Part shown: positions 1 through 64,000 of the stretch, piece after piece
Layout: the number at the start of each line of letters is the position of its first letter
How positions within the stretch are numbered: the stretch's first letter is position 1
Assembly (NCBI GenBank): GCA_003518105.1
Contig: DOZH01000005.1
Location: 40,513 to 104,512, forward strand
Source of the DNA: Candidatus Uhrbacteria bacterium
Lineage (GTDB): Bacteria; Patescibacteriota; Patescibacteriia; UBA9934
Direction: 5' to 3'
Length of the DNA stretch: 64,000 bases
Translations under genes and position numbers: made by a program
The notes under the pieces: generated by a model
Databases searched by the model: none
What the model saw: the letters and a program-made list of their open reading frames with translations, nothing else
What the model was told of the DNA's origin: nothing

Positions 1-1244
1 AGGCGTTTTTCCCTACTCTTTCCTAGCAAATCATCGGTCTGGAGGTCGAAGTATTCAGCTACTACACCAATCAACTGTCGAGCGGTTACTGTTTTTTTTG
101 CATTTTCGCTCTCGAAGCTAGCGAGTATTGGTTTGACGCTCTCAAGCGACGGCACCAGATTCTTAAACTGGTGAAAGGCAATGATCTTGGTTAACGCTCC
201 TTCTAATTCACGAATGTTGGAATAAATGACGCTAGCGACGTAGTGCAAAATGTCCCTATCGAGTAACACGCCTTTCTCTAGACACTTCTTTTGCAAAATA
301 GCTATCCGCGTTTCCAAGTCTGGCGTACCAATGTCGACGAGCATCCCCCATTCCAAGCGTGACTGTAGGCGCTTCTCGAGGGGCTGAATAGCCTTTGGTG
401 CCCGATCGGATGTAATGACAATCTGACGGTTGTCCTGATGGAGCGCATTGAAGGTATGAAAGAACTCCTCCTGTGTGGCGTCCTTACCCGAAATGAACTG
501 AATATCGTCGACCAGGAACAAATCGACGTTACGATACCTATCCTTAAACTCCTTACCCTTTCCTAAGCGCACCGAGTGAATGAAATCATTCGTGAAATGT
601 TCACAGGTGACGTAGAGAATGCGACAATTCGGGTTTTGCCTGCGCATTTCGTTCGCAATAGCGTGTAGTAAATGCGTTTTACCAAGGCCGACGCCACCAT
701 AAATGAATAATGGATTATACGTTCCACCCGGTTGCGCGGCCACTGCTTGAGCTGCTGCATGAGCCAATTCGTTCTGCTTACCAACAACAAAGTTACTAAA
801 AGTATAATTCGCGTTGATCGCAATGTTACTAGTTGGCGTATCAGTTTTAGCGCTCGCCCCACTGTCCGTCTGAATAAAACCGTAATCTTCTTGCTGACGT
901 GGCGGCTGCTGCACTACTAGAACTGGCGCTTCTTTCAAGACGACGGCTGCCGCGGGCTTCGCCTTGGTTTCAATATGATAAGTCAGACTCCGCACCGGCT
1001 CCTGCGTCACGTTTTGCAGTGATTCCAAAATCTCGCGATGATATTTCTTTTCGAGCCACGTCAACGTAAAATTATTTGGTACACCAATGGTCACCTGACC
1101 ATTATGGTACTCACTAATAAAGGTATCGCGGAACCAGGTAGTAAAATTAGCTCGGCTAAGTTTGAGCTCAACCTCACCTAGTACTGCCTGCCAGAGCTCG
1201 TGAGTGTTCATAAGGCTGCGGCTCTCACCATTATTAGTGCCCAT
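1..1244 (-). CDS. dnaA: Chromosomal replication initiator DnaA (C-terminal end runs off the window)
   Basis: Absent from the ORF track because it is open at the window edge. My reverse translation gives MGTNNGESRSLMNTHELWQAVLGEVELKLSRANFTTWF, Walker A YNPLFIYGGVGLGKTHLLHA (about 665-720) and RNVDLFLVDDIQFISGKD (about 485-540). Alternative start at 1211. Confidence 0.9.
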   Translation of the reverse strand, partial: MGTNNGESRSLMNTHELWQAVLGEVELKLSRANFTTWFRDTFISEYHNGQVTIGVPNNFTLTWLEKKYHREILESLQNVTQEPVRSLTYHIETKAKPAAAVVLKEAPVLVVQQPPRQQEDYGFIQTDSGASAKTDTPTSNIAINANYTFSNFVVGKQNELAHAAAQAVAAQPGGTYNPLFIYGGVGLGKTHLLHAIANEMRRQNPNCRILYVTCEHFTNDFIHSVRLGKGKEFKDRYRNVDLFLVDDIQFISGKDATQEEFFHTFNALHQDNRQIVITSDRAPKAIQPLEKRLQSRLEWGMLVDIGTPDLETRIAILQKKCLEKGVLLDRDILHYVASVIYSNIRELEGALTKIIAFHQFKNLVPSLESVKPILASFESENAKKTVTARQLIGVVAEYFDLQTDDLLGKSREKR

Positions 1245-1285
1245 AAACCAGAGCACCTATCCCAACTGTGAGCATAATAGCCTAC

Positions 1286-1383
1286 ATATCCACAGGCTTC
1301 AACCAGCCAGTCTGTGACTTGAAGGTGGATAGATTTGTGGATAACTTAGCCAAAACTGTGGATAAAGTGTGGAGTTATCCACA
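1286..1383. promoter_or_regulatory. oriC-type DnaA-box cluster between dnaA and rpmH
   Basis: Perfect TTATCCACA or its complement at 1336-1344, 1357-1365 and 1375-1383. Variants ATATCCACA at 1286-1294 and GGTGGATAG at 1324-1332. Confidence 0.75.
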
Positions 1384-1430
1384 ATTACCGCTCTTGCGCC
1401 TTCTGAAAACCCTCATCTAGCGGCCCGACT

Positions 1431-1459
1431 TTGACAATAATCCCTATTTTAACTATACT
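1431..1459 (+). promoter_or_regulatory. sigma70-like promoter upstream of rpmH
   Basis: TTGACA (1431-1436), 17-nt spacer, TATACT (1454-1459). Confidence 0.45.
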
Positions 1460-1521
1460 CTCCAGGACTTTTCAATCACATCAGGAACATTCTCTAAAGA
1501 GACTGACCTGCTCATTCATTT

Positions 1522-1674
1522 ATGCCTAAGCGAACTTACCAACCGAAGAAAAAAACTCGCGCGCGAGTTCATGGCTTCCGTAAGCGTATGTTGACCAAAG
1601 ATGGTCGTGCAACGCTCAAACGACGCCGTGCTAAGGGTCGCAAACGCCTAGTCGTTGCCGCCCGCCCACGCTAA
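1522..1674 (+). CDS. rpmH: 50S ribosomal protein L34
   Basis: Read by hand (50 aa, below the ORF-track cutoff): [50 protein letters not shown]. Canonical position next to rnpA. Confidence 0.9.
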
Positions 1675-1682
1675 ACATATTT

Positions 1683-1712
1683 TCCGGGCTGTTAAAGGCC
1701 CGGATTTATGTT
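1683..1712 (+). terminator. Hairpin plus T-rich tail after rpmH
   Basis: TCCGGGC-tgttaaa-GCCCGGA followed by TTTATGTTT. Confidence 0.35.
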
Positions 1713-1739
1713 TCAAGCTATTTCGACTATACTCTCCCT

Positions 1740-2126
1740 ATGTTCCCAATGGTTCACCGCCTCCGCCACGAAAAAGATGTCGCCCGCGTGCTGAAAAGCA
1801 AAAAGGGCGCCTTTGATTCAGCGTGCGGTATAAAAATGACCCCGAACGGCTTAGCCATCTCTCGCTTTAGCGTGGTCGTCGGCAAAAAGGTCAGCAAAAG
1901 CGCCGTCGTCCGCAATCGCATTCGCCGCCAATACCGCGAAATCATTCGCCTCCGCATTCCTCTCCTCTCCACCGGTTACGACGTCCTCTTCCTCACCGCC
2001 AAGCCTGCCTTAACTCTCGATTATGCGCAAAAAGAAGCTGGTCTCCTTCGCACGCTCCGTAAGGCAGGGCTACTTACTGCTAGCCACAGCGCCAATCCTG
2101 CTCTACCAAAAAACCCTGTCGTTTGA
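1740..2126 (+). CDS. rnpA: Ribonuclease P protein component
   Basis: 128-aa basic ORF directly after rpmH. RNase P protein-like core ([27 protein letters not shown]). Confidence 0.85.
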
Positions 2127-2301
2127 TCACGGGCCAATGAAAGGTCTCTACCCTTACGGTTACTGCCCTTTCTATCCATCTTGCTCAGAATATTGTCGTC
2201 TCTCCATCCTTCGCTACGGCCTCATCGGCGGCATCGCCAAAGGCAGCTATCGAATCCTTCGTTGCCACCCCCTTACCAAAGGCGGCGTTGATCTGCCGTA
2301 G
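2023..2301 (+). CDS. yidD: Membrane protein insertion efficiency factor YidD
   Basis: YidD-like [45 protein letters not shown]. Overlaps the rnpA 3' end in another frame; the true start is uncertain. Confidence 0.8.
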
Positions 2302-2337
2302 TGAATACGCTCAACGTATTCACTACTTATCAACAGT

Positions 2338-2589
2338 TTATTGCCCCAAATTTTTCAGCGAAGTCCCGTCTGGTAGTTCAAGATGCTTTACTTTACTTGC
2401 GTGTCCTCTTTTTAATATCACAAACATTTTCGCCATTTTCAAGCTCTTCGCCACAAACGCCACCAACTCCTCATTCGCCTTTCCCTCCGTGGCCGGCGCA
2501 TGAATGGCTATCACCACTGTGCCCGAATCAAGCCAGCCTGTGACTTTTGTCTCCTTGGCATTCGGTTTGACATGCACGGTCAGGATCAT
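2338..2589 (-). CDS. DUF167 (YggU-like) protein
   Basis: 83 aa: VHVKPNAKETKVTGW...IAIHAPATEGKANEELVAFVAKSL, the typical YggU/DUF167 pattern. 4-nt overlap with the upstream regulator gene. Confidence 0.7.
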   Translation of the reverse strand: MILTVHVKPNAKETKVTGWLDSGTVVIAIHAPATEGKANEELVAFVAKSLKMAKMFVILKRGHASKVKHLELPDGTSLKNLGQ

Positions 2590-3425
2590 AGAGTAAAATT
2601 ACTAGTCGACGGCCGTTCAGCTTGAAACCACAGGTAATCAAAGACACTTTTCATCATCGTCGCTATCACATCGTCCTCAATCCTAATCGCCAATAAATTT
2701 TCCGGTTGCCAAAATATTACCTTATCCGCAAAAAAATGAAACGACGCTTTAAATGGATTCATACCGGTCAAAATCCTAGTTTCTCGCATATTCTCCCTAT
2801 CCTCGACCGCAATTCTATCCGCATTCGGCCCGGCTAAGGTTAATGTTCGTGACGTCAGCCCGCGCTTCACTCGTTCTTTTAGATATTCTCGCTGATCGTC
2901 CAGGTCGATTAGATTTAGAAAGTCATCCACATTGCCAAAGAAATCCAATCCATCCTTACCCTCATCCAACATTCCAAAGAACGCTCCAATATATTGCCCG
3001 CGGCCCTGATAAATTCGCACATGACTCGGTAAATCCCCTCGTTGATATTTACTTAACAAATCAGGTAGTAAAGACGCCAGGTTCTGTTTAGTTTTCTTAT
3101 CTCTTTCCAGCTTTTTCTCTAACAAATCCGCCACAAACGTCGGCGACGCTACTGAAAATCGTTTGAGTTTTCCACCGGCTGGCAAAGCAGCCAAACCCTT
3201 ATTTTCCAAGCCTTTAATCAGTTTATAAATATTTGGCCGCGAAATTCCCAATTTAGTGGCCAACTGGCCCAGCGGATGGGGCCCAATCTCTAGACTCACT
3301 ACATATAACTGAGCTTCCCCCTCTGTCAGTCCAAGTTGCCGTAACGCTTCGTATATTGCCAATTTATCATTTTGTCCTGTTTTCACCGCCATATAATCGA
3401 TTAACTGTATAACACTACTATACAT
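2586..3425 (-). CDS. TrmB-family HTH transcriptional regulator (paralog 1 of 6)
   Basis: N-terminal winged HTH LGLTEGEAQLYVVSLEIGPHPLGQLATKLGISRPNIYKLIKGLENKGL. C-terminal domain alignable by eye with the five other paralogs (closest to 34503..35279). Confidence 0.75.
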   Translation of the reverse strand: MYSSVIQLIDYMAVKTGQNDKLAIYEALRQLGLTEGEAQLYVVSLEIGPHPLGQLATKLGISRPNIYKLIKGLENKGLAALPAGGKLKRFSVASPTFVADLLEKKLERDKKTKQNLASLLPDLLSKYQRGDLPSHVRIYQGRGQYIGAFFGMLDEGKDGLDFFGNVDDFLNLIDLDDQREYLKERVKRGLTSRTLTLAGPNADRIAVEDRENMRETRILTGMNPFKASFHFFADKVIFWQPENLLAIRIEDDVIATMMKSVFDYLWFQAERPSTSNFTL

Positions 3426-3449
3426 TAATAGCTTATACCCAGCAATGCA

Positions 3450-3478
3450 TTGATTTTATTGTAAATTAATGATATAGT
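3450..3478 (+). promoter_or_regulatory. sigma70-like promoter of cargo operon 1
   Basis: TTGATT, 17-nt spacer, TATAGT. Lies in the AT-rich divergent region. Confidence 0.45.
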
Positions 3479-3580
3479 ATCATGTCGGATGTGAAATGTT
3501 CTCTCGTCCGAATACCAAAAACAGAAGAGACGAAAACCTTAATCCCACCAGCTATGTCGCTCGAAACCCAGGAGATCCCC

Positions 3581-4426
3581 ATGAATAATCTCGAAGTCTA
3601 TCGTCATCGTCTCGATTGTGAGTTGCAGCGCGCCAAGGCTCGTTTGGCCGAACTTCCGGTTGGTGAGGCCATCGAGGATTTCGATATCCGGGGTGAACTC
3701 TACGGCCTGGCTTGTGAGATCGCACCCCGTGCTCGTCAGGGTGACTTGCTAGCTATGCGCGAGTGGATGAACATCCGTGGCAACGAACGCATCGTCGACT
3801 TGGCTGCTGGCACCGGCTTCTTTACCAAAGACTTCTTATCACAAACCGCTGGCGAAGTTATCGCCGTTGATCCAAGCCAGATGCAGCTCGGCGTACTCGA
3901 TAAGGTTTGTGCTGGCCGTGCCCGTCTTTTGTTGGGCAGTCCTGACAGTCAGCAGGATATGTCGGTCATATCCGACACCAGTGTGGACGTGGTGTCGAGT
4001 TTCGGCGGGCTTCACCATGTCGCAGATCAACGAACCATGCTCGAGGAAGTTGCCCGTATCCTCAAGCCTGGCGGTCAGTTCACCGCCGCTGACGTCTGCG
4101 CTAACACCGCACTCGCTCGTCACTTTGATGAGTTCGTTGCCGCCAAGTGTCTTACCGGCCACACCGCCCAGTGGTTAGACGAGGCTAAATTGCGTGAGCT
4201 CGCCTCTGGCTTGCCCTTGCAGCTCGAACGAGTTGCCACTGTCCCACTCACCTGGAAGTTCGCCTCGCCCACAGAAATAGCTCTATTCTTCAAAGGCCTG
4301 CACGCCTACGATCTGAGCGAGCAGGAAATTATCGAAGACCTTAAGGCAGCCCTCGGCTTCACCACCGAGAACGGCCTGATCTGCCTCAACTGGCCCATGG
4401 TCTTCTTCCGTTTTGTTCGCATCTAA
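3581..4426 (+). CDS. Class I SAM-dependent methyltransferase (GC-rich cargo 1)
   Basis: Motif I VDLAAGTGFFTKDF and LKPGGQF. The ORF is open from 3482, but the GC shift and GGAG at 3571-3574 favour ATG 3581. Confidence 0.75.
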   Translation: MNNLEVYRHRLDCELQRAKARLAELPVGEAIEDFDIRGELYGLACEIAPRARQGDLLAMREWMNIRGNERIVDLAAGTGFFTKDFLSQTAGEVIAVDPSQMQLGVLDKVCAGRARLLLGSPDSQQDMSVISDTSVDVVSSFGGLHHVADQRTMLEEVARILKPGGQFTAADVCANTALARHFDEFVAAKCLTGHTAQWLDEAKLRELASGLPLQLERVATVPLTWKFASPTEIALFFKGLHAYDLSEQEIIEDLKAALGFTTENGLICLNWPMVFFRFVRI

Positions 4427-4437
4427 ACACTAACGTA

Positions 4438-4472
4438 ACAGCCGCCCGGGAGGAGCGGCTGTTTACCTTTTA
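4438..4472. terminator. Bidirectional hairpin terminator between the methyltransferase and nfo
   Basis: ACAGCCGC-ccgggagga-GCGGCTGT followed by TTTACCTTTT. Confidence 0.55.
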
Positions 4473-4478
4473 TAACAA

Positions 4479-5333
4479 TTATTTATCACCTCTAAATTTC
4501 TTCAACAACTTCATATCCTCTTCCCTGTTCCCCGGCTCCTCTTCATCATCAAACGGCGTTTCAAGAATCAGGTCAATATGCTTTAACTTCGGGTGCTCAA
4601 CCAAATATTTAAATGCATCCGCGCCAATAAAGCCATGTCCTAAATGCTGGTGCCTATCTTTATGTGCCTCAAATTCCACCTTACTATCATTACAATGACT
4701 CGCCACTAACTTATCGAGCCCAATAATCCTATCAAAATCAGCAAAAGTTTTGTCGACGTCGGCCTTGGTCCGCAAATCATAACCACTAGCAAAAGCATGT
4801 TGCGTATCAAAACACACGCCAATCTTCTTACCCCGCTCAGCACCAGCAATAAACGCCGCAATTTCTTCGAACGAATCACCCATTACCGCCCCAGCGCCGG
4901 CACTTATTTCGATGAGTAACTGGCAACTACCCGTATACCCATCCATTATTCGGTCGAGGCCCTTAATCACCAACTCCCTCCCCTCCTCCTCACCAACTTC
5001 CTTAGCACTCCCCGGATGAAACATGATCGCCTTCGCTCCTAACTGCGAGCCTCTTTCTAATTCCTCCCGCAAAATCTTCACACTCCCAAACCGCGTTGTA
5101 TTCTTCGCACTCGCCAAATTCACAATATACGGCGCATGAATATACACGTCCTTAATCCCATTCTCTTTCATCGCATTTTTGAACATCTCAGCCTCCTCGT
5201 CCGTAATCGGCTTAGCCGCAAACGCCTGTGGGGACCTCGAAAATATCTGTATCACCTCGCACCCCAACTCCTTCCCTCTTTCTCCCGCCTTCCACAACCC
5301 TCCCGCCGCACTAACATGAGCCCCAAAGCGCAT
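4479..5333 (-). CDS. nfo: Deoxyribonuclease IV (AP endonuclease family 2)
   Basis: MRFGAHVSAAGGL...EVIQIFSRSPQ...HAPYIVNLAS...HCNDSK, typical Nfo. Confidence 0.85.
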   Translation of the reverse strand: MRFGAHVSAAGGLWKAGERGKELGCEVIQIFSRSPQAFAAKPITDEEAEMFKNAMKENGIKDVYIHAPYIVNLASAKNTTRFGSVKILREELERGSQLGAKAIMFHPGSAKEVGEEEGRELVIKGLDRIMDGYTGSCQLLIEISAGAGAVMGDSFEEIAAFIAGAERGKKIGVCFDTQHAFASGYDLRTKADVDKTFADFDRIIGLDKLVASHCNDSKVEFEAHKDRHQHLGHGFIGADAFKYLVEHPKLKHIDLILETPFDDEEEPGNREEDMKLLKKFRGDK

Positions 5334-5342
5334 AAAATATGT

Positions 5343-5873
5343 TTAAGAGTTATCCTTAAAGCCAATCGGTTCACGCTCTTCTTCAACAAAAATCCCCTTC
5401 TTTTTCTTATTGTTTCGTCTTTGTAAGGCATCGAACACAATCCTAAACTGTTCATCGTAAGTCTTCTCCATAAACTCTACACGGAGACGAAGATGTTGAT
5501 CGTCTTGCGACATATTCCTGATACTAACAAAGGTTCTCATTATCTGAATATTAATCGCTATCGCCCGTTTGCTTGTTAATACACTAGATAGCATGGCGAC
5601 TCCTTGTTCTGTAAACATCAGTGGTTTATAGCGCAAACCTTGTTTATCAGCTTTGGAGGTCACAAATTGTGACCTCCAATTTTTCAGCTCAATCGCCGTC
5701 ATTTCGAATATAAAATCAGCAGGAAATCTAGATAAGTTACGTTTTACAGCCTGCTTTAACCGCTTTGTTTCGACACCATATAGTTTCGCTAAATCACGAT
5801 CCATCATGACCTTAGTTTCTCTCAAGACATAAATTTTATTTTCAATTAGCTCAACTGGTAGTAATGCCTTCAT
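5343..5873 (-). CDS. ORF6N-domain (KilA-N-like) DNA-binding protein
   Basis: IENKIYVLRETKVMMDRDLAKLYGVETKRLKQAVKRNLSRFPADFIFEMT matches the ORF6N pattern common in mobile or phage contexts. Confidence 0.7.
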   Translation of the reverse strand: MKALLPVELIENKIYVLRETKVMMDRDLAKLYGVETKRLKQAVKRNLSRFPADFIFEMTAIELKNWRSQFVTSKADKQGLRYKPLMFTEQGVAMLSSVLTSKRAIAINIQIMRTFVSIRNMSQDDQHLRLRVEFMEKTYDEQFRIVFDALQRRNNKKKKGIFVEEEREPIGFKDNS

Positions 5874-5992
5874 ATAAATTTCTAAAATATTTTCGATATC
5901 ACAAATTGCGATATCGAGTTCAATACTGTAATTCTACCACACCTCCTTCCCTCATCTCCCCAACCCGAGTACAGTTTCCCTCGGAGTCCACC

Positions 5993-6493
5993 ATGACACT
6001 CACATCCCATCAGTTCGTCGCCCACGCCCACAATCTCGCTGACCTCGGCATCGAGGCTCTTCACCCCGACGCCACCTCAGCCGTCCTCAAGTTCCTGGCC
6101 ATCCTTGAGAACAGCACCGTTCATATCATCATGGCCGACACCACCCAGCACCGCGCTCTGGCCTTGCTGCACTACTGTTCATATCGCGAGGAGATTCTGC
6201 GCACCTGGTATGCTCGGGCCCTCGCCGACCCCAATCCTCACTACCCACGCGAAATCTTTCGCTACGTTTACGTCGGGGCTGGCTGGATCTCGCCCGGAAT
6301 CAAAAACCTGGTGCATGTCCCAGCCCAGGACGTCATCCAAGGCTGGAAATCTCCCAGTCTGCAGGTCGACACCACGCCCGAGTGGCAGGCCCTGCTCACT
6401 CCTCACCTTTTGGCCAACGTGGCCGCCACCGTCGAGCCTTCCCTCACCCTCTCCCGTGCCCTCCGCGCTGCCCCTCACCCCGATGACTTCTAA
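5993..6493 (+). CDS. Hypothetical protein (GC-rich orphan)
   Basis: ORF open from 5864. GGAGTCCACCATG places the likely start at 5993. No recognisable motif. Other ORFs over this span look like GC-driven artefacts. Confidence 0.5.
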   Translation: MTLTSHQFVAHAHNLADLGIEALHPDATSAVLKFLAILENSTVHIIMADTTQHRALALLHYCSYREEILRTWYARALADPNPHYPREIFRYVYVGAGWISPGIKNLVHVPAQDVIQGWKSPSLQVDTTPEWQALLTPHLLANVAATVEPSLTLSRALRAAPHPDDF

Positions 6494-6548
6494 TCGTTCC
6501 CCTCCCTCACCGGGTGCCGCGTCTTACCGCGACATCCGGTCTTTCTTT

Positions 6549-7319
6549 TTACCTCCCCGCAAACTCCCAAGCCATCGCAAAAATCGACCTCTGCGTTTCG
6601 TACATCGCCCCGTCATGAATCAATATCCCACCATACGGCGACTTGTGGGACATTATTGCCACCTTGCCGTCATAAATTTTAATCTCATTCGGCATCGCAT
6701 AAGTCTTCGGTACCAACCTCACCTCACGCAATTCTTCTCTACTAGCTTCGAAAAACTTTTTGCCTACATTTCCCTCATTTAATATCGCTTGCGTCCTCAC
6801 CCCAGCCGCCGTTCGCCTAGCAATATAATCACTGTAGTATTCCTTTAAGTTAGCCACCACTAAATCCGCATCACCAAAAGTTAAAATAGTTTCCTTAGCC
6901 GTTAGCGTATCCTCGAGCACCGTTTTCACCCCCTCAATTCCCGGGTAATACTGCACTCTTGGCTGCTTGGACGACACCCGTCCGGACAACGCCCGTAAAT
7001 CTGGCAATGTCTTTCGCAGGTCCTCGACACTTCTCTCCGCCTGTTTCAATAACAAGTCCGGCTCTTTAGCATAGAACAACTGCGTGCCATTTGTCTCGGT
7101 GGATCCCACCAACCCCCGCTTTTCCATCGCCTTCAATCCAACGTAAGTAGTGGACCTATTCATGCCCGTCTTCCTAGCAATCACACTGGCCGGCGCCTCC
7201 CCCAAAGCAGTACAGGCCACATATAAATCCGCCTCAGTCTGACTCAGGCCGACATTTTTGAGCGTCTCAGTGTATGCAATAGCCATAGTTGTTATATATA
7301 GTAACAGTATATAACTCAA
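6549..7319 (-). CDS. TrmB-family HTH transcriptional regulator (paralog 2)
   Basis: LKNVGLSQTEADLYVACTALGEAPASVIARKTGMNRSTTYVGLKAMEKRGLV. Probable true start is the ATG at 7286 (MAIAYTE). Confidence 0.75.
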   Translation of the reverse strand: MSYILLLYITTMAIAYTETLKNVGLSQTEADLYVACTALGEAPASVIARKTGMNRSTTYVGLKAMEKRGLVGSTETNGTQLFYAKEPDLLLKQAERSVEDLRKTLPDLRALSGRVSSKQPRVQYYPGIEGVKTVLEDTLTAKETILTFGDADLVVANLKEYYSDYIARRTAAGVRTQAILNEGNVGKKFFEASREELREVRLVPKTYAMPNEIKIYDGKVAIMSHKSPYGGILIHDGAMYETQRSIFAMAWEFAGR

Positions 7320-7369
7320 TAATAAAGCTGTAAATAGGGCTTATACACAGCAACGCACACCACACAGTT

Positions 7370-7398
7370 ATTGAAATTAACACTAAAATATGGTATAG
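7370..7398 (+). promoter_or_regulatory. sigma70-like promoter of cargo operon 2
   Basis: TTGAAA, 17-nt spacer, TATAGT. Confidence 0.45.
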
Positions 7399-7476
7399 TA
7401 CTTTGTCGAGTGAGAGCGCTTCTGCTCACACTCGGCCCCACCACCCATCGCCGACAACCTCGGTACGGAGATTCAC

Positions 7477-7947
7477 ATGGACGCTTCCCTTACTTCCATT
7501 CTCGCCCCCGAAGCCCTCATGATCGACGGTGACGCACCGCCAGTCGAGCCCTACTGGGCACAACTCGGCAAGACAGTGCAAATGCCATGCGGCCAGGTTG
7601 ATCCTGCAACCCTTGTCTTCTTCCAGACAGAGGAGATGAAGAACGGTGATAGCACCCCTGGTCTCGACCTGTCGGACAAGATCCGCCAGGCCAAGCTCAA
7701 GCCTGTCAACGCCAACGTCGCCGTATTCCTTGAGGCCCATCAGGAGTTTCTGGCTAGCGTGCCGAGGGGAATCGATTACCTGGTTTTCACAGAATCGCAA
7801 TTCCTCCGCTGGAACAACCTTCCGTCCTTCCAGTGCTTGCGCCGATGGAAAGACGGGCGATGGTACCCCTTCGACTACATCACCTGGCAAAGATACGGTG
7901 GCGAGGACGCTGCCGTGGCCTTCCGAGTCGACGAACCCACCAAGTAG
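7477..7947 (+). CDS. Hypothetical protein, family A copy 1
   Basis: 156 aa. Paralog of 8616..9062: shared LMIDGDAxPxVEPxWA, PCGQVDP, LFQTEEMK and identical C-terminus VAFRVDEPTK. GGAGATTCACATG ribosome-binding context. Confidence 0.6.
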   Translation: MDASLTSILAPEALMIDGDAPPVEPYWAQLGKTVQMPCGQVDPATLVFFQTEEMKNGDSTPGLDLSDKIRQAKLKPVNANVAVFLEAHQEFLASVPRGIDYLVFTESQFLRWNNLPSFQCLRRWKDGRWYPFDYITWQRYGGEDAAVAFRVDEPTK

Positions 7948-7953
7948 GCCTCT

Positions 7954-8040
7954 GCGTGAGGGTCGAGTAGTGCACTCTACTCCCCTCGCGCCCCCTTCCG
8001 AGGCGTCGAATTATCGACGTTTCAGATCCGGTCAACCACT
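7954..8040 (+). promoter_or_regulatory. Intercistronic double-hairpin element, copy 1
   Basis: GCGTGAGGG-TC-GAGTAG-tgcact-CTACTC-C-CCTCGCGC, then CCCCTTCCGAGG, then CGTCGA-atta-TCGACG, then TTTCAGATCCGGTCAACCAC. Confidence 0.7.
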
Positions 8041-8068
8041 ACGCCGACAACTTCGGCACGGAGACAAC

Positions 8069-8422
8069 ATGTTGTTCGACACCATTACCAGCTTCATCAA
8101 GAATGGCGCTCCTCACCAACTCACTACTGGTGACCATCTCCTGTTCCTCCATCGGGGAAATCCTGGCAATAAGCACTACTCTCTCGAGGTTGTCTTCAGG
8201 ACGGGTGGTTATGGAGCTTCTAGCGGCGACATCTGCGCGGTCCACAATACCTGTGGTTTCGTGCAGAATATCGCGTACTTGCCGATTACCCGTCAGCGTT
8301 GGATCGACGTTCTTGCATCACAAGATCGTCTGGCTGATCGCCTGAACATCGACTTCGTTCTAGGTGAAGTTTCTCCAATGTTCTGCAACAACCTACTTTT
8401 CGACGTGAAGCCGAGGACGTAG
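8069..8422 (+). CDS. Hypothetical protein
   Basis: In-frame ATG preceded by CGGCACGGAGACAAC. 117 aa (MLFDTITSFIKNGAPHQL...). The longer 7646 start runs through the upstream gene and the element. Confidence 0.5.
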   Translation: MLFDTITSFIKNGAPHQLTTGDHLLFLHRGNPGNKHYSLEVVFRTGGYGASSGDICAVHNTCGFVQNIAYLPITRQRWIDVLASQDRLADRLNIDFVLGEVSPMFCNNLLFDVKPRT

Positions 8423-8450
8423 TTTTGGAGAATGCCTTACTAGGCAGTTC

Positions 8451-8490
8451 GCGTGAGGGTCGAGTGGTTTACTCCACTCCCCTCGAACCC
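8451..8490 (+). promoter_or_regulatory. Intercistronic element, degenerate hairpin-1-only copy
   Basis: GCGTGAGGGTC-GAGTGG-tttact-CCACTC-CCCTCGAACC. The lower stem is partly decayed. Confidence 0.5.
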
Positions 8491-8508
8491 ATTAGTGAAC
8501 AAACCCTC

Positions 8509-8600
8509 GCGTGAGGATCAAATGCTGCACCGCATTCTCCTCGCGCCCCCTTCCGAGGCGTCGAATAGTTCGACGTTTCAGATCTGGCCAACCACCCCAC
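8509..8600 (+). promoter_or_regulatory. Intercistronic double-hairpin element, copy 2
   Basis: GCGTGAGGA-TCA-AATGC-tgcacc-GCATT-C-TCCTCGCGC (compensated GAGGA/TCCTC), then CGTCGAA-tag-TTCGACG, then TTTCAGATCTGGCCAACCAC. Confidence 0.7.
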
Positions 8601-8615
8601 ATCCCAGGAGTTTCT

Positions 8616-9062
8616 ATGCTTACCAACCTCATGATCGACGGTGACGCGGCCCCAGAAGTCGAGCCTAACTGGGCTGTGGCTAGCAAGACCGCACACACTC
8701 CTTGCGGTCAGGTAGATCCCACCAAACTCATCTTATTCCAGACGGAAGAGATGAAAAGAGGTGGTCGTTCTGAGGGCACAGTGCTTTCTGACCTGGCTTG
8801 CCAGGCTGGGCTCAACCCCATGAACGCCAATGGGGCCACCTTCCTCAAGAGGCACAAAAAGTTCCTAGCCAAGGTTCCGAAGACGATCAAGTATCTGATT
8901 TTTCCAGAGACGAAATACTTCTGCGGAAATGGATTCTGGTTCTTTCTGTGCCTAGACAGGAGTGCTACCGGGAAGTGGGAATTCAAGCTGAATCGCATCG
9001 TCAACAGCTACTGCGGTCAGTGCGCAATCGTGGCTTTCCGAGTCGACGAACCCACCAAGTAA
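8616..9062 (+). CDS. Hypothetical protein, family A copy 2
   Basis: 148 aa from the ATG after GGAGTTTCT. Paralog of 7477..7947. Confidence 0.6.
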   Translation: MLTNLMIDGDAAPEVEPNWAVASKTAHTPCGQVDPTKLILFQTEEMKRGGRSEGTVLSDLACQAGLNPMNANGATFLKRHKKFLAKVPKTIKYLIFPETKYFCGNGFWFFLCLDRSATGKWEFKLNRIVNSYCGQCAIVAFRVDEPTK

Positions 9063-9068
9063 GCCCCT

Positions 9069-9155
9069 GCGTGAGGGTCGAGTGTTGCACCACACTCCCC
9101 TCGCGCCCCTTTCTGAGACGCCGAATAGTTCGACGTTTCAGATCTGGTCAACCAC
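9069..9155 (+). promoter_or_regulatory. Intercistronic double-hairpin element, copy 3
   Basis: GCGTGAGGGTC-GAGTGT-tgcacc-ACACTC-CCCTCGCGC, then CGCCGAA-tag-TTCGACG, then TTTCAGATCTGGTCAACCAC. Confidence 0.7.
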
Positions 9156-9185
9156 CACGCCGACATGATCGGCACGGAGCACATC

Positions 9186-9494
9186 ATGAAAATTCGTACT
9201 GAAGCTGGTAAGGCCTACAAGTTGGTCGCCGGTGATCGCCTGCGCATCATCGATCGCTCGGATTGCGGCTACGGTTCGTTCAATCTGGAGCTGGAATCGG
9301 CTGTACGCGGCCGTCTTCACTTCATTGAGGATTACGGACCGAACAACTACAGGCGAACCAATGCTCTCTTCTTTTCAGGAGATTGCAGGAACCAGGTTGT
9401 CGACCTCATCTGTTACCTGTCTCACTTGAGCATCGCTCGTCGAGACACCAGCAGTGAGGCGTGCGATTACCTCGAGCTCGCTGCGAGCAAGTGA
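9186..9494 (+). CDS. Hypothetical protein
   Basis: ORF open from 9165. The ATG at 9186 follows CGGCACGGAGCACATC, as in sister genes. 102 aa (MKIRTEAGKAYKLVAGDRLRIID...). Confidence 0.5.
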   Translation: MKIRTEAGKAYKLVAGDRLRIIDRSDCGYGSFNLELESAVRGRLHFIEDYGPNNYRRTNALFFSGDCRNQVVDLICYLSHLSIARRDTSSEACDYLELAASK

Positions 9495-9500
9495 GCCCCT

Positions 9501-9585
9501 GCGTGAGGGTCGAGTGCTGCACCGCACTTCCCTCGCGCCCCTTTCCAAGTCGTGGATTATCGACGCTTTGGATTCGGTCTTCAAC
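9501..9585 (+). promoter_or_regulatory. Intercistronic double-hairpin element, copy 4
   Basis: GCGTGAGGGTC-GAGTGC-tgcacc-GCACTT-CCCTCGCGC. The second hairpin is weakened (GTCG...CGAC). Confidence 0.65.
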
Positions 9586-9598
9586 TAACAAACCAAAT

Positions 9599-10291
9599 AT
9601 GACCACCGTCGCCGCCACAGACCTCAACTACCATCGTTATTCCCTCACCAAATACGATCGCGACATCGTCAACGCTATTCCCTTTCATCGCGAGCTTCAT
9701 GAGCGCCTCGTGTCTATCATCGAAGCTCATTTTGCCGCCACAAAAACCTACAACATCCTGGACCTCGGCGTCGGCACCGGCCTCACGACCAAGCTCATCA
9801 AAGACTATTTACCCCAGTCGCATTTTGACGTCGTCGACTTCTCCGACAACATGTTGCAATGCGCCAAACAACGCCTCGGCCCAGTCAACGTTGATTATTT
9901 CTTAGGTGACTATGCCCTCCTCGACTTCACCAAAAAATACGACCTGATTACTTCCGTCATCGGCTTACATCACCAAGACATGGCTGGCAAGCGCATACTC
10001 TTCGCTAAAATCTATAATCTCCTTGAGCCCGGTGGCCTCTTCATCTTAGGCGACCTCATGACGCACCAAAACCCGCAGCTTAACGCCGTAGCCACAGCTC
10101 GCCACTATCATCACCTAGTCGAGCGCGCCACAGACGAGCAAACTCTCACCGACTGGGCGCACCATCATCTCTATCTCAACCAACTCGACACTCTCGAGGA
10201 TCAAAAGCTGTGGCTCGAATCAGCCGGCCTCAAGGTCGAAGTCGCTTTTCAAGAGTGGCACACGGCATTGCTTGTTTGTCGCAAAACCTAA
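9599..10291 (+). CDS. Class I SAM-dependent methyltransferase (last gene of cargo operon 2)
   Basis: Motif I ILDLGVGTGLTTKLI and LEPGGLFILGDL. ORF open from 9461, but that stretch overlaps the upstream element; the ATG at 9599 is preferred. Confidence 0.75.
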   Translation: MTTVAATDLNYHRYSLTKYDRDIVNAIPFHRELHERLVSIIEAHFAATKTYNILDLGVGTGLTTKLIKDYLPQSHFDVVDFSDNMLQCAKQRLGPVNVDYFLGDYALLDFTKKYDLITSVIGLHHQDMAGKRILFAKIYNLLEPGGLFILGDLMTHQNPQLNAVATARHYHHLVERATDEQTLTDWAHHHLYLNQLDTLEDQKLWLESAGLKVEVAFQEWHTALLVCRKT

Positions 10292-11049
10292 TACCCCGTC
10301 GTCCACACAATCTGCCAAATCATTTTGAGCGTTTTCGCAATCGCCTTACTTTCAAGAGTTAACGCAAACTCTTCATCTTGCGTATAAGAAATAAAACAGA
10401 CCACGTTATCATACAGTAACACCTCGCCCTCAAAGTTGTAGGTCGACGCTGGTACCAGACGCGACTCTCGGTCATGAGTTGCGTCTTTTGCTTTAAAAGC
10501 GTAGCCCTCGGCATTATCCGGAATAATCACGCGACCACTTACGTCATTTTTTTTGCGTTGTACTCGATACTCATTTTCCCAAAACTCATTTAACACTTTA
10601 GATCTCGCTGTTAATCTTTCAACTCCCACAAACGCCGCAATCGCCTTCTCTTTACTCAGCAACGAATCTCGATAAACATTTTTAATCCCTTCAACCCCTT
10701 CCACATACTTAATCTTCGGCTTAAAAACCCCATTCCGGCTAAGCGACAATAACTCCGGCAACAAATCGTCGAGCTTGGCTAATCTATTCTTCAGCAACAA
10801 CGCCAACTTCTCTGGTGGCTCAGCCACATATAACGCCCGCTTCCCCGTCACACTCTTCGTTAATAGTTGTTTCTCCCCCAGTCTCTCCACCACTCCATAA
10901 AGCGTAGTTCTATTGAGTTTGGTCTTCCTCGCCATCTCTAAAACACTGGCCGGTCCCAGCTCCAAACAGGCCGCATAAACCACCGCTTCATCTTCCTCAA
11001 GACCAATATTCTTCAGTTCTTCGTTCAAGTTTAACATATATGTCGGCAA
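10288..11049 (-). CDS. TrmB-family HTH transcriptional regulator (paralog 3)
   Basis: LKNIGLEEDEAVVYAACLELGPASVLEMARKTKLNRTTLYGVVERLGEKQLL. Confidence 0.75.
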   Translation of the reverse strand: MPTYMLNLNEELKNIGLEEDEAVVYAACLELGPASVLEMARKTKLNRTTLYGVVERLGEKQLLTKSVTGKRALYVAEPPEKLALLLKNRLAKLDDLLPELLSLSRNGVFKPKIKYVEGVEGIKNVYRDSLLSKEKAIAAFVGVERLTARSKVLNEFWENEYRVQRKKNDVSGRVIIPDNAEGYAFKAKDATHDRESRLVPASTYNFEGEVLLYDNVVCFISYTQDEEFALTLESKAIAKTLKMIWQIVWTTGY

Positions 11050-11130
11050 TTATGACAACAGAAATATAGCATATAATCCCAAAATTAACAACAAATAGCC
11101 AAAACAGCGAACACCATCACCATAAATCTG

Positions 11131-11159
11131 TCGACAATCACGACAAATTATGCTATATT
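11131..11159 (+). promoter_or_regulatory. sigma70-like promoter of cargo operon 3
   Basis: TCGACA, 17-nt spacer, TATATT. Confidence 0.4.
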
Positions 11160-11218
11160 ACTCAGTTCGAGGTCGCGGCATTCCGCCATAGCTGAGAACA
11201 TCACCACTGGAGTCAATC

Positions 11219-11764
11219 ATGCGCAGTTCTTTCATTCTCAGCAGCGAATCCCGGGGCGTACTCGTGGTTGGTCCGAATACCACCGAACGCTTATCCGGCA
11301 CCTGTTTTCGTGGCGGTCGCCAGGCCGGAGACTTCCTCCACTGGCGTTCCCCCGACGATGTCTTCGCCGACGAATACGTGCGACGCGAATTTCTGGCCGA
11401 CGTTGGTGAAGTGATCGGGCAGCGCGGGCAAGACCGGGCACGGCGCTCGCAAAGCTTGACCATCGTCTGTCCCGGTCAGATCGGTTGGCGCGGCACTCAT
11501 CCGAGTTCACTCTACAGCGCCCAGCAGCTCGAGCAGTTCCAGCCGAATAGGCGGAGCACGGCCTGGCGAATCAAGCCGGGCGTGGCTCTAGCACCGCTGA
11601 CTCACGATCTCACCATCATCTACGACCTGTTGTGGAATGACGACGATGAGTGGGCGGTGATTGTGGGCTCGATGTACCCCGGTCCCGACATCGGTGTCCT
11701 GCGCGGTAACATCACCGAGAACGAAGGCATTGTGTTCTTTGCTTGGGACAACCCCGGCGAGTAA
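11219..11764 (+). CDS. Hypothetical protein (GC-rich cargo 3)
   Basis: 181-aa ORF after GGAGTCAATC. No recognisable motif. Three overlapping minus-strand ORFs look like GC artefacts. Confidence 0.5.
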   Translation: MRSSFILSSESRGVLVVGPNTTERLSGTCFRGGRQAGDFLHWRSPDDVFADEYVRREFLADVGEVIGQRGQDRARRSQSLTIVCPGQIGWRGTHPSSLYSAQQLEQFQPNRRSTAWRIKPGVALAPLTHDLTIIYDLLWNDDDEWAVIVGSMYPGPDIGVLRGNITENEGIVFFAWDNPGE

Positions 11765-11779
11765 GTCGAATGAGTTCGT

Positions 11780-11870
11780 GGCGTGAGCGTTAAGAAGATT
11801 CCCGTAGACTTCTCAGCTCTCGCGCCCCCTTCCGAGCTGGCGAATAATCGTCATCTCGGAATCGCAACAT
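11780..11870 (+). promoter_or_regulatory. Intercistronic double-hairpin element, copy 5 (divergent)
   Basis: GGCGTGAG...AGAAG-attcccgtaga-CTTCT...CTCGCGCC, then CCCTTCCGAG...CTCGGAA. Same lower stem and CCCTTCCGAG box, different upper stem. Confidence 0.6.
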
Positions 11871-11889
11871 CACATCATCGAGGTTCACC

Positions 11890-12360
11890 GTGAAAATTCT
11901 CATCATCGAAGATGACCCCAAGCACTTCGCCGACGCCAACGCTTTCTTCTTTGGTCGCGAAGGCATCACCGAACTGGTCGTAGTCAAGACTTTTGACGAC
12001 GCACGCCCACACCTCTTCGACAGCGAGTATTTGAAAAGGAAAGCAGCTGACGGAGTGATTTCTGACGTCACCTTCCCGCGCTGGTACCTTTCAAAAAAGC
12101 CGTTGCAGATCGGCGTCGCCATCATGTCGCTTTGTCAAAAGCGTGGCATCCCCTGCGTGCTCAACACCGACGGCTACCATCACAACGACGAACTCGATTG
12201 GATCTGTACGTTGGGGCGTGAACTCGATTGGCCTGAAATAGTCGATTGTGGCAATCATCCGGATCAGCGAATTGAGACCAAGGACTGGGATTTGGCTTGG
12301 TCGACGCTACAAGAGTTGATGGCCGCAAAAGCCGTTACTACAGCGGTCGGTGCCCCTTAA
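11890..12360 (+). CDS. Receiver (CheY-like) domain-like protein, stand-alone
   Basis: GTG start. MKILIIEDDP...GVISDVTFP resembles a REC-domain N-terminus and phospho-acceptor region. The assignment is tentative. Confidence 0.4.
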   Translation: MKILIIEDDPKHFADANAFFFGREGITELVVVKTFDDARPHLFDSEYLKRKAADGVISDVTFPRWYLSKKPLQIGVAIMSLCQKRGIPCVLNTDGYHHNDELDWICTLGRELDWPEIVDCGNHPDQRIETKDWDLAWSTLQELMAAKAVTTAVGAP

Positions 12361-12421
12361 GCACATCGTAAAAAGCCGGACTCAGGGATGCACTCCCCGA
12401 GCCCGGCTCTTCTTGTTCATA

Positions 12422-12610
12422 TTATTTTCTACCCGATTTTTTTTCTACTTCTCCCTCAACTAATTCTCTACCAGACCACCTACCAATGCGTGCGCCACAA
12501 TCTTGGCAGTCAATTTCGCTCACACCATCATAATATTCTGGACTTAGTCTATCATATTCCACCATCATAAGATTATTACCACCGCACTTTTTACAGCTGG
12601 CTGTATCCAT
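12422..12610 (-). CDS. Small zinc-ribbon protein
   Basis: 62 aa with CKKCGG...CQDCGA (two CxxC pairs). Sits 11 nt downstream of the Fic gene on the same strand. Confidence 0.5.
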   Translation of the reverse strand: MDTASCKKCGGNNLMMVEYDRLSPEYYDGVSEIDCQDCGARIGRWSGRELVEGEVEKKSGRK

Positions 12611-12621
12611 AAATCAGCAGA

Positions 12622-13794
12622 TTAATTTCTATTAAGTGATGGCGGTACAAATCCATTTTGTTCTAGAACGTAGAATATACCCCTTAGTAAATAACTATTA
12701 ATAAAACCAATTGTGTAGACTCTGCTTTTACCCGGCACTGCTATTAGCATTTTCTTATCTTTTAAGCGCTTGAGAATGCGTGACCGTTGGACGGCTGACT
12801 CCTCGCCAATTATTACGTCTAAATCAGCCGACTTAAGTAGCATTTGCTCATGTCTAACTAGAGCACTAAGAATATCAAATTCTCTCTTTGTGATCAACTG
12901 TCGCTCGGCCGAATATTTGAGTGCAGGCAATAGAATAATTTCTGTCATGTACTTCAGGTCTAACAAACGATCAATTTTCTCAATCTCATTCTTTAGACCT
13001 CCTAATACATATAAACACCAAGCCAATACCTTGTCTTTTTCGCCAGTATCAGCTAGTGCCAAATTCTTATAGTATTCATTTCTATCCATGCAGAAAATTG
13101 CGGTTGGATTCAATATTCGTCCGTTGTGAACCTTGAATCCTTGCTTGATCAACATGGCATAAGTAAACATTCTAATCAATCGTCCGTTACCATTATCAAA
13201 AGGATGGATCCAGGCCATGCGGTGGTGTGACAAGGCCGTGACCAATAAATCATTTTGTAGGCTGGTAGGAGTATTGACGAACTTGAGAAGTTCAGTGAAA
13301 TATTCAGGTACCTTAAGTTTGTCTGTTGGTTTATGTAATGATCCTTGGATACTGATATTGATTGGCCGTAATTCTCCGGGGAATCTCGACCCCTCACCTT
13401 TAGGGGGCGGAGTAAGACCTTTTACAATTATTTTGTGAATTTCAGAGACTAAAGCTCGAGTAATATCACCACCCTCAGTCACGTTATCCTCAATGAACTT
13501 AATAGCTCGTTCAATATTGAAAATCTCACGAATACCCTCTTCCTTTGTGTCTCTTGGGACTTGTTCAATAATCCTCTCAACAAATTCAGCTAGTGTAGTA
13601 TGGTTACCCTCTATTCGCGCCGATCCCAGGCTTTCCATCATCTGAAATATCCCTTTTAACTGAAAGAAGATATAGGCTGGGACTGGCCCACCTAACTTTT
13701 TAACTCGCAGTTTCTCTAGTTCAACTATCGTGCTGGCAAGTTCCGAAGCCCAGGCTGGTTCAAATATTTTTAGAGGAATCTCATTGAGAACCAT
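12622..13794 (-). CDS. Fic family protein (adenylyltransferase-type fold)
   Basis: Canonical Fic motif HPFDNGNGRLIR, in an AT-rich segment. Confidence 0.85.
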   Translation of the reverse strand: MVLNEIPLKIFEPAWASELASTIVELEKLRVKKLGGPVPAYIFFQLKGIFQMMESLGSARIEGNHTTLAEFVERIIEQVPRDTKEEGIREIFNIERAIKFIEDNVTEGGDITRALVSEIHKIIVKGLTPPPKGEGSRFPGELRPINISIQGSLHKPTDKLKVPEYFTELLKFVNTPTSLQNDLLVTALSHHRMAWIHPFDNGNGRLIRMFTYAMLIKQGFKVHNGRILNPTAIFCMDRNEYYKNLALADTGEKDKVLAWCLYVLGGLKNEIEKIDRLLDLKYMTEIILLPALKYSAERQLITKREFDILSALVRHEQMLLKSADLDVIIGEESAVQRSRILKRLKDKKMLIAVPGKSRVYTIGFINSYLLRGIFYVLEQNGFVPPSLNRN

Positions 13795-13931
13795 ATTATT
13801 TACATATTAAGATTAAATTAATTAACATTATATACATATTACCCCTATAAAACAAGGCGAAACACAATAATTAAAATAACCTGATTTAACACTGGTAAAT
13901 CAGGTTATTTATCATTTATCCACAGTCGCAC

Positions 13932-15221
13932 TTACTTCACCATCTTCTCTTTCAAAAGGTCGATGGTCTTCCGGTTCACCATCTGGCGTTCGATGTAATC
14001 CCGATACTGTGGCTCGTAAATCTGCTTAGCAGCCTCGGCATCATCCTTATACTGCTCCGCAATCTTGTCGAGCTCAGCGTCGACCACGGCGGCGTCGACC
14101 ATCACCTTATCGTCAGCGGAAATCTTCTTCAAAATAATTCCCACCTTGATCCGTTGCAGCGCGGCTGGTGTGAAATCAATTTTGAGGTCGGTCAATGACT
14201 TATTGATGGAGGCCAAGTACTGTGTGAAGTCCATGCCCTGGCTCGTCACCTGGTGTTCCAACTCATGCGTCATCTTTTCAATCTCTTGGTTGACGAGCAA
14301 ATCTGGAATAATATCGAACGTCGACTTGTCGGCCACGAGGTCGAGCACCGCCTTGTCCAAGCGACGAGCTTCTTCAATCACATTCTCGGCACGCAAGTTT
14401 TCCATGAGCTTCTCTTCCATCTCACTCGCACTCGTCAAGCCAACGGTCACAGCAAAAGCGTCGTCGAACATTGGTGGCTGCAACAAGAAAATTTCATTCA
14501 ACTTGATGGTGAAATCGACTGGCTGACCAGCCAAGTGCTTCTGGTAGTGCTCCTCTGGGAAGTTCAAGGTGAAAGTTTTCTCGTCGCCTTCCTTCAAACC
14601 CAAAATCTCATCCACAAAACCTGGCACATAGTAACTCTCGTTCGTAAACACGCCGTGGTTCTTGCTCTCGCCGCCTTCCAGTACCACGCCATCTTTCTTC
14701 ATGGTCAAGTTTACAATCGCCTTATCACCCATGGTCAAAGCGCGACCAGCCTCTGCCTTCACCTCTTTGGTCTGCATCCGCACAATGTCGGCCTTGGCTT
14801 GTTCGAGTAACTCTTTTGTTGGCTCCGTGTCCTTCTTCTCGACGGACAACTTAGTCCAATCCGCCAACTTGGTGATCTGTGGCATCAAAGCAATTTCGGC
14901 TGTGTAAATAAATTCATTATCTGGGGCTAGCTTCTCCATGGCAAAAAATGGCTGACCAACCACGTCCAAGTCCGCTTCCACCATCGCTGCCACAAAGGTC
15001 TGACGCACCAAATCTTCTGTGGCATGCTCCAAAATAGCCATCTCACCAATTTTTTGCTTAATGGCTTCGTAAGGTGCCTTGCCCGGACGATAACCAGGAA
15101 TGGTGACGTCCTCGGCCATATGTTCGGCCGCTACGTGACAGGCCTCGGTTACTTCTTCTGCTGGGATAGTCACGGTGATCTTAGCCTTGTTCTCGGGGAG
15201 CTGTTCAACAACGTATGACAT
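13932..15221 (-). CDS. tig: Trigger factor
   Basis: MSYVVEQLPENKAKITVTIPAEEV and the central FKBP-like region, with typical length. ORF open to 15272, but the ATG at 15221 fits the family N-terminus. Confidence 0.85.
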   Translation of the reverse strand: MSYVVEQLPENKAKITVTIPAEEVTEACHVAAEHMAEDVTIPGYRPGKAPYEAIKQKIGEMAILEHATEDLVRQTFVAAMVEADLDVVGQPFFAMEKLAPDNEFIYTAEIALMPQITKLADWTKLSVEKKDTEPTKELLEQAKADIVRMQTKEVKAEAGRALTMGDKAIVNLTMKKDGVVLEGGESKNHGVFTNESYYVPGFVDEILGLKEGDEKTFTLNFPEEHYQKHLAGQPVDFTIKLNEIFLLQPPMFDDAFAVTVGLTSASEMEEKLMENLRAENVIEEARRLDKAVLDLVADKSTFDIIPDLLVNQEIEKMTHELEHQVTSQGMDFTQYLASINKSLTDLKIDFTPAALQRIKVGIILKKISADDKVMVDAAVVDAELDKIAEQYKDDAEAAKQIYEPQYRDYIERQMVNRKTIDLLKEKMVK

Positions 15222-15366
15222 AAAGAAAATTTCAGCTGATTCTAAGTCGCCAGAGTATAGGCAACTTGACAAATACTGTCAATTACTCTGCTACTGTTAG
15301 CCAAATTAAATATAAATTTTAAACAACATACTTTGACCAGCCAGGGCTTTCGAGCTATCCTAGTAG

Positions 15367-16755
15367 TTGTTATTCTTGACCCATAGGCATATTCCTACTC
15401 TCAAGAACATCTTCGTCCGTTTTGGTTTAGTCGTCGTTCGTACTTTAGTGCGCACGAAGTCGCTTGGTTTGCGCAGCCTCAAAGTCGTCGGCCGACCCTT
15501 CTTGGCCGTCGGTCGGGTTGTCTTACCGCATCTCGTTGTTCCTGTTTATCATGGCCTTTATCTTCTCCGTCGTCGCTTAGAACACTGGTATCGTCCGGCC
15601 AAGAACCGCTTCATGTATGCCCTCGCCAACCGCCACATGCTCCACGTTGTGGCTGTAGTTATTGCCGTTGTGGCTGGTGTCGTTAATTTCCAGTTGGGTA
15701 CCGTACGCGCCGAAACCTATGGCCAACGCAGCCTTATGTACGGATTAGCCACCCAACATTCCGAGCAACTCACGGACGAATATGCCAACGTCAACCGCAT
15801 TAATACTTCAACTCCTATAAAATATTTAGCTGGTACCACACTCACGCCATCTTTGGATGCTAATACTCTTGTTGGTTATGAGCAGGCCAGTGGTTCCATG
15901 GTGATTGGCAGTAGCTCACTTTCAGCTCTAACTATCGCCGACGGTAGCGCTAGCGTTGCTCCTCGTGAAAAGATTGAGACTTATATAGTCGGCAGCGGCG
16001 ATACCCTTTCCACCATCGCTTCCCGCTATGGCATTAGTCTTAATACCTTACTGTGGGCTAATAACCTTACTTCGCGTTCGCTCGTTAAACCTGGCCAATC
16101 ACTCACCATTTTACCAGTCTCTGGTATTGCTGCCACGGTTAAAAAAGGCGACACCATCGGGCGCATTGCTAGTCTTTACAAGGTCGACCAAAGCAAAATT
16201 ATTGCCTACAACAAGCTTGACGCTAGTGGCACTTTAACCGTTGGCCAGCAGGTTATTATTCCTGGTGGTTCTGCTCTTTACGTCGCCCCAGCCGTCAAAA
16301 CAAACACTGCTGGTCGCGTTCTGACAGCCGTACCAACTACCACCAAGCCTTCCACTACTCGCTATGCCGGCGCCAAAATGCTTTGGCCAACCGATCTCAC
16401 CTACATTGTACGCGGCCTCAGTTGGTCTCACAGCGGCCTCGATGTCGATTGTAACGGCCATAGCAACGGTACTTCCACCAACGACAACTACGCCGCCATG
16501 GATGGTGTCGTCTCCTATTCTGGTTGGCGCAGTGGTTATGGTAATACTGTAGAAATTCAGCACTCCAATGGTCTCATGACTCGTTACGGTCACCACTATT
16601 CTCTCTACGTTAAAACTGGCCAAACCGTCACCGCTGGTACTCCCCTCGGTCGCTGTGGTTCAACAGGTACCTCAACCGGCACTCACCTGCACTTCGAAGT
16701 TATCGGTCAGGGCGGACGCCGCGACTTCCGCAACCCACTTGAATTCCTCCGCTAA
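15367..16755 (+). CDS. LysM-domain M23 family metallopeptidase
   Basis: Two LysM repeats (GDTLSTIASRYGISLNTLLWANNL; GDTIGRIASLYKVDQSKIIAYNKL). M23 signature GYGNTVEIQHSNGLMTRYGH...GSTGTSTGTHLHFEV. The N-terminal start is uncertain (TTG). Confidence 0.85.
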   Translation: MLFLTHRHIPTLKNIFVRFGLVVVRTLVRTKSLGLRSLKVVGRPFLAVGRVVLPHLVVPVYHGLYLLRRRLEHWYRPAKNRFMYALANRHMLHVVAVVIAVVAGVVNFQLGTVRAETYGQRSLMYGLATQHSEQLTDEYANVNRINTSTPIKYLAGTTLTPSLDANTLVGYEQASGSMVIGSSSLSALTIADGSASVAPREKIETYIVGSGDTLSTIASRYGISLNTLLWANNLTSRSLVKPGQSLTILPVSGIAATVKKGDTIGRIASLYKVDQSKIIAYNKLDASGTLTVGQQVIIPGGSALYVAPAVKTNTAGRVLTAVPTTTKPSTTRYAGAKMLWPTDLTYIVRGLSWSHSGLDVDCNGHSNGTSTNDNYAAMDGVVSYSGWRSGYGNTVEIQHSNGLMTRYGHHYSLYVKTGQTVTAGTPLGRCGSTGTSTGTHLHFEVIGQGGRRDFRNPLEFLR

Positions 16756-16793
16756 ATTTTTTAGCAAGACGGAGGCCTTTAGCAGTGGGGAGA

Positions 16794-16972
16794 CTTCTGG
16801 CCGGGACGAGGGCATTACAATAAATTTCCTCTAGTCGGGTGACGCGAAGGGAGGCCCCCGGGCGGCGCGCAGCTTGCGAGCACAGAACGGGGTCCGCAGC
16901 GGCAGGACCCGACGAAGTCCGTTACCAAATAGCCCTCGTCGAACTCTTCGAACCCGGTAAGAGCTATGACTT
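16794..16972 (+). ncRNA. Candidate structured RNA (unidentified), strand uncertain
   Basis: GC-rich island between two convergent genes. Long closing helix GACGAGGGC (16803-16811) / GCCCTCGTC (16930-16938), flanked by CCGGG/CCCGG. Inner helices GTCGGGT/ACCCGAC and GGGTCC/GGACCC. Confidence 0.3.
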
Positions 16973-16974
16973 CT

Positions 16975-18504
16975 TCACTGCACCACCGTCTTCGGTCTAT
17001 ACTGCAACGCCTCAGCTATATGCCCCGCCGTAATAATCGACACTCCCGCTAAATCCGCAATCGTTCTCGCCACTCTCAGTACTCTCGTATAGCCTCGTGC
17101 ACTCATCGCCAACCTATCCACGGCGTGCTTCATCAAATTATTACTCTCATCGTCGAGCACGCAATGTTCACGGAGTAATTGCGACCGCAGTTCCGCATTG
17201 GTATGCACGTTGGTGCCCATGAATCTCTTTGTTTGCACATCTCGCGCTATTTGCACCCGTTCACGAATTTCTGCCGACGATTCTTCATTCTCGCGACTTG
17301 TCAGCTTAGCAAAGTCCACTCGTGGCACTTCGCAACACATATCAATGCGATCAAGTAGCGGCCCCGAGATTTTTTGTTGGTACTTGAGTATCTGGTGCGG
17401 ATTGCAGGTGCAAGCCCGTCCTGGGTCATTCAGGAACCCACAGGGGCACGGATTCATCGCCGCCACTAACATGAATCGTGCTGGAAACTCCAGCGTCCCC
17501 GCTGCTCGTGAAATTGTCACCACGCCGTCCTCCAATGGTTGCCGTAAATTCTCGAGTACTATTCGCGAAAACTCCGGGAACTCATCTAAAAACAACACTC
17601 CGCGGTGGGCCAGCGACACTTCACCCGGCTTTGGCCATGCGCCACCACCAACCAAGGCTGTTCCCGAACTTGTATGGTGCGGACTCCGAAATGGTCGCGC
17701 CGCCGCCAAGGCTCGTGTGCCATCGAGCGTCCCAGCCACCGAATGGATCATCGTAATCTCCAAGGCTTCACTGAACGTCAACGTCGGTAGTATCGACGGC
17801 AACGCTCTGGCTAACATAGTTTTCCCACTTCCCGGCGTGCCCGAAAGCAGAATATTATGTCCACCCGCCGCTGCAATCTCCATCGCTCGCTTCACTTGCG
17901 CTTGTCCGCGAATATTATGCATATCATCCGCCGGTGCAGTCTCAGTTGCGACTGCTGGCAGGCTAATCTGCGTCGTGAATGACTTATCGATTCCCTCTAA
18001 ACACATTAAGCATTCTTCAAGTGTCGCGACCGGGTGCACAGGAAGGTCGGCTACCAACGCCGCCTCATCCGCATTCTCTTTTGCGACAATTATTCCTTTG
18101 AATCCCTGTGCCTTGGCCATCATCGCCGCCAATAAGGCTCCGCGCACCGGGCAAACTCGACCATCTAACGCGAGTTCTCCTAGAAACACATAATCACTTA
18201 ATTTGATCGGTGTCTCAAAATGACCATGCGCCGCCAGCACCGCTACCGCAATCGCTAAATCATAAGCTGGCCCCTGCTTTTTCACATCCGCTGGTGCTAA
18301 ATTGATCGTAATGTGCGTTCGCGGAAACTTCAGTCCGCTATTCTTAATCGCTGCTCGCACTCTCTCCCTCGATTCATTCACCGCCGTGTCCGGTAGCCCC
18401 ACAATCAGGAACTTCGGCAGCCCCGATGTTATATCTGCCTCTACTCGTATTGTTTGTGCTGTTAAACCCAGTAACGCTGACGCATAACTACAAGCAGACC
18501 CCAT
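16975..18504 (-). CDS. comM: YifB/ComM family Mg-chelatase-like ATPase
   Basis: Lon-like N-terminus (GLPKFLIVGLPDTAVNESRERV), Walker A LSGTPGSGKT, C-terminal ARTIADLAG...HIAEALQYR. Confidence 0.85.
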   Translation of the reverse strand: MGSACSYASALLGLTAQTIRVEADITSGLPKFLIVGLPDTAVNESRERVRAAIKNSGLKFPRTHITINLAPADVKKQGPAYDLAIAVAVLAAHGHFETPIKLSDYVFLGELALDGRVCPVRGALLAAMMAKAQGFKGIIVAKENADEAALVADLPVHPVATLEECLMCLEGIDKSFTTQISLPAVATETAPADDMHNIRGQAQVKRAMEIAAAGGHNILLSGTPGSGKTMLARALPSILPTLTFSEALEITMIHSVAGTLDGTRALAAARPFRSPHHTSSGTALVGGGAWPKPGEVSLAHRGVLFLDEFPEFSRIVLENLRQPLEDGVVTISRAAGTLEFPARFMLVAAMNPCPCGFLNDPGRACTCNPHQILKYQQKISGPLLDRIDMCCEVPRVDFAKLTSRENEESSAEIRERVQIARDVQTKRFMGTNVHTNAELRSQLLREHCVLDDESNNLMKHAVDRLAMSARGYTRVLRVARTIADLAGVSIITAGHIAEALQYRPKTVVQ

Positions 18505-18561
18505 AAAAAATATGTGATTGGGGAGAGATTAAATTTTTAGAAAAACCCTGGGGGAGTTTTT

Positions 18562-19008
18562 CTATTTCGTCGACTGGGGAATAGACTCATTATAGTATAA
18601 AAGCAGAATCGCGCCAGCTACTATGAGGATATCTGACAAATTGATCGCCGACAGTCTAAAAAATATCAGGTAATCAGTCGTAAACCCATTAATGAACCTA
18701 TCAACTAAATTTCCCATCGCGCCAATCGCCACCACAACCGCCCCTGTCATTTGCATCTTGTTCGCAACTCTCTTCAACCACGCAAACCGTACCAACAGCG
18801 CAATGATAACCACCGTCAACGGTATCACCACGAACAACGGAATCATCGTATCCCCCGTAATCCCCGGGTTCTTATGCAGCGCGAGGTCGACGGGCCAGCT
18901 CAAAACTTCGCTATCCGGTTTAAAACTCGTAATTGCCAGCAACTTCAAAATCACATCGAGCATCCCGATCGCCAACGCTCCCGCAATTATTATCACCGAT
19001 TTTTTCAT
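18562..19008 (-). CDS. lspA: Lipoprotein signal peptidase (signal peptidase II)
   Basis: Four hydrophobic segments plus GNLVDR and INLSD motifs. Confidence 0.8.
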   Translation of the reverse strand: MKKSVIIIAGALAIGMLDVILKLLAITSFKPDSEVLSWPVDLALHKNPGITGDTMIPLFVVIPLTVVIIALLVRFAWLKRVANKMQMTGAVVVAIGAMGNLVDRFINGFTTDYLIFFRLSAINLSDILIVAGAILLLYYNESIPQSTK

Positions 19009-19025
19009 ACCGTGTCTAAACTATC

Positions 19026-19100
19026 AGGACGACGTCGAACATCGTCCTTATCAATGTTTGCAGGCCTAGGACGACTCCCGATGTCGTCCTTTGCACTTTT
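19026..19100. repeat. Double-hairpin REP-like element (AGGACGAC...GTCGTCCT family), copy 1
   Basis: AGGACGACgtcgaacaTCGTCCT + TATCAATGTTTGCAGGCCT + AGGACGACtcccgatGTCGTCCT + TTGCACTTTT. Abuts the stop codon of the HD gene. Confidence 0.7.
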
Positions 19101-19726
19101 TAGATCGCAAACTCTTTATACTTTCTCCTCATCTCCTCCGCAATCATATCACCAAACGCTCTAATCGCCGGATCGACGTCGGCATATTTGAGCCCATAAT
19201 TAATTGTGAACTCCAAATGAGCTGGGAACATGTGGCCTTGGCGATATTCGAGCACTTGCAATAGCGCCTCAATCTTATCCAGCGCTTTCACTACTCTTGC
19301 TTCAAATGTCTCATTAGCCTCGCTTTCCTGCCACAGTCCATACAACCGCTCATTCTCAACCGGTGGCAGCTTGCTAAATAGCTTCTTCGCCGCCTGCTCC
19401 TCCTTCGCCAGCTTTTCGGTTTTTCGTATTTCGTTGTAAGCATGACTGTCCTCGCCAGTCCCAGCCTTCCCTAGCGGACTCTCATCGCCACAAATAATCT
19501 CCGGCGTATCATGCAACACCGCCAACTGCACAGCTCTACCAACATCAAACGGCTGAGCCAACTTATCCGCGAACATCATCACGAGCATCGATAAGCGCCA
19601 GCTGTGATCCGCCACAGACTCATACTTAATCGGTCCTGCATAATCCTTCCAGTAATATTGTCCTCGAAATCTCTCCAGCTTCTTTAATCCTTCCAGTGTC
19701 GTCGCAAAATTTAAATAAGCATCCAT
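19100..19726 (-). CDS. HD-domain phosphohydrolase (YfbR-like 5'-nucleotidase type)
   Basis: VADHSWRLS...LHDTPEIICGD HD signature. Confidence 0.7.
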   Translation of the reverse strand: MDAYLNFATTLEGLKKLERFRGQYYWKDYAGPIKYESVADHSWRLSMLVMMFADKLAQPFDVGRAVQLAVLHDTPEIICGDESPLGKAGTGEDSHAYNEIRKTEKLAKEEQAAKKLFSKLPPVENERLYGLWQESEANETFEARVVKALDKIEALLQVLEYRQGHMFPAHLEFTINYGLKYADVDPAIRAFGDMIAEEMRRKYKEFAI

Positions 19727-19804
19727 ACAGCGTCTCGATAATATCGCAAACCACCCACAAACAAAAGACCCGCGAGTTAATCACGGGTCCTTTACTGCAG
19801 AACT

Positions 19805-19917
19805 TTCACATTTGAGACTAGTTTGGGTGCGGAGCAAGCCGAGCTTTTGAGACTCACTAGAGCGTGAGTTGAAAAAGTCGGCGCAGCGACAAACCCAAAA
19901 TAGGCCAAATGAGGAAG
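19805..19917 (+). ncRNA. Candidate structured element, copy 1 of 2 (strand uncertain)
   Basis: Shares the 5' TTTCACATTTGAGACTAGTTT and 3' AAAATAGGCCAAATG ends with 47686..47797. Interior helices are conserved by compensatory changes. Confidence 0.5.
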
Positions 19918-19922
19918 TTCTG

Positions 19923-20288
19923 TTAAATCTCTTGCGTAAGCGTCTTCTTACAAGCAATACAGGAAGTAGAAGCTGGACGTGCTAGTAAACGTTGAATATC
20001 AATTTCATGTTGGCAATACTTACACTTGCCGTAAGTGCCAGCTTCGATAGCCTTTTGGGCCGAGCGAATGTCCTTTAAGCCAGCTTCAAGTTCACTCTCC
20101 AGGGACAAGTTATCGCTAAACTCGGCAACTTCAGCCGCGTTTTCATCCTCGCTTTCCCCATGATTAGGAAAGTCCGTGGCCACAGCACCATCTACGCCAC
20201 GATGTGTGATCTTATTAATCTCAGCCTCGAGCTTTCCCTGTTCATCCTGCAGGGCTTGAGTAAGCTGAGCTAAAAGTGTCTTATCCAT
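19923..20288 (-). CDS. DksA/TraR-family C4 zinc-finger protein
   Basis: C-terminal CKYCQHEIDIQRLLARPASTSCIACK after a coiled-coil N-terminus. Confidence 0.75.
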   Translation of the reverse strand: MDKTLLAQLTQALQDEQGKLEAEINKITHRGVDGAVATDFPNHGESEDENAAEVAEFSDNLSLESELEAGLKDIRSAQKAIEAGTYGKCKYCQHEIDIQRLLARPASTSCIACKKTLTQEI

Positions 20289-20888
20289 ACAAGAAAAATC
20301 AGGTATCTGTTAAGTGCTAGCCACTATAGCAAAATCTAGGAAAAAGGGAAATCAAGGCTAAAAATACTCAAATTTAGTAAAAGAAAAGAGGGAAATAAGC
20401 GAGAAAATTGTTGAGGCGCGAGGCCTAAGGAAAGATAGAAATTAATCTACGATGATATCCTGGCTCAACAGTTTGGCTTATGTCCCTCAGACGAAGGGCG
20501 TAGGATGGACACCGGCTCTGGTGCTGGGTTTCCAGGTCATATCTTTCGTTTGGGAAAGGCATCACCGGGCAACGCAGCCACAGATCGGCGTCGACAGTCA
20601 GACGCTTTGACGTTCTACTCTACCCCGATAGGGTTACCTGGCGTGCCGAACGCATTCAAGACGCGAGCCCAGTCGACCAATAGTATGAGAGTAAAGTAGT
20701 GAGGTATCCCCCGAAGCTGAATTGTGGGGGCTTCGGAGGATTTCCCCTATGTCAGCCGTACGATGCTTCGCACGGAGCTTAGAGGTTTTGTGGAAAGAAC
20801 AAGTGAAGAGTTCACATTTATATTATAGTTCCCTGAACACCTATTGTAAACAGACTATAAGCCCTGCAAAATATAGAAAAACTCTATT

Positions 20889-20960
20889 TGTGGATAACTT
20901 TCCGAACTAATTCTGTGTAGGGCTGTGGATAACTTGTGGGGATAACGGCACTTATCCCCC
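20889..20960. promoter_or_regulatory. Secondary DnaA-box cluster
   Basis: TGTGGATAA at 20889-20897 and 20924-20932. TGTGGGGATAA at 20935-20945, facing TTATCCCCC at 20952-20960. Confidence 0.5.
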
Positions 20961-20972
20961 TCGCCCACATTA

Positions 20973-22271
20973 TTACCAGCAAAGTCTGGTCTGATTGTTA
21001 TCTATAGCCACTTCGCTAAAGTTTTTTAAGAATAATGAAACCGCACGATTGTTGTTCAGGAGTGACATTGGCGCTTGCTCGGTAATTAGCGATGTAGCGA
21101 ACCAAGTATGCGCATTTCCGAGACAAGTCGAGGCGGGCTTAGCTCCACTTTCCAGTGAAATCTCGCGATTAGCTATCGTCATTAAACTCGGCGTCTTAGC
21201 GATCCGTAGCGTTTTACCTGTATTATTGCTTAAAGTTATAAAAGTGTAAGTTTCCTCAGCTTTAATCTCAGTTGTAATATTTGCTGGGTCACTTCGCAGC
21301 TCGTTATAAACAGAGCCATCCTCAGTTGTCCACGCTAGCGTAGCCAAACTAACTCTATTCATAATGTCTTTACCCAGGCTCGCTGCTTCGTCCACTGTCA
21401 TGTCACCAGGTGCCAAACTTAAATAGTAGCCGAGCCCTTCCGCGTCTTCGGTTAGCAGAATCGAGCCACCATTCGTCAGTAGCATGGTTAAAGCCCGACT
21501 ATCAGCTGGAATTGTCAGCAACGTCGCAACGACGCTCGGCAACTGCAGAGAGTTAGCCGGAATAGTTAAATTGGCCAAAACCTTAACGTCTGCCTTGACC
21601 ATCGGCATTGTCGCGTCATCGACCGCCACATCCGTACCTCGGATCATTAAGCCTTTAGCGTTCAAGTGTAACGATTCACGCACTGCCTGCTCGCCATACG
21701 TTACCACCTCACCCTGAAAAAATGGCGACAAGGCTCGTAACGTCACGTGAGCTCCTGTATCAATGATCTCCTCGCCAGTCCTCGATATCACCGTTGTACG
21801 ACCTTGAATGCTAGCTACATAGCCAAAGCCTGCCAAGCGCTCGCTCGCTTCTACGCTCAGTTTAGTATCAACAACGTAACTAATTAAGCCGTCGTTGCTA
21901 ATATCGAAGGTCACTTCCCTTTTGCTTTCAGCGATTATTTCACCGAGCGTGACCGGCGCTCCTGTCAGTATCGCTAAGCCATGCAAGTGCTCAGTTATCA
22001 GCCGCTTATTCTTCGGCGTCACAAGTAAATGCACGCTCATCACCGTATCTTTCGGTTGATACCGCAGAGTCGGCGATACTACGTACTGCAACCGCCAAGC
22101 TACCACCGCCAGTACCAAGCCCAAGCCGAGCGCACTATAAAGGGCAACAACCCGAGCGTAATCACGCCGGGTTGTTATTTGTCCTTCCAAAGGAATATTG
22201 AGCGCGCCGGTCACAGTTTTAGCTCTTAGGAGCTGCAGTAGGTGCTGGACGTTCTGGGTAGACGTTACCAT
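20973..22271 (-). CDS. Hypothetical membrane-anchored protein
   Basis: 432-aa ORF with one N-terminal hydrophobic segment (VVALYSALGLGLVLAVVAW). Overlaps the pnp 3' end by about 50 nt, so the start may lie further downstream. Confidence 0.55.
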   Translation of the reverse strand: MVTSTQNVQHLLQLLRAKTVTGALNIPLEGQITTRRDYARVVALYSALGLGLVLAVVAWRLQYVVSPTLRYQPKDTVMSVHLLVTPKNKRLITEHLHGLAILTGAPVTLGEIIAESKREVTFDISNDGLISYVVDTKLSVEASERLAGFGYVASIQGRTTVISRTGEEIIDTGAHVTLRALSPFFQGEVVTYGEQAVRESLHLNAKGLMIRGTDVAVDDATMPMVKADVKVLANLTIPANSLQLPSVVATLLTIPADSRALTMLLTNGGSILLTEDAEGLGYYLSLAPGDMTVDEAASLGKDIMNRVSLATLAWTTEDGSVYNELRSDPANITTEIKAEETYTFITLSNNTGKTLRIAKTPSLMTIANREISLESGAKPASTCLGNAHTWFATSLITEQAPMSLLNNNRAVSLFLKNFSEVAIDNNQTRLCW

Positions 22272-24390
22272 CAGCCTGCTTCATGCTCAGGTTGGTGCGA
22301 CCCTTTTCGTCAATTTCAATCACCTTCACCTTCACCTTATCACCTACCTTCACAATGTCGGTCACCTTATCCACGCGCCATGGAGCCATTTCGGAGATAT
22401 GCACCAAGCCATCCTTGCCTGGCAAAATCTGCACAAACGCGCCAAATTCCATCAAACGTACCACCTCACCATCAAACAATTCGCCAGCTTGCACTTCGCG
22501 GGTCAAGTCAGTCACCCACTTGAGCGCTGCTTCACCAGAAGGGCCATCAAGCGCGGTGATCATCACCAAGCCGTCCTGTTCAATGTCGATCGAGCTGACA
22601 CCAGTCTTGGCAATGATCTCGTTGATCATCTTGCCGCCTGGGCCAATAACCTCACGAATCTTTTCTGGGTTAATCTTCAGCTGCAAAATACGTGGAGCAT
22701 TTGGCGACAATTCTTTACGTGGAGCTGGCAGTGCGGCCAACATCACGTCCAAAACTTGAAGGCGGGCCACCTTGGCACCACGCACAGCCTCCACAAGAAT
22801 CTCGCGGGTCAAACCTTCTGTCTTCGTGTCCATCTGAATAGCCGTAATACCCTTAGCAGTTCCCGTAATCTTGAAGTCCATGCCGCCCTCACCATCTTCC
22901 AAGTCCTGCAAGTCCGTAATCACCACGCTGCGCTTGCCGTCACTCGCCAAACCCATAGCAATACCAGCTACTGGCGCCACAATCGGCACACCAGCGTCCA
23001 TCAAAGCGAGCGTTGTGCCGCAAGTGGAACCCATGGAGCTGCTACCGTTGCTGCCCAAAACTTCCGACACCACGCGAATGGAGTATGGGAAGAATTCCTT
23101 CTCCGGAATCATGAAGTTCAATGCCTTTTCGGCGAGCGCACCGTGACCAATATCGCGGCGGCTAGCCCCACGGAGTGGCTTAGCTTCACCAACTGAAAAT
23201 GGTGGGAAGTTATAGTGATGCATGAAGCGCTTCTCACCAGTTAATTCCATGCCGTCGAGTGTCTGCTTGTCGCCCGGCGCACCAAGCGTACAGATGGACA
23301 GTACTTGTGTTTCACCACGCATAAAGAGAGCCGAACCATGGACGCATGGCAATGTTGCGACCTCGCTCGACAACGGACGAATCTCGTTCAGTGCCCGGCC
23401 GTCAACACGCTTACCCTCGTCCAAAATCATCTTGGTAATGACACCTTCAATCGCGCCATAAACCAAGCTACCAGCATAGCCAACCTCCGCTGACTCTACT
23501 CCCTGAGCTACTAAATACTCAGCCAAGCGGTGCTTAACCTCGTCGCGAGCTACGGCCCGTTCGGTCTTACTTGCCTTTGGTGCGCCAAAGAACAATTCGC
23601 GAATAACTGGTTCCAAGAAAGTCAGCGCCATTTCTTTAACGGCTTCACGTTTAGCGTGACCAAGCTTCTCGGCCTCAGTTCCTGGCGTAAACAAATCTTT
23701 CTTCTCCTTACCGACAGCGGCGCGCACCTCCTCAATCAACTTAATAACTGGGCCGAGCGCCTTACTACCAAACTCGAACGCCTTCAAGACCGTCTCCTCA
23801 TCCACCTGGTTAGCGCCAGCTTCAATCATGACAATCTTCTCAGGTGTTCCCGCTACGTCAATATCAAATTGGCTGATGCCGCGTTGTTCGTAGCTTCCGT
23901 TAATGATCAACTCACCGTTAATTTCGTTCACACGAGCGGCAGCAATCGGGCCATTCCAAGGGATGTCGCTCATGTGTAAGGCACAGCTAGCGGCAATTAG
24001 GCCTGGTACGTCAGCGTCGTTCTCGCCGTCAAAGGCTAGTACGCTCACGATGACCTGCACGTCGTGTTCAATCCGCTTATCAAACAACGGACGAATCGCA
24101 CGGTCAATAAACCGAGCGTTCAACACGGCTTCGTCTGTTGGGCGACCCTCACGCTTAATAAAACGGGAACCCTTAATGCGACCAGCGGCGTACAACTTCT
24201 CCTCAAACTCCACCATCAATGGGAAGAATCCAAGGCCTGGGCGCTTGTCCTTAGCTAATACCGCAGTGGCCAATACCACCGTGTTACCGTACTGCACCAA
24301 ACAGCTACCGTTCGCTGCTTGCGCCATCTTACCTGTTTCAATCGTCAGCGTTTTACCGCCGTACTCCATGCTGAACTTGTTCGTCGCCAT
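22219..24390 (-). CDS. pnp: Polyribonucleotide nucleotidyltransferase (PNPase)
   Basis: 723 aa with two RNase PH-like halves (GSSSMGSTCGTTLALMDAGVP), then KH and S1 regions (GELFDGEVVRLMEFGAFV). Confidence 0.95.
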   Translation of the reverse strand: MATNKFSMEYGGKTLTIETGKMAQAANGSCLVQYGNTVVLATAVLAKDKRPGLGFFPLMVEFEEKLYAAGRIKGSRFIKREGRPTDEAVLNARFIDRAIRPLFDKRIEHDVQVIVSVLAFDGENDADVPGLIAASCALHMSDIPWNGPIAAARVNEINGELIINGSYEQRGISQFDIDVAGTPEKIVMIEAGANQVDEETVLKAFEFGSKALGPVIKLIEEVRAAVGKEKKDLFTPGTEAEKLGHAKREAVKEMALTFLEPVIRELFFGAPKASKTERAVARDEVKHRLAEYLVAQGVESAEVGYAGSLVYGAIEGVITKMILDEGKRVDGRALNEIRPLSSEVATLPCVHGSALFMRGETQVLSICTLGAPGDKQTLDGMELTGEKRFMHHYNFPPFSVGEAKPLRGASRRDIGHGALAEKALNFMIPEKEFFPYSIRVVSEVLGSNGSSSMGSTCGTTLALMDAGVPIVAPVAGIAMGLASDGKRSVVITDLQDLEDGEGGMDFKITGTAKGITAIQMDTKTEGLTREILVEAVRGAKVARLQVLDVMLAALPAPRKELSPNAPRILQLKINPEKIREVIGPGGKMINEIIAKTGVSSIDIEQDGLVMITALDGPSGEAALKWVTDLTREVQAGELFDGEVVRLMEFGAFVQILPGKDGLVHISEMAPWRVDKVTDIVKVGDKVKVKVIEIDEKGRTNLSMKQADGNVYPERPAPTAAPKS

Positions 24391-24539
24391 AAGATTGTGC
24401 CTCTTTGCTCCACACCGATATCAGCCGACATCCCAAATGGGATATCATCTTCTATCGACATGGCAAAGTAGACGTTATGAATAAGTGATGGAAGCTATCG
24501 AATCAACTGACTCGATAGCTCTACATCATCGTTCATCTC

Positions 24540-25178
24540 CTAACTCTTCCTAATGTATCTTCGTGGCTTCCTCTCCGCATCATTCACCACATTCTTGTCG
24601 ACGGTCAAACTCGGTTCATCTTCCGTCGACGTTGGGTCAATACTCGAGCTGCCCGGCTTGGCTGGCCTTGGCTTATTGCTGCCCGGCAACAGGAAAGTAG
24701 CAGTATCATCACTCAAGTTGGTATAAATATCGGCGCATTCTACCAGTCTGGTTGACGTTGACTCGCGGAAAGAAGCTACATGGAAAATTCGTCCGTGTCC
24801 CTTCACATACTCGCCAACCGGCACATAGTCGCCGTCACCGCTGACGAGCACCACCACGTCCAACATGTCGAGCATACGAATAATATCGATGGTAATGCCC
24901 ACGTCCCAGTCGCCTTTCTTGTGACCAGAATCATATTCTAGCAACTCCTTGGTCATTACCTCGATGCCCGCACCATGCAAGGCCTCAAGGAACGGTGTTT
25001 CGTCACCCGTCTTGGTTGACACGCAGTAAGCAATCGCTCGAATAAGCTTCTGATTACCAGTCGTGCCTGTCACGATGTTCGTAAAGTTGACTTTATTACC
25101 GTACAAATTACGGGCACTGTAGTACATGTTCTGGATGTCGATGAACACGCCCACGCGGCGGTTTGAAGTATCTAACAT
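24540..25178 (-). CDS. NYN/LabA-like domain protein
   Basis: VGVFIDIQNMYYSARNL...VVLVSGDGDYVP. ORF open to 25235; MLDTSNRR (25178) is the likely start. Confidence 0.7.
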   Translation of the reverse strand: MLDTSNRRVGVFIDIQNMYYSARNLYGNKVNFTNIVTGTTGNQKLIRAIAYCVSTKTGDETPFLEALHGAGIEVMTKELLEYDSGHKKGDWDVGITIDIIRMLDMLDVVVLVSGDGDYVPVGEYVKGHGRIFHVASFRESTSTRLVECADIYTNLSDDTATFLLPGSNKPRPAKPGSSSIDPTSTEDEPSLTVDKNVVNDAERKPRRYIRKS

Positions 25179-25267
25179 AAAAGAAAAACTCTTTAAAAAA
25201 TGATAATGAAAGGCAGTCTTAGTATACAACAGCACCCCGCTCTGTCATAGGGCGAGGCGCTATCGAA

Positions 25268-25555
25268 TTATTTGGCGGACTTGATCTGTTGTGTCTTGAG
25301 GCCGAGATCGGCAACAAGTTCCAAGTAAGCCTTCTCGTCTTCACGTTCCAAGTACTTCATCAAGCGACGGCGTTCTGCCACCTTCTTGATCAAACCACGG
25401 CGGGAGCTGAAGTCCTTGCGGTGATCCTTCAAGTGCTTAGTCAATTCTTCGACTTCCTTGGTCAAAAGGGCGATCTGCACTTGTGGGGAACCTGTGTCCT
25501 TGGCGTGCGTACCGTACTTTTTGATCAGGTTCTCTTTCTGTTTGGCGCTGAGCAT
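25268..25555 (-). CDS. rpsO: 30S ribosomal protein S15
   Basis: HAKDTGSPQVQIALLTKEVEELTKHLKDHRKDFSSRRGLIKKVAERRRLMKYL. Sits upstream of pnp as in many bacteria. Confidence 0.9.
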   Translation of the reverse strand: MLSAKQKENLIKKYGTHAKDTGSPQVQIALLTKEVEELTKHLKDHRKDFSSRRGLIKKVAERRRLMKYLEREDEKAYLELVADLGLKTQQIKSAK

Positions 25556-25718
25556 AGCTACATTGTTCACTCGAGGATAGTAGTACCCCAGTGCTCAAAC
25601 TGGTTAACCGCCACCCACGACTTGGATTAAGTAGGCCAAGAATAGCGGAATTAGTTATCTTGGTCAATAGATTAGCAGGTAAATAAGCTAACATTAGCCA
25701 TTTTGTGCATTAACCAGG

Positions 25719-25747
25719 TTGACTTTAGCTCAATTTTCTGCTACACT
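25719..25747 (+). promoter_or_regulatory. sigma70-like promoter
   Basis: TTGACT, 17-nt spacer, TACACT, about 70 nt upstream of the 25820 ORF. Confidence 0.45.
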
Positions 25748-25819
25748 AACCTGTCGTTGCCCTCTAAAAATAGAGATTCCAACGTCGTTTTACCTTTTCC
25801 AACACCCCACGGGAGTCCC

Positions 25820-26305
25820 ATGTCCTCAAGCAAAAACACCCCCAACATCCACAATTTCATCGTGGACTGCAGCGGCACTCCTCCCACGTTCTACAATTAC
25901 AGACGAACCTATTCCCAGAGCAAGCAACTGCCCAATCTGTACCAGGGGGCAACGCTCGACATGCGTCGGGTTATCGGCATGGCGGCACCAACCCAGTTAC
26001 TACAAAGGCAAACTCGACTCGACGTTATCGAGCACGAGTTGGCTGAGTACGAGCTCGTTGGTGCCCACGGCGCCGAGTGGTTCCTGCGCCCAGAGAACAA
26101 AGCAGCCTTTTTCAAGGTTAGTCCGTCGGGCTGCCTCTACTTCCTCCACAAGGAATCGGTCGGTGACATGCTTTTGGGGCTAGTCTGCCGTCATCAACAT
26201 GAAGGCCCAATAGCCATTAGCGGCTTCTACGCCGAGGAACGCAGTAAGTTCCCCCCCGATGCTCTGTTCGCCGTCATCGACCCAGCCGCCCAGCCCACCC
26301 CCTGA
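25820..26305 (+). CDS. Hypothetical protein (GC-rich orphan)
   Basis: ATG after GGGAGTCCC. 161 aa, no recognisable motif. Confidence 0.5.
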   Translation: MSSSKNTPNIHNFIVDCSGTPPTFYNYRRTYSQSKQLPNLYQGATLDMRRVIGMAAPTQLLQRQTRLDVIEHELAEYELVGAHGAEWFLRPENKAAFFKVSPSGCLYFLHKESVGDMLLGLVCRHQHEGPIAISGFYAEERSKFPPDALFAVIDPAAQPTP

Positions 26306-26402
26306 CCTTCGGCACTTCCCCGCGAAGTGGCCCAGCGTCTCTAACCGGAGTTTGCCCGCCATCGTGCGTGCAGACTCCGGTTTCGCGTTTAGCAAGAAAA
26401 AG

Positions 26403-26440
26403 CCCCCATTGCAGACGTATCTGCAGCAGGGTCTTTTTCA
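26403..26440. terminator. Bidirectional hairpin terminator
   Basis: A-run, CCC..TGCAGA-cgta-TCTGCA..GGG, then T-run. Serves the convergent 25820 ORF and higA. Confidence 0.55.
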
Positions 26441-26470
26441 TAGTGATGGTTACATGATACCACGATCTAA

Positions 26471-26776
26471 TTAAGCCGAGACTAGCTGATGAGGTTGCAC
26501 CTCACGGCTAATACGTGCGCCAGAGAGAGATTGTTCGACCAGAAGGTCGTGACGAGATTGCAGGTTGGTCCAAAAAGCGGGTGAAGTGTTGAAGTAAGCG
26601 GCGAAACGGAGGGCGGTGTCGGCAGAAATAGCGCGGTTACCATGGACAATCTCGTTGATGCGGCGGGCTGGTACCTTGATATCTTTAGCAATTCGATATT
26701 GAGTTAGGGCCAGAGGTTTGAGGAATTCTTCGTTTAAAATTTCTCCTGGGTGAATTGGTTTTAGTTTGTTTTTCAT
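26471..26776 (-). CDS. higA: HigA-family antitoxin (XRE HTH)
   Basis: IHPGEILNEEFLKPLALTQYRIAKDIKVPARRINEIVHGNRAISADTALRFAAYFNTSPAFW. Confidence 0.85.
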   Translation of the reverse strand: MKNKLKPIHPGEILNEEFLKPLALTQYRIAKDIKVPARRINEIVHGNRAISADTALRFAAYFNTSPAFWTNLQSRHDLLVEQSLSGARISREVQPHQLVSA

Positions 26777-26784
26777 ATTGAAGT

Positions 26785-27063
26785 TTAGTGATAATCAACT
26801 ATTTTAGCGCCGTAGGCATTGCCATTTTTCCAGATAAAGCAGATACGCCATTGATCATTGATTCGGATACTGTGATATTCAACAAGCTTGCCCTGTAGCT
26901 TTTCCAATTTATTCCCTGGCGGACTAATCAAATCGATTAACGAAACTGCGGCATCTAGTATAGCCAGTTTTCTCAAGGCAATACGCTCAAATCGCTCTAA
27001 TTTTTTTACACGATCATGATTAAAAAGATTTTCCGTATCTTCGTCACCAAAACTTTGAATCAT
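26785..27063 (-). CDS. higB: HigB-type toxin (RelE/ParE superfamily killer protein)
   Basis: MIQSFGDEDTENLFN...LEKLQGKLVEYHSIRINDQWRICFIW. ORF open to 27117. Confidence 0.8.
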   Translation of the reverse strand: MIQSFGDEDTENLFNHDRVKKLERFERIALRKLAILDAAVSLIDLISPPGNKLEKLQGKLVEYHSIRINDQWRICFIWKNGNAYGAKIVDYH

Positions 27064-27174
27064 AGGCTGGGCAGAAGTTTGTAAAGTAATAGTAACGTGT
27101 CGCGTTATTAGTGTCAAATAGGCCGGTTATCGTCAGCTGTTCGTCAAGCCAGCTGTGTCGTATAATACATTGGT

Positions 27175-28095
27175 ATGGCCAAACTCATCGACAAATATCT
27201 CCAACAATTTTTAGAATACTTAGAAATCGAACGTGGCCGCTCTTTGCTCACGGTTAAGAATTATTGTTTTTATTTACGCCGTTTTCTCGACTGGTCGGCC
27301 ATCAGCGAGCCGAGCGACATCACGCAGGAAGTCGTCCGCAAGTTTCGCCTCTTCCTCAACCGCGACTTAGCTGGCCGTGAAGAAGCCAACCTCCAAAAAA
27401 CCACACAAAATTACCACCTCATCGCCCTGCGCTCATTCTTGAAGTTCCTCGCCAAGCGCGACATCGCTTCCCTCTCGCCCGAAAAAATCGAACTGGCCAA
27501 ACAAGAAGGCCGCCACGTCAGCTTCCTCGAAGCGGAAGAGCTCAAGCGCATGTTACTCCTCGCCGCCCGTGACACTTCACTCGTCGGTCTCCGCGATCGG
27601 GCCATTCTCGAGCTTCTCTTCTCCTCTGGCCTCCGCGTCTCCGAACTTTCCAACCTCCTCATCGAACAGGTCAACCTCAAGCTCGACGAATTCACCATCA
27701 AAGGCAAAGGCAGCAAACACCGCGTGGTCTTCCTCTCACCTGCCGCCAAACAATGTCTCAAAATGTACTTGGACGTCCGTCAAGACGTCGCTCCCTTCAT
27801 GTTTGTGCGCCACGACCGCGCTAAAAAAGGTGGTGTCGCTGCCCTCACCCCCCGTTCCGTGCAGCGCGTAATTGACGGCTTTGCCCGCAACGCCGGCATC
27901 ACCAAACGTGTCACCCCCCACACCCTGCGCCACACCTTCGCCACGGATCTCCTCCGTAACGGTGCCGATATCCGCTCCGTTCAATCCCTCCTCGGTCACT
28001 CTTCTATCGTCACCACCCAGGTCTACACCCACATTACAGACAAGGAACTCAAACGCGTTTACACCAAATTTCATGATAAACCCGAGGTCAGTTGA
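27175..28095 (+). CDS. Tyrosine recombinase XerC/XerD family
   Basis: C-terminal catalytic region HTLRHTFATDLLRNGADIRSVQSLLGHSSIVTTQVYTH. N-terminal SAM-like core-binding domain. Confidence 0.85.
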   Translation: MAKLIDKYLQQFLEYLEIERGRSLLTVKNYCFYLRRFLDWSAISEPSDITQEVVRKFRLFLNRDLAGREEANLQKTTQNYHLIALRSFLKFLAKRDIASLSPEKIELAKQEGRHVSFLEAEELKRMLLLAARDTSLVGLRDRAILELLFSSGLRVSELSNLLIEQVNLKLDEFTIKGKGSKHRVVFLSPAAKQCLKMYLDVRQDVAPFMFVRHDRAKKGGVAALTPRSVQRVIDGFARNAGITKRVTPHTLRHTFATDLLRNGADIRSVQSLLGHSSIVTTQVYTHITDKELKRVYTKFHDKPEVS

Positions 28096-28115
28096 TAATC
28101 TGTGGACAAACACCC

Positions 28116-28150
28116 AGGACGACGCGAGACGTCGTCCTTTGCATTTCCAT
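28116..28150. repeat. AGGACGAC...GTCGTCCT hairpin element, single-hairpin copy
   Basis: AGGACGACgcgagaCGTCGTCCT + TTGCATTTCC, directly after the recombinase gene. Confidence 0.6.
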
Positions 28151-28168
28151 AGTGTATAATCCCGCCAC

Positions 28169-29389
28169 ATGAAAAAACCTCACATTGTAATTGTCGGCGG
28201 CGGGTTCGGCGGGCTAGAGGTCGCCTGGGGCCTGCGTGGCCAAGTCAAACAAGGAAAAATCGCCGTCACGCTCATCAACATCACCAACTATTTTCTCTTT
28301 ACTCCCCTCTTGCACGAAGTCGCAACTGGCGGTCTCAGTGCCGCTAGCGTTGCCGAGCCTCTCCGTGAAGTCTTCGCCCACACCGGCCTCAATATAATCC
28401 AAGGCGAGGTCACCAAGGTCGACGCCGACAAGAAGGCCGTCTTCCTCGGCCATCACACCATTCCCTACGACGTCCTGGTTCTCTCAACTGGTGCCACCAC
28501 CAACTACTTCAATACTCCAGGCGCCGCGGAGTTTGCCCTCCCCCTCAAAACTCTCGCCGACGCCACTGCCATCCGCGCTCGCATCATCGACGCCTTCGAA
28601 ACCGCCTCACTCGTCACTACCGCTGCCGAACGCAAGGAACTCCTCTCCTTCGTCGTGGTCGGTGCTGGTGCCACCGGTGTCGAGCTCGCCGCCGAACTCG
28701 CCGAATTTGCTTTTCACATTGCCCGCCGCTATTTTTGCCAAAAAAATAGCTGTATTCTGCATAACGAAGTTTCTGTCACGCTCGTTAGTGCTGGTCCCGA
28801 ACTCCTCGCCCAGTTCTCCCCGCCAACTCGTAAGGCGGCTGAAGCTCGTTTAAAAAAGCTCGGCGTCAAACTCCGCTTGGGCGTGCAAGTCGGCGAGGTC
28901 GACGCAACTGGCGTCAACATGAACGACGGTTGGCGCATCCCCTCTGGCCTCACTATCTGGACCGCTGGCGTTAAAGCAGTCCTTCCATTGATTGTTGATA
29001 GCTCTGGCACCAAGGTAGCCAAAGCTCAGCTTTGGTCGCAAGCAAAAAAGCCAGCTGAGCTGGTCATCCTCGGCGACGCCGCTGCTGGCCTCCCCATGCT
29101 GGCCCAAGTCGCTGTTGCTCAAGGCCGTTCCGTGGCCAATAATATTGTTCTCCTCCTGGCTAGCCGTCCTCTCCTCCCATTTGTCTATCACTCCCGCGGC
29201 TCCTTCGTCTCCCTCGGTCAATGGTTCGCCGCTGGCACCATCGGTCGTATAAATTTGAGCGGTCGCCTCACCTGGTGGCTTTGGCGCACCGTCTATCTCT
29301 TCAAATTTGCCAGCCACAAAAAGCGCCTCCGCATTGTCTTCGAGTGGACGCTGAACCTCTTCTATCCCCGTGACATCACGCGCCTCTAA
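28169..29389 (+). CDS. Type II NADH dehydrogenase-like FAD-dependent oxidoreductase
   Basis: N-terminal dinucleotide fold IVIVGGGFGGLEVA and a second fold VVVGAGATGVELAAELA. Confidence 0.8.
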   Translation: MKKPHIVIVGGGFGGLEVAWGLRGQVKQGKIAVTLINITNYFLFTPLLHEVATGGLSAASVAEPLREVFAHTGLNIIQGEVTKVDADKKAVFLGHHTIPYDVLVLSTGATTNYFNTPGAAEFALPLKTLADATAIRARIIDAFETASLVTTAAERKELLSFVVVGAGATGVELAAELAEFAFHIARRYFCQKNSCILHNEVSVTLVSAGPELLAQFSPPTRKAAEARLKKLGVKLRLGVQVGEVDATGVNMNDGWRIPSGLTIWTAGVKAVLPLIVDSSGTKVAKAQLWSQAKKPAELVILGDAAAGLPMLAQVAVAQGRSVANNIVLLLASRPLLPFVYHSRGSFVSLGQWFAAGTIGRINLSGRLTWWLWRTVYLFKFASHKKRLRIVFEWTLNLFYPRDITRL

Positions 29390-29509
29390 AACAAAAACTT
29401 CCGGATCAGCCGGGAGTTTTTAGTTCTTGTTTTATCCTTGCAGATGCGTCGACCTAATCAACGACTCTGGGAGGGCGACGATCCGAGGGGTACTCGGATC
29501 GCCAGGCGT

Positions 29510-30043
29510 TCAGGTGAGCTTGAGGAACTTGGGAGCCTCATTCATCACCCGACCACGGATCACGATGTGCGGCGGTTCGTTCTCGGCCGGCAGCAGGTGT
29601 GCCTGCCAGTACAGCCGGTCGAAGTCATCGTGGTCCGGAGAGCGGCCTTCACCGTCGCGGACGACGACCTTCATGTCGAGCTGGAACTCGTTGAAGTCGT
29701 GCGGGTTGGCTTCGACCCTGCCCGCCTTGTCCAGGTTCCAGAAGGCCGCACCCTCGGCCTGGTCGAGACCCAGGAACCAGGACGCATCGCTCTGGCTGTT
29801 CTCCGAGGTGTGGATGCTGTCGCACAACTTGTCGAGGAAGTCCTCTCCAAGCTTCGCCACCTCCTCGGCCGTCGGCTGCCAGTCGATCTCCCCATCCGGC
29901 TTCGCGATGAAGAACGACCGCAGGCGCGGATTCGTCTCGAGCCCTTCCAGGGCGTCGCGCGCCGTTTCCGGCAAGCGCTCGGGGAAGAAGATGATGGCGA
30001 CAGTGACGACACTGACCTTGGAGGGATATTCGTTGCTTTCCAT
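29510..30043 (-). CDS. Hypothetical protein (GC-rich orphan)
   Basis: The only one of five overlapping ORFs with balanced composition. GGAGTATTGAATG start context. Upstream TTGACA, 17-nt spacer, CATTAT. Confidence 0.5.
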   Translation of the reverse strand: MESNEYPSKVSVVTVAIIFFPERLPETARDALEGLETNPRLRSFFIAKPDGEIDWQPTAEEVAKLGEDFLDKLCDSIHTSENSQSDASWFLGLDQAEGAAFWNLDKAGRVEANPHDFNEFQLDMKVVVRDGEGRSPDHDDFDRLYWQAHLLPAENEPPHIVIRGRVMNEAPKFLKLT

Positions 30044-30620
30044 TCAATACTCCATGTTGTTTCGAGTCCACTGAGCAGGATGATTCCCGCTCAACAGACC
30101 CAAAATAATGCCATGAACAGTGGGAATTGTCAATCTCGTTATATTACCTTATCGGTCACTATCATTCCCCCCCCCTGCATTACCTGCTTCCCAATCACAC
30201 CCATAATCGTATCGACGATAGTACTCGGGTGCTTAGCCATTTTCTGCAGCTGCGGTCCAACTTTCTTAATGTAAGCATCACCCAGGGTCGACGGTGAGAT
30301 AACGGTAAACGGCAGATAGAACGCTTCGACCACATCGTGGTAGTGCCGATTAAGTTCGTTTACAAACGAACCGAGACCAGAATTCACCAAACCATACAGA
30401 ATCAAATCCTTCGGTTTATTGTTTGGTGAACCAGCACCCCAAATCATCTGAATCGGTGTGGTGCGGTTCGTGTATTTCTGCACTATTGCCTTGGTTAAGA
30501 GCACACTACCCACCAGCTTCGCGCCAAAGCAGCTCTTAATGCCATCTTGGTCGAGCTCCTCCTGGCAGGTACCCCGCAAACTAGACACATTGTCTCGTTT
30601 CAAGGCATATTCAATGCCAT

Positions 30621-30878
30621 ATGCCTCGCCATACAGATCAGAGCACTAAGAACGAGATATTGTCAGCTATTAAAGACGGCCTAAGTGTGGCCGACGCTGC
30701 CATTAAATATACTAAACCTACTCAAACCATTTATGCTTGGCTACGAGGCCAAGTAGATAATATTGGCACCAGTGCTCTTGAAGTCGCTAAGTTACGGCGA
30801 GAAAACACTGAACTTAAAGAAATAATCGGCTGGCTGACGTTAGAAAAACGTCGCGGGGAAAAAAATCACAGAGGCTAG
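30621..30878 (+). CDS. IS3-family transposase OrfA (HTH)
   Basis: 85 aa with an HTH region and leucine-zipper-like tail (LEVAKLRRENTELKEIIGWLTLEK). Ends just after an A7 run (30859-30865). Confidence 0.8.
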   Translation: MPRHTDQSTKNEILSAIKDGLSVADAAIKYTKPTQTIYAWLRGQVDNIGTSALEVAKLRRENTELKEIIGWLTLEKRRGEKNHRG

Positions 30879-30885
30879 GCGTCGT

Positions 30886-31704
30886 ATGTCTGCCAGTAAA
30901 AACAAGGCCGAGCTAGCTAAAAAGCTCGGTGTTAGCCGTTCTTCACTCTACTACCGCCCTAAACGTCCCAAAGATGACGAAGCTCTCAGAGACCGCATCC
31001 TAGCCGTCCAGACAGAGCATCCAGCCTACGGCCACAAGAGGATTGCCATGGCTTTAAAGCTCAACAAGAAGCGTATCCGACGAGTCATGAAGAAGTTCAA
31101 TCTTCGTCCTCGTATCCTGCGGGGTCGGCCAACCAAGCGAGATGACAGAGGCAATTTGCCAACAAAAGTACCCAATCTCGCTAAAACTATCTGCCCAATC
31201 CGAGCTAACGTGCTCTACGCGGGCGACTTCACTTACATTCCCTGGGATAATGGCTTCGTTTATGTAGCCACTGTGCTTGATGTTTTTACGCGAGAGATTG
31301 TGGGCTGGCACATTGGCCTCCACCACACCACCTCCCTCATTACGGAGGCCTTCCTAGATGCTGTACGGAGAACTGGAGTGGCACCCCAGATCTTCCACTC
31401 GGACCAGGGTAGCGAATATGTGAGTGGCAGCTACGAGCTACTCCTGGCAGCCCACGGCACTAAGGCCTCACAGAGCAAGAAATCATCCCCTTGGGAAAAC
31501 TGCTACCAAGAGTCGTTCTACAGCGGCTTCAAGCTCGAGTTTGGCAATCCAACTCGTTTCCATGACTTAGGCGAGCTTGCCGAAGCAGTCCACCGCCAGA
31601 TACACTATTACAACACAAGGAGAATCCACACCGCACTCAAGATGCCACCAGTTACTTACAGGGTTCACCAAGAGAACAAAATAGCAGTCCTCATGACCGC
31701 CTAA
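30886..31704 (+). CDS. IS3-family transposase OrfB (DDE/rve integrase core)
   Basis: YAGDFTYIPW...LDVFTREIVGW...HSDQGSEY...ENCYQESFYSGFKLE...YNTRRIH. The frame is open from 30844 and is +1 relative to OrfA. Confidence 0.85.
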   Translation: MSASKNKAELAKKLGVSRSSLYYRPKRPKDDEALRDRILAVQTEHPAYGHKRIAMALKLNKKRIRRVMKKFNLRPRILRGRPTKRDDRGNLPTKVPNLAKTICPIRANVLYAGDFTYIPWDNGFVYVATVLDVFTREIVGWHIGLHHTTSLITEAFLDAVRRTGVAPQIFHSDQGSEYVSGSYELLLAAHGTKASQSKKSSPWENCYQESFYSGFKLEFGNPTRFHDLGELAEAVHRQIHYYNTRRIHTALKMPPVTYRVHQENKIAVLMTA

Positions 31705-32886
31705 TACCCAACTAATTTATTGTTTTGAAAGGTTATTAGTGTGTTTAAAGAACGGGGTACCTGCCATCCAATATTCCATGTCCGCCCTCAGCGTCCGCCA
31801 TCATCAATACCAAATCGAGACTCTTCACCTCGTTTAGCAACTTCGCAATACTTTTCTCACTTGAAATATCACAAGCTCGTTCGTGCCAACCAGCCTTGTC
31901 GACATTTTTAGCAGTCCGGCCATACAACCAAATCTCATAGCCCAACTTATGTAAGGCGACGGCGACGTAGCGGCCAATCGACTTGGTCTTAGTGCCGGCA
32001 ATCAAAGCTGTCTTGCGGGCTGGCTTTTCGGCAAAGAAAAAGCCCCAACCCATCTTGTCGTTCTCAACCGCGCTGACAATTCCCTCGTAACGGTTCTTCA
32101 ATTCCGTGTAAGTGCCATCAATCTTGTTCTCATAAGCCTTCATCTTCTTGGCTAGCTTGCCGTAGGTCCAAATCATATCTTGGTCGCGCTGTTCGGCCTT
32201 AACTATCTTCAAGCCGACCGCCTGTAAAATCTGCTGGTACACCTTAAACGAGAAGCCCTCGTTCCAGTTAACCATCTTATACACCAAGTCATGTTCATTC
32301 GACGTCAGCTCACTCTGCGCCGCCTGCGCTAAAAAGTCAGCCAAGGCGAACACGCCACCTGGCGCTAACAAGCGGTACACATTTTCATATAATGCCTGTT
32401 TGTCGGCCACGAGCATAATCGCGTCCTGGCTAATGACGTGCGTGAACATCTCGTTCTTCGGAAATACTTGGCTCAGTTCGCTAGCACTAGCGCGTACAAA
32501 CTGCACTTTAACTTTTGGCAGCTTCTTAGCCTTGCGCTCAGCATTAAGTTCACGCACATAAATCTTCGCGTCCTTAATCTGCTCGTCGCTCAGGTCGACG
32601 CCGACGCCACTACAGCCGAACTTTGCACACAGCTCAATAAGCGTCTTGCCCGTCCCACAACCAACGTCGAGCACAGTCGAGCTCTTACTAATCGGCGCAA
32701 TCGTTTCAATATTTTCTAACAAGTGTTCAGTCGCCTGTTTGTAGGCCGTGGGGAGCGAATCAGTTTCCTTCTTAAACAAACCAACGTGCAGCGTATGCGC
32801 CGCCTCGTCCCACGTTTCATCGTAATATTGCTTGAGGAAGTTGAACTTAGTGCGTGTGGTCTTTTCTTGTTCGTTAATCATATTGG

Positions 32887-34338
32887 TTATTTATCGTTCA
32901 TTAAGTAGCTCGTCATCTCGCCCAGCAACTTGTACGTCTTCACCTTGATCGACTCCTGCGTCTTCCAGCCTGCTCGGTAAGCCAGCACATTATTCGCCAA
33001 CTCTTTATGCAGCTTCCAGTCTTTCTTATCCGTCATCGGTAGCCCTAAAATATCTTTCCTTGGCAAGCCTGGGTAGACGTCGAGATAAGCGAATATTTCT
33101 TTCTTCGTCATTCTCTCGGTCAACGCTGTCTGGTCGATGGCATTCCCATCCGCCGTATTAATGAACATCGCCACGTTCTTCATCGCCTCGATGAACTTCT
33201 TATCGATCACATTCTCTGCCTTATGTGCTGGCACATGAAGTGAAATGACATCACTCACTCTTGCTAGTTCATTAATCTCTTTATATTTAATGCCGAGCCT
33301 CTCTTCGATTACTTCATTTCGCCGCTTCGAATAGTAGATAACCTCGAAGCCTAAACCCTTCGCCATCCTCGCCACTTGCTCACCAATCCTTCCTAGTCCC
33401 ACGAGTCCAAAAATCTTATCGGCGAATTCATAATCGGACGTTACTAGAGAATTGACGTCGACCAACTTCCTAGGCCACATCTTCTCTATCTTAGTGACCT
33501 CAGCTTCAGGTGTTAATCGTTTATCATAGTAGATGAGTTCATTCTCCGCCAAAAACTTATAGGTCGACGCTAGCGTAAAGTCGGTAATGCTTCGCTCTTC
33601 GATGATGACGCCAAACGTTCGTAAAGCTTTCACGGTCTCCTCGGCCTTTTCAATATTCATCAGGCCAATCATCTTATGCTCAATCATCCTCTCTGGAATC
33701 AACTGCTCTAAACTCTTCTTAGCAAAGTCGAACTTAACTTGCCCCAACTTATGAAAGTGATGTGAGAACTTTCCCAGCCTCGTATTCTTCTCATTCTCAG
33801 GCAGCATTCGAATGCGAGTAAACACGTCATTCAAAATCGCATTTGCCAGTCCCACTTCACTACTAGCCGAGCCATCACTCGCATAATTCCTCATCAATAA
33901 CTGCCACATGCCAGCAAACACCACTTCAGCCACCGCTTCCGTGCCATAGTCAGGAATATTCTTCACCTCAATTCCCAACTCGCGAGCGAGGTCGACGTTA
34001 ATCCTGTGCTCCTTTTCATGCGTCCAAAAAATAACCAGCTTTAATTGCGGGTTCAATCTTAATATCTCATCCGGAATATTCGTCCAGCAACTAACAATCA
34101 CCTCAGCTCCCTCCACCCGATTCATCAACAACTGCAGCGGCGTATTATTCGCGCCGAGCTCGGTGTAACACTTAGTCTCGGCAAACAACTCTGGCTGTTC
34201 ACTAAATTGCTGTTCTAATCTCTCTGGCAAACTCGACGGAAACTCCAACACCTCCTCCGCCAGTTTATTCAACAGCGCACGATGCTCCGGGTAAAATATG
34301 ACAGTATCGAGTATCACCACTTTCTTAAACTTCTTCAT
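32887..34338 (-). CDS. D-isomer-specific 2-hydroxyacid dehydrogenase-like protein with an extra N-terminal domain
   Basis: C-terminal half has FGLVGLGRIGEQVARMAKGLGFEVIYY and ISLHVP...FINTADGNAIDQTAL. 483 aa is longer than the usual family size. Confidence 0.65.
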   Translation of the reverse strand: MKKFKKVVILDTVIFYPEHRALLNKLAEEVLEFPSSLPERLEQQFSEQPELFAETKCYTELGANNTPLQLLMNRVEGAEVIVSCWTNIPDEILRLNPQLKLVIFWTHEKEHRINVDLARELGIEVKNIPDYGTEAVAEVVFAGMWQLLMRNYASDGSASSEVGLANAILNDVFTRIRMLPENEKNTRLGKFSHHFHKLGQVKFDFAKKSLEQLIPERMIEHKMIGLMNIEKAEETVKALRTFGVIIEERSITDFTLASTYKFLAENELIYYDKRLTPEAEVTKIEKMWPRKLVDVNSLVTSDYEFADKIFGLVGLGRIGEQVARMAKGLGFEVIYYSKRRNEVIEERLGIKYKEINELARVSDVISLHVPAHKAENVIDKKFIEAMKNVAMFINTADGNAIDQTALTERMTKKEIFAYLDVYPGLPRKDILGLPMTDKKDWKLHKELANNVLAYRAGWKTQESIKVKTYKLLGEMTSYLMNDK

Positions 34339-34502
34339 AGCAAATTCTTCTCATTATTAGCCGCAAACATGTCAGATCAAAAAACGTCACTGACCAAGTA
34401 GAATATCATAATTATACGTAAAAGTCAATGTAATTGCACTATAATTTGGCCTGATGTATAATAAAAATATACGCTAGTTACACAAATAAGCGCAAAATCC
34501 CT

Positions 34503-35279
34503 ATGATTACCAACACCGAGGTGAAACAAAATCTTTACACTTCCCTCAAGGAACTCGGTCTCACCGAGAGCGAAGCCAACCTCTACCTCACCTCCTTAAC
34601 CCTCGGCTCCGTCACCATCGTCTCTTTAGCCGAGCATCTCAGCATGCCCAGGCCCAACGTCTACAAAGTCATTGCCGGGCTGGAAAAGCACGGTTTAACT
34701 AAGTTTTCCGAACGTAAAAAGCAATCTCGCACTTTTGTAGTGGAGCCGCCAACCGTCGTCCTGGAACTATTACGCCGTAAACGCGAAGCCATGGCCAGCT
34801 TGGACCAAACCCTCGTCGGTTCCATGCCAGACCTGCTCGCGCTCTACCATCAAGGCGAAACCCCCACCAAAATCAAAGTTTACGAGGGGGAGGACCAGTG
34901 GAATAAAATTTTCTTTAAAGTTCTGGACGAAGCTAAAGATAAAATCGACTTCTTTGGTTCCGCCGACGCTTTCATCGGCCTCATCTCCTGGGAAACCGAA
35001 CTCGAATGGATCCGCCTCCGCACCAGCAAAAACATTCACATGAATTCCCTCCTCACCCCCGGCGCCGACGCTGCCACGCTCGTTCAAAACGACAAACTCC
35101 AAATGCGCACCACGCGCATCTTCCAAGGCACCCTCCCCTTCGTCACCGGCTTCATGCTCTACGCCAACAAGGTAATCATCTGGCAGCCCAAAGCCCCCCT
35201 CGCCGTCCTCGTGGAAGATGAATACATCGTGGCCATGCTCCGCAGCATCTTCGCCGCACTGTGGACACAAAGTGCATAA
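34503..35279 (+). CDS. TrmB-family HTH transcriptional regulator (paralog 4)
   Basis: LKELGLTESEANLYLTSLTLGSVTIVSLAEHLSMPRPNVYKVIAGLEKHGL. Confidence 0.75.
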   Translation: MITNTEVKQNLYTSLKELGLTESEANLYLTSLTLGSVTIVSLAEHLSMPRPNVYKVIAGLEKHGLTKFSERKKQSRTFVVEPPTVVLELLRRKREAMASLDQTLVGSMPDLLALYHQGETPTKIKVYEGEDQWNKIFFKVLDEAKDKIDFFGSADAFIGLISWETELEWIRLRTSKNIHMNSLLTPGADAATLVQNDKLQMRTTRIFQGTLPFVTGFMLYANKVIIWQPKAPLAVLVEDEYIVAMLRSIFAALWTQSA

Positions 35280-35285
35280 ACTCTC

Positions 35286-35360
35286 AGGACGACTTCGGGA
35301 GTCGTCCTGGGCCTGCAAACATTGATAAGGACGACGTTCGACGTCGTCCTTTGCACTTTT
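35286..35360. repeat. Double-hairpin REP-like element, copy 3 (core inverted)
   Basis: AGGACGACttcgggaGTCGTCCT + GGGCCTGCAAACATTGATA + AGGACGACgttcgaCGTCGTCCT + TTGCACTTTT. The spacer is the reverse complement of that in copies 1 and 4. Confidence 0.7.
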
Positions 35361-35378
35361 ACTATCTCTGGTTCACGA

Positions 35379-35705
35379 TTAAATAGCTAGTATTTTTCTT
35401 AACTTATCTTTCACTAACTTATAAGCAGTAGTCTCTAATTTACCAAGTTCTCCCAACACAATCTTTTTCTGTAAAGTAGCAATCTTATCCGTCCTAATAA
35501 ATGAGTCAGCCTTCAGGCCATTAGTTTGACTAGCCTTAATCCGAACATCAAAATTACCCAATTTGGCCTGTTTGACGGATGAAATGAATACCACAATGAA
35601 ATCCTCACCGCCTTTTTGTTCATAGAGCACCAAGCCGGGCCGTACTTTATGGCCAGACAGGTCGCTAAAAGGAAACGGTATTAAGACAATATCTCCTTTA
35701 GACAT
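35379..35705 (-). CDS. PemK/MazF-family toxin
   Basis: MSKGDIVLIPFPFSDLSGHKVRPGLVL, typical of the MazF/PemK N-terminus. Confidence 0.8.
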   Translation of the reverse strand: MSKGDIVLIPFPFSDLSGHKVRPGLVLYEQKGGEDFIVVFISSVKQAKLGNFDVRIKASQTNGLKADSFIRTDKIATLQKKIVLGELGKLETTAYKLVKDKLRKILAI

Positions 35706-35949
35706 AGCTTTTCTTAAGATCAGCTACTGAATATAGATCTGGTTCCTCGTTTAGGAAATCAAAACTCCGCGACAAAGCATTAATATTTGTAATCTCGTTC
35801 AAATTTTTATTGTAATGATTGGGAAATTGAATGACAATGGCATCAATAGAATTACGTCGACCAATTCCAAAAACTTCTCCGTGCATTTTTACACGGTCAA
35901 TCACCTGCTTAATATTCTTTCGAGCCTCAGTAGTAGTAATAACCTGCAT
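35698..35949 (-). CDS. Putative cognate antitoxin
   Basis: 8-nt overlap with the toxin gene. MQVITTTEARKNIKQVIDRV resembles Phd/YefM-type N-termini. ORF open to 36021. Confidence 0.55.
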   Translation of the reverse strand: MQVITTTEARKNIKQVIDRVKMHGEVFGIGRRNSIDAIVIQFPNHYNKNLNEITNINALSRSFDFLNEEPDLYSVADLKKSYV

Positions 35950-36022
35950 ATGTACAAATTGTACAATATTGCACAATGAAGCGCAAGACCAGGCCAAAAT
36001 AAGCCAAATAAACATCTCCATC

Positions 36023-36067
36023 CAAACAAAGAACCGCCCACCTGAGCAAGCGGCTCAGTGTGGGCGG
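36023..36067 (-). terminator. Intrinsic terminator of the radical SAM operon
   Basis: On the minus strand: CCGCCCACACTGAGC-cgctt-GCTCAGGTGGGCGG followed by TTCTTTGTTTG. Confidence 0.65.
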
Positions 36068-36125
36068 CGAGTTGCCGTAGTGAAGTTTTACTCGATAGTT
36101 GTCTCCTCCTCAGTTGTTGAATTGT

Positions 36126-37646
36126 TTACGCAAAAGCACACTGCCAAGCCTCAATCGTCTGCACATCGGACGACTCCTTCACCCACCGGATCATGCCCTC
36201 CTCGATCTTACGAGCAGTCATGTCGTTGGTGTTGTGGTGGGTGCTGAACAGGTTGTAGCCTGCCCAGTCGTCCGGGTGGACGATGTTGTGGCCGTTGCGT
36301 TCGAACCACCTGGTGCCGGGCAGCATGGTGGCGGACAATGGCAGCGCCGTGTCGAGGTACCCGTCCACAATCAACTTCCTGGAAGCAGCCATGTCTTCCG
36401 CGAACGTCTCGTGTGTCTGGTCTGGCGTACCGACCATGATGCTCGTCAACACGTACACTTTCGCCGAGCGCAGCTTTTTCAGGTTCTCCTTGCTGTTCTC
36501 GTACTTCGTGGTCATCGACCCTGCTGAGCTCTGCTTCTCGTTTCCCTGCCGCGGATTAAACGGCACATACAGTGAGAAACACTTGCCCGGCCTACCGTCG
36601 TTGTACGCCATGATAGCCGCAGTGACCTCATCCGACAGGCTCTCGAACTCGACGCCTCCGTTGTCGGACCACGAAAGTCCCCGCTGCTTCATCTCCCCGA
36701 GCAAGGGAATGAAGAACTCCTTCGGGCGGGAGAGAATCGCGTCGTCTTGCAGCACGATCTCCTGGTAGCCGCAGGCCACAAAGTGGTCGAGCTGCTGCCG
36801 GATCTTGTCCCAACCTGACTGCGTGACTTTCTGTTCCGGACGCCCGGCAAAGCAGAATTCGCAATGACGGTAGCACCCACGGCTGGCCATCCAGTCAATC
36901 GACTTCAACCCCGAGGGGAAGTTGTGCGTCGGCGGGGTGGAGTAGCCAGCGTCGGCCAAGAGGTCGCAGTTCATGACCGGGTACGCCTCCATCTTCTGGA
37001 AGCCCCCTGGCACGATCTTGTCCTTCAGTCGACCGGCCATCATGGCCTCAATGGTCGTGATTGCATCTCCCTCTGCCACGTGGTCGACCCACGGGTTGTC
37101 CCGCACGAATTTCACGGGATCGGCCGTGATGTGCTGACCGCCCATGACAACGCGGACGTGCGGCAATTCCCGCTTGATCCGCGCGCCGAGCGAGGTCGCA
37201 GCCAAGTAGTTGGCGGACGCCGCGAGCGGAATACCCACGGCCTCGATGTGGTGCCGGCGCAGGTACTCAATCGTCTCCTCCTCGGGGATGCCGATCCGCG
37301 CGATGATGCGCTGCACGCTGCCATCTTCCCTGAACGCCGAGTACTTCTTGATGAAGTCAGTCGACGACAGCTTGTGGAAGTCGTACATCTTCTCCTCATG
37401 CACTTCCCCCCACGTCCGGTTGAGGGCTTCCTCGTGGATGCCGCGCTGACCTGGCCACAGCGTGCGAACGCAGAGCTCACGCCGTTGCCAGCCACCGTTG
37501 TGGACGGACTCGTCCAGGAAGTGGACCTTCCAGCCCTTATTGAAAAGTAGCGAGGCCATCAAGGCCGGACCAATCTGCACTCCGCCACGGGGCGGCTCAT
37601 GGATGGCATCGACCTGGCGCAGGGGAGAAACGAATGCGACGTTCAT
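36126..37646 (-). CDS. B12-binding-domain radical SAM enzyme (GC-rich cargo 5)
   Basis: 506 aa. N-terminal cobalamin-binding-type region, then ASRGCYRHCEFCFAG (CxxxCxxC). Several overlapping ORFs are GC artefacts. Confidence 0.75.
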   Translation of the reverse strand: MNVAFVSPLRQVDAIHEPPRGGVQIGPALMASLLFNKGWKVHFLDESVHNGGWQRRELCVRTLWPGQRGIHEEALNRTWGEVHEEKMYDFHKLSSTDFIKKYSAFREDGSVQRIIARIGIPEEETIEYLRRHHIEAVGIPLAASANYLAATSLGARIKRELPHVRVVMGGQHITADPVKFVRDNPWVDHVAEGDAITTIEAMMAGRLKDKIVPGGFQKMEAYPVMNCDLLADAGYSTPPTHNFPSGLKSIDWMASRGCYRHCEFCFAGRPEQKVTQSGWDKIRQQLDHFVACGYQEIVLQDDAILSRPKEFFIPLLGEMKQRGLSWSDNGGVEFESLSDEVTAAIMAYNDGRPGKCFSLYVPFNPRQGNEKQSSAGSMTTKYENSKENLKKLRSAKVYVLTSIMVGTPDQTHETFAEDMAASRKLIVDGYLDTALPLSATMLPGTRWFERNGHNIVHPDDWAGYNLFSTHHNTNDMTARKIEEGMIRWVKESSDVQTIEAWQCAFA

Positions 37647-37679
37647 TGTGAACTCCGTAGTTTGGTTGCTGTCGTTGTT

Positions 37680-37758
37680 GTTTCAGTGTCGATCCGCCGA
37701 ACCGTTCGGCGTCTCGATGCTGGGCGCGAGAAGAGACGAGTGCTGTCTCGACTCACGC
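37680..37758 (-). promoter_or_regulatory. Intercistronic double-hairpin element, copy 6 (minus strand)
   Basis: Minus-strand reading: GCGTGAG-TC-GAGAC-agcact-GTCTC-T-TCTCGCGC, then CGCCGAA-cgg-TTCGGCG (compensated relative to CGTCGAA/TTCGACG), then ...ACGGAGTTCACAATG. Confidence 0.65.
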
Positions 37759-37769
37759 CAGGAAAGTTG

Positions 37770-37988
37770 TTACAGATCTCGCATGAGTTCTTCGGCCAGT
37801 TTTTTACGAAAGGCTGAAACTTCGGACTTAAACCCCCATCTACTAGAGGTCCAACTATACGTCACTCCGTGCCGAAAAAAATCACTGGGGTAGAACGGCA
37901 CGACCTCCTCAGGCAGGCTTCCCAGACTGCGTTTGGGAATAATTGTTTGTTGACCGTCATGGTGATTAATTGTCCTGAACAGCAACAC
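37770..37988 (-). CDS. Hypothetical ORF, probably the true C-terminal part of the upstream gene (frameshifted)
   Basis: The -1 frame relative to 37862..38263 reads protein-like (IIPKRSLGSLPEEVVPFYPSDFFRHGVTYSW...KKLAEELMRDL). It stops 11 nt before the conserved element, as in sister operons. Confidence 0.4.
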   Translation of the reverse strand: MLLFRTINHHDGQQTIIPKRSLGSLPEEVVPFYPSDFFRHGVTYSWTSSRWGFKSEVSAFRKKLAEELMRDL

Positions 37989-38263
37989 CGCCCAATCTCG
38001 CCATTTTCTTCAACCATGACATCCCACCACAGAGCTGGCATCTCACCGAACCTGAGTTCGATCTTCTTTTCTCCTACATCGAGGTATCGCCAGGGATACC
38101 CGCTGTTGTCCCACATGCCCTTTGAGGGTATTTCGGTGATCAGTCCATCAGGCAGCTCCTGCGTTTTAAGTTCATCCTTATATCGGTCTGCGATATCGTT
38201 GGCAGTCTTGATCACATTGTTTGAGTAGCCACTATTGCTGCTACATTCATGAATCGTTGCCAT
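37862..38263 (-). CDS. Hypothetical protein, first gene of cargo operon 5 (3' part doubtful)
   Basis: AGGAGGCCACCATG start context. After about residue 92 the translation turns Cys/Arg-rich (GRCCCSGQ...CLRRSCRS), while the -1 frame looks more natural. Confidence 0.45.
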   Translation of the reverse strand: MATIHECSSNSGYSNNVIKTANDIADRYKDELKTQELPDGLITEIPSKGMWDNSGYPWRYLDVGEKKIELRFGEMPALWWDVMVEENGEIGRCCCSGQLITMTVNKQLFPNAVWEACLRRSCRSTPVIFFGTE

Positions 38264-38334
38264 GGTGGCCTCCTGAGTCTTTGTGTAACTTGTCGAACCG
38301 GGCCAATCCCTGCTCGACTAAATACAATACCATT

Positions 38335-38363
38335 TTTTACCTCTTTCGTCAACTAATATGTGC
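38335..38363 (-). promoter_or_regulatory. sigma70-like promoter of cargo operon 5
   Basis: Minus-strand reading: TTGACG, 17-nt spacer, TATTGT. Confidence 0.4.
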
Positions 38364-38423
38364 ATAACTCCCAACAAAACTCAAATAATCAACAAACAAA
38401 GCATTATCTGCTGATAAAAATAA

Positions 38424-39239
38424 TTGACAACATGGTCATTTTTGGCTAAGATGACTTATATGACCAATCCCAAAGAACTCTTAAGCTACTTCTCCGTCAC
38501 GCCCGACGAAGCCGATATTTACTTAGCTTTGCTTAAACTCGGCACCGCCGCCGTGTCAGAAATTGCCAGTAAAATTAAAAAAAACCGCACCGCCACGCAC
38601 TTTCACCTCAAAAAACTCCTAGCTAAAGAGTTAGTTATCGAATCCAATCACGGCCGCACTCTACTCTACACCGCCATTCCACCAGCCGATCTTGCCGCTC
38701 GTTTCGACCGCTTAACTACAGACTTTAAGAGCCTCGTCCCCCAGCTCGAAGCCCTCCAAACCATCGAAGTCGACGCCCCCCGCGTCCAAGTTAGCGAATC
38801 GCGGGCCGGCTACTTCAAAGTTTATGATGAAATCTCTTCTCTCCCTGAAGGTTCAACTTTCTACGTCATCGAAGGAGCGACAGCATTAAATAGCGAGCTG
38901 ACTCTCTTAAGCAACACCGAAACTACTAACTTCTTCTCCAAAATCATCGCCCGCAAAATAGCCACTAAACTCATCCTCACTGCTGAAGCCACCCAAATCC
39001 CCAACACCCTCATCTCGCCCACCAACCTCGTCTTACTCCACCAGCGCGAAATGAGTGTCCGCACCTATCCAGAATCAGCCCTACCCTTCCAGGGCCTCAC
39101 TATTATGTACGGCAGCACCCTCGCCTACCTCTTCCCGCAAACCAACTTGGTCGTCACCATCAAACACGCCGGCATCGCCGACTCTTTTAAGGCTACTTTC
39201 GACACTCTCTTCACCCTCGGCCAGGAATATAAGTTCTAA
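38424..39239 (+). CDS. TrmB-family HTH transcriptional regulator (paralog 5)
   Basis: VTPDEADIYLALLKLGTAAVSEIASKIKKNRTATHFHLKKLLAKELV. Likely start at 38451 or 38460. Confidence 0.7.
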   Translation: MTTWSFLAKMTYMTNPKELLSYFSVTPDEADIYLALLKLGTAAVSEIASKIKKNRTATHFHLKKLLAKELVIESNHGRTLLYTAIPPADLAARFDRLTTDFKSLVPQLEALQTIEVDAPRVQVSESRAGYFKVYDEISSLPEGSTFYVIEGATALNSELTLLSNTETTNFFSKIIARKIATKLILTAEATQIPNTLISPTNLVLLHQREMSVRTYPESALPFQGLTIMYGSTLAYLFPQTNLVVTIKHAGIADSFKATFDTLFTLGQEYKF

Positions 39240-39263
39240 TTTTATTAATGCTTAAAAGAAGAA

Positions 39264-39299
39264 GCCCCGATCCACGCTGTGCAAGCGTAGAATCGGGGC
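39264..39299. terminator. Bidirectional hairpin between regulator 5 and radical SAM 2
   Basis: GCCCCGAT-ccacgctgtgcaagcgtaga-ATCGGGGC, flanked by A/T runs. Confidence 0.5.
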
Positions 39300-39371
39300 A
39301 ACGTTAGGGTTGGTGCACTCTTGGTCCCGCGAACCCTATCATCGCGGGAGAGGTTGGAAACTGGCATCTGC

Positions 39372-40385
39372 CTACAGATCATCACGCCCAGGGCGGTACA
39401 TCTGCAAGTATGCCTTCGTTTCCTCCGGCGACACGAATTGGCGGTGGCTGGTGTCCCTCGCATTATTGTGCGTGTCCATCGACCCGTCCGGCTTCATGTA
39501 GCCGTACGTTGCTTCGGTCTCAGACTCGTTCCCAATCGCGAGGTCGCCGAGCATGACTCGGATCCCGCTCTCGCAGTGTTTGAACTCGAACGTCCGCCCT
39601 TGGGCGTTGTGACGTGCAAATTCCGACACAAACGTGAAAGCGTTGCTCTTCATCACGTCGGCCACCAGCTCGTCGAACTGGGCTCGGTGGTCATCTGTCC
39701 ACTTCATGACTTCCTGACTGCCAGGTGTGGTCTGCTCATTTCTAATTGGCAGACTAAACATGTCACTGAAGTAACAGATCCCGACGCCGAGACGGGCGGC
39801 CCAGCTGACAAACTCCTCGACCTGTTGCACAGAATCGATGAACCCGTCAGCCAACACCGTCCGCGTCATCACCCGCATGCCCTTACGGACAATCGCGGGG
39901 ATTAACGTCTCGAAGTCTACATCGGCCATCGCGGGACCACTGATCACCTCCTTCTGCTCGCGCGTCAGGCCGTGTACGGAGAGGTTGATATCCTTGAGCC
40001 CCATCTCAGCCAGCCGGTCAAGGAACGTCTGCCCGCCGCAGCCCATGATCGGCCGAAGAAGTTTAACGGCGTTCGTGTACACCGCCAGGAGCTCCAGCTC
40101 CACCCCGCGCGCCTCGGTCCGCTCCCGCACGATCCGCAGCGATCCGAACAACTTCCCGGGCGCGTCGGTGGGCTCCCCACCCCCGGTCAAGATGACCTTG
40201 CGGCCACCGTTCTCGAGGTAGATGTCGAGGTTGTCCTCGAACCGCTGCAGGAAAGCCTCTTGTCCCGCCTCGATAACGACCGGCCGAATGGTCGGGCTGC
40301 AGAACGTGCAGCGCCCGTCGCTGCAGAGGTTCGTGAGCTCGACCTTCATTTCTGTCCCTGAAAAGCTAATAGGCTTGCAGTCCAT
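39372..40385 (-). CDS. Radical SAM-like enzyme with a CX4CX2C cluster motif (GC-rich cargo 6)
   Basis: VELTNLCSDGRCTFCS near the N-terminus, then ILTGGGEPT (GGE-type SAM motif). AGGAGGTCACCATG start context. Confidence 0.65.
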   Translation of the reverse strand: MDCKPISFSGTEMKVELTNLCSDGRCTFCSPTIRPVVIEAGQEAFLQRFEDNLDIYLENGGRKVILTGGGEPTDAPGKLFGSLRIVRERTEARGVELELLAVYTNAVKLLRPIMGCGGQTFLDRLAEMGLKDINLSVHGLTREQKEVISGPAMADVDFETLIPAIVRKGMRVMTRTVLADGFIDSVQQVEEFVSWAARLGVGICYFSDMFSLPIRNEQTTPGSQEVMKWTDDHRAQFDELVADVMKSNAFTFVSEFARHNAQGRTFEFKHCESGIRVMLGDLAIGNESETEATYGYMKPDGSMDTHNNARDTSHRQFVSPEETKAYLQMYRPGRDDL

Positions 40386-40570
40386 GGTGACCTCCTAGGT
40401 CGGTTATTTGTTGTGTAACTCGGGCCCGGTTGCTATCCCCAGGCTGTAACCATAATATCCTAAAAGCGGACTTTTGTCCAGAAAAAAGACACTAAATTAT
40501 AGTAAATTACCAAATAGCTTGTGTTAGTTAGCTAATATGCTACACTACTGTTGTCTAAATAACGGACAGT

Positions 40571-41308
40571 ATGAATACAATCACCTCTCTCACTCGTTTG
40601 GGCCTCTCCACCAACGAGGCTAAAATCTACGTTTGCCTCCTAAAAATCCTGGAAGGTACCGTCTTCGAAATCGCTAAACACTCCGGTATTCCTCGCACGA
40701 CCACTTATACCACCCTCGAATCTCTCAAAGTTCAGGGCCTAGTTACTGCTTTTCGCAAAAATAACGTGCAGTATTTTACACCCGAGAATCCCAAGCAAAT
40801 CCTCACTATACTTCAACACAAACAAGAAATCATCAATGAAATTCTCCCGTCTTTACAGGCCTTATCCCTCGGCACAGACGTTCAGCCATCCGTCAAAATG
40901 TTCACTGGTACACAGGGCATGAAGCTGGCTTTTGAGGACATCCTGGATACTCTTGAGCAAACAGACCAGCGCATTCTTTATGCTGCCGCTTTTCCTGATG
41001 TTATGGATGCTTTGCCTAGGTATTATCACTCTTGGGTTAAGCGTCGTGAAGAGCTTGGCGTAACCACAAAAATGATTCTGCCGGAGTCATCGCGCGAACG
41101 CCGGGCTTTCTACGAAGGGCATAATCGCCAAGTAAAGTTCATGCCCGAGCCGTATCTCTTTGAATGCGCCATGGACATTTACGGCCATAAAATCGTCTTC
41201 TTTGCTCTCCGCGAAGGTACCACCTACTCCATCATTCTCGAATCTCCCACTATCGCCGCCGCCTTTCTCAAATTCTTCCTCTTTGCCTTTGACCACCTCC
41301 CAGAATAG
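40571..41308 (+). CDS. TrmB-family HTH transcriptional regulator (paralog 6)
   Basis: LTRLGLSTNEAKIYVCLLKILEGTVFEIAKHSGIPRTTTYTTLESLKVQGLV. Confidence 0.75.
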   Translation: MNTITSLTRLGLSTNEAKIYVCLLKILEGTVFEIAKHSGIPRTTTYTTLESLKVQGLVTAFRKNNVQYFTPENPKQILTILQHKQEIINEILPSLQALSLGTDVQPSVKMFTGTQGMKLAFEDILDTLEQTDQRILYAAAFPDVMDALPRYYHSWVKRREELGVTTKMILPESSRERRAFYEGHNRQVKFMPEPYLFECAMDIYGHKIVFFALREGTTYSIILESPTIAAAFLKFFLFAFDHLPE

Positions 41309-41342
41309 CAAAAACCCTCGAAATAAATCGAGGGTCTCCTGC

Positions 41343-41418
41343 TGGGGTGCCTAGAGGGAATCGGACCCTCGTAGCCGGGACCACAACCCGGTGCACTAAC
41401 CACTGTGCTATAGGCACC
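41343..41418 (-). tRNA. tRNA-His (GTG)
   Basis: Hand-folded cloverleaf. G-1 encoded, acceptor GTGCCTA/TAGGCAC, anticodon arm CCGGG-TTGTGGT-CCCGG, T arm GAGGG-TCCGATT-CCCTC, CCA encoded. Confidence 0.9.
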
Positions 41419-41527
41419 ATGCTCGTTTGCGGGAAAATAATAACCGAAAACCATTAAATTAGCAAGCCAGAGGCACCTATTTACTAATAACAAAAACCAC
41501 CGTATCACTCCGATACGGTGTTTTCTC

Positions 41528-41601
41528 TGTTCCAGGATGGAATCGAACCATCGACCTTGGGCTTAGAAGTCCCCTGCTCTATCCAACTGAGCTACTGGAA
41601 C
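41528..41601 (-). tRNA. tRNA-Arg (TCT)
   Basis: Acceptor GTTCCAG/CTGGAAC, D arm GCTC-AGTTGGATA-GAGC, anticodon loop CTTCTAA, T arm GATGG-TTCGATT-CCATC. The anticodon stem has two mismatches. A hairpin plus T-run follows. Confidence 0.8.
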
Positions 41602-41730
41602 ACGCACTTCGAACGCCAGAAATATAGCCGTTTTTGTCGCAAATAGCAAACCTCCGGGCCAAAATTAATTGACTTATCACCTAACCTAAGGCATATTCTG
41701 GCAGCTCAACCCCACACCCAGGAACCTACC

Positions 41731-42648
41731 ATGCACCTTCACGGCCTCCACCTCCTGTTCCTCATCGACCTCGTGCGCAATTCCAGGCAGAACCGCATGC
41801 TCTTGAATCAGCACAACGTCGACCCCAGCCACCGCCCCAACCTGGACGAAGTCACCTACTTCGCCGTCGATCACGATGGCAACACCATCTTCTCCACCAC
41901 CCACACCGCCTTCCCCACGGTGAACCACTACGTCGAGCGTTGCTACGCGGCCTTCCTCACCGTCCACAACGGCTCACGCTACTACCTGTCCATTCAGCAG
42001 GACGACGGCGAGACGTTACATCACCGAGTTGCCGTCCTCGAGGCCGCCTTGTACCACGCTTGGTTGCCGGATCCCGGTGCCCACGTTGCTACCACGGCGT
42101 TGGTCGACACTACCTTCACGACCGTCGGCGTCCTTTACGTCACGGACATGAACGGCGTCATGACGCACCGCTACCAGATTGAGGGCGGATTCGCCGCCTT
42201 CTTAGCTGGTCACGACAAGCTGACCGTGCAACACCAGGGTTACGTCGGCCTCGTCGGCATCGACAGCTTCATCCGGCGCATTGTCACCGGGCAGGCACCT
42301 CTGTCGCTTGGCAAGCGTCGCCGGCTCGAGTCTGGCAGGCGCTTGACCTGCGGCGACATCAGCCTCGCTGAACCCGTGCTCACCACCTTCAGCGTGGACG
42401 ACCACGAGCTCGAGGTGCCGCGGGTTGACGAGTCGGGTCAGCAATCGGGCGGTCTGGTACTGCTCCGCCGCGATCCTGATCACGACCAAGGCAGCGTTCG
42501 CTATGTGCCGCCGCCGGCCAGTCTCCCGTTGCCACCAGTCAGCAATACGCCGGGCCCGCTCGATGCGACGGATCAGCCCTTGCCGCACCCCGACCGTACC
42601 TACCTGAACGCCTGTACTCCAAATCTCACCGCGCGCACCTTCGGCTAG
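41731..42648 (+). CDS. Hypothetical protein (GC-rich orphan)
   Basis: 305-aa ORF, no recognisable motif. The opposite-strand ORFs here look like GC artefacts. Confidence 0.5.
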   Translation: MHLHGLHLLFLIDLVRNSRQNRMLLNQHNVDPSHRPNLDEVTYFAVDHDGNTIFSTTHTAFPTVNHYVERCYAAFLTVHNGSRYYLSIQQDDGETLHHRVAVLEAALYHAWLPDPGAHVATTALVDTTFTTVGVLYVTDMNGVMTHRYQIEGGFAAFLAGHDKLTVQHQGYVGLVGIDSFIRRIVTGQAPLSLGKRRRLESGRRLTCGDISLAEPVLTTFSVDDHELEVPRVDESGQQSGGLVLLRRDPDHDQGSVRYVPPPASLPLPPVSNTPGPLDATDQPLPHPDRTYLNACTPNLTARTFG

Positions 42649-42790
42649 CCCGTCTTCTGCTCCTCTCCGACGTCTGTCGGGAAGGGGCTTTTCTTTTACG
42701 CCCCAACCCTAGCCTTTTTCTAGCCTATAGTGTAAGCTCTGCCCGACTCAGATCTCCTGAGTTTTCAACCCCTAGCCACAAAGTGACACC

Positions 42791-43231
42791 ATGCCCACCC
42801 ACTCCAGTCCTCTCCCTCTCGATGAAAATCCGGACGACATGCTCGCCCCGAACGGCGACGACACCGAGTTCGACGGCGATGCCGAGGATGAAGACTCCGA
42901 CATTGTCACCCTCATGGACGCGGACGGCAACGATCAGGACTTCCGCTTCCTCGGCGTCATCAGCTTGGAGGGCGACCCCGATGCAGGCCAGTTCGCAGCC
43001 CTCACCCCGGCTGAGGAAGACGAGGACCCCGACGCCCCCACCGAAGTCTTCCTCTTCCACTACGAGGCGGACGAAGACGGCGGCGAGTCCTTCGCCCCCA
43101 TCGACGACGAAGACCTCTTCGCCCGCGTCCAGATCGCCGCCGAGGCACACTTCGCAGCGCTGGATGACGACCCCGAGGTCGACGCCCTCGCTGAACAGAC
43201 CGAGCTCGCCTCCATCGACGACGAGGACTAG
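42791..43231 (+). CDS. Highly acidic DUF1292-like protein
   Basis: IVTLMDADGNDQDFRFLGVISLEG...EVFLFHYEADEDGGESFAPIDDEDLFARV resembles the DUF1292 pattern. Very Asp/Glu-rich. Confidence 0.55.
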   Translation: MPTHSSPLPLDENPDDMLAPNGDDTEFDGDAEDEDSDIVTLMDADGNDQDFRFLGVISLEGDPDAGQFAALTPAEEDEDPDAPTEVFLFHYEADEDGGESFAPIDDEDLFARVQIAAEAHFAALDDDPEVDALAEQTELASIDDED

Positions 43232-43259
43232 TCCACCCGATCCCCTCGCGGGTCACCCT

Positions 43260-43300
43260 GCGCCAGTCCGAGACTCTCGGGCTGGCGCTCTTCTTTTTTA
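43260..43300 (+). terminator. Intrinsic terminator
   Basis: GCGCCAGTCCGAG-act-CTCGGGCTGGCGC followed by TCTTCTTTTTT. Confidence 0.65.
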
Positions 43301-43328
43301 CTACTTTGGCCTGTACACTTAAGCCATT

Positions 43329-45983
43329 ATGACATCATCTTCTCCCGCCAAAACTTTCCTTATTCTCGACGGCAATGCCCTGCTCCATCGCGCTTGGCAC
43401 GCCATTCCACCACTCACCACCAAAGACGGCCGCGTAGTCAACGCTGTTTACGGCTTCATCATGGTTATTGAAAAAATGCTCAGTCAACTTAAGCCCGACT
43501 ACATGGCCGTCGCCTGGGACTTGCCTGGCAAAACCTTCCGTCATGACGAATACGTTGAATACAAGTCACAGCGCGAAAAAAAGGCCCCAGAACTCTACGC
43601 TCAAATCCCCATGATTCAAGAGGTTCTCAAAGCCTATCACCTCCCATCACTTTCGGTCCCCGGCTTTGAAGGCGACGACATTTTGGGCACCATCGCTACG
43701 CTCAACAAACCACTCGGTATCAAGACCCTTATCGTCACCGGCGACCTTGATGCTCTCCAGCTAGTCGACGACACCACGCACGTCGTCTTCTTCGTCAAAG
43801 GCCTCTCCCAAACCACGCTTTACGACACTGCTGCGGTGGAGGCTCGCTATCACCTCCGACCTAACCAACTTATCGACTACAAAACACTCATCGGCGACCA
43901 TTCCGACAATCTCCCTGGTGTAGCTGGCATTGGTGAAAAGTCCGCCCTCGAACTCATCCAGCAATTCGGCACGGTCGACGGTATCTTCGCCAATCTCGAG
44001 ACCGGCATGGTTCCTTCCAAGTACGCTAAGAAGCTCACCGGCAAGCAGGACGTGGCCAAACAAATGAAGCGCCTCGTCACCATCGTCCGCAACGTCCCAC
44101 TCGACAATTTCGACGTCACTCAGGCCGTCGTTCAACCTCCACACCTCGATGATCTCATTCCCCTTCTCCAAGATCTCGAGTTCCACACCATCCTCAAAAA
44201 GTACCTCCCAGCCACAGCCGAACCCATAAGCCCTCCCCCAGCCATGGGGGAGTTGGAGGGGGCCGTTAAGGTGCCAGCAATAGTTCGTGCGCCAAAAACT
44301 TCGCTCGCCAAACTCGGCGCACTTTCCGATCTTAAAACCGAAAAACTCGCCATTCTCCTCACCAACAAAATCCAACAAGATCTCTTCAGCACCGGCGGCC
44401 TCGCAAGCATTGCCCTCACCGACGGCGAAACCACCTTCATTGCCGAATCGCCGACCCCAGAAGTCATGGCTGACATCGTCAAACTATTATCGACCGCCAA
44501 TCTCATCATCGCCCACGACCTCAAGGCTATCTGGCACACTTTCGCCAAGGCCAGCGTCGACGTCACCTCAGCACTCAATCGTCCTTGTTTTGACACCATG
44601 GTTGCTGCCTACCTCCTCTCTTCCGGCGAACGAGCCATGGCCTTCGCCGACATTGTCCGCGAAACTCTGCACTCCGAGCTGACTGACGACGTTGTCTCGA
44701 CCCTCAGTATTCTTCTCACCTTGTCGATCGCTCTCCAAGCCAAGCTCGCCCACGTTGGCATGACTAAACTCTCCACCGAGATAGAAATGCCGCTCATCGG
44801 CGTCCTCTTCCAAATGGAGCACACCGGTATCGCCGTGGATAGCTCCATTCTGCAAGAACTCTCCAAAAAATTCGCCATTACTCTCGCCAACTTAACCACC
44901 AAGATCTACGCCGCGGCCGGGAAAGAATTCAACATCCAGTCCCCTTCGCAGTTAGCCGACATTCTCTACGTCGACCTCGCTATTCCCACCAAAGGCATCA
45001 AAAAAACCAAGAGCGGCTTCAGTACTGCCGCCCCCGAACTCGAAAAAATAACCGCTCTTCACCCTATCGTCGCCCTCATCGGCGAGTACCGCGAAATCGC
45101 CAAGCTCAAAAACACCTACGCCGATTCCCTTCCTCTCCTCGTTGGTGCCGACGGTCGTATTCACGCCGAGTTCAACCAGTGTATCGCCGCCACCGGTCGT
45201 CTCTCATCATCAAACCCGAATCTGCAGAATATTCCTGTTCGTTCCGAGCTCGGCCGTGAAATCCGCAAAGCCTTCGTTGCCCCTGCCGGTCGTATCCTCG
45301 TCAGCGCCGACTATTCGCAAATCGAATTACGCTTGGCTGCTGTTCTCGCTAAGGACACGGGTTTCATCACCGCCTTCCGGGACAACGCCGACATTCACAA
45401 ACGCACCGCTGCCGAAATGTGGGGCATCCCCGAGGCCGAGGTGACCAAAGAACAGCGTTACGCCGCTAAAGCTATCAACTTCGGCATTCTCTATGGCATC
45501 GGTGCCCGCGCCTTAGCACGTTCATCGAAGGTGAGCTTCGAAGAAGCGAAAGGGTTTATAGACCTCTACTTCCAAGCCCACCCCGGCATTCGTGGCTTCA
45601 TAGATGCCATGAAGGCCAAGGCCCACGCCGACGAATACGTGGAAACTCTCTACGGCCGCCGTCGTTATCTGCCAGAAATCAACGGCAATATGCCCCAGCT
45701 GGTCGCCATGGCCGAACGAATGGCTATCAACATGCCAGCTCAGGGCACGCAAGCCGATATCATCAAAATCGCCATGCGTCGTGTACAAGATTGGCTCACC
45801 ACCTCTGGCCTCACAGCGACGCTTCTCCTCCAGGTTCACGACGAACTTGTCCTGGAAGCGGACCTAGTCGACGTCCCCGTAGTCTCGCAAAAAGTTCAAG
45901 AAATCATGACCTCAGTCATCACCCTCGACGTCCCTCTCTTGGTCGACGTGGAAACCGGCACTAACTGGGGAGATCTAAAATAA
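43329..45983 (+). CDS. polA: DNA polymerase I
   Basis: 5'-nuclease N-terminus (LILDGNALLHRAWHA), polymerase motifs DYSQIELRLAA and LLQVHDELVLE. 884 aa. Confidence 0.95.
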   Translation: MTSSSPAKTFLILDGNALLHRAWHAIPPLTTKDGRVVNAVYGFIMVIEKMLSQLKPDYMAVAWDLPGKTFRHDEYVEYKSQREKKAPELYAQIPMIQEVLKAYHLPSLSVPGFEGDDILGTIATLNKPLGIKTLIVTGDLDALQLVDDTTHVVFFVKGLSQTTLYDTAAVEARYHLRPNQLIDYKTLIGDHSDNLPGVAGIGEKSALELIQQFGTVDGIFANLETGMVPSKYAKKLTGKQDVAKQMKRLVTIVRNVPLDNFDVTQAVVQPPHLDDLIPLLQDLEFHTILKKYLPATAEPISPPPAMGELEGAVKVPAIVRAPKTSLAKLGALSDLKTEKLAILLTNKIQQDLFSTGGLASIALTDGETTFIAESPTPEVMADIVKLLSTANLIIAHDLKAIWHTFAKASVDVTSALNRPCFDTMVAAYLLSSGERAMAFADIVRETLHSELTDDVVSTLSILLTLSIALQAKLAHVGMTKLSTEIEMPLIGVLFQMEHTGIAVDSSILQELSKKFAITLANLTTKIYAAAGKEFNIQSPSQLADILYVDLAIPTKGIKKTKSGFSTAAPELEKITALHPIVALIGEYREIAKLKNTYADSLPLLVGADGRIHAEFNQCIAATGRLSSSNPNLQNIPVRSELGREIRKAFVAPAGRILVSADYSQIELRLAAVLAKDTGFITAFRDNADIHKRTAAEMWGIPEAEVTKEQRYAAKAINFGILYGIGARALARSSKVSFEEAKGFIDLYFQAHPGIRGFIDAMKAKAHADEYVETLYGRRRYLPEINGNMPQLVAMAERMAINMPAQGTQADIIKIAMRRVQDWLTTSGLTATLLLQVHDELVLEADLVDVPVVSQKVQEIMTSVITLDVPLLVDVETGTNWGDLK
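44231..44270 (+). repeat. In-frame mini-palindromic repeat (PPAMGE element) inside polA
   Basis: CCCTCCCCCAGCCATGGGGGAGTTGGAGGGGGCCGTTAAG. Near-identical copies at 46728 and 60185. Hairpin CTCCCCCA/TGGGGGAG. Confidence 0.75.
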
Positions 45984-45988
45984 CTCAA

Positions 45989-46063
45989 AGGACGACTTCG
46001 GGAGTCGTCCTAATCAATGTTTGCAGGCCAAGGACGACTTTCGATGTCGTCCTTGTGTTTTGT
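45989..46063. repeat. Double-hairpin REP-like element, copy 4
   Basis: AGGACGACttcgggaGTCGTCCT + AATCAATGTTTGCAGGCCA + AGGACGACtttcgatGTCGTCCT + TGTGTTTTG, directly after polA. Confidence 0.7.
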
Positions 46064-46183
46064 CCACATATTTTTCACAGCCCTCAGCATCTTTACAAAC
46101 TCAGCAATTTATGGCAGACTTTAGCCACGTTTTGCTCCCATCGTGCCAATCCTGGCCGTCCCCCAGCAAACCCGGAGTCTCTC

Positions 46184-46513
46184 ATGTCCAAGCCCAGCCC
46201 ACTCTTCAGCCCCGAGTATATCCTCCGGGTCTGCCATCGCCCGACGGTCACCCACGTCTTCGGTAGCCTCGAGATCTTCGAATACTATCTGCGCAAACTT
46301 GAAGCGGGTGAAGGTTTCGTCCTTCGTGTCAGCTACAAGGATGAAGAGGATCGCCACATTCACGAAACCATGTTGCGTCAGCTGGGTTGGAATTTTAGCG
46401 ACAAGTTCTACTTCTCTTCCTCTCCCGCCATCCCCACCAAAGAGAACGAGCCCTTTCAATCCTTCTGGACCTTTCGGCCCCGGCACAAGCTCACGGTGCA
46501 GGTCGCCGCTTGA
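46184..46513 (+). CDS. Hypothetical protein (GC-rich orphan)
   Basis: ATG after GGAGTCTCTC. 109 aa (MSKPSPLFSPEYILRVCHRPTV...). A hairpin plus T-run follows at about 46549-46590. Confidence 0.45.
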   Translation: MSKPSPLFSPEYILRVCHRPTVTHVFGSLEIFEYYLRKLEAGEGFVLRVSYKDEEDRHIHETMLRQLGWNFSDKFYFSSSPAIPTKENEPFQSFWTFRPRHKLTVQVAA

Positions 46514-46607
46514 TCACTCGTGCTCTACCCGTTGTCGTGTCGGCCCCTCGTCCTCTGGACCTGGGGCCTTCGCTTTTTCTCCCAAAATCGTCTACCATAA
46601 GCGAGCT

Positions 46608-47600
46608 ATGATCATCTTTATCTACGGCGACGACGGCCCTCGTCTCAAAACAAAACTTTTGCAATTAACCACCCAATTTACCACTAAATTTGATACTACC
46701 GGCCTCAATCTAGCCTCTTTTTACAACTCTCCCCCAGCTATGGGGGAGTTGGTGGGGGCTTTAACTTACCCCGACGTGCTCCAGGCTGTCATGAGCTCAC
46801 CATTTCTCAGTGAGAAGCGCATGGTCATCGTCCACAATCTCATGGACGGCCTCAAAAAGGACGACGCTATTATGTGGGCCGATGGCCTCGCTAAAACCCC
46901 CTCGTCAACCATTCTTGTCCTCGTTGATAACCTCGACCCAACCAAAGTCGAGAAACACGAGCTCTTCAAGCGCCTTAAAGATGGTGCCGAGGTTCACACC
47001 TACGCCGAAGTTAAACGTGAAGGAGCAGCTCTTTATTCCTGGCTTATCGACGAGGCCAAAAAACAAGGTGCTCAACTCAGCTTATCAGTGGCTACAGATC
47101 TCGCCACCCGTGTTGGTGACGACGCCTGGCAGCTGCAAAACGAGTTGGCCAAAGTGGTCGCCTACGCCAACGGTGCGGCTATCACCACCACCATGCTCGA
47201 CCTACTCGTCCAAAGCTCCAGCGAGTCCAACATTTTCGCCTTCGTGGATGCTATTAGCCAACGAGACGCTAAAAACGCCCTCCGCCTGCTGGCTACTGAA
47301 CGGGCCGCTGGTTCCGTCGACTTCTACCTCTTAACCATGCTCGCTCGCCAAATTCGCATTCTCCTCCAAATCTGCGTCCTCCTCGCGGACGAGCCAGGTG
47401 CTGCCGCCGACGTCGCTAAACGCCTATCTTTACACCCCTTTGTGGCCGGCAAGGCTACCTCCCAAGCCAAGCGCTTCACCCTCCTCCAGCTCCTCAATCT
47501 CCATCAGCTCCTCGTTAAACTCGACCACGACGCCAAAACAGGCGGCCTCGACGCTGGCCTGGCTGTGGACCGACTTGTCGCCGAAATGCTAGCTATTTAG
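46608..47600 (+). CDS. holA: DNA polymerase III subunit delta
   Basis: MIIFIYGDDGPRLKTKLLQL... with the typical HolA layout. The ORF-track start at 46143 runs through the upstream gene; the ATG at 46608 is preferred. Confidence 0.75.
   Translation: MIIFIYGDDGPRLKTKLLQLTTQFTTKFDTTGLNLASFYNSPPAMGELVGALTYPDVLQAVMSSPFLSEKRMVIVHNLMDGLKKDDAIMWADGLAKTPSSTILVLVDNLDPTKVEKHELFKRLKDGAEVHTYAEVKREGAALYSWLIDEAKKQGAQLSLSVATDLATRVGDDAWQLQNELAKVVAYANGAAITTTMLDLLVQSSSESNIFAFVDAISQRDAKNALRLLATERAAGSVDFYLLTMLARQIRILLQICVLLADEPGAAADVAKRLSLHPFVAGKATSQAKRFTLLQLLNLHQLLVKLDHDAKTGGLDAGLAVDRLVAEMLAI
46728..46768 (+). repeat. In-frame mini-palindromic repeat (PPAMGE element) inside holA
   Basis: CTCTCCCCCAGCTATGGGGGAGTTGGTGGGGGCTTTAACTT, encoding SPPAMGELVGALT. 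Confidence 0.75.
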
Positions 47601-47685
47601 CCTGCAAAACGCCCCCTCTGCTTGACGATTTTCCTCCATTCCGCTACACTTCGCACAATCTTGATAACCTTATTTGTACCAGGAT

Positions 47686-47797
47686 TTTCACATTTGAGAC
47701 TAGTTTCGATGAACATCGAGCAAAGCTCCTGAGGCTTAGTTACTGCTAAGATGAAGGAGTTTGCGCTGATGTGAGTCGAAAATAGGCCAAATGGGAA
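47686..47797 (+). ncRNA. Candidate structured element, copy 2 of 2, immediately upstream of rpsT
   Basis: Same conserved ends as 19805..19917. Helices TTTCGA/TCGAAA, GCAAA(G)CTCCT/AGGAGTTTGC and CTTAG/CTAAG replace GTTTGGGT/ACCCAAA, GCCGA(G)CTTTT/AAAAAGTCGGC and ACTCAC/GTGAGT. Confidence 0.5.
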
Positions 47798-47810
47798 ATC
47801 CGTTGTCTCT

Positions 47811-48080
47811 ATGCCAAACCTACAGAATGCCATCAAAGCTCTCCGCCAAGCCAACAAGCGCGCCGAGCGTAACGCCGTCCGCAAGGGCCTTGTCGATAGC
47901 TTGAAGCGCCAATTCCGCAAAGCCTTGGAAGCTGGTAAAGCCGTCGATGCTAAGACCATCTACCAGAACTTGACCCAGGCTTTGGACAAAGCAGCCTCTA
48001 AGAATGTAATCGCTGCTAACAAAGCTTCCCGCACCAAGTCCCGCTTGGCCGCCAAGCTCAACCTAGCCCTCAAGAAATAA
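47811..48080 (+). CDS. rpsT: 30S ribosomal protein S20
   Basis: MPNLQNAIKALRQANKRAERNAVRKG...KNVIAANKASRTKSRLA. Confidence 0.9.
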   Translation: MPNLQNAIKALRQANKRAERNAVRKGLVDSLKRQFRKALEAGKAVDAKTIYQNLTQALDKAASKNVIAANKASRTKSRLAAKLNLALKK

Positions 48081-48099
48081 TTGACGCCAATAAACACAA

Positions 48100-48134
48100 A
48101 ACGTTACACCACTTCGGTGTAACGTTTTTGTTTT
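48100..48134 (+). terminator. Intrinsic terminator after rpsT
   Basis: AACGTTACACC-acttc-GGTGTAACGTT followed by TTTGTTTT. Confidence 0.7.
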
Positions 48135-48145
48135 AACTTCAAATA

Positions 48146-48715
48146 CTATCTCACCTCCTCAATCAACCTCTTCACCAGATCAATCGGCATGCCAAAGAAA
48201 CTGTCCACCGTTCTTTCACGCTGCACCTCATGCTTTTTCATGAGTGGGTTCTCCACCACCAATCCCCCGGCACTTTCCATCGCAAAAGAGTTGTCGACGA
48301 TCATCTCAGTCTCATCTAGCAAGCTCTTGTTATATTGAACGCTCGCTATATCGATACCCGAGGCCATAGCTCCGGTCGCCGTATTAGTCACCATGATGCC
48401 GTTAATAATTTCTGCCGGATGGTCAACGTAAGAGGCTAAGAATCGCGTCGCCTCTTCCCTACTCTGCGGCTTTTCTCTCATCTCGCCATTACAAACCACC
48501 ACTTGATCCGCTGTAATCAAAATCGCCGGCCCATCAATCTTATCGACTATCGCCTCAGCTTTAGCCTTCGCCAAAGCCAACACCAACTTCTCCGGGTCAT
48601 CACATCGTATCGCTTTTTCATCAATCCCCGGACTAATACACTCATCAACCTCAATCCCCGCCTCTCGGAGCGCCTGCGCCCTAAACCTAGATTGCGAACC
48701 GAGAATAATTTTCAT
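48146..48715 (-). CDS. maf: Maf-like nucleoside triphosphate pyrophosphatase
   Basis: MKIILGSQSRFRAQAL...ITADQVVVCNGEMREKP. ORF open to 48772. Confidence 0.75.
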   Translation of the reverse strand: MKIILGSQSRFRAQALREAGIEVDECISPGIDEKAIRCDDPEKLVLALAKAKAEAIVDKIDGPAILITADQVVVCNGEMREKPQSREEATRFLASYVDHPAEIINGIMVTNTATGAMASGIDIASVQYNKSLLDETEMIVDNSFAMESAGGLVVENPLMKKHEVQRERTVDSFFGMPIDLVKRLIEEVR

Positions 48716-48795
48716 ATTTACACCAAGTCTACCACACAGAAAATGTAAAATACAGGCTCGATAATATACCAAGTCTGTATTTTAATTTGTTGCAT

Positions 48796-50007
48796 TTAGG
48801 TGTTACGTTCCTCTTGGTTCATTCTGAACATTTCATTTTCAACCCGTAGATAGCAATTAGACCATATACTTTTGTCTTTACCGAGTTGGTTGGGATTACC
48901 AATTTTTTTTGCCTGTTCACCTATCATAACCACTAATTCATTTTTTAACCGATCAAAGACCACCTGTGGCTCGATCTTCCAGGTCGCCTTACCATCCTTG
49001 ATTTCAACAAGCGGACGAAACGATGCCAATATTGGATAGATGAAGCCACTCGTAATTCTATATTTAGAAGTTTTACCAGTGAATGGCAATTCTTCGACTG
49101 ACATTCTGCCTGCTACGGGAGTGACACCCCGAAGAAGACCAAACTTTCCTCCACTTGCATTATACTCATCTGGAAGTGCAAGATAGATAGCATCATGTAG
49201 ATCAAGAATTTCCGGCAGTAATGGAGCTAGACGATCAAGACGCTCTTTCTTGTTTGGATTATCTTTATCAATAGCGAAGTGTTCAACTGTAGCCGAAAGA
49301 GATGAGTAGGCAATGATAGGGTGCGAATTTCCTTTATAGGACTCTGTATCAAAGCATAATAGGTAGGAGAGAATATCGCGAATGTCAATATCTTTGGGCG
49401 TTCCGTCTTGAAACTCCTCATACTGCTTATAGAAGATACGATCTTTATAATCCTTATCTTTTAGCTTTTCTTTGATAACTTCATAGGCTCCAAGCAGATC
49501 CTGAAAACCTTGTTCTGCCACGGGGGTAGAGTTATTACGAGCTTCAATAATCGGTGCTACTTCTTCCCGTGACTTGAATCCTTCAAGGAACTCAATTTTA
49601 ACATAAGCCTGGATTTCGTTCTGCTCTTCTGTTGTCCGAGAATCAACGTATCTACGAATAGCTCGGTTAGTGTGACCGCCATCAGCAAGGCCACTCATCA
49701 TATTATCGCTAAACTCAACCTCTACCAGACCTGTTTTATTATCATGTGTCACACTTTCTGCAAGTACGAGCAAGCCACGGTTTTTAAAGAAAAAACTTTC
49801 TGGCTCTTTACTGAGTGAATCACTGATCTCCCTTGGCACAGTCTTACTCATTTTTGGGTCACGAACATTTAACTTACGCCAGTCTTCAAGTTCCGCAGGT
49901 ACATCTTTAATATTAACAACAGCGGTATAGAGTCGATGGTCTGTAGAATCGTATGGTGTATCTTGACGGCGGAATGAGAAGGATTTAAATCTAAGAATCG
50001 TGGACAT
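48796..50007 (-). CDS. AIPR-like (abortive-infection type) protein, tentative
   Basis: AT-rich 403-aa ORF. NVRDPKMSKTVPREISDSL...FFFKNRGLLVLAESV...LADGGHTNRAI resembles the AIPR/DGQHR-type N-terminal pattern, judged from memory only. Confidence 0.4.
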   Translation of the reverse strand: MSTILRFKSFSFRRQDTPYDSTDHRLYTAVVNIKDVPAELEDWRKLNVRDPKMSKTVPREISDSLSKEPESFFFKNRGLLVLAESVTHDNKTGLVEVEFSDNMMSGLADGGHTNRAIRRYVDSRTTEEQNEIQAYVKIEFLEGFKSREEVAPIIEARNNSTPVAEQGFQDLLGAYEVIKEKLKDKDYKDRIFYKQYEEFQDGTPKDIDIRDILSYLLCFDTESYKGNSHPIIAYSSLSATVEHFAIDKDNPNKKERLDRLAPLLPEILDLHDAIYLALPDEYNASGGKFGLLRGVTPVAGRMSVEELPFTGKTSKYRITSGFIYPILASFRPLVEIKDGKATWKIEPQVVFDRLKNELVVMIGEQAKKIGNPNQLGKDKSIWSNCYLRVENEMFRMNQEERNT

Positions 50008-50266
50008 AGAGATATTTGCTAAGTAATTAGACTACTTAATAAAAAAGCACGCTACTCGCGTGTTTAGTTAAGCAAATATATCTGCAGATACATTAGCACT
50101 AGCTAAACGTTCGTCGAGAGTAGATACCTACCTGCGACTCCTTGCAAAGCTACTATGTGCTGTTGCAAGCAGCAAATCTCACGAGCGAGATCTGATAAAT
50201 GCATTATTACTCCAAATAAAAAAATACGCAAGTGGACAAGTTGTAATTAATTCAAAAATTATGAAT

Positions 50267-51403
50267 TTACTCAATCACAGGCCGTTCAATCGTCGCCATC
50301 TCAAGCACATCATCACTCGAGCCGTCTGTAATTTTCACCACATCTTTACTCATCTTCTTCAACTCATTACTCGACAAATTATACTGGTTAATCACGGTGG
50401 TCAGGTTGTTACCCACTTTAGAATGGAACTCCGCAAAGGCCCGGAAATGCTTACCCAAATCCGCCACACGCTTTAAAATGTCCTGAGTTGATTTCTCGAG
50501 CTGTAACTCTCGTAGTCCTAGCAGCACGGTCTGCAAGTAAGCAAAAAACGACGTCGGCGACACAATCATGACGTGCTTACTAAACGCGTATTCCAGCAAA
50601 TTACGACTGTTAATACCCGAACCAATCTCCGCATTCATTAAATTATAGTAGACACCCTCAGCCGGAATAAACATGAAGGCGAAGTTCATGGTGCCGTTCT
50701 GTTGTTGAATGTATTTTGACGTTTCATCAATGCGCGTCTGAATATCCGACTTCAAGTCTTTCTCTAGCTGTACCTTCCGGGCTGGGTCCTGTTCTTCCAT
50801 TAGGCGGTTGTAATTCTCTAAGCTAAACTTGGCATCAATCGGAATGATCTGATCGCGGACGAGGATGACGGCATCAGCAATTAACTCCTTGCCGGTCGCC
50901 TCATTAACTCCCAAATGATACTGCACCTTATAAGCATCTTTCGGCAGGACGTTACCTAGCAATGTTTCCAGCCAATACTCGCCGAGCACGCCACGTTGTT
51001 TAGGATTTTTCAAAATATTCTGCAAATTCTGCAATTGACCGGAGAAGTCGAGCACCTGCTTGTTGGTCGCGTCGAGCGTAGCCAGCTTTCCAGTTACATC
51101 TTGCATAGTCTTACTCGCCTCCTGCATGTTCTTCATCATCTGCTCGAACTGAGCTGCTGCACTCTTCTGCGAATCGCTAATTCCTCGGTATAACTGGTCA
51201 TTCGTGCGGTCAAGCTTGGCATGCACCTCCTGGCGTTGCTCACTATTTAAACGCTGCATCTCAGCTCGCAGGTTTTCTAGCGCTGAACCCAGTTCTTTAG
51301 CAAGCTCACCACCATCGGTTTTTTTGCTAACCTCACGGAAATAATAAAACGCCACACTCGCAATCAACACAACCAACGTAACCACGAGCAGTATATTTTC
51401 CAT
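50267..51403 (-). CDS. rmuC: DNA recombination protein RmuC
   Basis: N-terminal TM segment, long coiled coil, C-terminal FAFMFIPAEGVYY...VMIVSPTSFFAYLQTV. Confidence 0.85.
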   Translation of the reverse strand: MENILLVVTLVVLIASVAFYYFREVSKKTDGGELAKELGSALENLRAEMQRLNSEQRQEVHAKLDRTNDQLYRGISDSQKSAAAQFEQMMKNMQEASKTMQDVTGKLATLDATNKQVLDFSGQLQNLQNILKNPKQRGVLGEYWLETLLGNVLPKDAYKVQYHLGVNEATGKELIADAVILVRDQIIPIDAKFSLENYNRLMEEQDPARKVQLEKDLKSDIQTRIDETSKYIQQQNGTMNFAFMFIPAEGVYYNLMNAEIGSGINSRNLLEYAFSKHVMIVSPTSFFAYLQTVLLGLRELQLEKSTQDILKRVADLGKHFRAFAEFHSKVGNNLTTVINQYNLSSNELKKMSKDVVKITDGSSDDVLEMATIERPVIE

Positions 51404-51477
51404 ATTGACCCAAAGCTTAAAAATGACTATACTCGCCCTGTCCTCGAGCTTCTAGTATAGCACGACACATATATTCT

Positions 51478-51551
51478 GACCTCGTAGCTCAACTGGATAG
51501 AGCAGGTCCGTCCTAAGGACAAGGTTACAGGTTCAACTCCTGTCGAGGTCA
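51478..51551 (+). tRNA. tRNA-Arg (CCT)
   Basis: Acceptor GACCTCG/CGAGGTC, D arm GCTC-AACTGGATA-GAGC, anticodon loop GTCCTAA, T arm ACAGG-TTCAACT-CCTGT. CCA not encoded. Confidence 0.85.
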
Positions 51552-51566
51552 AGAGAAATTAAAACA

Positions 51567-51590
51567 TTTGTCTAGGCCACTGTAGACAAA
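51567..51590. promoter_or_regulatory. Inverted-repeat operator candidate TTTGTCTA-N8-TAGACAAA (site 1)
   Basis: Perfect 8-bp arms with an 8-bp spacer. An identical architecture is at 52574-52597. Confidence 0.45.
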
Positions 51591-51635
51591 TAAGTTACAG
51601 CACGTGTTACAACTATAGTTACAAGATAAAATTCA

Positions 51636-51708
51636 GGGCCTGTGGCTCAGTTGGTAGAGCGCTGCATTCGCATTGCAGAGGTCAGCGGTTCGAATCCGCT
51701 CAGGTCCA
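51636..51708 (+). tRNA. tRNA-Ala (CGC)
   Basis: Acceptor GGGCCTG/CAGGTCC with G3:U70, anticodon arm CTGCA-TTCGCAT-TGCAG, T arm AGCGG-TTCGAAT-CCGCT. Confidence 0.9.
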
Positions 51709-51807
51709 CCCGAGCTCAGCTCGGTTGTCGGTATGCGCCCAAAGCTCAGCTTTGGTAATTCGACAACTAGCTTGCTGCTGAGCGAAGGGTGAGTCAGCTC
51801 AGCTGAC
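51709..51807. repeat. AGCTSAGCT hairpin repeat cluster (non-coding copy of the element found inside two surface-protein genes)
   Basis: CGAGC-tca-GCTCG, CCAAAGC-tca-GCTTTGG, GTCAGC-tca-GCTGAC. The reverse complement of 51709-51765 aligns with 60085-60135 and 55408-55460. Confidence 0.65.
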
Positions 51808-51855
51808 CACCACTCGATCATTCAACCATGATCAATATTGGTTGACTCAGTCAGA

Positions 51856-51883
51856 TATAGTAGATTATATATAATCTACTATA
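51856..51883. repeat. Perfect 28-bp palindrome
   Basis: TATAGTAGATTATATATAATCTACTATA. Confidence 0.7.
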
Positions 51884-51906
51884 ATAACGAGGTGAATTCG
51901 GCAAAC

Positions 51907-51941
51907 AAAATCAGTCACTTCTGTGGCTGATTTTGTTTTTT
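51907..51941 (+). terminator. Intrinsic terminator about 200 nt downstream of tRNA-Ala
   Basis: AAAATCAGTCAC-ttct-GTGGCTGATTTT followed by GTTTTTT. Confidence 0.6.
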
Positions 51942-52013
51942 GCGCTTTTATTGGGCTTTATTGAAAACGGCACGTGTAACAGGCTTATTTGAGAAAAAAG
52001 GAAGCTCATTTTC

Positions 52014-52042
52014 TGTTGATAACCTGTGGATTGTGTGGATAA
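52014..52042. promoter_or_regulatory. DnaA-box cluster (third locus, part a)
   Basis: TGTTGATAA (52014-52022), TGTGGATTG (52025-52033), perfect TGTGGATAA (52034-52042). Confidence 0.45.
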
Positions 52043-52441
52043 CTCAGCAATATGGAAACTGAAAAATCATATAATCATATTATTACAGGGGTAAGTTGGA
52101 AATTTAGCTATCCATCACATAAAGAATACATCTGTGCATAACTAGTTAAATTAATCGCAATCCCAGCTTATCAATCACTATTGAAAACTCTCAAGAGTAG
52201 AATATTGTTAGGTTAGTATTTGGCTAAAATTAGCCTAAAAATAGTTTATAACTTAACAGAAGATTGCCCTAGCCGCAGTAGACAATTCGAATATAACTTT
52301 TGTATTCATCAACGCAAAGTATCGATAAAAAATCTACTTCTCTGGCTCTAAAAAGCTATAAGAAATCTATAAATAAAATTAGTCCTTCAGTCATCTTATC
52401 GTAGTAATTTAGCGTCACCAACTCGTTTAAACGAACACAGT

Positions 52442-52487
52442 TTATCCACCGTCAAAAATCGCAAAATTACACCAAAAGTTATCCACA
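52442..52487. promoter_or_regulatory. DnaA-box pair (third locus, part b)
   Basis: TTATCCACC (52442-52450) and perfect TTATCCACA (52479-52487). Confidence 0.45.
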
Positions 52488-52573
52488 GTTAGGGGAAGAT
52501 GAACTCGAAATTACGCAAAAAATCACTTTAATTTTAGAGATCATAAGCCAAAAAAACACCAAAATAACCTTTT

Positions 52574-52597
52574 TTTGTCTACGCTAGAGTAGACAAA
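52574..52597. promoter_or_regulatory. Inverted-repeat operator candidate TTTGTCTA-N8-TAGACAAA (site 2)
   Basis: Perfect arms, about 120 nt upstream of the surface operon start. A half-site GTAGACAA is at 52278-52285. Confidence 0.45.
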
Positions 52598-52719
52598 TTC
52601 ATGAAACATTGTGAAACTTACAAAATTTAATTTAAGTATTCAGATAATTTAAAAGTTAGTCACCGCAGAGTCATCAGGCAAGTGGTTCAGTAGGAGATTC
52701 CGCGGTATACTGTAACCAT

Positions 52720-53634
52720 ATGCAGCGACGATGGAGCCTAATTCTAGCAGTCGTGTCACTCTTGTTGTTGGCCTTGAACGTCCCTCAAGTTTTGGCCGTC
52801 ATGTCCTCCACTAACTACTCCATCGGCTGGGACTCGGTTGGCGTCGGCGGGTCTGACACCTCGTCGAGCGCCACTTATAAACTTCGCGACAACTTCGGCT
52901 TCGTGCAGGGGGCCTCATCCTCGGCTAGTTACCAGTTTAACTCCGGCTACCGCGCCGGCGTCTATGATCGGGTAGCTGACTTCTCGGTCAACTCCCAACT
53001 CCGTTCAAGCGCCGTTGCCGCCACCTCAGCTACAGCTACCACAGTCACCGTCACTTCAACCTCAGGTTTCTCGGTTGGGGACTACATAGCCGTCATCCAG
53101 GACGAAGGTTCTGGCCAAATCTCAGAAATGGGAAAAATAACCTCTATCGCCAGTCCAATTATTACGGTCGACGCATTTAACGGGGCTGGGCCGTCAATTG
53201 ACGGTAGTAATGACCTTGTCTACCGTCTCTCAGGTAGCGCACTGGACCTCGGTACTCTCACCGCCTCGGCCGTGTCCACCTCCATCATCGGTTGGGACGT
53301 CACCGCCGACATCGCTCAGGGTTACAGTGTCTATATCATGGAAGACCACGACCTCCGTAATGCGGACAATATTGCCATCACCGACGTTGCTGACGGCACA
53401 GTCAGTGCTGGCATTGGCGAGTACGGTGCCAAGTCGTCGGACACCACCCTCGCCTCATCCACTTTCGACACCGCCGATACGGCCATCACCTCATCCCTCC
53501 AGCAAGTCGCCAGCCGCAGTGATAACAGTTTTAGCACACGCGACTTCCTCACCCTCAAAGTCGCTCCAGCTACAGCGCAGGCCTCTGGTACCTACAGCCA
53601 AACCGTGAGCCTTATTTATGTTGGCGATTACTAG
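52720..53634 (+). CDS. Secreted protein (signal peptide), first gene of the surface operon
   Basis: N-terminal RRWSLILAVVSLLLLALNVPQVLA. Ser/Thr/Ala-rich. No enzyme motif. Confidence 0.6.
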   Translation: MQRRWSLILAVVSLLLLALNVPQVLAVMSSTNYSIGWDSVGVGGSDTSSSATYKLRDNFGFVQGASSSASYQFNSGYRAGVYDRVADFSVNSQLRSSAVAATSATATTVTVTSTSGFSVGDYIAVIQDEGSGQISEMGKITSIASPIITVDAFNGAGPSIDGSNDLVYRLSGSALDLGTLTASAVSTSIIGWDVTADIAQGYSVYIMEDHDLRNADNIAITDVADGTVSAGIGEYGAKSSDTTLASSTFDTADTAITSSLQQVASRSDNSFSTRDFLTLKVAPATAQASGTYSQTVSLIYVGDY

Positions 53635-54532
53635 CCTCCGCTCGTTTGCGTTAGCCCTCGTTGGCCTTTGGTTTTTTTTATTACCAAGCTCCGCCTCGGC
53701 CTTATCGTTTACGCCTACCGCTACAGATCTCACGCTCATGCCAGGCGAAACTCTCACTAAAAATTTCACCCTTACTAACGATTCAACCGTCACTAAAAAT
53801 TATCTAACAGCCCTCAACCTTGTTCACTTCGACGCCACTACGAACGAACCTATCTTTGACGCCTGGCCTGCCTCCCTCAACTCATCGGTTATTATCGACA
53901 CTAACGACTTCACTCTCGATGCCAACGCTCAAAAAAATATCACTGTCACCGTCAGCCTACCCGCCAACACCACCGCCAGTTCACTCGTACTCGGCCTCAT
54001 CATCACCGAAGTGGCACCAGCGACCGTAGTTCAGGTCACGCCCGGCGTCAGCAGCCTCATCTTTGTCACCATCGGCCAACCCTCAGTTTTACCAGTTCTG
54101 ACAGGTTTTTCCGCCTCGTCATTTATTCGCAGCTCTCTGCCTATCGACTTCACCGGCAACATTATCAACAACGGCGATCGCACTTTGCAACCACTCGGCA
54201 CCGTTACGGTGTATAATGCGTTCAGTAAACGTCTCGCTACTTTTGACATCAACCCTACAGTGCGCCGCATTCCCACCAATCAGAATCGCGATTTCACCGT
54301 TACTTGGGGTTCGGCCCGGACCACCGGTAATTTCTTTCAAGAGTTATGGCGCGAAGTAACCAATTTTAAAGTTGGCTTCTTCACGGCAGAACTGTTGGTA
54401 GCACCATTTCCCGGCGCTGACGCCACCATCAGCCAAACCACGCACGTTATCGTGCTACCTTGGCGAGTGTTGCTAGTCGTCCTCGGGTTTGGTGCAATCA
54501 TCATCGTCTCTGTCCGCCGTCACAAGCGGTAA
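53618..54532 (+). CDS. Cell-surface protein with a signal peptide and a C-terminal membrane anchor
   Basis: N-terminal hydrophobic leader. C-terminal VLLVVLGFGAIIIVSV followed by RRHKR. 17-nt overlap with the upstream gene. Confidence 0.6.
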   Translation: MLAITSLRSFALALVGLWFFLLPSSASALSFTPTATDLTLMPGETLTKNFTLTNDSTVTKNYLTALNLVHFDATTNEPIFDAWPASLNSSVIIDTNDFTLDANAQKNITVTVSLPANTTASSLVLGLIITEVAPATVVQVTPGVSSLIFVTIGQPSVLPVLTGFSASSFIRSSLPIDFTGNIINNGDRTLQPLGTVTVYNAFSKRLATFDINPTVRRIPTNQNRDFTVTWGSARTTGNFFQELWREVTNFKVGFFTAELLVAPFPGADATISQTTHVIVLPWRVLLVVLGFGAIIIVSVRRHKR

Positions 54533-54541
54533 AAACCTCGT

Positions 54542-57082
54542 GTGAGGCAGTTTTTTTTAACCTTGCGTGCAACTTTTTTTATCATACTCGGAGGAGTGTG
54601 CATTTTGCATTCAGCCAATATTACCCAAGCCGCCACCGTGACAGATCTCTACGATCAGCCTTCGTCGCTCGTCATTTCCGCCGCCTCAAATCATAAATTT
54701 GTCTTCGTTCCAGCTAGCAATATCAGTGGCGGCAGCACCTTAACTTTCACCTTTGCCTCACAATTTACTACCACCAGTATCACCGAAGACGACGTCGACA
54801 TCGCCGACGATGGCGTAGACCTCACCACGGCCGTCAACTGCGCTGGTGCCGACCAAGCCTCAATCGCCATGGCCGGTAACATTTTAACCATCACCATTTG
54901 TGCTGGCAACGGTGGCGACATTGCACTTGGAAGTTCGGTTACTGTCGAGGTTGGCACCAACGCCTCGGCCTCAGGTAGCGGCACAAATCAAATCACTAAC
55001 CCTAGTACTGCCGCCACCTATTACATCACCTTAGGTGGTACCTTCGGCGACTCCGGTTCGATTCCATTGCCCTTTGTTACCAGCAATAGCGGCGGCGTTT
55101 CTGGTACCTTCACGGCTCCCAGTAGTGATAACGGTAATAATGGTTGCGGCGCTTGCGGTGGCGATCCAACCCCAACTCCCACACCCGACCCAACTCCAGT
55201 TCCAGATATTCCACCCGTCGAACCCACCCCAGAACCAACCCCAACACCTGAACCTACACCCACTCCGACCCCAGAACCAATCCCTACACCAACTCCCACC
55301 CCAGCGCCCGACTCAACCCCAACTCCAACCTCAGGCTCAACGCCTTCCTCGGGTTCGACGCCAACAACGACTCCCACCGAACCAACAACCCCACCTACTG
55401 AACCAATCACCGAGCCAAGTCAAAGTCCAGATTTGACCGCAAATCCACCAATCGAGCTCAGCTCGACCACCGCCACTCTTATCGTCGACGGCGGCCTTAC
55501 GCTCACCCCCGACGGAACTACTTTCTCTACTCTCGCTGGCACCCCCTCCACTATCAGCGTCACCCTAGATGAATCTACTCCAGTCACGGAAGCTCGTGTC
55601 ATCATCGACCATGTTGCCTACGTTTTAGTAGCCAACAATAGCTCGTACACAGCCAACATCGTGCTACCATCCGCCGACACCGCCCTCACCATTCAAGCCG
55701 ACCATACTGACGGTACTACGTCGACCTCATCCTACACCCTCAACGTCCAGGGCGGCGGCATGGTTTACGAAGTCGTCAATAAATCATGGGTGCCAGTTAG
55801 CGGCGCTATGGTTACGGTCTATCAAACTAGCGGCGGCTCGCATACAGCCTGGAATGCCTCAGCCTACGACTCCATCAATCCAGTCATCGTTGGCAGTAGT
55901 GGCGCCTATTCTTTCTACGTTCCGAACGGCACTTATCAAATCACCGCCAGTCACCTCGGTTTTCAAGAGGGAACTAGTCCCACAATCACAGTTACTAATC
56001 ACATCCTTACTACCTCGATCGAACTTAAACGAACAACGATTGCGCCAATTTCTCCTGCACCAACCGGTGCTATAAATATCGCAGTCGCCGCGGTCACCAC
56101 GCAGCTCGACGTCATTCGTGATATTCCGGCAGTCCAAGTTGCCACCTCAATTGCTACCCCCGCCACGGCCGTACTTGCCGCTACCTCAGCCGTTGCCTTG
56201 GCCTCCTCCTTCAGCCTTCTTCCATACCTCCAATACCTCTTCACCGCACCCTTCCTCTTCTTTGCTCGCCGTAAGCGTAAAGCTTTCGGTACCGTCTATA
56301 ATGCCGCCACCAAACTTCCAGTGGACCTCGCTATCATTCGTCTCTTTTCAAGTCCCGAGCATAAACTAATCCGCAGTGTCGTCACCAACCAAAAAGGTGA
56401 GTATTTGTTATCCGTCGCCGCCGGCACTTACACTATTGAAGTTCTAAAGCAAAATTTCTCCTTCCCAAGTGCCATCCTACAAGGCAAAAAAGACGATGGT
56501 GCATTCCTCGACGTCTACACTGGCCAAATCATCACCGTTTCTGATCAAGAAGCTACCATTGCCGCTAACATTCCGCTCGATCCTGCTGGCGCTGCTTCAC
56601 TCGCCACGCCACGTCATGCCGCCCTCATTCGCCTATTCCGCGTTGCCCAACAGGTCGTAGCTATTGCCGGCATAGTTCTGTCTATTGTTGTGCTCATCAT
56701 CGCGCCAACAATATTCACCACCATCATGTGCGTGGTGCAAATAATCGTCTATCTTTTAGTCCGTCGTTTGGCTCGTGTCCGCAAACCAAAAGGTTGGGGC
56801 ATTGTTTACGACGAGGTGACTAAGCAGCCTGTGAGTAACACCGTCGTCAGATTGTTCGAGCCCGTGTATAATAAACTCATCGAAACGGTTTTAACGGATC
56901 GCTTCGGTCGCTACGCTTTTCTTGTTGGGCCAAGTCAGTATTACGTCAGCTATAGTAAACCTGGTTACACCGAGAAATTGGTGCGACCAATTGACTTTAG
57001 CACCCGCACCGAGCCAACCGCTCTAGCGCTTGATGTACCACTAGCCGAAGCCGCAGAAGTTGTAGTCAAAACGGAGGTATGA
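54542..57082 (+). CDS. Large surface protein: signal peptide, Pro/Thr linker, CarboxypepD_reg-like repeats, several TM segments
   Basis: [30 protein letters not shown] linker. Two repeats of type GxVYxxxTKxPVxxxxxRLF. Hydrophobic segments near residues 560-590 and 700-740. Confidence 0.65.
55408..55460 (+). repeat. AGCTSAGCT double-hairpin element, in-frame copy inside the 846-aa gene
   Basis: AGTCAAAGTCCAGATTTGACCGCAAATCCACCAATCGAGCTCAGCTCGACC, encoding [17 protein letters not shown]. Confidence 0.6.
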
Positions 57083-60000
57083 TGACTCGTGCCGCATTTC
57101 ATCTGCGACGATTCTTAGCTAGCTCCATGCTGGCCATCTTGTTGTTTTCAGGCCTCTTCGGTTTTACACTTTCTCAAGTCAACGCCGCCTCAGCCCCAAA
57201 CATTCTCAACTATCAAGGCCGCCTATTGAACGCGAACGGCGTACCGATCAGTGCTGCCTCGGCTAGCATGACCTTCGCGCTCTACACCGTGCTCGCCACT
57301 GGCAGCCCCGGTGACGCCGAATGTGTCTGGACTAATAGTAGCAGCAGTGGTTTTTCAGCGACGACTCGTACAGTAACCTTAACCGATGGCCTCTTTAGCG
57401 AAAACTTGGGTGACACCGCCGCTGGCACTCCCTATGCGGCTATCACTGATTCAATTTTTTCTAATAATGCCAATCTCTACCTAGAAATTACCATCAACGG
57501 TGAAATGCTCACTCCTCGCAAACAAATCGTCTCCGCTCCGTACGCCATGAACTCGGACACCCTCGACGGCTTCGACAGCACGCAAGCCGGCGGTACCACG
57601 GCCGCCACTCTCGTCCTCAACAGTTCTGGCAACCTCCAGCTCACCGGTAATCCAAGCGGTTCCACTATCAGCAGCGGTTCGCTTTATATTAATCCAGCTA
57701 CTGGCGACGTGGCTGCCAACGACGTTCTCTTTGGCATTGCTGTCACCGGTACCACAAAATTTTCTCTCGACGCCGAGGGCGACACTATCGCTACGGGCGA
57801 CCTCGCGGTTAATGGGGGGGACTTCACAACTAGTGCTACCACCTTCAATTTGCTCACCACCACCGCTACCACGCTCAGCTTCGCCTCAGCCGCCACTACC
57901 CTCAATATCAACAACGCAGCTGGCGTCTCCACCAAAACCATCAACATTGGTGGCACTTCTGCCGACAGTCCCAATGCCATCAACATCGCCACCGAAGGCA
58001 CCCAAGCCGACACCATCATCATCGGCAACAATAACGCGTCGACTCTGATGACCTTAACTGGTGGTAATGACTGGTCAATCGACAACGCTGGTATTATTAC
58101 GACAACTGGCAATATTACAACAGCTGGCGACGTCGCTGTTAACGGCGGTGGAATCACCTCGACAGACACTCTTGATATTTCCTCATCAAGCAGCAATATT
58201 TCATTGTCAGCAAGCGGCAGCGGATCGGGTATGGTCTACGTTACAGCGGGCGACAATTTTGCTGTCGGCGGTATCACAGACGCTGTTCCTTTCTCAGTAA
58301 CCGAAGCCACCAATTCGGTGCGCATCGGTGACGGAGCAAGTGATAGCAATGATCCAGCGATCAGATTCTTTGCTTCCGATGCTTCAGACGACGGCACCCT
58401 CAAATATGCAGACACTGATGCTTTCGAATTCTTTGGTGGCGACCTCGTCCATACTGCTATCGCTACTACAACCTTCGGTCAGCATTTTGTTAATGACTCA
58501 ATCACGAGCGGGGTCGGCATGTCTATCAGCCGTGCTGATGGCGTGACAGACTTTACAGGCGCCTTGCTCAGTATTGCTCAGAATGATACCAGTACTACCA
58601 GCACGGGCAATGCTTTAGTAGTTGTCCAAGACGCTAATAATACTAGTTGCGTCGCCGGTCCTTGCGCTAAAGGCCTTTTCATTGCTCAAGCCCACACTAC
58701 AGCCCACATCGCTGACGACCCAGGGGGGAGCGCTCTTGCTATCGACATAGGTGAAGCAGGCAGTACCGACGACGCCATTGTTCTTCGAGCTGGTCCTGCT
58801 ACAACTTTCCGTGTGACTACCGAAGGTAATGCCTACGCCGACGGTGCCTTTACTGGTGGTGGCGCTGACTTGGCTGAGTATTTTCCCACCTCCAACACTA
58901 GTCTCGGCAGTGGTCAAATAGTTTGCCAAGATACAGTGAATAAAAATCAAGTTACGCAGTGTATTAACAGTCAGTACGCTCCGATCGGTGTAGTTTCAGA
59001 CAATCCTGCCTTTATCGGTAATCTCATAGGTGATGCTTCTGAAGATCTGCGCCACAACCCTAATTATAGTCTCGTCGGTTTGCTCGGTCAGATCGACACC
59101 TTGGTCGACGACAGCAGGGGAGTCATCAACATCGGTGACCCCATCACGGCCTCGTCAGCTACCAGCGGCTACGGCGCCAAAGCTATCGGCGCTGGTCGCA
59201 TTGTCGGTTACGCCCTCGAACCTCTCTCATCCACCACCGGCACTATCCGCGTGCTCGTCCAACCACAATGGTTCGGCGGTACAGTAGCGGCTCCAGCCCC
59301 TGCCACCTCGGCCGAAGTTGTCGCTGCTAACCCAGTTGTTATCGCCGATAATTCCGTTTCTGGCTTAACCAACACCTCTGTTCTCGACGTCGACGGTTCG
59401 CTCAACATGAACGGCGGTCGTATTCTATCCGTCTCATCATTGCAGGGTCTCGGTGGTAACTGGCACCTGGCCGAGAACGGTGACTTCACTACCCACGGTC
59501 AATTCATTGGCTTGGTCAATGGCTACAGCGGCGCCCCAGTCGAGACTTATGCCACGATGAGTCGCCAGCATCTCATTCAACTCTCCGGCACTGCTACCCT
59601 CCAAAACGGCATCGCTCACGTTCTCTTCGTAGACGTCGACCCTCAGTTCGCCGACGTTATCAGTAACACCTCACCTTACCGCGTCATCGCCACGCCTTCT
59701 GGTCTCACTGGCCAAATCTACATCAGCGAACGCACTCTCACTGGCTTCACCATCCGCGACATCAATAACTCAAACGGCGTCGAGGTTGACTGGTTAGTTA
59801 TGGCCTATAATAAAGACTTCTCCCCAGACTCGGTCATCACTGTGCCTGTTGTTGAGCCAGTTATCGGTAATGCTCCACCCGCCTCTGCTCCATCAGTCGA
59901 GCCATCTGCTGACACCACTGCTCCCCTCACCGAACCAGCTATCATCGATCCTCAAGTTGATGCTTTAGTAGTCGCCGAAGACCCGGTTATTACCACCGAA

Positions 60001-60207
60001 CCGGTCATTACGCCCGACCCAGTTGCCGACGCTCCCGTTATTGCCGAGCCAGTCTCGACTCCTGACCCAGCCGTTACCGAGTCAAGCCAAAGCTCAGCTT
60101 TGGCCGCAAATCCAACAAGCGAGCTGAGCTCGCCCGAGCCTGTAGCCGAAGCTGCACCAGTAGTCGAGCCATCACCCGCAAACCCTCCTCCAGCTATGGG
60201 GGAGTAG
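57079..60207 (+). CDS. Giant secreted protein (1042 aa), fibre/adhesin-like
   Basis: Signal peptide (LASSMLAILLFSGLFGFTLSQVNA), long Thr/Ser/Gly/Ala-rich repeats, ADLAEYFP...GDPITAS C-terminal domain, Pro-rich tail. ATGA overlap with the upstream gene. Confidence 0.65.
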   Translation: MMTRAAFHLRRFLASSMLAILLFSGLFGFTLSQVNAASAPNILNYQGRLLNANGVPISAASASMTFALYTVLATGSPGDAECVWTNSSSSGFSATTRTVTLTDGLFSENLGDTAAGTPYAAITDSIFSNNANLYLEITINGEMLTPRKQIVSAPYAMNSDTLDGFDSTQAGGTTAATLVLNSSGNLQLTGNPSGSTISSGSLYINPATGDVAANDVLFGIAVTGTTKFSLDAEGDTIATGDLAVNGGDFTTSATTFNLLTTTATTLSFASAATTLNINNAAGVSTKTINIGGTSADSPNAINIATEGTQADTIIIGNNNASTLMTLTGGNDWSIDNAGIITTTGNITTAGDVAVNGGGITSTDTLDISSSSSNISLSASGSGSGMVYVTAGDNFAVGGITDAVPFSVTEATNSVRIGDGASDSNDPAIRFFASDASDDGTLKYADTDAFEFFGGDLVHTAIATTTFGQHFVNDSITSGVGMSISRADGVTDFTGALLSIAQNDTSTTSTGNALVVVQDANNTSCVAGPCAKGLFIAQAHTTAHIADDPGGSALAIDIGEAGSTDDAIVLRAGPATTFRVTTEGNAYADGAFTGGGADLAEYFPTSNTSLGSGQIVCQDTVNKNQVTQCINSQYAPIGVVSDNPAFIGNLIGDASEDLRHNPNYSLVGLLGQIDTLVDDSRGVINIGDPITASSATSGYGAKAIGAGRIVGYALEPLSSTTGTIRVLVQPQWFGGTVAAPAPATSAEVVAANPVVIADNSVSGLTNTSVLDVDGSLNMNGGRILSVSSLQGLGGNWHLAENGDFTTHGQFIGLVNGYSGAPVETYATMSRQHLIQLSGTATLQNGIAHVLFVDVDPQFADVISNTSPYRVIATPSGLTGQIYISERTLTGFTIRDINNSNGVEVDWLVMAYNKDFSPDSVITVPVVEPVIGNAPPASAPSVEPSADTTAPLTEPAIIDPQVDALVVAEDPVITTEPVITPDPVADAPVIAEPVSTPDPAVTESSQSSALAANPTSELSSPEPVAEAAPVVEPSPANPPPAMGE
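60085..60135 (+). repeat. AGCTSAGCT double-hairpin element, in-frame copy inside the 1042-aa gene
   Basis: GCCAAAGCTCAGCTTTGGCCGCAAATCCAACAAGCGAGCTGAGCTCGCC, encoding SQSSALAANPTSELSSP. Confidence 0.6.
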
Positions 60208-60225
60208 GAGGGGGCTTTAACTTAT
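60185..60225 (+). repeat. PPAMGE mini-palindromic repeat at the 3' end of the 1042-aa gene
   Basis: CTCCTCCAGCTATGGGGGAGTAGGAGGGGGCTTTAACTTAT. It contains the gene's TAG stop and ends at the next gene's ATG. Confidence 0.75.
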
Positions 60226-62569
60226 GAAATTAAATTTTTTACGAGTGAGCCACCTCTGGACGTCAGTCGCGTTCCTAATTCTGGCCGTCGCCATCCCGTT
60301 ACTCTATCTCCCATTTACCATCGAACCCCACGAACTCATCAAGCAAACCCTCCTCGTTCTTATCATCGTCCTCTCGAGCCTCACCTTGGTCGCCACCATC
60401 ATCCAAACTCGCACTCTCACTCTCCGTCGTGACTGGAGTTATTTATTGTTCGCCCTCCTCATCGTTTCTCTGCTCATCGCCCCCGGTCTCCGCGAGTCAC
60501 CTTTCTTGTCGTTAATGGGCCAAGCTGGGCAGGAATACACCAGCGTTCTCAGCTTTGTCATGTACGGCCTGCTCTTCTTCCTCGGTGCCGAATCACTCAA
60601 AACACCCGGTCAAATTAGCCGTCTTCTCTCAGCCCTCCTCATTGGCAGCGCCCTAATTTCCATACTCGCCATCCCAGCCTTCTTCGGTGCCACCTTCCCT
60701 CCACCCCTCATCGGCGGCGCCAACACTTTCGCCGTTTATCTCATTACGCTGATGACCCTCGGCCTTGGTCTGTGGTTGTTGGATCGCGCCGACGCCCCTC
60801 ACCCTATACTGCCGAGCGGTTTCTTCGGCCTCATCGTCCGCGCCTCTATTCTCATCACGAGTATAATTTCTTTCATCACTCTCCTCGCCCTCGACTACAG
60901 CCCCCTCTGGTTCTTGTCGATGATCGGCCTTGGCGCCCTCTTCCTCATCGCCTTCATTAAGCCAACTGAGTTCAAGTATCACGGTCGCTTTGTCCTACCC
61001 ATGCTTTTCTTCGGCTTAAGCCTCATCTTTATCTTCTTACCGAGCCCTATCAGCAGTCCCTTCGCCCCAGAAATAGCACCCACTCAATCCGCTAGTCTCG
61101 CCATCGCCACTAGCACTCTTAACGAGCATCTCCTCTTCGGCTCCGGCGCCGGCACTTACGGCTTCGATTACGCCGCCCATTCCTCACCATCGCTCAACTC
61201 TACAGCCTATTGGGACACCACTTTTTCCTCAGCTAATTCCTATTTCTTAACACTTCTCCCAACCGTCGGCCTCATTGGCACAGGTCTTTATCTGCTCATC
61301 TGCTTAATGATTTTGGCTGGTGCGATCATCGTACTCTTCCACGCTCGCCACATTGCTAATCGAACCATCATTATCGCGCCAATAACTGCCTGGCTCGTCC
61401 TCTTTAGCGCTCAGTTCTTAGTTTCTTCAAACATCACTCTCTCCGTCACGTTCTGGCTCCTTTCCGCCATTCTCGCCTCACTCTCAGTCAAAAAACTTTA
61501 CACCGTGTCCTTCGACCGGTCACCCCGCACCGGTCTCGCCGCTATTTTTCTTTCCGTCTGCGTCATCCTCGGCCTCTTCACCGCTCTGTTCGTCACCGCC
61601 TCCCGTTACCTTGCCGAGTTATCTTTTCAACGCGCTATCACTCTCAGTCAAACTGGTGGCAATCCTGATGACGTCATTGCGACTCTGGATCGCGCCGCCA
61701 TTCTTAACCGCTGGAACGACGTTTACTATCGCAATCTCGCCCACATTCTTCTGCAAAAAACCGCCATCGCCTTAAAACAACCAGACGTCGACCAAACCTA
61801 CATTCAGCAGCTCATCGGGTCGAGCGTCAATGCCGCCAAGCGTGCTACCGAACTTGCTCCAAGCAACGTCGCCAACTGGGTCATTCTCGGCGACACTTAC
61901 AAAGAAATCGCTCCAGCCATTCCAGAATCTGTTATCTTTGAACTCGCCGCTTACCAAAAAGCCCAAGTTCTCGCCCCCAGTAACCCACGCTATCTAGTCG
62001 ACGTGGCTCAGGCCCACCTCGCAGTTGCGGATGGTGCAGCAATCGTCATGGCCGGCTCTGACAAGGACCTCGCCGCCCAAGCCACTATCAATCGCGCCTC
62101 AGCCCTCGACTCTGCCCTAACTGCCTTACTCTCCGCCCAAAAACTTAAGCCAGATTACGCTCCAGCCGGTTACTACCTGGCTGGTGTCTACGAACGCCAA
62201 GGCAAATTAGCCGACGCCATTGCTGGCCTCGAAGCCATTCGCAATTCTAACCTAAACGACGTCGGAGTCGGCGTCCAGCTCGCCTTACTTTATCTCAAAC
62301 AAGGCAAAAATACTCTCGCTCAAGATGAACTAACTCGCGTGCTCGACATCAGTTCCGACTATGCGGACGCCCACTGGTATTTGGCCACCATTTTTGAGAA
62401 CCAAGGCGACCTTGAGCGCGCCATCATTCAGGTCGAAGCCGTAGCTGCCGCTAACCCAGACAATGAACTAGTAAAAACTCGTCTCTCCCGCCTCCGTCAA
62501 GGCCTGGCCGATAAACTTCTGCCACCGCCACTTGAGACTCCGACTACCGACGCCACGACTTCTCCATAA
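60224..62569 (+). CDS. Polytopic membrane protein (O-antigen ligase/Wzy-like core) with a C-terminal TPR region
   Basis: At least 10 hydrophobic segments. LLFGSGAGTYGFDY loop. C-terminal TPR-like repeats (YYLAGVYERQGKLADAI, HWYLATIFENQGDLERAI). Confidence 0.55.
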   Translation: MKLNFLRVSHLWTSVAFLILAVAIPLLYLPFTIEPHELIKQTLLVLIIVLSSLTLVATIIQTRTLTLRRDWSYLLFALLIVSLLIAPGLRESPFLSLMGQAGQEYTSVLSFVMYGLLFFLGAESLKTPGQISRLLSALLIGSALISILAIPAFFGATFPPPLIGGANTFAVYLITLMTLGLGLWLLDRADAPHPILPSGFFGLIVRASILITSIISFITLLALDYSPLWFLSMIGLGALFLIAFIKPTEFKYHGRFVLPMLFFGLSLIFIFLPSPISSPFAPEIAPTQSASLAIATSTLNEHLLFGSGAGTYGFDYAAHSSPSLNSTAYWDTTFSSANSYFLTLLPTVGLIGTGLYLLICLMILAGAIIVLFHARHIANRTIIIAPITAWLVLFSAQFLVSSNITLSVTFWLLSAILASLSVKKLYTVSFDRSPRTGLAAIFLSVCVILGLFTALFVTASRYLAELSFQRAITLSQTGGNPDDVIATLDRAAILNRWNDVYYRNLAHILLQKTAIALKQPDVDQTYIQQLIGSSVNAAKRATELAPSNVANWVILGDTYKEIAPAIPESVIFELAAYQKAQVLAPSNPRYLVDVAQAHLAVADGAAIVMAGSDKDLAAQATINRASALDSALTALLSAQKLKPDYAPAGYYLAGVYERQGKLADAIAGLEAIRNSNLNDVGVGVQLALLYLKQGKNTLAQDELTRVLDISSDYADAHWYLATIFENQGDLERAIIQVEAVAAANPDNELVKTRLSRLRQGLADKLLPPPLETPTTDATTSP

Positions 62570-62575
62570 CGAAGA

Positions 62576-62611
62576 AGTCCCCTCTCGCCACGCGGCGAAA
62601 GGGGACTTTTG
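62576..62611. terminator. Bidirectional hairpin terminator
   Basis: AGTCCCCTCTCGCC-acgc-GGCGAAAGGGGACT followed by TTTTG. Lies between convergent genes. Confidence 0.65.
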
Positions 62612-62642
62612 TTGTCAGCGCACGCTTGGGCGTCGCTGAGAA

Positions 62643-63854
62643 CTAGAACGAAGTTGCGAAGCTGATCGTCTGGTCGGAGAGCAGGAGTGTGGTGGTACCG
62701 AGACCGACGCCCAGGCCCGCGCAGGCGTAGAGCCCGATGGCCGTGTTGCCTTGGGCGCTCAGCTTGGCCATCGTCGCGTCGTAGGCCGTGTTCATATCAG
62801 CCTCACTGCTGAAGTTGTCGGTCAGGTTGCCCTCAGCGAAGGTCTGCTTGGCCTCCTTCACGCCCTGCATGTACAGGACGCTCTCGACCACTCCGCCAAC
62901 CAGACATCCACCACCAGCCGCAAAGCCAAGCACACTCGGCACCCGCGACTTCGGCTTGGCCTTGTTGATGCTGGAGGACATCAGCACGTTTGTGAGCGGC
63001 ACCGTCGGGTCGATCACCGGCGTGAACTTGGGCGCCAGCTCGACGACCACCGGATCAGGTGGCACGCCGCTGCCCAGGAGCATGACGGTCTTCGGCGTTA
63101 CGCTCCCGCTGTACCTGGCCTCGGGTGTGAAGTTGCAGACGGCCGAACCGTTCACCGCATCGACCACGGTGATACCGGTCACCTCCTTGGCCGCCTGCGT
63201 CAGCTCGTAGAAGTTCAGGTCATGGCCGGAGGCGTAGCGCGTGGCCAGCTTGTTGAACAACATGCTGCCATAGTTCGTGGCGCACAGGTCATTCGGCAGT
63301 TGGTCAGACCTGGTCGCCGTCAGCACGAACACATTGCTGCCCGGCAACGACGCTTCCAACCACTGGCTCGCATCCGGTCCGATCAGCGACTGCTGGCTAC
63401 CTGTCGTGACGCCATCAGTCATGCTGTTGCTGATCACGGCCACCCAGGCTTGGTTGCCTTGGACCGCCTTCATGATGTCGCTCGGCCGAAGCACTGTACT
63501 GACATCATCTGGGGTTGCTCCGGAAGGTACCAGGTACGGGTCGCCGAAATCTTGACCAACACCCAGCATGTCTACGTCCAAGATGACGTGACCATACTGC
63601 TTGGTCTGGCTGAGGCCGGCGAGTATGTTGCTCTTGGTCGCCTGCTCGCCGTCAATCAGCAGGAAGCCATCGGGCTGCCAGGTGTTGATGTTGCCGAGCG
63701 TGCTCTCATCGACGTGAGTTCGGCTGATGAGCACGATCACCGTCGCCTGACTCGGGCTGAGGTTCGGGTCGACCGGCTTGATCCAGGTGAGCGGGACATC
63801 GGCAGCCAGGGCCAACGAAGAAACGAGGGAACACATGAGAATGAACAGGTGCAT
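62643..63854 (-). CDS. Secreted hypothetical protein (GC-rich orphan)
   Basis: Signal peptide MHLFILMCSLVSSLALA. C-terminal Gly/Ala-rich hydrophobic region. GGAGTCCCCATG start context. Confidence 0.55.
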   Translation of the reverse strand: MHLFILMCSLVSSLALAADVPLTWIKPVDPNLSPSQATVIVLISRTHVDESTLGNINTWQPDGFLLIDGEQATKSNILAGLSQTKQYGHVILDVDMLGVGQDFGDPYLVPSGATPDDVSTVLRPSDIMKAVQGNQAWVAVISNSMTDGVTTGSQQSLIGPDASQWLEASLPGSNVFVLTATRSDQLPNDLCATNYGSMLFNKLATRYASGHDLNFYELTQAAKEVTGITVVDAVNGSAVCNFTPEARYSGSVTPKTVMLLGSGVPPDPVVVELAPKFTPVIDPTVPLTNVLMSSSINKAKPKSRVPSVLGFAAGGGCLVGGVVESVLYMQGVKEAKQTFAEGNLTDNFSSEADMNTAYDATMAKLSAQGNTAIGLYACAGLGVGLGTTTLLLSDQTISFATSF

Positions 63855-64000
63855 GGGGACTCCGGGGGTTGGTGGGGAAGTGATGTTGCCACGGCGGCAA
63901 CCACAAAAATTACCTCAAAACTTGGCTTTTGTCAAAGTTTTTGCTATTGTTCGGCCAGTTATTTATTGTTTCAGAATATGTTGAACGTCGGTATTGTCGG

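Follow-up and report, generated by a model that had tools for sequence, protein, structure and literature searches.

An orphan gene, most likely damaged by a frameshift, in the first slot of a TrmB-controlled radical SAM operon of Candidatus Uhrbacteria

On the minus strand of a 64,000-nt stretch of DNA from Candidatus Uhrbacteria bacterium (hereafter the window), an ORF of 133 codons runs from an ATG at 38263 to a TGA at 37864-37862, directly upstream of a B12-binding radical SAM gene. Its product ends in a Cys-rich tail (GRCCCSGQ...FFGTE). Is this tail a genuine peptide, one of two ends made by programmed frameshifting, or the mark of a broken gene? A real shift of one base in the DNA appears to break the reading frame, and the ORF is therefore most likely a damaged, recently inserted gene rather than a programmed frameshift or a peptide substrate. 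Stated in full, the locus probably holds a lineage-specific accessory gene insertion that carries a genuine frameshift mutation.

Position of the frame break

Codon usage was scored with a model trained on only 43 genes, all from the same window, under which true frames reach 12.9 ± 6.3 per 126 nt. The N-terminal part of the ORF (37991-38263, minus strand) scores as coding in frame 0 (log-odds +21.9, compared to -31.6 and -70.7 in the other two frames), with a GC content by codon position of 0.52/0.37/0.56. Across about 120 nt of the tail (37862-37990 including the TGA; 6 Cys among 42 residues), the score is -6.9 for frame 0 and +5.2 for the -1 frame; frame 0 falls about 3.2 sd under windows read in their true frame, whereas the N-terminal part of the gene is normal. 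Likewise, the GC pattern of the tail is normal when read in the -1 frame, whereas frame 0 gives an inverted one (0.55/0.60/0.37). The initial annotation described about 92 natural residues followed by a Cys/Arg-rich tail that stops at 37862, and with about 91 codons reading as coding this description holds.

The -1 frame contains nine stops in its first 84 codons (before 38012), but the 79 codons that follow (38009-37773) are free of them. It is open on the minus strand from 38009 to 37770, comprising 79 sense codons and a TAA at 37772-37770; a run of this length is rare, with only 15 of 1050 -1-frame runs reaching 80 codons among the genes of the window. The drop in stops and the shift in codon signal fall at the same place. 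The TAA ends 11 nt ahead of GCGTGAG (37758), where a conserved hairpin element begins, and this gap fits the 6-31 nt found for seven other genes that precede the element. It had been claimed that the -1 frame is the more protein-like one and ends 11 nt before the element, and both points are borne out, with the limit that its coding signal is below average (+5.2 per 120 nt versus about 12.9 per 126 nt) and falls to about zero over the last 30 codons.

A likelihood scan of candidate frame switches gave its best score, 27.8, after codons 89-92, placing the likeliest break inside GAGATTGGGCGGTG (37988-37997, minus strand). Up to about 37994 frame 0 is favored; between 37993 and 37860 the -1 frame is. 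Because this switch comes before the tail, the Cys-rich tail is out-of-frame read-through and no genuine peptide. We take the -1 frame from about 37991 on to be the presumed original C-terminal half of the gene. Homology to the closest relative, at 91% identity, picks up again exactly at TAACAACTTTCC, which includes the -1 stop.

From these observations we infer that the two halves were formerly one ORF, that a single-base indel separated them, and that the product is non-functional. The proposed history starts in this Candidatus Uhrbacteria lineage with a TrmB-controlled operon whose first slot is taken by an orphan accessory gene. This gene would begin exactly at the start codon of the operon and terminate at the conserved 3′ hairpin element. 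The ancestral gene would have encoded about 164 residues and ended at the TAA. A genuine one-base change at about 37997-37988 would then have moved the C-terminal half into the -1 frame, and therefore ribosomes starting at 38263 would read 41-42 out-of-frame codons, the Cys/Arg-rich tail, and halt at 37862. What remains would most likely be a recent pseudogene, or at best the source of a truncated N-terminal product. For the radical SAM gene, a separate Shine-Dalgarno sequence lies beyond the hairpin element, and this gene should be unaffected.

Frameshift-disrupted accessory genes of bacteria likewise show a single break that splits an open coding region and leaves the downstream frame intact, and gene callers annotate them as a truncated product with a nonsense tail. 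Unlike in the usual case, the ancestral ORF here has no intact homologue as proof, and it occupies a precisely bounded slot in a regulated operon.

Two other readings of the same frames are unlikely, to a similar degree. One is a split gene in which the C-terminal half is still made, from a GTG at 37988 (72 aa) or by inefficient recoding near 37991, with both halves functional. In its favor, this GTG coincides exactly with the estimated switch point, and all 79 codons of the -1 frame remain open up to a stop beside the element, although a very recent mutation would leave the frame equally open. Upstream of the GTG, only a weak Shine-Dalgarno-like GCGAG was found by inspection, and an X_XXY_YYZ site is missing from 38009-37988. 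The other reading takes the annotated 133-aa ORF as true and complete, with a real tail and a coincidentally open -1 frame. This ORF is uninterrupted from ATG to TGA and has a strong Shine-Dalgarno sequence, gene callers and NCBI agree on it, and codon usage in an orphan gene may be atypical. Against it stand the low frame-0 score of the tail behind a normal N-terminal part, the inverted GC pattern, and the match between the stop-density and codon-signal changes, and it leaves the 103 nt between the zero-frame stop and the hairpin element unexplained.

Assembly, homologues, and the heptamer

The initial annotation had placed a frameshift near 37990 and offered an assembly error or a mutation as its cause. 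As a mutation it stands, given the best switch at 37997-37988; as an assembly error it is unlikely. We compared 850 nt of this DNA in three sources, namely the window itself, the Logan assembly of SRR6487970, and a groundwater assembly from ENA (SRR2177968), and found one SNP and no indel. The same sequence occurs in different runs and different assembly pipelines on 10+1 contigs, ten of which carry the exact 133-aa product (NCBI entry HCC83512.1). The source is a metagenome-assembled genome and the break adjoins short G runs, so a real genome with an intact ORF of about 164 aa had to be considered, but because independent assemblies carry the same DNA without an indel we rejected assembly or sequencing error as very improbable. 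All sampled populations are nearly clonal, and therefore the fixation of the frameshift is uninformative on selection.

By sequence comparison, the orphan gene appears to be without a detectable homologue. A word-index search of the frame-corrected 164 aa against 5.8 billion clusters returned only the gene itself. The lack of an intact allele among those clusters argues further against an indel error, and it also counts against our preferred explanation. An exhaustive HMMER search of the 133-aa ORF against 1.84 billion representatives returned the ORF and two matches that we rejected as spurious, a plant PPR protein and a giant repeat protein. Scans of JGI metagenomes and IMG/VR found nothing, nor did tblastn against phages and all fetched loci, and neither frame matched Pfam, NCBIfam, or PADLOC. 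No orthologue with both halves in a single ORF was found in the databases searched. AlphaFold2, run on the repaired protein without an alignment, gave a mean pLDDT of 33.

The initial annotation also pointed to a T7 run at about 37873-37879 and to programmed -1 frameshifting at U UUU UUC. The run is present, but its position was off by 1-2 nt: it spans 37881-37875, and the T_TTT_TTC heptamer (37874-37880, minus strand) lies in the zero frame, four codons ahead of the zero-frame stop. From the scan, the fold, and the site count, we judge this heptamer incidental. The same ORF contains a second in-frame heptamer, C_CCA_AAC at 37937-37931. Genes of the window hold 46 in-frame X_XXY_YYZ sites in 15,782 codons, or 0.39 expected per 133 codons; the heptamer is thus not unusual and is expected by chance in an ORF of this length.

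Programmed ribosomal frameshifting or transcriptional slippage at this site, yielding two C-termini, is accordingly very unlikely, even with a canonical in-frame heptamer four codons before the stop and an open -1 frame beyond it. The coding signal has moved to the -1 frame about 115 nt before the heptamer is reached, and a switch at the heptamer (score 14.3-14.7) is 13 log-units worse than one at 37997-37988. We found no significant downstream stimulatory structure when the fold of 37885-37770 was compared with shuffled sequences (z = -0.54), and the one hairpin of appreciable size begins about 20 nt after the heptamer, past the zero-frame stop. A Shine-Dalgarno-like stimulator is also missing, as GGAGG is not present upstream of the heptamer, and a run of seven T is short for efficient transcriptional slippage. 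The site resembles the -1 sites of dnaX and IS3-family orfAB in its zero-frame X_XXY_YYZ heptamer and the open -1 frame downstream. It differs from them in having no hairpin or pseudoknot at 5-9 nt, no upstream Shine-Dalgarno sequence, and a coding signal that switches well ahead of the heptamer.

The radical SAM enzyme and its upstream slot

The conserved anchor gene of the operon (36126-37646, minus strand) encodes a 506-aa enzyme, and the initial annotation's assignment of it as a B12-binding radical SAM protein is supported by PF02310 (E 2e-10), PF04055 (E 1.5e-7), and a CX3CX2C motif whose cysteines (C258, C262, C265) are invariant in 14 homologues. An N-terminal B12-binding domain joined to a radical SAM core with CX3CX2C places it among the class B (cobalamin-dependent) enzymes. 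Its closest solved relative by sequence is TokK, for the B12 domain only. The enzyme belongs to a separate family that is widespread in CPR bacteria and DPANN archaea and is partnered by TrmB in the bacterial loci examined.

The operon is closed by an intrinsic terminator (36031-36056, minus strand). At its other end lies a divergent TrmB-family regulator (38451-39239, plus strand; PF01978, E 7e-10), which is also present at loci L002, L007, L008, L009, and L011-L014; across relatives, this regulator is conserved as the partner of the radical SAM gene. Divergent to it, a promoter-like TTGACG-17-TATTGT with a TG extension (38324-38352, minus strand; conserved in L002, L007, L011, and L012) is followed by a 5′ leader hairpin, GUCGAGCAGGGAUUGGCCCGGUUCGAC (38292-38318, minus strand), and the Shine-Dalgarno sequence AGGAGG (38274-38269). 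In L007, L011, and L012 the same promoter and leader join the radical SAM ORF directly; in L007 the leader, ending ...caggaggccaccATG, leads straight into it. An alignment of five TrmB paralogues was tried for a locus scan and rejected as too divergent. In the literature on TrmB in CPR, B12-radical SAM in Parcubacteria, radical SAM in Uhrbacteria, and intercistronic cassettes, we found nothing relevant.

Orthologous radical SAM genes with 76-50% identity follow the same promoter and divergent TrmB regulator without a gene in between. The upstream slot is empty in L007, L008/L013, L009, L011, L012, and L014, and L015 has no credible gene upstream of the radical SAM gene. In the closest relative (91%; L002/L010), a REC-like gene unrelated to the orphan gene fills this slot.

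Because the slot ahead of orthologous radical SAM genes is empty or holds an unrelated gene, a RiPP precursor is strongly disfavored. The proposal that the Cys-rich C-terminus is a core peptide modified by the adjacent enzyme draws on the position of a small ORF, whose tail has 6 Cys among 42 residues, immediately ahead of a class B radical SAM gene and on weak matches of the enzyme to RiPP C-methyltransferase models, but it is the least probable of the readings weighed here: seven orthologous loci from about six species lack the ORF, the 91% orthologue has the REC-like protein in its place, the tail is not in the coding frame, no SPASM or RRE domain was reported in the domain scan at the locus, and the enzyme scores far under the cut-offs of RiPP-maturase models (26.7 bits versus 281.85 for TIGR03975; 14.9 versus 750 for ApyD, NF050148). 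Class B RiPP maturases (TIGR03975 rSAM_ocin_1, proteusin methyltransferases) also combine B12 and radical SAM domains beside a small ORF; unlike at those loci, the small ORF here is not co-conserved, and the enzyme falls in a separate family.

The hairpin element and a cassette-like reading

The conserved hairpin element (37679-37763, minus strand; covariance model R1, 69.6 bits, E 3.6e-18) consists of hairpin 1, from GCGUGAG to CUCGCGC, and hairpin 2, which is similar to the leader hairpin. Downstream of the element come an A/C-rich spacer and GGAG (37656-37653). When eight distinct copies were aligned, 7 of 18 pairs showed compensatory changes, and this covariation together with G.U pairs points to an element that would act at the RNA level, on the sense strand. 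Copies are most alike within one operon. A search against Rfam returned only tRNAs at the gathering threshold and one chance miRNA match (E 3.3), and the element appears to be a structured RNA absent from Rfam. A 156-aa gene (window 7477-7944) has a homologue in another species (L016/L017) without R1, and therefore the element appears restricted to this lineage.

Taken jointly, these features allow a tentative cassette-like reading, which we regard as possible but doubtful: TrmB-controlled promoters with a hairpin leader would be expression sites at which unrelated, mostly orphan genes are inserted, swapped, or lost with ORF-level precision, the orphan gene being one occupant. Each gene may be bounded by a start codon and the RNA hairpin element, which may also re-create the leader for the next gene, and the frameshifted gene may be a decaying cassette. 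Integron cassettes (ORF + attC) and REP-like 3′ stabilizer hairpins offer a likeness, namely unrelated promoterless ORFs in one slot behind a fixed promoter and a conserved structured repeat after each ORF. Unlike integron cassettes, the element here seems to be an RNA-level, sense-strand feature, and its copies are closest within one operon. By inspection of the eight copies, no attC R''/R' core sites were seen (the ends lack RYYYAAC/GTTRRRY), and no IntI integrase was found among the few neighboring proteins scanned against Pfam.

The frameshift in itself is ordinary and matters little. It corrects an annotation, as the 133-aa "hypothetical protein" carries a nonsense tail, and it removes a tempting but unsupported RiPP or recoding story. 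More interesting is the context, in which TrmB-controlled operons hold unrelated genes in the same slot, from the start codon to the 3′ hairpin element. This context shows turnover of whole genes at one fixed, regulated slot of a CPR genome, with a conserved structured RNA element as its mark, and if general, it would offer a way to learn how ultra-small symbionts gain accessory genes and express them.

Frame usage in the first gene

The operon lies on the minus strand. A TG-extended promoter-like site (TTGACG-17-TATTGT, 38352-38324) is followed by a leader hairpin (38318-38292), by AGGAGG and then by the first gene, whose ATG at 38263 opens a 133-codon ORF ending at a TGA (37864-37862). Nine stops interrupt the first 84 codons of the -1 frame, which then stays open for 79 (38009-37773) before terminating at a TAA (37772-37770). 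A conserved two-hairpin element begins 11 nt past this TAA with GCGTGAG (37758), and 3′ of it an A/C-rich spacer and GGAG precede the ATG (37646) of a gene encoding a 506-aa protein with B12-binding and radical SAM domains. A terminator (36056-36031) closes the operon. The first gene also carries a T7 run (37881-37875) and the in-frame heptamer T_TTT_TTC (37880-37874). The broken ORF, the open -1 frame and the heptamer are thus present as described in the initial annotation, the heptamer lying 1-2 nt from the position assigned there.

We scored each frame with a codon model trained on 43 genes of the window. The true frame was top-scoring in 98.6% of 126-nt windows from real genes, with true frames averaging +12.9 ± 6.3 per 126 nt. 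From 38263 to ~37994, frame 0 scored +21.9, compared to -31.6 and -70.7 for the other frames; across 37993-37874, frame 0 fell to -6.9 and the -1 frame reached +5.2. GC content by codon position agrees with this assignment, at 0.52/0.37/0.56 in the N-terminal part and, in the tail, 0.55/0.60/0.37 in frame 0 and 0.60/0.36/0.55 in the -1 frame. A switch-point scan over all positions peaked at 27.8 after codons 89-92 (37997-37988). Based on these three lines of evidence, the Cys/Arg-rich tail is the product of reading ordinary coding sequence out of frame, with, for example, GTG TTG CTG becoming TGT TGC TGT. The main weakness of this argument is that the -1-frame signal is below average and approximately zero over the final 30 codons. 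That the C-terminal half is still expressed on its own seems doubtful.

Origin of the first gene

The first gene is an orphan. Searches of 5.8 billion protein clusters, JGI metagenomes, IMG/VR and phage genomes, together with an exhaustive HMMER comparison against 1.84 billion representatives, returned no homolog of either half, and an intact 164-aa allele is absent from the same collections. AlphaFold2, given the repaired protein with no alignment, produced an uninformative model (pLDDT 33). Homology between the window and its closest relative (91% identity; L002) restarts exactly at TAACAACTTTCC, which includes the -1-frame stop. In seven other genes preceding the element, the stop-to-GCGTGAG distance is 6-31 nt, a range that includes the -1 stop of the first gene and excludes its zero-frame stop, at 103 nt. 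It is similarly doubtful that the annotated 133-codon ORF is genuine as annotated.

The simplest account, which we favor with some reserve, is insertion of a ~164-codon, lineage-specific accessory gene between the operon start codon and the hairpin element, followed by a single-base change of frame close to GGGCGG (37997-37988). The initial annotation offered three readings, among which the evidence supports a mutational frameshift near 37990. Its assembly-error form is unlikely, to the point of being a slim chance, because independent assemblies agree: an 850-nt alignment of the window with a Logan assembly (SRR6487970) and an ENA assembly (SRR2177968) contains 1 SNP and no indels. The exact 133-aa product (HCC83512.1, organism annotation Candidatus Uhrbacteria) is recorded on 10 contigs, 20 kb to 1 Mb in length, with a one-residue variant on an eleventh, from a groundwater metagenome. 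As the sampled populations are nearly clonal, this agreement is uninformative on selection.

Programmed -1 frameshifting at U UUU UUC, the second reading, finds no support and is highly improbable. Placing the frame change at the heptamer scores 14.3-14.7 compared to the 27.8 maximum, and no slippery site was found at the switch itself. Such X_XXY_YYZ heptamers occur in frame at chance level (ordinary genes of the window contain 46 in 15,782 codons, giving 0.39 expected per 133 codons), and the first gene contains a second, C_CCA_AAC (37937-37931). Shuffled sequences fold as well as the 116 nt starting at the T7 heptamer (z = -0.54), and the sole sizeable hairpin begins ~20 nt downstream, beyond the zero-frame stop.

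Elsewhere in the window, an IS3-family element (30621-31704, +) encodes an 85-aa orfA and a 272-aa orfB with an rve domain, with an A7 run (30859-30865) where the two meet. As orfB is in the +1 and not the -1 frame of orfA, a canonical IS3 -1 frameshift would not join them; the element may be inactivated, or its A-run length may be unusual.

Orthologous loci

The remaining reading, a Cys-rich peptide serving as RiPP substrate of the radical SAM enzyme, can be set aside as very improbable, since orthologous loci have no upstream gene or an unrelated one and RiPP-maturase models score the enzyme far under their cut-offs. Members of this enzyme family occur in CPR bacteria and DPANN archaea. Orthologs in the compared loci (L011, 76% identity; L007, 74%; L012, 71%; L008/L013, 65%; L009, 56%; L014, 50%) have a divergent TrmB regulator immediately upstream, with no gene in the ~175-220-nt intergenic region. 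The L007 leader end, ...caggaggccaccATG, matches that of the window but runs directly into the radical SAM ORF. In the closest relative (L002-L005, L010), the slot is filled by an unrelated 237-260-aa REC-like protein, followed by the same hairpin element. The conserved partner of the enzyme is the TrmB regulator, not a peptide.

The whole region is hypervariable. A Phd/YefM-MazF toxin-antitoxin pair lies 3′ of the radical SAM gene (35379-36021, -), replaced in the closest relative by a choline-kinase/APH-like gene (L002:7691-8653), and that relative lacks the second radical SAM gene and its associated TrmB (39372-41308). Paired AGGACGAC-N6-GTCGTCCT hairpins, probably bidirectional terminators, form a second repeat family at the ends of converging genes (19019-19098, 28113-28146, 35279-35358, 45982-46061).

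TrmB operons and the hairpin element

Five TrmB-family regulators are encoded in the window (6549-7319(-), 10288-11049(-), 34503-35279(+), 38424-39239(+), 40571-41308(+)), each divergent to a small GC-richer operon. Annotatable downstream or sole genes encode enzymes, comprising a methyltransferase, a 2-hydroxyacid dehydrogenase and two radical SAM proteins. The extra upstream genes match no family; the 11219-12360 operon has a second gene that is only weakly REC-like. This protein (11890-12360) and the REC-like protein of L002:5160-5870, in slots of different TrmB operons, one per species, are only weakly related (pairwise E 1e-4) and have no recognizable output domain.

The ~85-nt element separates genes inside these operons, following GC-rich accessory genes and preceding the next Shine-Dalgarno (7946-8041, 8447-8596, 9061-9156, 9493-9588 and 11777-11869, +; 37763-37679, -). 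A covariance model located further copies, one of them (29507-29431, -) following a 177-aa gene that is monocistronic. In L011 (7562-7644) and L012 (4165-4233) a copy follows the radical SAM gene, and in L007 (8101-8184) one separates the 2-hydroxyacid dehydrogenase from an additional 175-aa gene. Hairpin 1 (GCGUGAG...CUCGCGC) includes a G.U pair, implying a structure that would form in the sense-strand RNA. Hairpin 2, which resembles the 5′ leader hairpin of the operon, is followed by the A/C-rich spacer and GGAG. Across eight distinct copies, 7/18 predicted pairs show compensatory changes, with such changes present in hairpin 2. Given the further copies after genes, hairpin 1 behaves as a 3′-end element for this gene class; the two hairpins together provide the following gene with a re-created leader. 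We found no Rfam match or literature on the element, and it is absent near a homolog of one element-bearing gene in another species.

Paralogous orphan genes at 7477-7947 and 8616-9062 (+), 53% identical and in one operon, are each followed by the element, with a degenerate additional hairpin 1 at 8447-8502. These pairs and the extra hairpin suggest local duplication of gene-plus-element units.

Close relatives differ in what occupies the first slot, which holds the orphan gene, holds a REC-like gene or is empty. The pattern suggests cassette-like turnover of genes, which could proceed by recombination between similar leader and element sequences. No attC-type core sites were seen in the element copies, nor an integron integrase among the few neighboring proteins scanned. 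The frameshifted first gene is in itself an ordinary finding; the modular operon architecture around it may merit separate study.

Follow-up and report, generated by a model that had tools for sequence, protein, structure and literature searches.

Intrastrand triplex motifs are DNA repeats known from E. coli and cyanobacteria, and comprise the BoxC and PIT elements (Hoyne and Maher 2000, 2002, as cited in PMC4666352) and TM_ECO (Holder et al. 2015, PMC4666352). A unit consists of a C-rich arm, a loop of 3-6 nt, a complementary G-rich arm, a second loop of 3 nt and another G-rich arm in mirror relation to the first, and in this third arm T may stand opposite A. The strict TM_ECO consensus is CCCTCNCCC-N3-6-GGGNGAGGG-N3-GGGNGAGGG, and its E. 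coli copies are 'always intergenic', number from 1 to 29 across strains and occupy loci that vary more than control intergenic sites, for which the authors speculated on an adaptive role (PMC4666352). A stable triplex was demonstrated for TM_ECO oligonucleotides by CD and NMR, with a G-quadruplex excluded by NMR; in vivo DMS footprinting in E. coli did not detect the triplex, RNA forms no purine-motif triplexes, and PIT elements are without promoter or terminator activity in E. coli (PMC4666352).

Our literature search found no palindromic or in-frame repeats in the candidate phyla radiation (CPR). Insertion in frame is a habit of the Rickettsia palindromic elements (RPE), which are reportedly selfish repeats that sit in frame in genes, essential ones included, and are translated in tolerant regions. 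RPE are about 100-150 bp long, AT-rich, plain palindromes and confined to Rickettsia, and we know of no triplex architecture or associated nuclease for them. The repeat described below shares with RPE only the in-frame intragenic habit and differs from them in size, sequence and host, and is therefore not counted among them.

Within the 64-kb stretch of Candidatus Uhrbacteria DNA analyzed here (the window), the consensus CCAGCYATGGGGGAGTWGGWGGGGGC has exact matches at 44238-44263, 46734-46759 and 60190-60215 only, all on the + strand, and none in 100 dinucleotide shuffles of the window, in agreement with the near-identical sequence at three places of the preliminary description. The copies are near-identical over ~40 bp, and the conserved span is ~44 nt per copy in an alignment including the flanks. 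The host genes (Table 1) encode the peptides as previously read: PPPAMGELEGAVK corresponds to PolA residues ~301-314, between the 5'-nuclease domains, which end at aa 271, and DNA_pol_A, which starts at aa 507; SPPAMGELVGALT lies within HolA; and PPAMGE forms the C-terminal end of the 1042-aa ORF. A public entry, 'DNA polymerase I [Candidatus Uhrbacteria bacterium]', matches the polA product at 100%, and the holA start was chosen from an alignment with relatives. Rfam at gathering thresholds gave four tRNAs only in the window, with no match at the repeats.

Table 1. Repeat copies, segments of copy 1 and host genes in the window (TM, triplex motif)
Feature	Position	Strand	Remarks
polA (884 aa), host of copy 1	43329..45983	+	Pfam 5_3_exonuc_N, 5_3_exonuc, DNA_pol_A
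TM copy 1	44229..44272	+	Inside polA, translated as ..SPPPAMGELEGAVK..; flanks TAAG...TAAG
Copy 1, pyrimidine arm CTCCCCC and closing A	44233..44240	+	
Copy 1, loop 1, GCCA	44241..44244	+	
Copy 1, closing T and purine arm GGGGGAG	44245..44252	+	Watson-Crick partner of the C-arm
Copy 1, 3-nt turn TTG	44253..44255	+	Differs among copies
Copy 1, third arm GAGGGGG	44256..44262	+	Mirror image of the purine arm
holA (DNA polymerase III delta; start MIIFIYGDDG), host of copy 2	46608..47600	+	Pfam DNA_pol3_delta, DNA_pol3_delta_C
TM copy 2	46725..46768	+	Inside holA, translated as ..YNSPPAMGELVGALT...; flanks TTAC...TTAC
Gene of 1042-aa secreted/surface-type protein	57079..60207	+	Last 6 codons and stop inside copy 3
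TM copy 3	60181..60224	+	3' end of the 1042-aa gene; C-arm CTCCTCC

The unit is built in the order pyrimidine arm, loop of 4-6 nt, complementary purine arm, 3-nt turn and second purine arm mirroring the first. In copies 1 and 2 the stem CTCCCCC(A)/(T)GGGGGAG comprises 7-8 Watson-Crick pairs, within the 6-15 nt of the ITxF definition of a class II purine motif; loop 1, GCYA, measures 4 nt without and 6 nt with the A-T closing pair, within the ITxF range of 3-6 nt; and the second purine arm (GAGGGGG or GTGGGGG in the window) is antiparallel-matched, as the ITxF mirror relation demands. GTGGGGG is the form of copy 2 (46752-46758), its T standing at a position where A and T both satisfy the mirror rule, and a C>T change in the C-arm of copy 3 causes one stem mismatch. 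An ITxF-like scan for perfect 7-triad motifs returned the polA and holA copies in the window and none in 30 Markov resamples of it; scrambled genomes, however, also contain many stems of the 7-nt class (PMC4666352). For the same two copies the predicted minimum-energy fold is an 8-bp hairpin, CTCCCCCA/TGGGGGAG, with a 4-nt loop, in line with the hairpin originally described. The G-rich arm that follows it is no appendage but mirrors the G-arm of the hairpin, and the unit is therefore a three-segment triplex motif (TM) and not a simple palindrome. The hairpin alone had modest folding z-scores (-1.2 to -2.6, and -0.3 to -2.6 over the RNA and DNA folds; ViennaRNA models no triplexes), and folding energies were not used as an argument, because C-rich and G-rich shuffles pair too.

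Comparison across all loci revealed a three-way relation among the arms. A perfect mirror arm followed the hairpin in 104 cases and a direct repeat in none, 30 distinct stem triples keep the relation, and the third-arm base opposite A was A in 102, T in 77, C in 3 and G in 1, that is, A or T in 179 of 183. Such covariation, as judged from the sequences, is what marks an intrastrand triplex of the purine-motif type, as in the BoxC/PIT/TM_ECO class, and we infer that the Patescibacteria motifs fold into triplexes in vivo. Pairing of the C-arm with the third arm in a Watson-Crick hairpin was also considered; it gives only 5-6 bp and is broken by the A>T variants of the third arm, and hence the mirror (triplex) relation was preferred. 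An 11-triad relative is present in metagenomes, and new variants appeared among the matches listed in a metagenome scan with a hairpin-only pattern, in which chance and coding matches are mixed and which provides no counts.

The motifs resemble BoxC/PIT/TM_ECO in the order of arms and loops, in the tolerance of T opposite A in the third arm, and in being multi-copy, on both strands, arranged in inverted pairs of two subtypes, variable between close relatives and prone to local decay. The second loop is TTA or CCG in E. coli TM_ECO; here, with 3 nt in 107 of 119 motifs, it is TTA, CCG, TTG, CTG and others. The stems differ: 9 triads (CCCTCNCCC/GGGNGAGGG/GGGNGAGGG) in TM_ECO against 7(-8) here (CTCCCCC/GGGGGAG/GAGGGGG), so that the window copies, with their different 7-nt stems, do not match the strict TM_ECO consensus. 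Hosts are Proteobacteria or Cyanobacteria for TM_ECO and Patescibacteria for the present motif; TM_ECO is intergenic, whereas about two thirds of the Patescibacteria copies are intragenic and translated; and third arms point inward in the E. coli pairs and outward in the CPR doublets. The kind of element had been presented as rarely described; it does not constitute a new category, given BoxC/PIT/TM_ECO (PMC4666352), and what is unreported in that source is the intragenic, translated copies. New with respect to BoxC/PIT/TM_ECO are the CPR hosts, the 7-triad stems and the mostly intragenic translated copies.

The third arm also bears on a more conventional reading, in which a classical transposase (RAYT/IS200-like Y1 or DDE) mobilizes the repeat as a usual palindrome of REP or MITE type and its G-rich tail has no structural role. 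The motifs are indeed small, GC-rich and hairpin-forming, with REPIN-like inverted doublets in related genomes and weak flanking direct repeats of 4-5 bp, and they share with REP/REPIN-RAYT (TnpA_REP) systems the short GC-rich structured repeats in singlets and inverted doublets, the small single-copy nuclease gene amid repeat clusters and a repeat number that follows the presence of the gene. With MITEs they have in common shortness, non-autonomy, flanking direct repeats at some copies and doublets that resemble internal-deletion derivatives of a gene-carrying element. Nevertheless, REP/REPIN are extragenic hairpins served by an HUH Y1 enzyme, whereas the present motifs have three segments and accompany a PD-(D/E)xK gene of the DUF559 family; the GTAG/CGTC tag at the hairpin foot, as defined for REP elements (PMC3733652), was not found beside them. 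Compared with MITEs they are far smaller (31-44 bp), have terminal inverted repeats of at most 4 nt (TAAA/TTTA), a variable right end and no known transposase-encoding parent. A plain hairpin, moreover, has no need of a third arm that covaries with it in 30 variants under an A/T-only rule, and the genes annotated by Pfam at the DUF559 loci include no transposase, bar one phage-integrase-family gene. We consider this reading quite improbable.

To define the distribution of the repeat, 185,579 species genomes were scanned with the pattern, which yielded 26 loci, of which 25 are true copies, in seven assemblies; the absence of further copies, named in the preliminary description as grounds for abandoning its proposal, is thus not what was found. 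The carriers are Uhrbacteria, 'Patescibacteria group' and allied MAGs, including two labelled 'uncultured Gammaproteobacteria', one of which encodes a PolA 61% identical to that of the window. In a census of 69 motifs, 44 lay inside ORFs (25 sense and 19 antisense, the three window copies included), 21 were intergenic and four were at gene ends, a distribution at odds with the intergenic-only rule of TM_ECO/BoxC. The frames used were sense+1 (13), sense+2 (12), antisense+1 (18) and antisense+2 (1), with sense+0 never used (P = 6e-5); all four combinations of frame and orientation occur in real genes, and 19 of 20 host ORFs tested have significant Pfam domain matches. Left flanks are (T/C)AAC[CT] or family-specific. 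Inverted doublets of the two subtypes, absent from the window, are found in CAYFME01 loci as type B(-)/type A(+) pairs separated by a spacer of 13-15 nt. Replication genes are not singled out as hosts, since other genomes carry the motif in genes for ATP synthase gamma, SecA, UvrC, FtsK, glycosyltransferases and a histidine kinase.

These data decide against a conserved protein motif (PPAMGE...) common to several proteins, to which the nucleotide identity would be secondary. Such a motif would agree with the three window copies, all in the same frame and all read as PPAMGE; in other genomes, however, this DNA yields SPSYGGxGGG (sense+2) or APSxSPIAGG (antisense) or is intergenic, a stop codon lies inside the third copy, and none of AMGE, SYGGxGGG and LPQLWG occurs in any of 120 PolA homologues besides the window's own. 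The multi-frame and intergenic copies refute this alternative, whose probability we regard as negligible. An assembly or sequencing artefact is equally untenable and already refuted: all hosts are MAGs or metagenome contigs, but the identical PolA with insert occurs on 4 contigs across NCBI, JGI, ENA and Logan, the repeat family recurs in independent assemblies from many studies, and reading frames stay open throughout the element. The repeat is therefore, as first proposed, a DNA-level dispersed element of Patescibacteria (Uhrbacteria and relatives).

Gain and loss of copies were followed in the orthologues of the two replication genes. Outside the window, PolA with the motif was confined to two relatives, at 90% and 86% identity, and was not found in an 85% relative (L029) or beyond, and HolA with the motif was found in the window only among the relatives compared; presence is thus polymorphic among close relatives and, judging from these alignments, lineage-specific in both proteins. 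The insert formerly described, a segment of 13-15 aa in PolA and HolA, is hence confirmed as lineage-specific and frame-preserving, but not as a clean insertion in holA, where the copy is a replacement, with 45 nt in place of the 21-24 nt of relatives. A clean empty polA site was sought in L029, whose linker is divergent and maybe a decayed relic, and for that reason the element boundary at polA is not readable there. The polA site is occupied by type A in the window but by type B in relative L028, a difference of six coordinated changes, which suggests gene conversion. Among singlets, 4 of 19 have a flanking 5-mer direct repeat against 0.56 expected, a weak hint of target-site duplication; terminal inverted repeats are TAAA...TTTA (4 nt) at best, with a variable right boundary. 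This patchy presence also speaks against a host-beneficial signal (for replication, recombination, repair, uptake or local variability) kept by selection and not by selfish spread, as do the decay of fixed copies, for instance by a 27-nt insertion that destroys the G-arm in L027, the costliness of essential-gene interiors as signal sites and the range of 1 to 29 copies between E. coli strains (PMC4666352). All three window copies being on one strand, together with the high variability of TM_ECO loci and the adaptive role speculated for it (PMC4666352), would fit such a signal, which we nonetheless judge improbable.

At copy 3 the TAG stop (60205-60207) lies inside the element and constitutes the 3-nt turn, and the third arm provides a GGAGG (within 60207-60214) 9-13 nt upstream of the next ATG at 60224, which could be a Shine-Dalgarno sequence for the next gene. 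An RNA-level device, either a hairpin that hides or presents this GGAGG as ribosome-binding site or a terminator/attenuator, would also be in keeping with an RNA hairpin of -23 to -24 kcal/mol (51-nt context) and with TMs bearing AGGAGG-like arms upstream of DUF559 start codons. By contrast, sense and antisense copies are similar in number inside genes and are mostly mid-gene, which makes no sense for a ribosome-binding site or terminator; the mirror rule, by which A is faced by A or T, is that of DNA purine-motif triplexes, which do not form in RNA (PMC4666352), and A-to-T changes would break the Watson-Crick alternative; and in E. coli PIT elements act neither as promoters nor as terminators (PMC4666352). 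An RNA device is accordingly very unlikely.

We therefore probably deal with a solo TM, a small, non-coding, selfish and non-autonomous DNA element of the BoxC/PIT/TM_ECO kind that has spread to new sites and is tolerated in genes, with triplex folding in vivo and the participation of a DUF559 nuclease as its presumed parts. In this process the G-rich strand, when single-stranded, would form a hairpin and accommodate the third arm in the major groove of that hairpin, with G·G-C, A·A-T and T·A-T triads, and the TM would act at the DNA level as a selfish, non-autonomous repeat. Copies would arise at new sites, some with 4-5-bp flanking direct repeats and some replacing a few codons, and those in genes would survive only in tolerant loops or linkers and in frames giving Pro/Ser/Gly/Ala-rich peptides, later to decay or be converted. 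A DUF559 nuclease, whose gene would lie amid inverted TMs in another part of such genomes, may cut, spread or maintain the motifs.

Among the genes with Pfam annotation at the DUF559 loci, DUF559 is the only recurrent neighbour of the motifs, and these genes include no transposase gene, with the exception of a phage-integrase-family gene ~460 nt from DUF559 in L173. Cassettes TM(-)-DUF559-TM(+) occur in L013 and L072, and the doublet spacer, AGACTCCACG joined to TGTCA, matches the inner ends of the L013 cassette. When DUF559 loci were picked by protein homology alone, a TM was found 10-70 nt upstream of the start codon in 9 of 9, with AGGAGG-like arms, and at or after the stop in 7 of 9; the orientation varies ((-)gene(+), (+)gene(-) or doublets), flanking on both sides in alternating orientation recurs in distant phyla, and at L172 a TM_ECO-like form stands beside the DUF559 gene. 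The gene itself is absent from the window and from three syntenic relatives. Viral contigs contributed 11 DUF559 loci, mostly of 65-72% GC, with a TM nearby in only 0-2, and the link is thus not general to all DUF559. TM-adjacent DUF559 proteins keep the invariant acidic residues D53, E64 and D66 of the family (alignment A2), and their profile has matches to 3hrl, with E = 6e-35, and to 3r3p, with E = 7e-6, the latter being I-Bth0305I, a homing endonuclease of a mobile intron; unlike Vsr-like (EDxHD) homing endonucleases such as I-Bth0305I, their genes are not in introns or inteins. Our literature search found no activity for DUF559/YcjD and no link between DUF559 or ycjD and repeats, and the connection between triplex repeats and DUF559 nuclease genes is unreported.

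E. coli offers a parallel. TM_ECO no. 9 lies 168 nt downstream of ycjD on the same strand (chance ~0.003), and among sampled genomes, queried with the fabI-ycjD region plus six TM variants, the matched places, a proxy for TM count of which one is the locus itself, averaged 14 with ycjD and 5 without (n = 37 vs 22, P = 6e-9, uncorrected for phylogeny and confounded by phylogroup), about threefold. In ycjD-negative genomes the eef efflux operon replaces the ycjD/TM block, so that no clean empty site exists. Within the Enterobacteriaceae, TM_ECO is absent from Salmonella, and Enterobacter asburiae LF7a carries 143 copies. Taken together, these observations prompt a tentative proposal, which we hold to be roughly balanced but somewhat on the doubtful side: triplex repeats, E. 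coli BoxC/PIT/TM_ECO included, would be non-autonomous partners of DUF559 (YcjD-type, Vsr-like PD-(D/E)xK) nucleases. The two would form a system comparable to REP/RAYT or to homing, in which the triplex-folding strand serves as recognition element, with the nuclease gene among inverted motifs, doublets as internal-deletion derivatives and solo motifs (polA, holA) as scattered offspring.

Alternatively, no dedicated enzyme may be involved, and gene conversion or illegitimate recombination between copies, together with replication slippage at the structure, may alone account for the spread of TMs; DUF559 genes would then insert preferentially beside TMs, as IS target REPs, a documented targeting (PMC1525189). 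The replacement at holA, the six coordinated changes at polA and the doublet spacer, which fits DUF559 insertion into a doublet equally well, are compatible with this; left unexplained are how a naive site first acquires a copy with direct repeats on its flanks, the roughly threefold excess of TMs in ycjD-positive E. coli and the alternating TMs on both sides of DUF559 in distant phyla. We regard this enzyme-free route as unlikely.

Overall, our results support the earlier interpretation in part, and they extend triplex-type DNA repeats to the candidate phyla radiation, inside essential genes, where they are translated as Pro/Gly-rich loop insertions, a habit of intragenic repeats until now linked mainly to RPE. 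Annotators of CPR proteins will encounter PPAMGE, SPSYGG or PSxSPIAGG segments of this origin. The stem variants offer natural covariation evidence that the three arms are jointly constrained under purine-motif triplex rules, which the near-identical E. coli copies cannot give, and which, at the comparative level, is arguably the best evidence for the biological relevance of the triplex fold. Finally, the DUF559 association provides a testable candidate for the enzyme behind BoxC/PIT and for the function of the orphan E. coli gene ycjD, questions dating from the 1990s.

A pattern search of the window with the consensus CCAGCYATGGGGGAGTWGGWGGGGGC returned three matches, all on the plus strand, and none in 100 shuffles of the window, which confirms the three sites of the preliminary description. 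Aligned with their flanks, the copies share a span of approximately 44 nt. According to Pfam, the 5′-nuclease domains of the polA product end at aa 271 and DNA_pol_A begins at aa 507; copy 1 therefore lies in the linker, between the 5′-nuclease and the remainder of the enzyme as had been proposed, and copy 3 does terminate the 1042-aa gene. The G-rich strand is the plus strand for all three motifs, and every 4-kb bin of the 64-kb window has a negative GC skew (−0.12 to −0.28).

Coordinates of the triplex motifs, their comparison loci and other repeats of the window
Feature	Locus	Position	Strand	Remarks
Copy 1	window	44238-44263	+	in polA (43329-45983); reads PPPAMGELEGAVK
Copy 2	window	46734-46759	+	in holA (46608-47600); reads SPPAMGELVGALT
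Copy 3	window	60190-60215	+	3′ end of 1042-aa ORF; TAG stop within element; next gene start 60224
polA site	window	44231-44265		subtype A
polA site	L028, 86% relative	4106-4140		subtype B
polA linker	L027, 90% relative	~5040-5110		27-nt insertion
Methylase ORF with DUF559 cassette	L013	1417-2391		
Inverted repeat flanking DUF559 gene	L171, Bacteroidetes MAG	1417-1470, 1905-1959		
ycjD stop/degenerate arm	L150, E. coli K-12 1,344,000-1,354,000	~7395-7425		
TM_ECO no. 9	L150	7205-7240		
GC hairpins	window	19019-19098, 28113-28146, 35279-35358, 45982-46061	both	
~96-nt unit	window	7946-8041, 8501-8596, 9061-9156, 9493-9588		partial copy 11819-11860
60-nt stretch	window	55409-55468, 60076-60135		
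Related palindromes	window	29017-29041, 51711-51761		

Other repeats were also seen in the window. GC hairpins of the form AGGACGAC-N7-GTCGTCCT, single or paired, are intergenic, with one directly 3′ of the polA stop, and look like shared terminator-type hairpins. The ~96-nt unit contains two hairpins and has no Rfam family at gathering score; its four copies are 430-560 nt apart, and the small ORFs between them include two paralogues with the C-terminal sequence AFRVDEPTK. The 846-aa and 1042-aa genes share the 60-nt stretch at 83% identity in their Pro/Thr-rich parts; it contains two short palindromes, CCAAAGCTCAGCTTTGG and CGAGCTCAGCTCG, and similar palindromes lie at two further places.

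Comparison of the copies resolved two subtypes, type A (CTCCCCC-A-GCYA-T-GGGGGAG-NNN-GAGGGGG) and type B (CCCCTCC-A-GYYA-T-GGAGGGG-NNN-GGGGAGG), between which the T of the C-arm, the A of the first G-arm and the A of the second G-arm shift jointly, the second G-arm mirroring the first. A metagenome scan with a hairpin-only pattern, blind to the third arm, gave further variants among the matches listed, including an independent 11-triad family (CCCTCTCCCCC / GGGGGAGAGGG / GGG(A/T)GAGGGGG). Over all loci, these listed matches included, at least 30 distinct stem triples were found, the hairpin was followed by a perfect mirror arm in 104 cases and by a direct repeat in none, and 107 of the 119 motifs had a 3-nt turn. 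When the G positions alone were constrained, the third arm had, opposite an A, A in 102 cases, T in 77, C in 3 and G in 1. Antiparallel purine-motif triplexes are built of G*G-C, A*A-T and T*A-T triads. Watson-Crick pairing of the third arm with the C-arm was rejected, as an A>T change like the one that gives the holA third arm (GTGGGGG) would disrupt it. Thus, the parts first described as a hairpin and a G-rich arm are there, but not as a simple palindrome.

This architecture has been named BoxC, then PIT elements and then TM_ECO, with the consensus CCCTCNCCC-N3-6-GGGNGAGGG-N3-GGGNGAGGG and TTA or CCG as second loop (PMC4666352). E. coli K-12 carries 23 TM_ECO copies on both strands, always intergenic, including five inverted pairs that each combine two subtypes, and raised local variability was reported at these loci (PMC4666352). 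TM_ECO oligonucleotides formed a very stable triplex by CD and NMR, in vivo DMS detected no triplex, RNA does not form purine-motif triplexes, and neither promoter activity, terminator activity nor transposon association was found for TM_ECO/PIT (PMC4666352). The window element has the arms, mirror rule, loops and dispersal of this class, and its relatives contain doublets resembling the inverted pairs; however, it misses the TM_ECO consensus, and its copies, unlike the strictly intergenic TM_ECO, are mostly intragenic and translated. It is therefore filed as a variant within the known class: judged by its sequence, a putative triplex-type repeat whose new features are 7-triad stems, hosts in the candidate phyla radiation (CPR) and mostly intragenic, translated copies. 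A literature search found no published reports of triplex-type repeats in CPR or within genes. The dispersed DNA element first proposed is thus real, while its nature has been revised by structure and prior literature.

A core-pattern scan of one genome per species gave 26 loci, 25 of them true copies, in seven assemblies of Uhrbacteria, 'Patescibacteria group' and allied MAGs. Two of these are labelled 'uncultured Gammaproteobacteria', one of which (CAYFME01) encodes, on a 79,553-bp contig, a PolA 61% identical to that of the window; a public 'Candidatus Uhrbacteria' protein is the window's own PolA. The scan loci, together with the window and a related family from groundwater, yielded 69 motifs: 44 within ORFs (25 sense, 19 antisense), 21 between genes and 4 at the ends of genes. 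Translation of this one DNA sequence gives PPAMGE.EGA in sense+1 (13 copies), SPSYGG.GGG in sense+2 (12 copies) or APS.SPIAGG in antisense+1 (18 copies), and other copies are not in genes at all, which excludes a peptide motif as the basis of the repeat. Copies avoid the frames that would yield LPQLWGSWRG or a stop codon, with 0/25 in sense+0 (P = 6e-5). Known Pfam families were matched by 19 of 20 host ORFs scanned, among them ATP synthase gamma, CCA/poly(A) polymerase, GT4 glycosyltransferases, pyridine-nucleotide oxidoreductase, PGA_cap, FtsK, M50 peptidase, UvrC, SecA, Wzy_C, epimerase, UDP-glucose dehydrogenase and a histidine kinase with the motif inside HATPase_c. The census thus bears out a frame-filtered element, whereas hosts so varied make replication genes, the earlier focus, no special target.

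Of 40 aligned PolA homologues, only that of the window and those of the 90% and 86% relatives carry the segment; the 85% relative and all more distant homologues have unrelated linkers of variable length. In the 90% relative, the insertion falls in loop 1 and the G-arm, destroys the latter and encodes GDGANTVALAGR, which would be consistent with the local instability reported for triplex motifs. Between the 86% relative and the window, the polA site differs by six coordinated changes while its flanks are otherwise conserved; this change of subtype may have come about by conversion from another copy. DNA-level comparison found no element in the HolA of all three relatives, which have 21-24 nt (encoding IIGQDRAD or similar) at the place of 45 nt in the window; the recent holA event was therefore a replacement that added 21 nt net. 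Lineage-specific presence accordingly holds for polA and holA, and the holA segment is not a clean insertion. Around the singlets with an AACY left end, the 5-mer immediately left of the core recurs 0-7 nt to the right in 4 of 19, against 0.56 expected from cross-pairing and 0-1 in shifted control windows, and 4-mers recur in 6 against 1.56 expected, among them TTAC...TTAC at the holA copy. The polA copy shows TAAG...TAAG. These direct repeats suggest a possible staggered-cut insertion, but the right boundary is variable and 24 nt were removed in the holA event.

In L013, an insert of ~450 nt leaves the reading frame of a SpoU/TrmH-type methylase open. The insert lies just ahead of the conserved 'ALVLGNE' segment of the methylase and consists of a triplex motif, an in-frame DUF559 / REase_MTES_1575 domain (E = 7e-37; YcjD-type, Vsr-like nuclease family) and a second triplex motif. 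The bracketing motifs, type A on the minus and type B on the plus strand, are arranged as in the doublets of the same genome, whose spacer AGACTCCACG|TGTCA agrees with the inner ends of the cassette; a second DUF559 gene (L072, 48% identical) is likewise bracketed by two other subtypes. Nine DUF559 loci were picked by protein search alone before their DNA was fetched (Patescibacteria, Kerfeldbacteria, a 36%-GC Parcubacteria contig, a Bacteroidetes MAG and a contig with an E. coli-type motif). A triplex motif was found 10-70 nt upstream of the start codon in 9/9 and at or just past the stop in 7/9, with essentially none in their other intergenic regions. In the Bacteroidetes MAG, a ~45-nt inverted repeat (triplex motif plus TGAGTCC(T/G)GGAC) flanks the gene, the clearest terminal-inverted-repeat-like arrangement seen. 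The motif-adjacent proteins retain the invariant acidic residues of the family, and their profile matches the structures 3hrl and 3r3p, the latter being I-Bth0305I, a homing endonuclease of a mobile intron. The DUF559 nuclease is a plausible but unproven candidate partner enzyme, which would mobilise the motifs; homing of the DUF559 gene into motif doublets would fit the adjacency equally well. Motif orientation around these genes is variable, high-GC viral contigs had a motif near DUF559 in only 0-2 of 11 loci, and neither the window nor its three syntenic relatives contain a DUF559 gene.

The only DUF559 gene of E. coli K-12, ycjD, has its stop codon within a degenerate triplex-motif arm (CCCTCTCCC-TGA), and TM_ECO no. 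9 follows 168 nt downstream on the same strand (chance ~0.003). The ycjD gene and TM_ECO no. 9 co-occur or are jointly missing, both being present in 3346 of 5426 complete E. coli genomes and replaced by the eefRABC efflux operon in 38%. In an evenly spread genome sample queried with the fabI-ycjD region and six TM variants, the mean number of matched places, a proxy for TM count, was 14 in ycjD-positive (n=37) versus 5 in ycjD-negative genomes (n=22; Mann-Whitney P = 6e-9, a statistic that ignores kinship). No literature link of DUF559 or ycjD to BoxC or triplex repeats was found.

Of the possible mechanisms, the best supported is that of a selfish DNA repeat which depends on its structure and on which selection would act as a filter, keeping copies with tolerable peptides. 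The finding gives a triplex-type repeat of the BoxC/PIT/TM class a new host group and a new, intragenic lifestyle.

Follow-up and report, generated by a model that had tools for sequence, protein, structure and literature searches.

A dispersed, strand-specific palindromic repeat, probably mobile, in a subclade of Candidatus Uhrbacteria

Known palindromic repeats and the Uhrbacteria family

The enterobacterial repetitive intergenic consensus (ERIC, also called IRU) consists of imperfect palindromes of ~127 bp whose presence or absence varies among related species. ERIC copies are reportedly intergenic, lie within transcription units and occur in both orientations, and we know of no transposase that acts on them. 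REPINs are said to be doublets of REP sequences that form hairpins and are mobilised by RAYT transposases, with copies that reportedly are long-lived. In Correia elements (NEMIS), pairing occurs only at the 26-bp terminal inverted repeats, the TA target is duplicated and promoter boxes are carried. Transcripts of Correia elements reportedly form hairpins that are cut by RNase III, and expression is said to be altered.

We analyzed a 64,000-nt stretch of a Candidatus Uhrbacteria genome (contig DOZH01000005.1, herein the window), in which two structured sequences of ~113 nt had been predicted from the letters alone, one of them as the leader of rpsT. Our analysis indicates that both probably belong to a mobile palindromic repeat that is non-autonomous and strand-specific and is dispersed in the genomes of an Uhrbacteria subclade (Table 1). 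The family is closest in kind to ERIC/IRU, REPINs and Correia elements; it shares no sequence with them and lacks particular defining features of each.

With ERIC/IRU, the Uhrbacteria repeat shares a nearly equal size, an imperfect palindrome that spans the whole unit, a probable location in transcribed spacers, both orientations and a presence that varies between relatives. Unlike ERIC/IRU, it resides in a different host phylum, has an invariant asymmetric basal loop and places its 3′ end regularly at gene boundaries. The two also lack sequence similarity, since none of the complete E. coli genomes (5,426, which carry ERIC, REP and other repeats) gave a blastn match at word size 11. As in REPINs, an extragenic hairpin of ~100 nt would be the replicating unit, its ends would be read by an enzyme, its pairing is compensatory, its logic is single-stranded and strand-specific and its copies persist for long. 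However, the halves of the Uhrbacteria repeat are not themselves palindromic and have no GTAG head, the conserved motifs being GAGACTAG and ATAGGCC. No RAYT (Y1/HUH) gene was present among the gene calls around the loci that we fetched from other assemblies (given herein by L numbers). Like Correia/NEMIS, and like MITEs such as RUP and BOX, the repeat is small, non-autonomous and gene-adjacent, has terminal inverted repeats and is probably co-transcribed. In contrast to Correia/NEMIS, it pairs over its whole length, is flanked by TA on each side in no more than 12 of 28 copies and carries no convincing promoter. It differs from IS200/IS605-derived PATE in that its 5′ flanks share no motif. Over 40 kb of a single contig (L046 and L039), copies had the orientations +, −, +, and these mixed orientations argue against an IS200/IS605-style replication-strand bias. 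Because there is no ERIC homology, no REP/GTAG architecture and no TA duplication, we regard the repeat as a new family.

Searches of curated collections gave no earlier record of it. An Rfam scan that included ribosomal-protein leader families, as the original prediction had recommended, matched the element to none of them: there was no match at gathering scores across the whole window and no meaningful match to either copy up to E = 10. No homologue was found in the viral contigs and the phage and plasmid collections searched. Literature searches by organism and repeat terms and by motif strings returned nothing on the element, nor did they return any account of dispersed structured repeats in bacteria of the candidate phyla radiation.

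Fold, covariation and strand of the repeat

The window holds two similar structured copies at the places where they had been predicted. A search of the window for their end motifs gave exactly two occurrences of CACATTTGAGACTAGTTT, an 18-mer for which 0.03 chance matches are expected there, and exactly two of AAAATAGGCCAAATG; our covariance model likewise finds exactly two copies in the window. Each copy folds as RNA into a single rod, with −47.7 kcal/mol for copy 1 and −47.0 kcal/mol for copy 2 (z scores of −6.4 and −7.3, respectively), and none of 200 shuffles was equally stable. Folds computed with DNA parameters were nearly as good, at −33 and −31.7 kcal/mol. We found that ~12 extra outer base pairs close the rod (AGAACTTTCAC.ATTTG / CAAAT.GAGGAAGTTCT). 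Because these pairs belong to it, the element is longer than first noted; the structure of the ~113-nt unit was real, and its true length is 125 nt in copy 1 and ~123 nt in copy 2. For the same reason, copy 2, which does lie inside the rpsT leader as proposed, has a gap to the ATG (47811) of 8–9 nt, not 13 nt. The individual helices that had been described, namely P1, P2 with its bulged G and the apical hairpin, as well as the GAGCAA junction, are all present in the predicted folds and in an alignment of 25 copies. Open reading frames of 58, 120 and 77 aa run across repeat copies (19781–19957 and 47597–47959 on the minus strand of the window, and 4541–4774 in L052), and these are likely annotation artefacts that arise from the repeat.

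Table 1. Features of the two window copies, their neighbouring genes and orthologous sites. Coordinates are those of the window unless a locus is given.
Feature	Position	Strand	Basis and remarks
Repeat copy 1	19798..19922	+	125 nt, CAGAAC...GTTCTG; covariance model 144 bits; RNA and DNA folds; boundaries from the empty L048 site
Repeat copy 2	47680..47802	+	~123 nt, sense in the rpsT 5′ leader; covariance model 126 bits; RNA and DNA folds; absent at the same position in L039–L044
rpsT promoter-like site, TTGACG-17-TACACT	47622..47650	+	Promoter scan; upstream of copy 2; conserved in L039 and L043
rpsT (ribosomal protein S20)	47811..48080	+	Open reading frame; homologues carry PF01649
rpsT terminator	48098–48128	+	Terminator scan
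dksA/TraR-like zinc-finger gene	19923..20288	−	Open reading frame; PF01258; 100% identical protein recorded from Candidatus Uhrbacteria
Terminator-like hairpin and T-run of the dksA-like gene (GGACCCG..CGGGTC TTTTGTTTG)	19755..19793	−	Read from the sequence
Empty site, tRNA-Arg(cct) leader	51440..51476	+	Conserved promoter (TTGACC-17-TATACT) upstream; L005, L017 and L039 each have a full copy
Empty site, tRNA-Arg(tct) leader	41603..41620	−	In L026 and L039, a copy separates the tRNA from its conserved promoter
5′ half-copy, tRNA-Arg(cct) leader	L005 ~6400–6440; L017 ~620–660; L039 ~12649–12685		
Candidate deletion footprint after the LspA stop codon (TAG AAAAACTCCCCCAG joined to GGTTTTTCT)	18539..18564	−	Compared with a full antisense copy in L046 and L047; common to L048

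To find the family, species-representative genomes were scanned for the two conserved cores at a distance of 65–95 nt. Of the 26 loci with this pattern, 23 proved to be real copies, and every one of these comes from a MAG of Candidatus Uhrbacteria or Patescibacteria; 5–7 copies per MAG match the exact pattern. A covariance model built from the alignment of 25 copies revealed further copies in relatives beyond the exact-pattern matches. Between them, the scan and the model give ~30 distinct copies in Uhrbacteria MAGs related to the window, so that the covariance-model search suggested for the original pair uncovered a multi-copy family. In two Uhrbacteria with a DksA that is 54–56% identical, the model found no copy in 20 kb from each, which implies that the family is limited to a subclade. 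Among the loci, L003, L004, L012, L017, L020, L025 and L026 come from a MAG labelled "uncultured Gammaproteobacteria bacterium ERP119702_co3_211" (CAYHFQ01...). This MAG apparently has an identical stretch with L039, which has the gene order of the window and an S20 that is 90% identical. Judged by synteny and protein identity, it looks like a relative within Uhrbacteria whose Gammaproteobacteria label is wrong.

An imperfect rod results from pairing between the two halves of the ~125-nt unit along all of their length. Sequence is conserved over ~28 nt at either terminus, and the two termini form an imperfect inverted repeat, such that AGAACTTTCACATTTGAGACTAGTTTGGG and the reverse complement of the 3′ end AGAACTTCCTCATTTGGCCTATTTTGGG are ~80% alike across 28–29 nt. 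A basal internal loop is conserved in its asymmetric form (UUUG-AGA-CUA-G-UUU opposite AAA-A-UAG-GC-CAAA), and the interior is variable in sequence yet paired. The invariance of TTTGAGACTAG and TAGGCCAAA is in part a matter of ascertainment, because both served as the search pattern. For instance, in the copy at L010:1893–2022, which was found by the model only, a G-C pair has become U-A and an A.G mismatch has become G.A.

RNAalifold analysis of the 25-copy alignment yielded 45 pairs in one rod, with compensatory double changes in 29 of the 45. The paired fraction of cells was 95.8%, compared with 82% for column shuffles and 32–52% for slid partners, and 153 cells were doubly changed against 45 expected. 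No shuffle out of 500 reached any of the observed measures. The compensatory helices seen in the first two sequences thus held up and were strengthened by ~30 further copies, and structure-preserving variation among homologues is present in the family alignment. A comparison of orthologous copies across species gave 5 compensated pairs against 4 broken ones, which suggests that the pairing of persistent copies is maintained in place.

The alignment also distinguishes the two strands. Conserved G.U pairs occupy three positions, columns 12/125, 34/104 and 57/79, and outside those columns G.U outnumbers A.C by 15 to 2 (p = 0.002). This excess implies that one particular strand is the folded strand. 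Since copies in an antisense context have the same bias (G.U versus A.C of 5 to 1), the folded strand is tied to the element and not to the host transcript.

A scan of metagenomes returned a divergent subfamily in L027, L034, L035 and L037 (54–59 bits, E about 1e-12). Its members have the same termini and basal loop (GAGAACGTTCA.TATTGAGACTAGTTTGCA ... TGCAAAATAGGCCAATA.TG..CGTTTCT) and an unrelated, fully paired interior. The contigs have a GC content of 37–39%, and the named homologues of the neighbouring PotD are from Legionellales or Gammaproteobacteria; by these signs the contigs look Legionellales-like. Conserved ends and a free interior across phyla are what would be expected if the ends are read by a mobilising enzyme. 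In L027, L034, L035, L037 and L038, the flanks also pair in a conserved manner (CAGGTAG... / ...CCTGGGTAG), suggesting that the unit of this subfamily measures ~175 nt.

Gain, loss and decay of copies between close relatives

Copies of the repeat have been gained, lost and decayed between close relatives. Filled and empty versions of the same site were found at five places: the rpsT leader, the 3′ end of the dksA-like gene, two tRNA-Arg leaders and the LspA–ComM junction.

The rpsT leader is filled only in the window species. Upstream of rpsT in L039–L044 (S20 90% and 73% identical), the covariance model finds no element. In L039, whose S20 is 90% identical, an unrelated sequence of ~35 nt forms the rpsT leader and the TTGACG-17-TACACT promoter is kept, and in L043 (73%) the rpsT ATG follows the −10 box by 12 nt. 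As the promoter lies upstream of copy 2 and is kept in the element-free L039 and L043, copy 2 is probably transcribed within the rpsT leader. The empty leaders of the relatives imply that copy 2 is a lineage-specific insertion, located ~25 nt past the likely transcription start.

Copy 1 is situated, as had been described, between the stop codon of the dksA-like gene (19923–19925, minus strand), which directly abuts its 3′ end, and a terminator-like hairpin of that same gene. The terminator scan did not flag this hairpin because the loop exceeds the length that the scan allows. In L046–L048, the hairpin comes directly after the dksA-like stop codon, and in the window copy 1 intervenes. The folded plus strand of copy 1 is antisense to the dksA-like and HD genes, which are both on the minus strand. 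The empty site in L048 reads TAA GAG TAAAGGACC, compared with TAA (CAGAAC..GTTCTG) CAG TAAAGGACC in the window. L045–L047 are empty as well, so that here too only the window species is filled, and the boundaries of the inserted unit are exact. There is a possible 3-nt repeat at the insertion, CTG or TTA, which is ambiguous. All three of three same-species contigs carry copy 1; polymorphism of copy 1 within the species was thus not seen, and recent movement was not caught.

Copy 1 adjoins a small hotspot of gene turnover. The gene downstream of the dksA-like gene encodes an HD-domain protein in the window (19100–19726), a NUDIX protein in L046 and L047 and a 93-aa open reading frame in L045, and no gene lies directly downstream in L048 and L052–L054. 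Upstream of the dksA-like gene, the window has a non-coding gap of ~680 nt (20289–20972, minus strand) with GC-rich hairpins and a promoter-like TTTACA-17-TATAAT at ~20850–20815. A gap of 600–780 nt occurs at the same place in L045–L048 and L052–L054. The window gap has no Rfam match and is possibly an undescribed non-coding RNA or a long leader.

In the window, the pairs tRNA-Arg(cct)-tRNA-Ala and tRNA-Arg(tct)-tRNA-His have short leaders behind conserved promoters; the corresponding leaders of relatives are filled (Table 1). The filled tRNA-Arg(cct) leader has, in addition, a 5′ half-copy GAACTTTCAGATTTGAGGCTAGTTTCGATGAAC that lies 9–10 nt upstream of the full copy and is conserved in two species. 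Behind the LspA stop codon of the window, we found a small hairpin made of both outer-stem arms from which ~100 nt of interior is missing. Compared with the full copy in relatives, this LspA–ComM sequence of the window and L048 is a probable deletion footprint of a former copy. For the other element-linked genes, tblastn found no orthologues in the window.

The region of rpsO (S15) and an NYN nuclease gene is a recurrent insertion site, and the window is empty at these positions. S15 lies between two antisense copies in L010 (1893–2544), one copy is located between S15 and NYN in L023 (1968–2098), and another is upstream of S15 in L052 (4564–4696). Also upstream of S15 in L052 (~4440–4560) is a compact unit that consists of a TTGACC-17-TATGAT promoter-like site, ~75 nt and a clean intrinsic terminator. 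This unit is a possible small RNA gene, and the antisense repeat copy starts 2 nt past its T-run.

A small non-coding unit of ~125 nt, many dispersed copies, terminal inverted repeats and insertion polymorphism are features of a MITE. The original prediction had offered a structured MITE with TIR-like ends as a fallback, and with inverted-repeat termini, a multi-copy family and filled and empty orthologous sites, this is the reading that we favor. Upon analysis of the flanks, we found no direct repeat enriched at any offset pair as a target-site duplication, and the palindromic TA...TA flank of 12 out of 28 copies was the sole flank signal. In ~430 kb of loci searched, there was no autonomous partner, no transposase and no pair of solo ends bracketing a gene; the search for solo ends recovered only the 5′ half-copy beside the tRNA-Arg copy.

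As a mobile repeat, the element would depend on an enzyme acting in trans, which would read the invariant basal loop and the termini and move one particular strand in the form of a single-stranded hairpin. The copies sit in transcription units, either in 5′ leaders or directly behind stop codons and terminators as judged from promoter and terminator positions, and for this reason they are probably co-transcribed. Copy 2 would provide the rpsT leader with a stable hairpin of ~120 nt, and copy 1 would provide the 3′ UTR of the dksA-like mRNA with the complementary hairpin. Once transcribed, the rods would be likely substrates of RNase III.

Placement at genes and rival explanations

Among the ~30 Uhrbacteria copies, 16 of 30 are in sense orientation and lie 2–10 nt upstream of a start codon or of the 5′ end of a mature tRNA, 13 are antisense to neighbouring transcription and one is ambiguous in orientation. 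The 3′ end of the element is at most 10 nt from a boundary in ~26 of the 30. These boundaries comprise start codons, tRNA ends, the stop codons of convergent genes and the tails of terminators, and in L002, L003 and L046 the terminal nucleotides of the element form the neighbouring stop codon itself. The 5′ end faces the remaining spacer, with a median gap of ~56 nt. Behind the sense copies are the genes for S20, L21, L32, EF-G, a release factor and a pseudouridine synthase and four tRNA loci, along with the genes for RecO, FtsA, FolD and an NTP transferase. The translation apparatus accounts for 10 of the 14 distinct sense loci. Such an enrichment is a hint that the host uses the sense copies or that the element has a strong target bias.

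Most long open reading frames of the window (e.g., those at 27175, 28169, 52720 and 3482) are without a Shine-Dalgarno sequence, and many of its genes have a TATAAT-like −10 box 7–10 nt before the ATG. This pattern in the sequence suggests that leaderless or very short-leader mRNAs may predominate in this Uhrbacteria genome. Since the genome is mostly without Shine-Dalgarno sequences, their lack behind the element is not special. We considered the GGAAG in the 3′ arm as a replacement for one and rejected it, as it is missing in several copies, its spacing is too long and the genome mostly does without. A promoter borne by the element was rejected as well: the native promoters, located upstream, are kept where a site is empty, and the 3′ end lacks a consistent −10 box. 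The promoter scan found no outward-facing promoter inside the element; its sole match there is weak and inward-facing, on the minus strand of copy 1 (TTAACA-18-TATTTT).

These placements could also be read as those of a host-functional cis-acting RNA module, that is, a 5′ leader that serves as a module in front of tRNAs and highly expressed genes, with mobility as a secondary trait. Such a module might serve as a stabilising 5′ hairpin, or it might mark the transcript for processing, in which RNase III or an enzyme like it would cut the leader down to a short one. The 16 sense copies directly before start codons or tRNA ends and the share of the translation apparatus among their loci agree with a module of this kind, as do the conserved G.U pairs and internal loops and the compensatory changes by which orthologous copies differ. 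Moreover, in a Shine-Dalgarno-poor genome with many leaderless-looking genes, a long structured leader would need special handling. However, the same genes have no copy in close relatives, where the native promoters are conserved, and the 13 antisense copies keep the same strand-specific G.U pattern. Deletion footprints, as we read them, and half-copies exist, the same ends are found in an unrelated phylum, and the leaders of tRNA and ribosomal-protein genes may be merely safe or preferred insertion sites. The 3′-end-to-gene rule, the enrichment at translation and tRNA genes and the compensatory differences between orthologues may reflect either target choice or selection at the RNA level. On account of these three observations, we keep a primary host function in view as an unlikely reading.

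We find it still more doubtful that the mobile repeat has been adopted by its host as an RNA module, either cut at the base by an endonuclease or coupling expression through an RNA-binding factor at the basal loop. According to this proposal, a strand-specific structured leader would install itself directly before translation-apparatus genes and tRNAs, in a bacterium whose mRNAs would for the most part be leaderless and free of Shine-Dalgarno sequences. RNase III or the neighbouring NYN-type nuclease would then cut the base of the rod and leave short-leader mRNAs and pre-tRNAs. Alternatively, a common RNA-binding factor would read the invariant basal loop and couple the expression of the genes concerned.

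It is very improbable that each copy is a small RNA gene of ~125 nt with its own transcription, the copies being paralogues of one family. The fold is indeed stable, conserved and strand-specific, and a −10-like hexamer can be read in the flanks just upstream of some copies, such as TATAAT in L015. However, neither a consistent promoter nor a terminator at the 3′ end was found, which leaves the small RNA family, the other fallback of the original prediction, without support. In addition, copies separate a gene from its conserved promoter, or a stop codon from the terminator that belongs to it, and the positions of copies are not conserved between close species.

Lastly, the suggestion of an S20 autoregulatory leader, whose RNA would mimic the S20 binding site and repress rpsT translation, is scarcely credible: copy 2 resembles ribosomal-protein leaders in that it places structured RNA in front of a ribosomal-protein gene, within its 5′ leader and 8–9 nt before its ATG, but it is not conserved with the gene, has no Rfam leader match and has ~29 other copies at tRNAs and many other unrelated genes in both orientations, and the orthologous rpsT loci, which are without the element at S20 identities of 90% and 73% despite the conserved promoter, refute such a leader as a conserved mechanism.

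The mobile repeat, which we consider the probable identity of these sequences, has no description in the literature searched, comes from an under-studied phylum and has an unusual placement pattern. As far as we found, it is the first such element in the candidate phyla radiation, whose genomes are tiny and are usually thought to be poor in mobile DNA. The same ends in a Legionellales-like bacterium possibly reflect a transfer between groundwater bacteria that are very different, or a mobilising machinery that they share. For work with these genomes, gene callers put likely spurious open reading frames over the copies, and the repeats may break MAG assemblies and offer strain-level markers. 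For the biology of Uhrbacteria, hairpins of 120 nt in the leaders of S20, L21, L32, EF-G, release-factor and tRNA genes make the handling of structured leaders testable in an organism whose starts would be mostly of the leaderless type.
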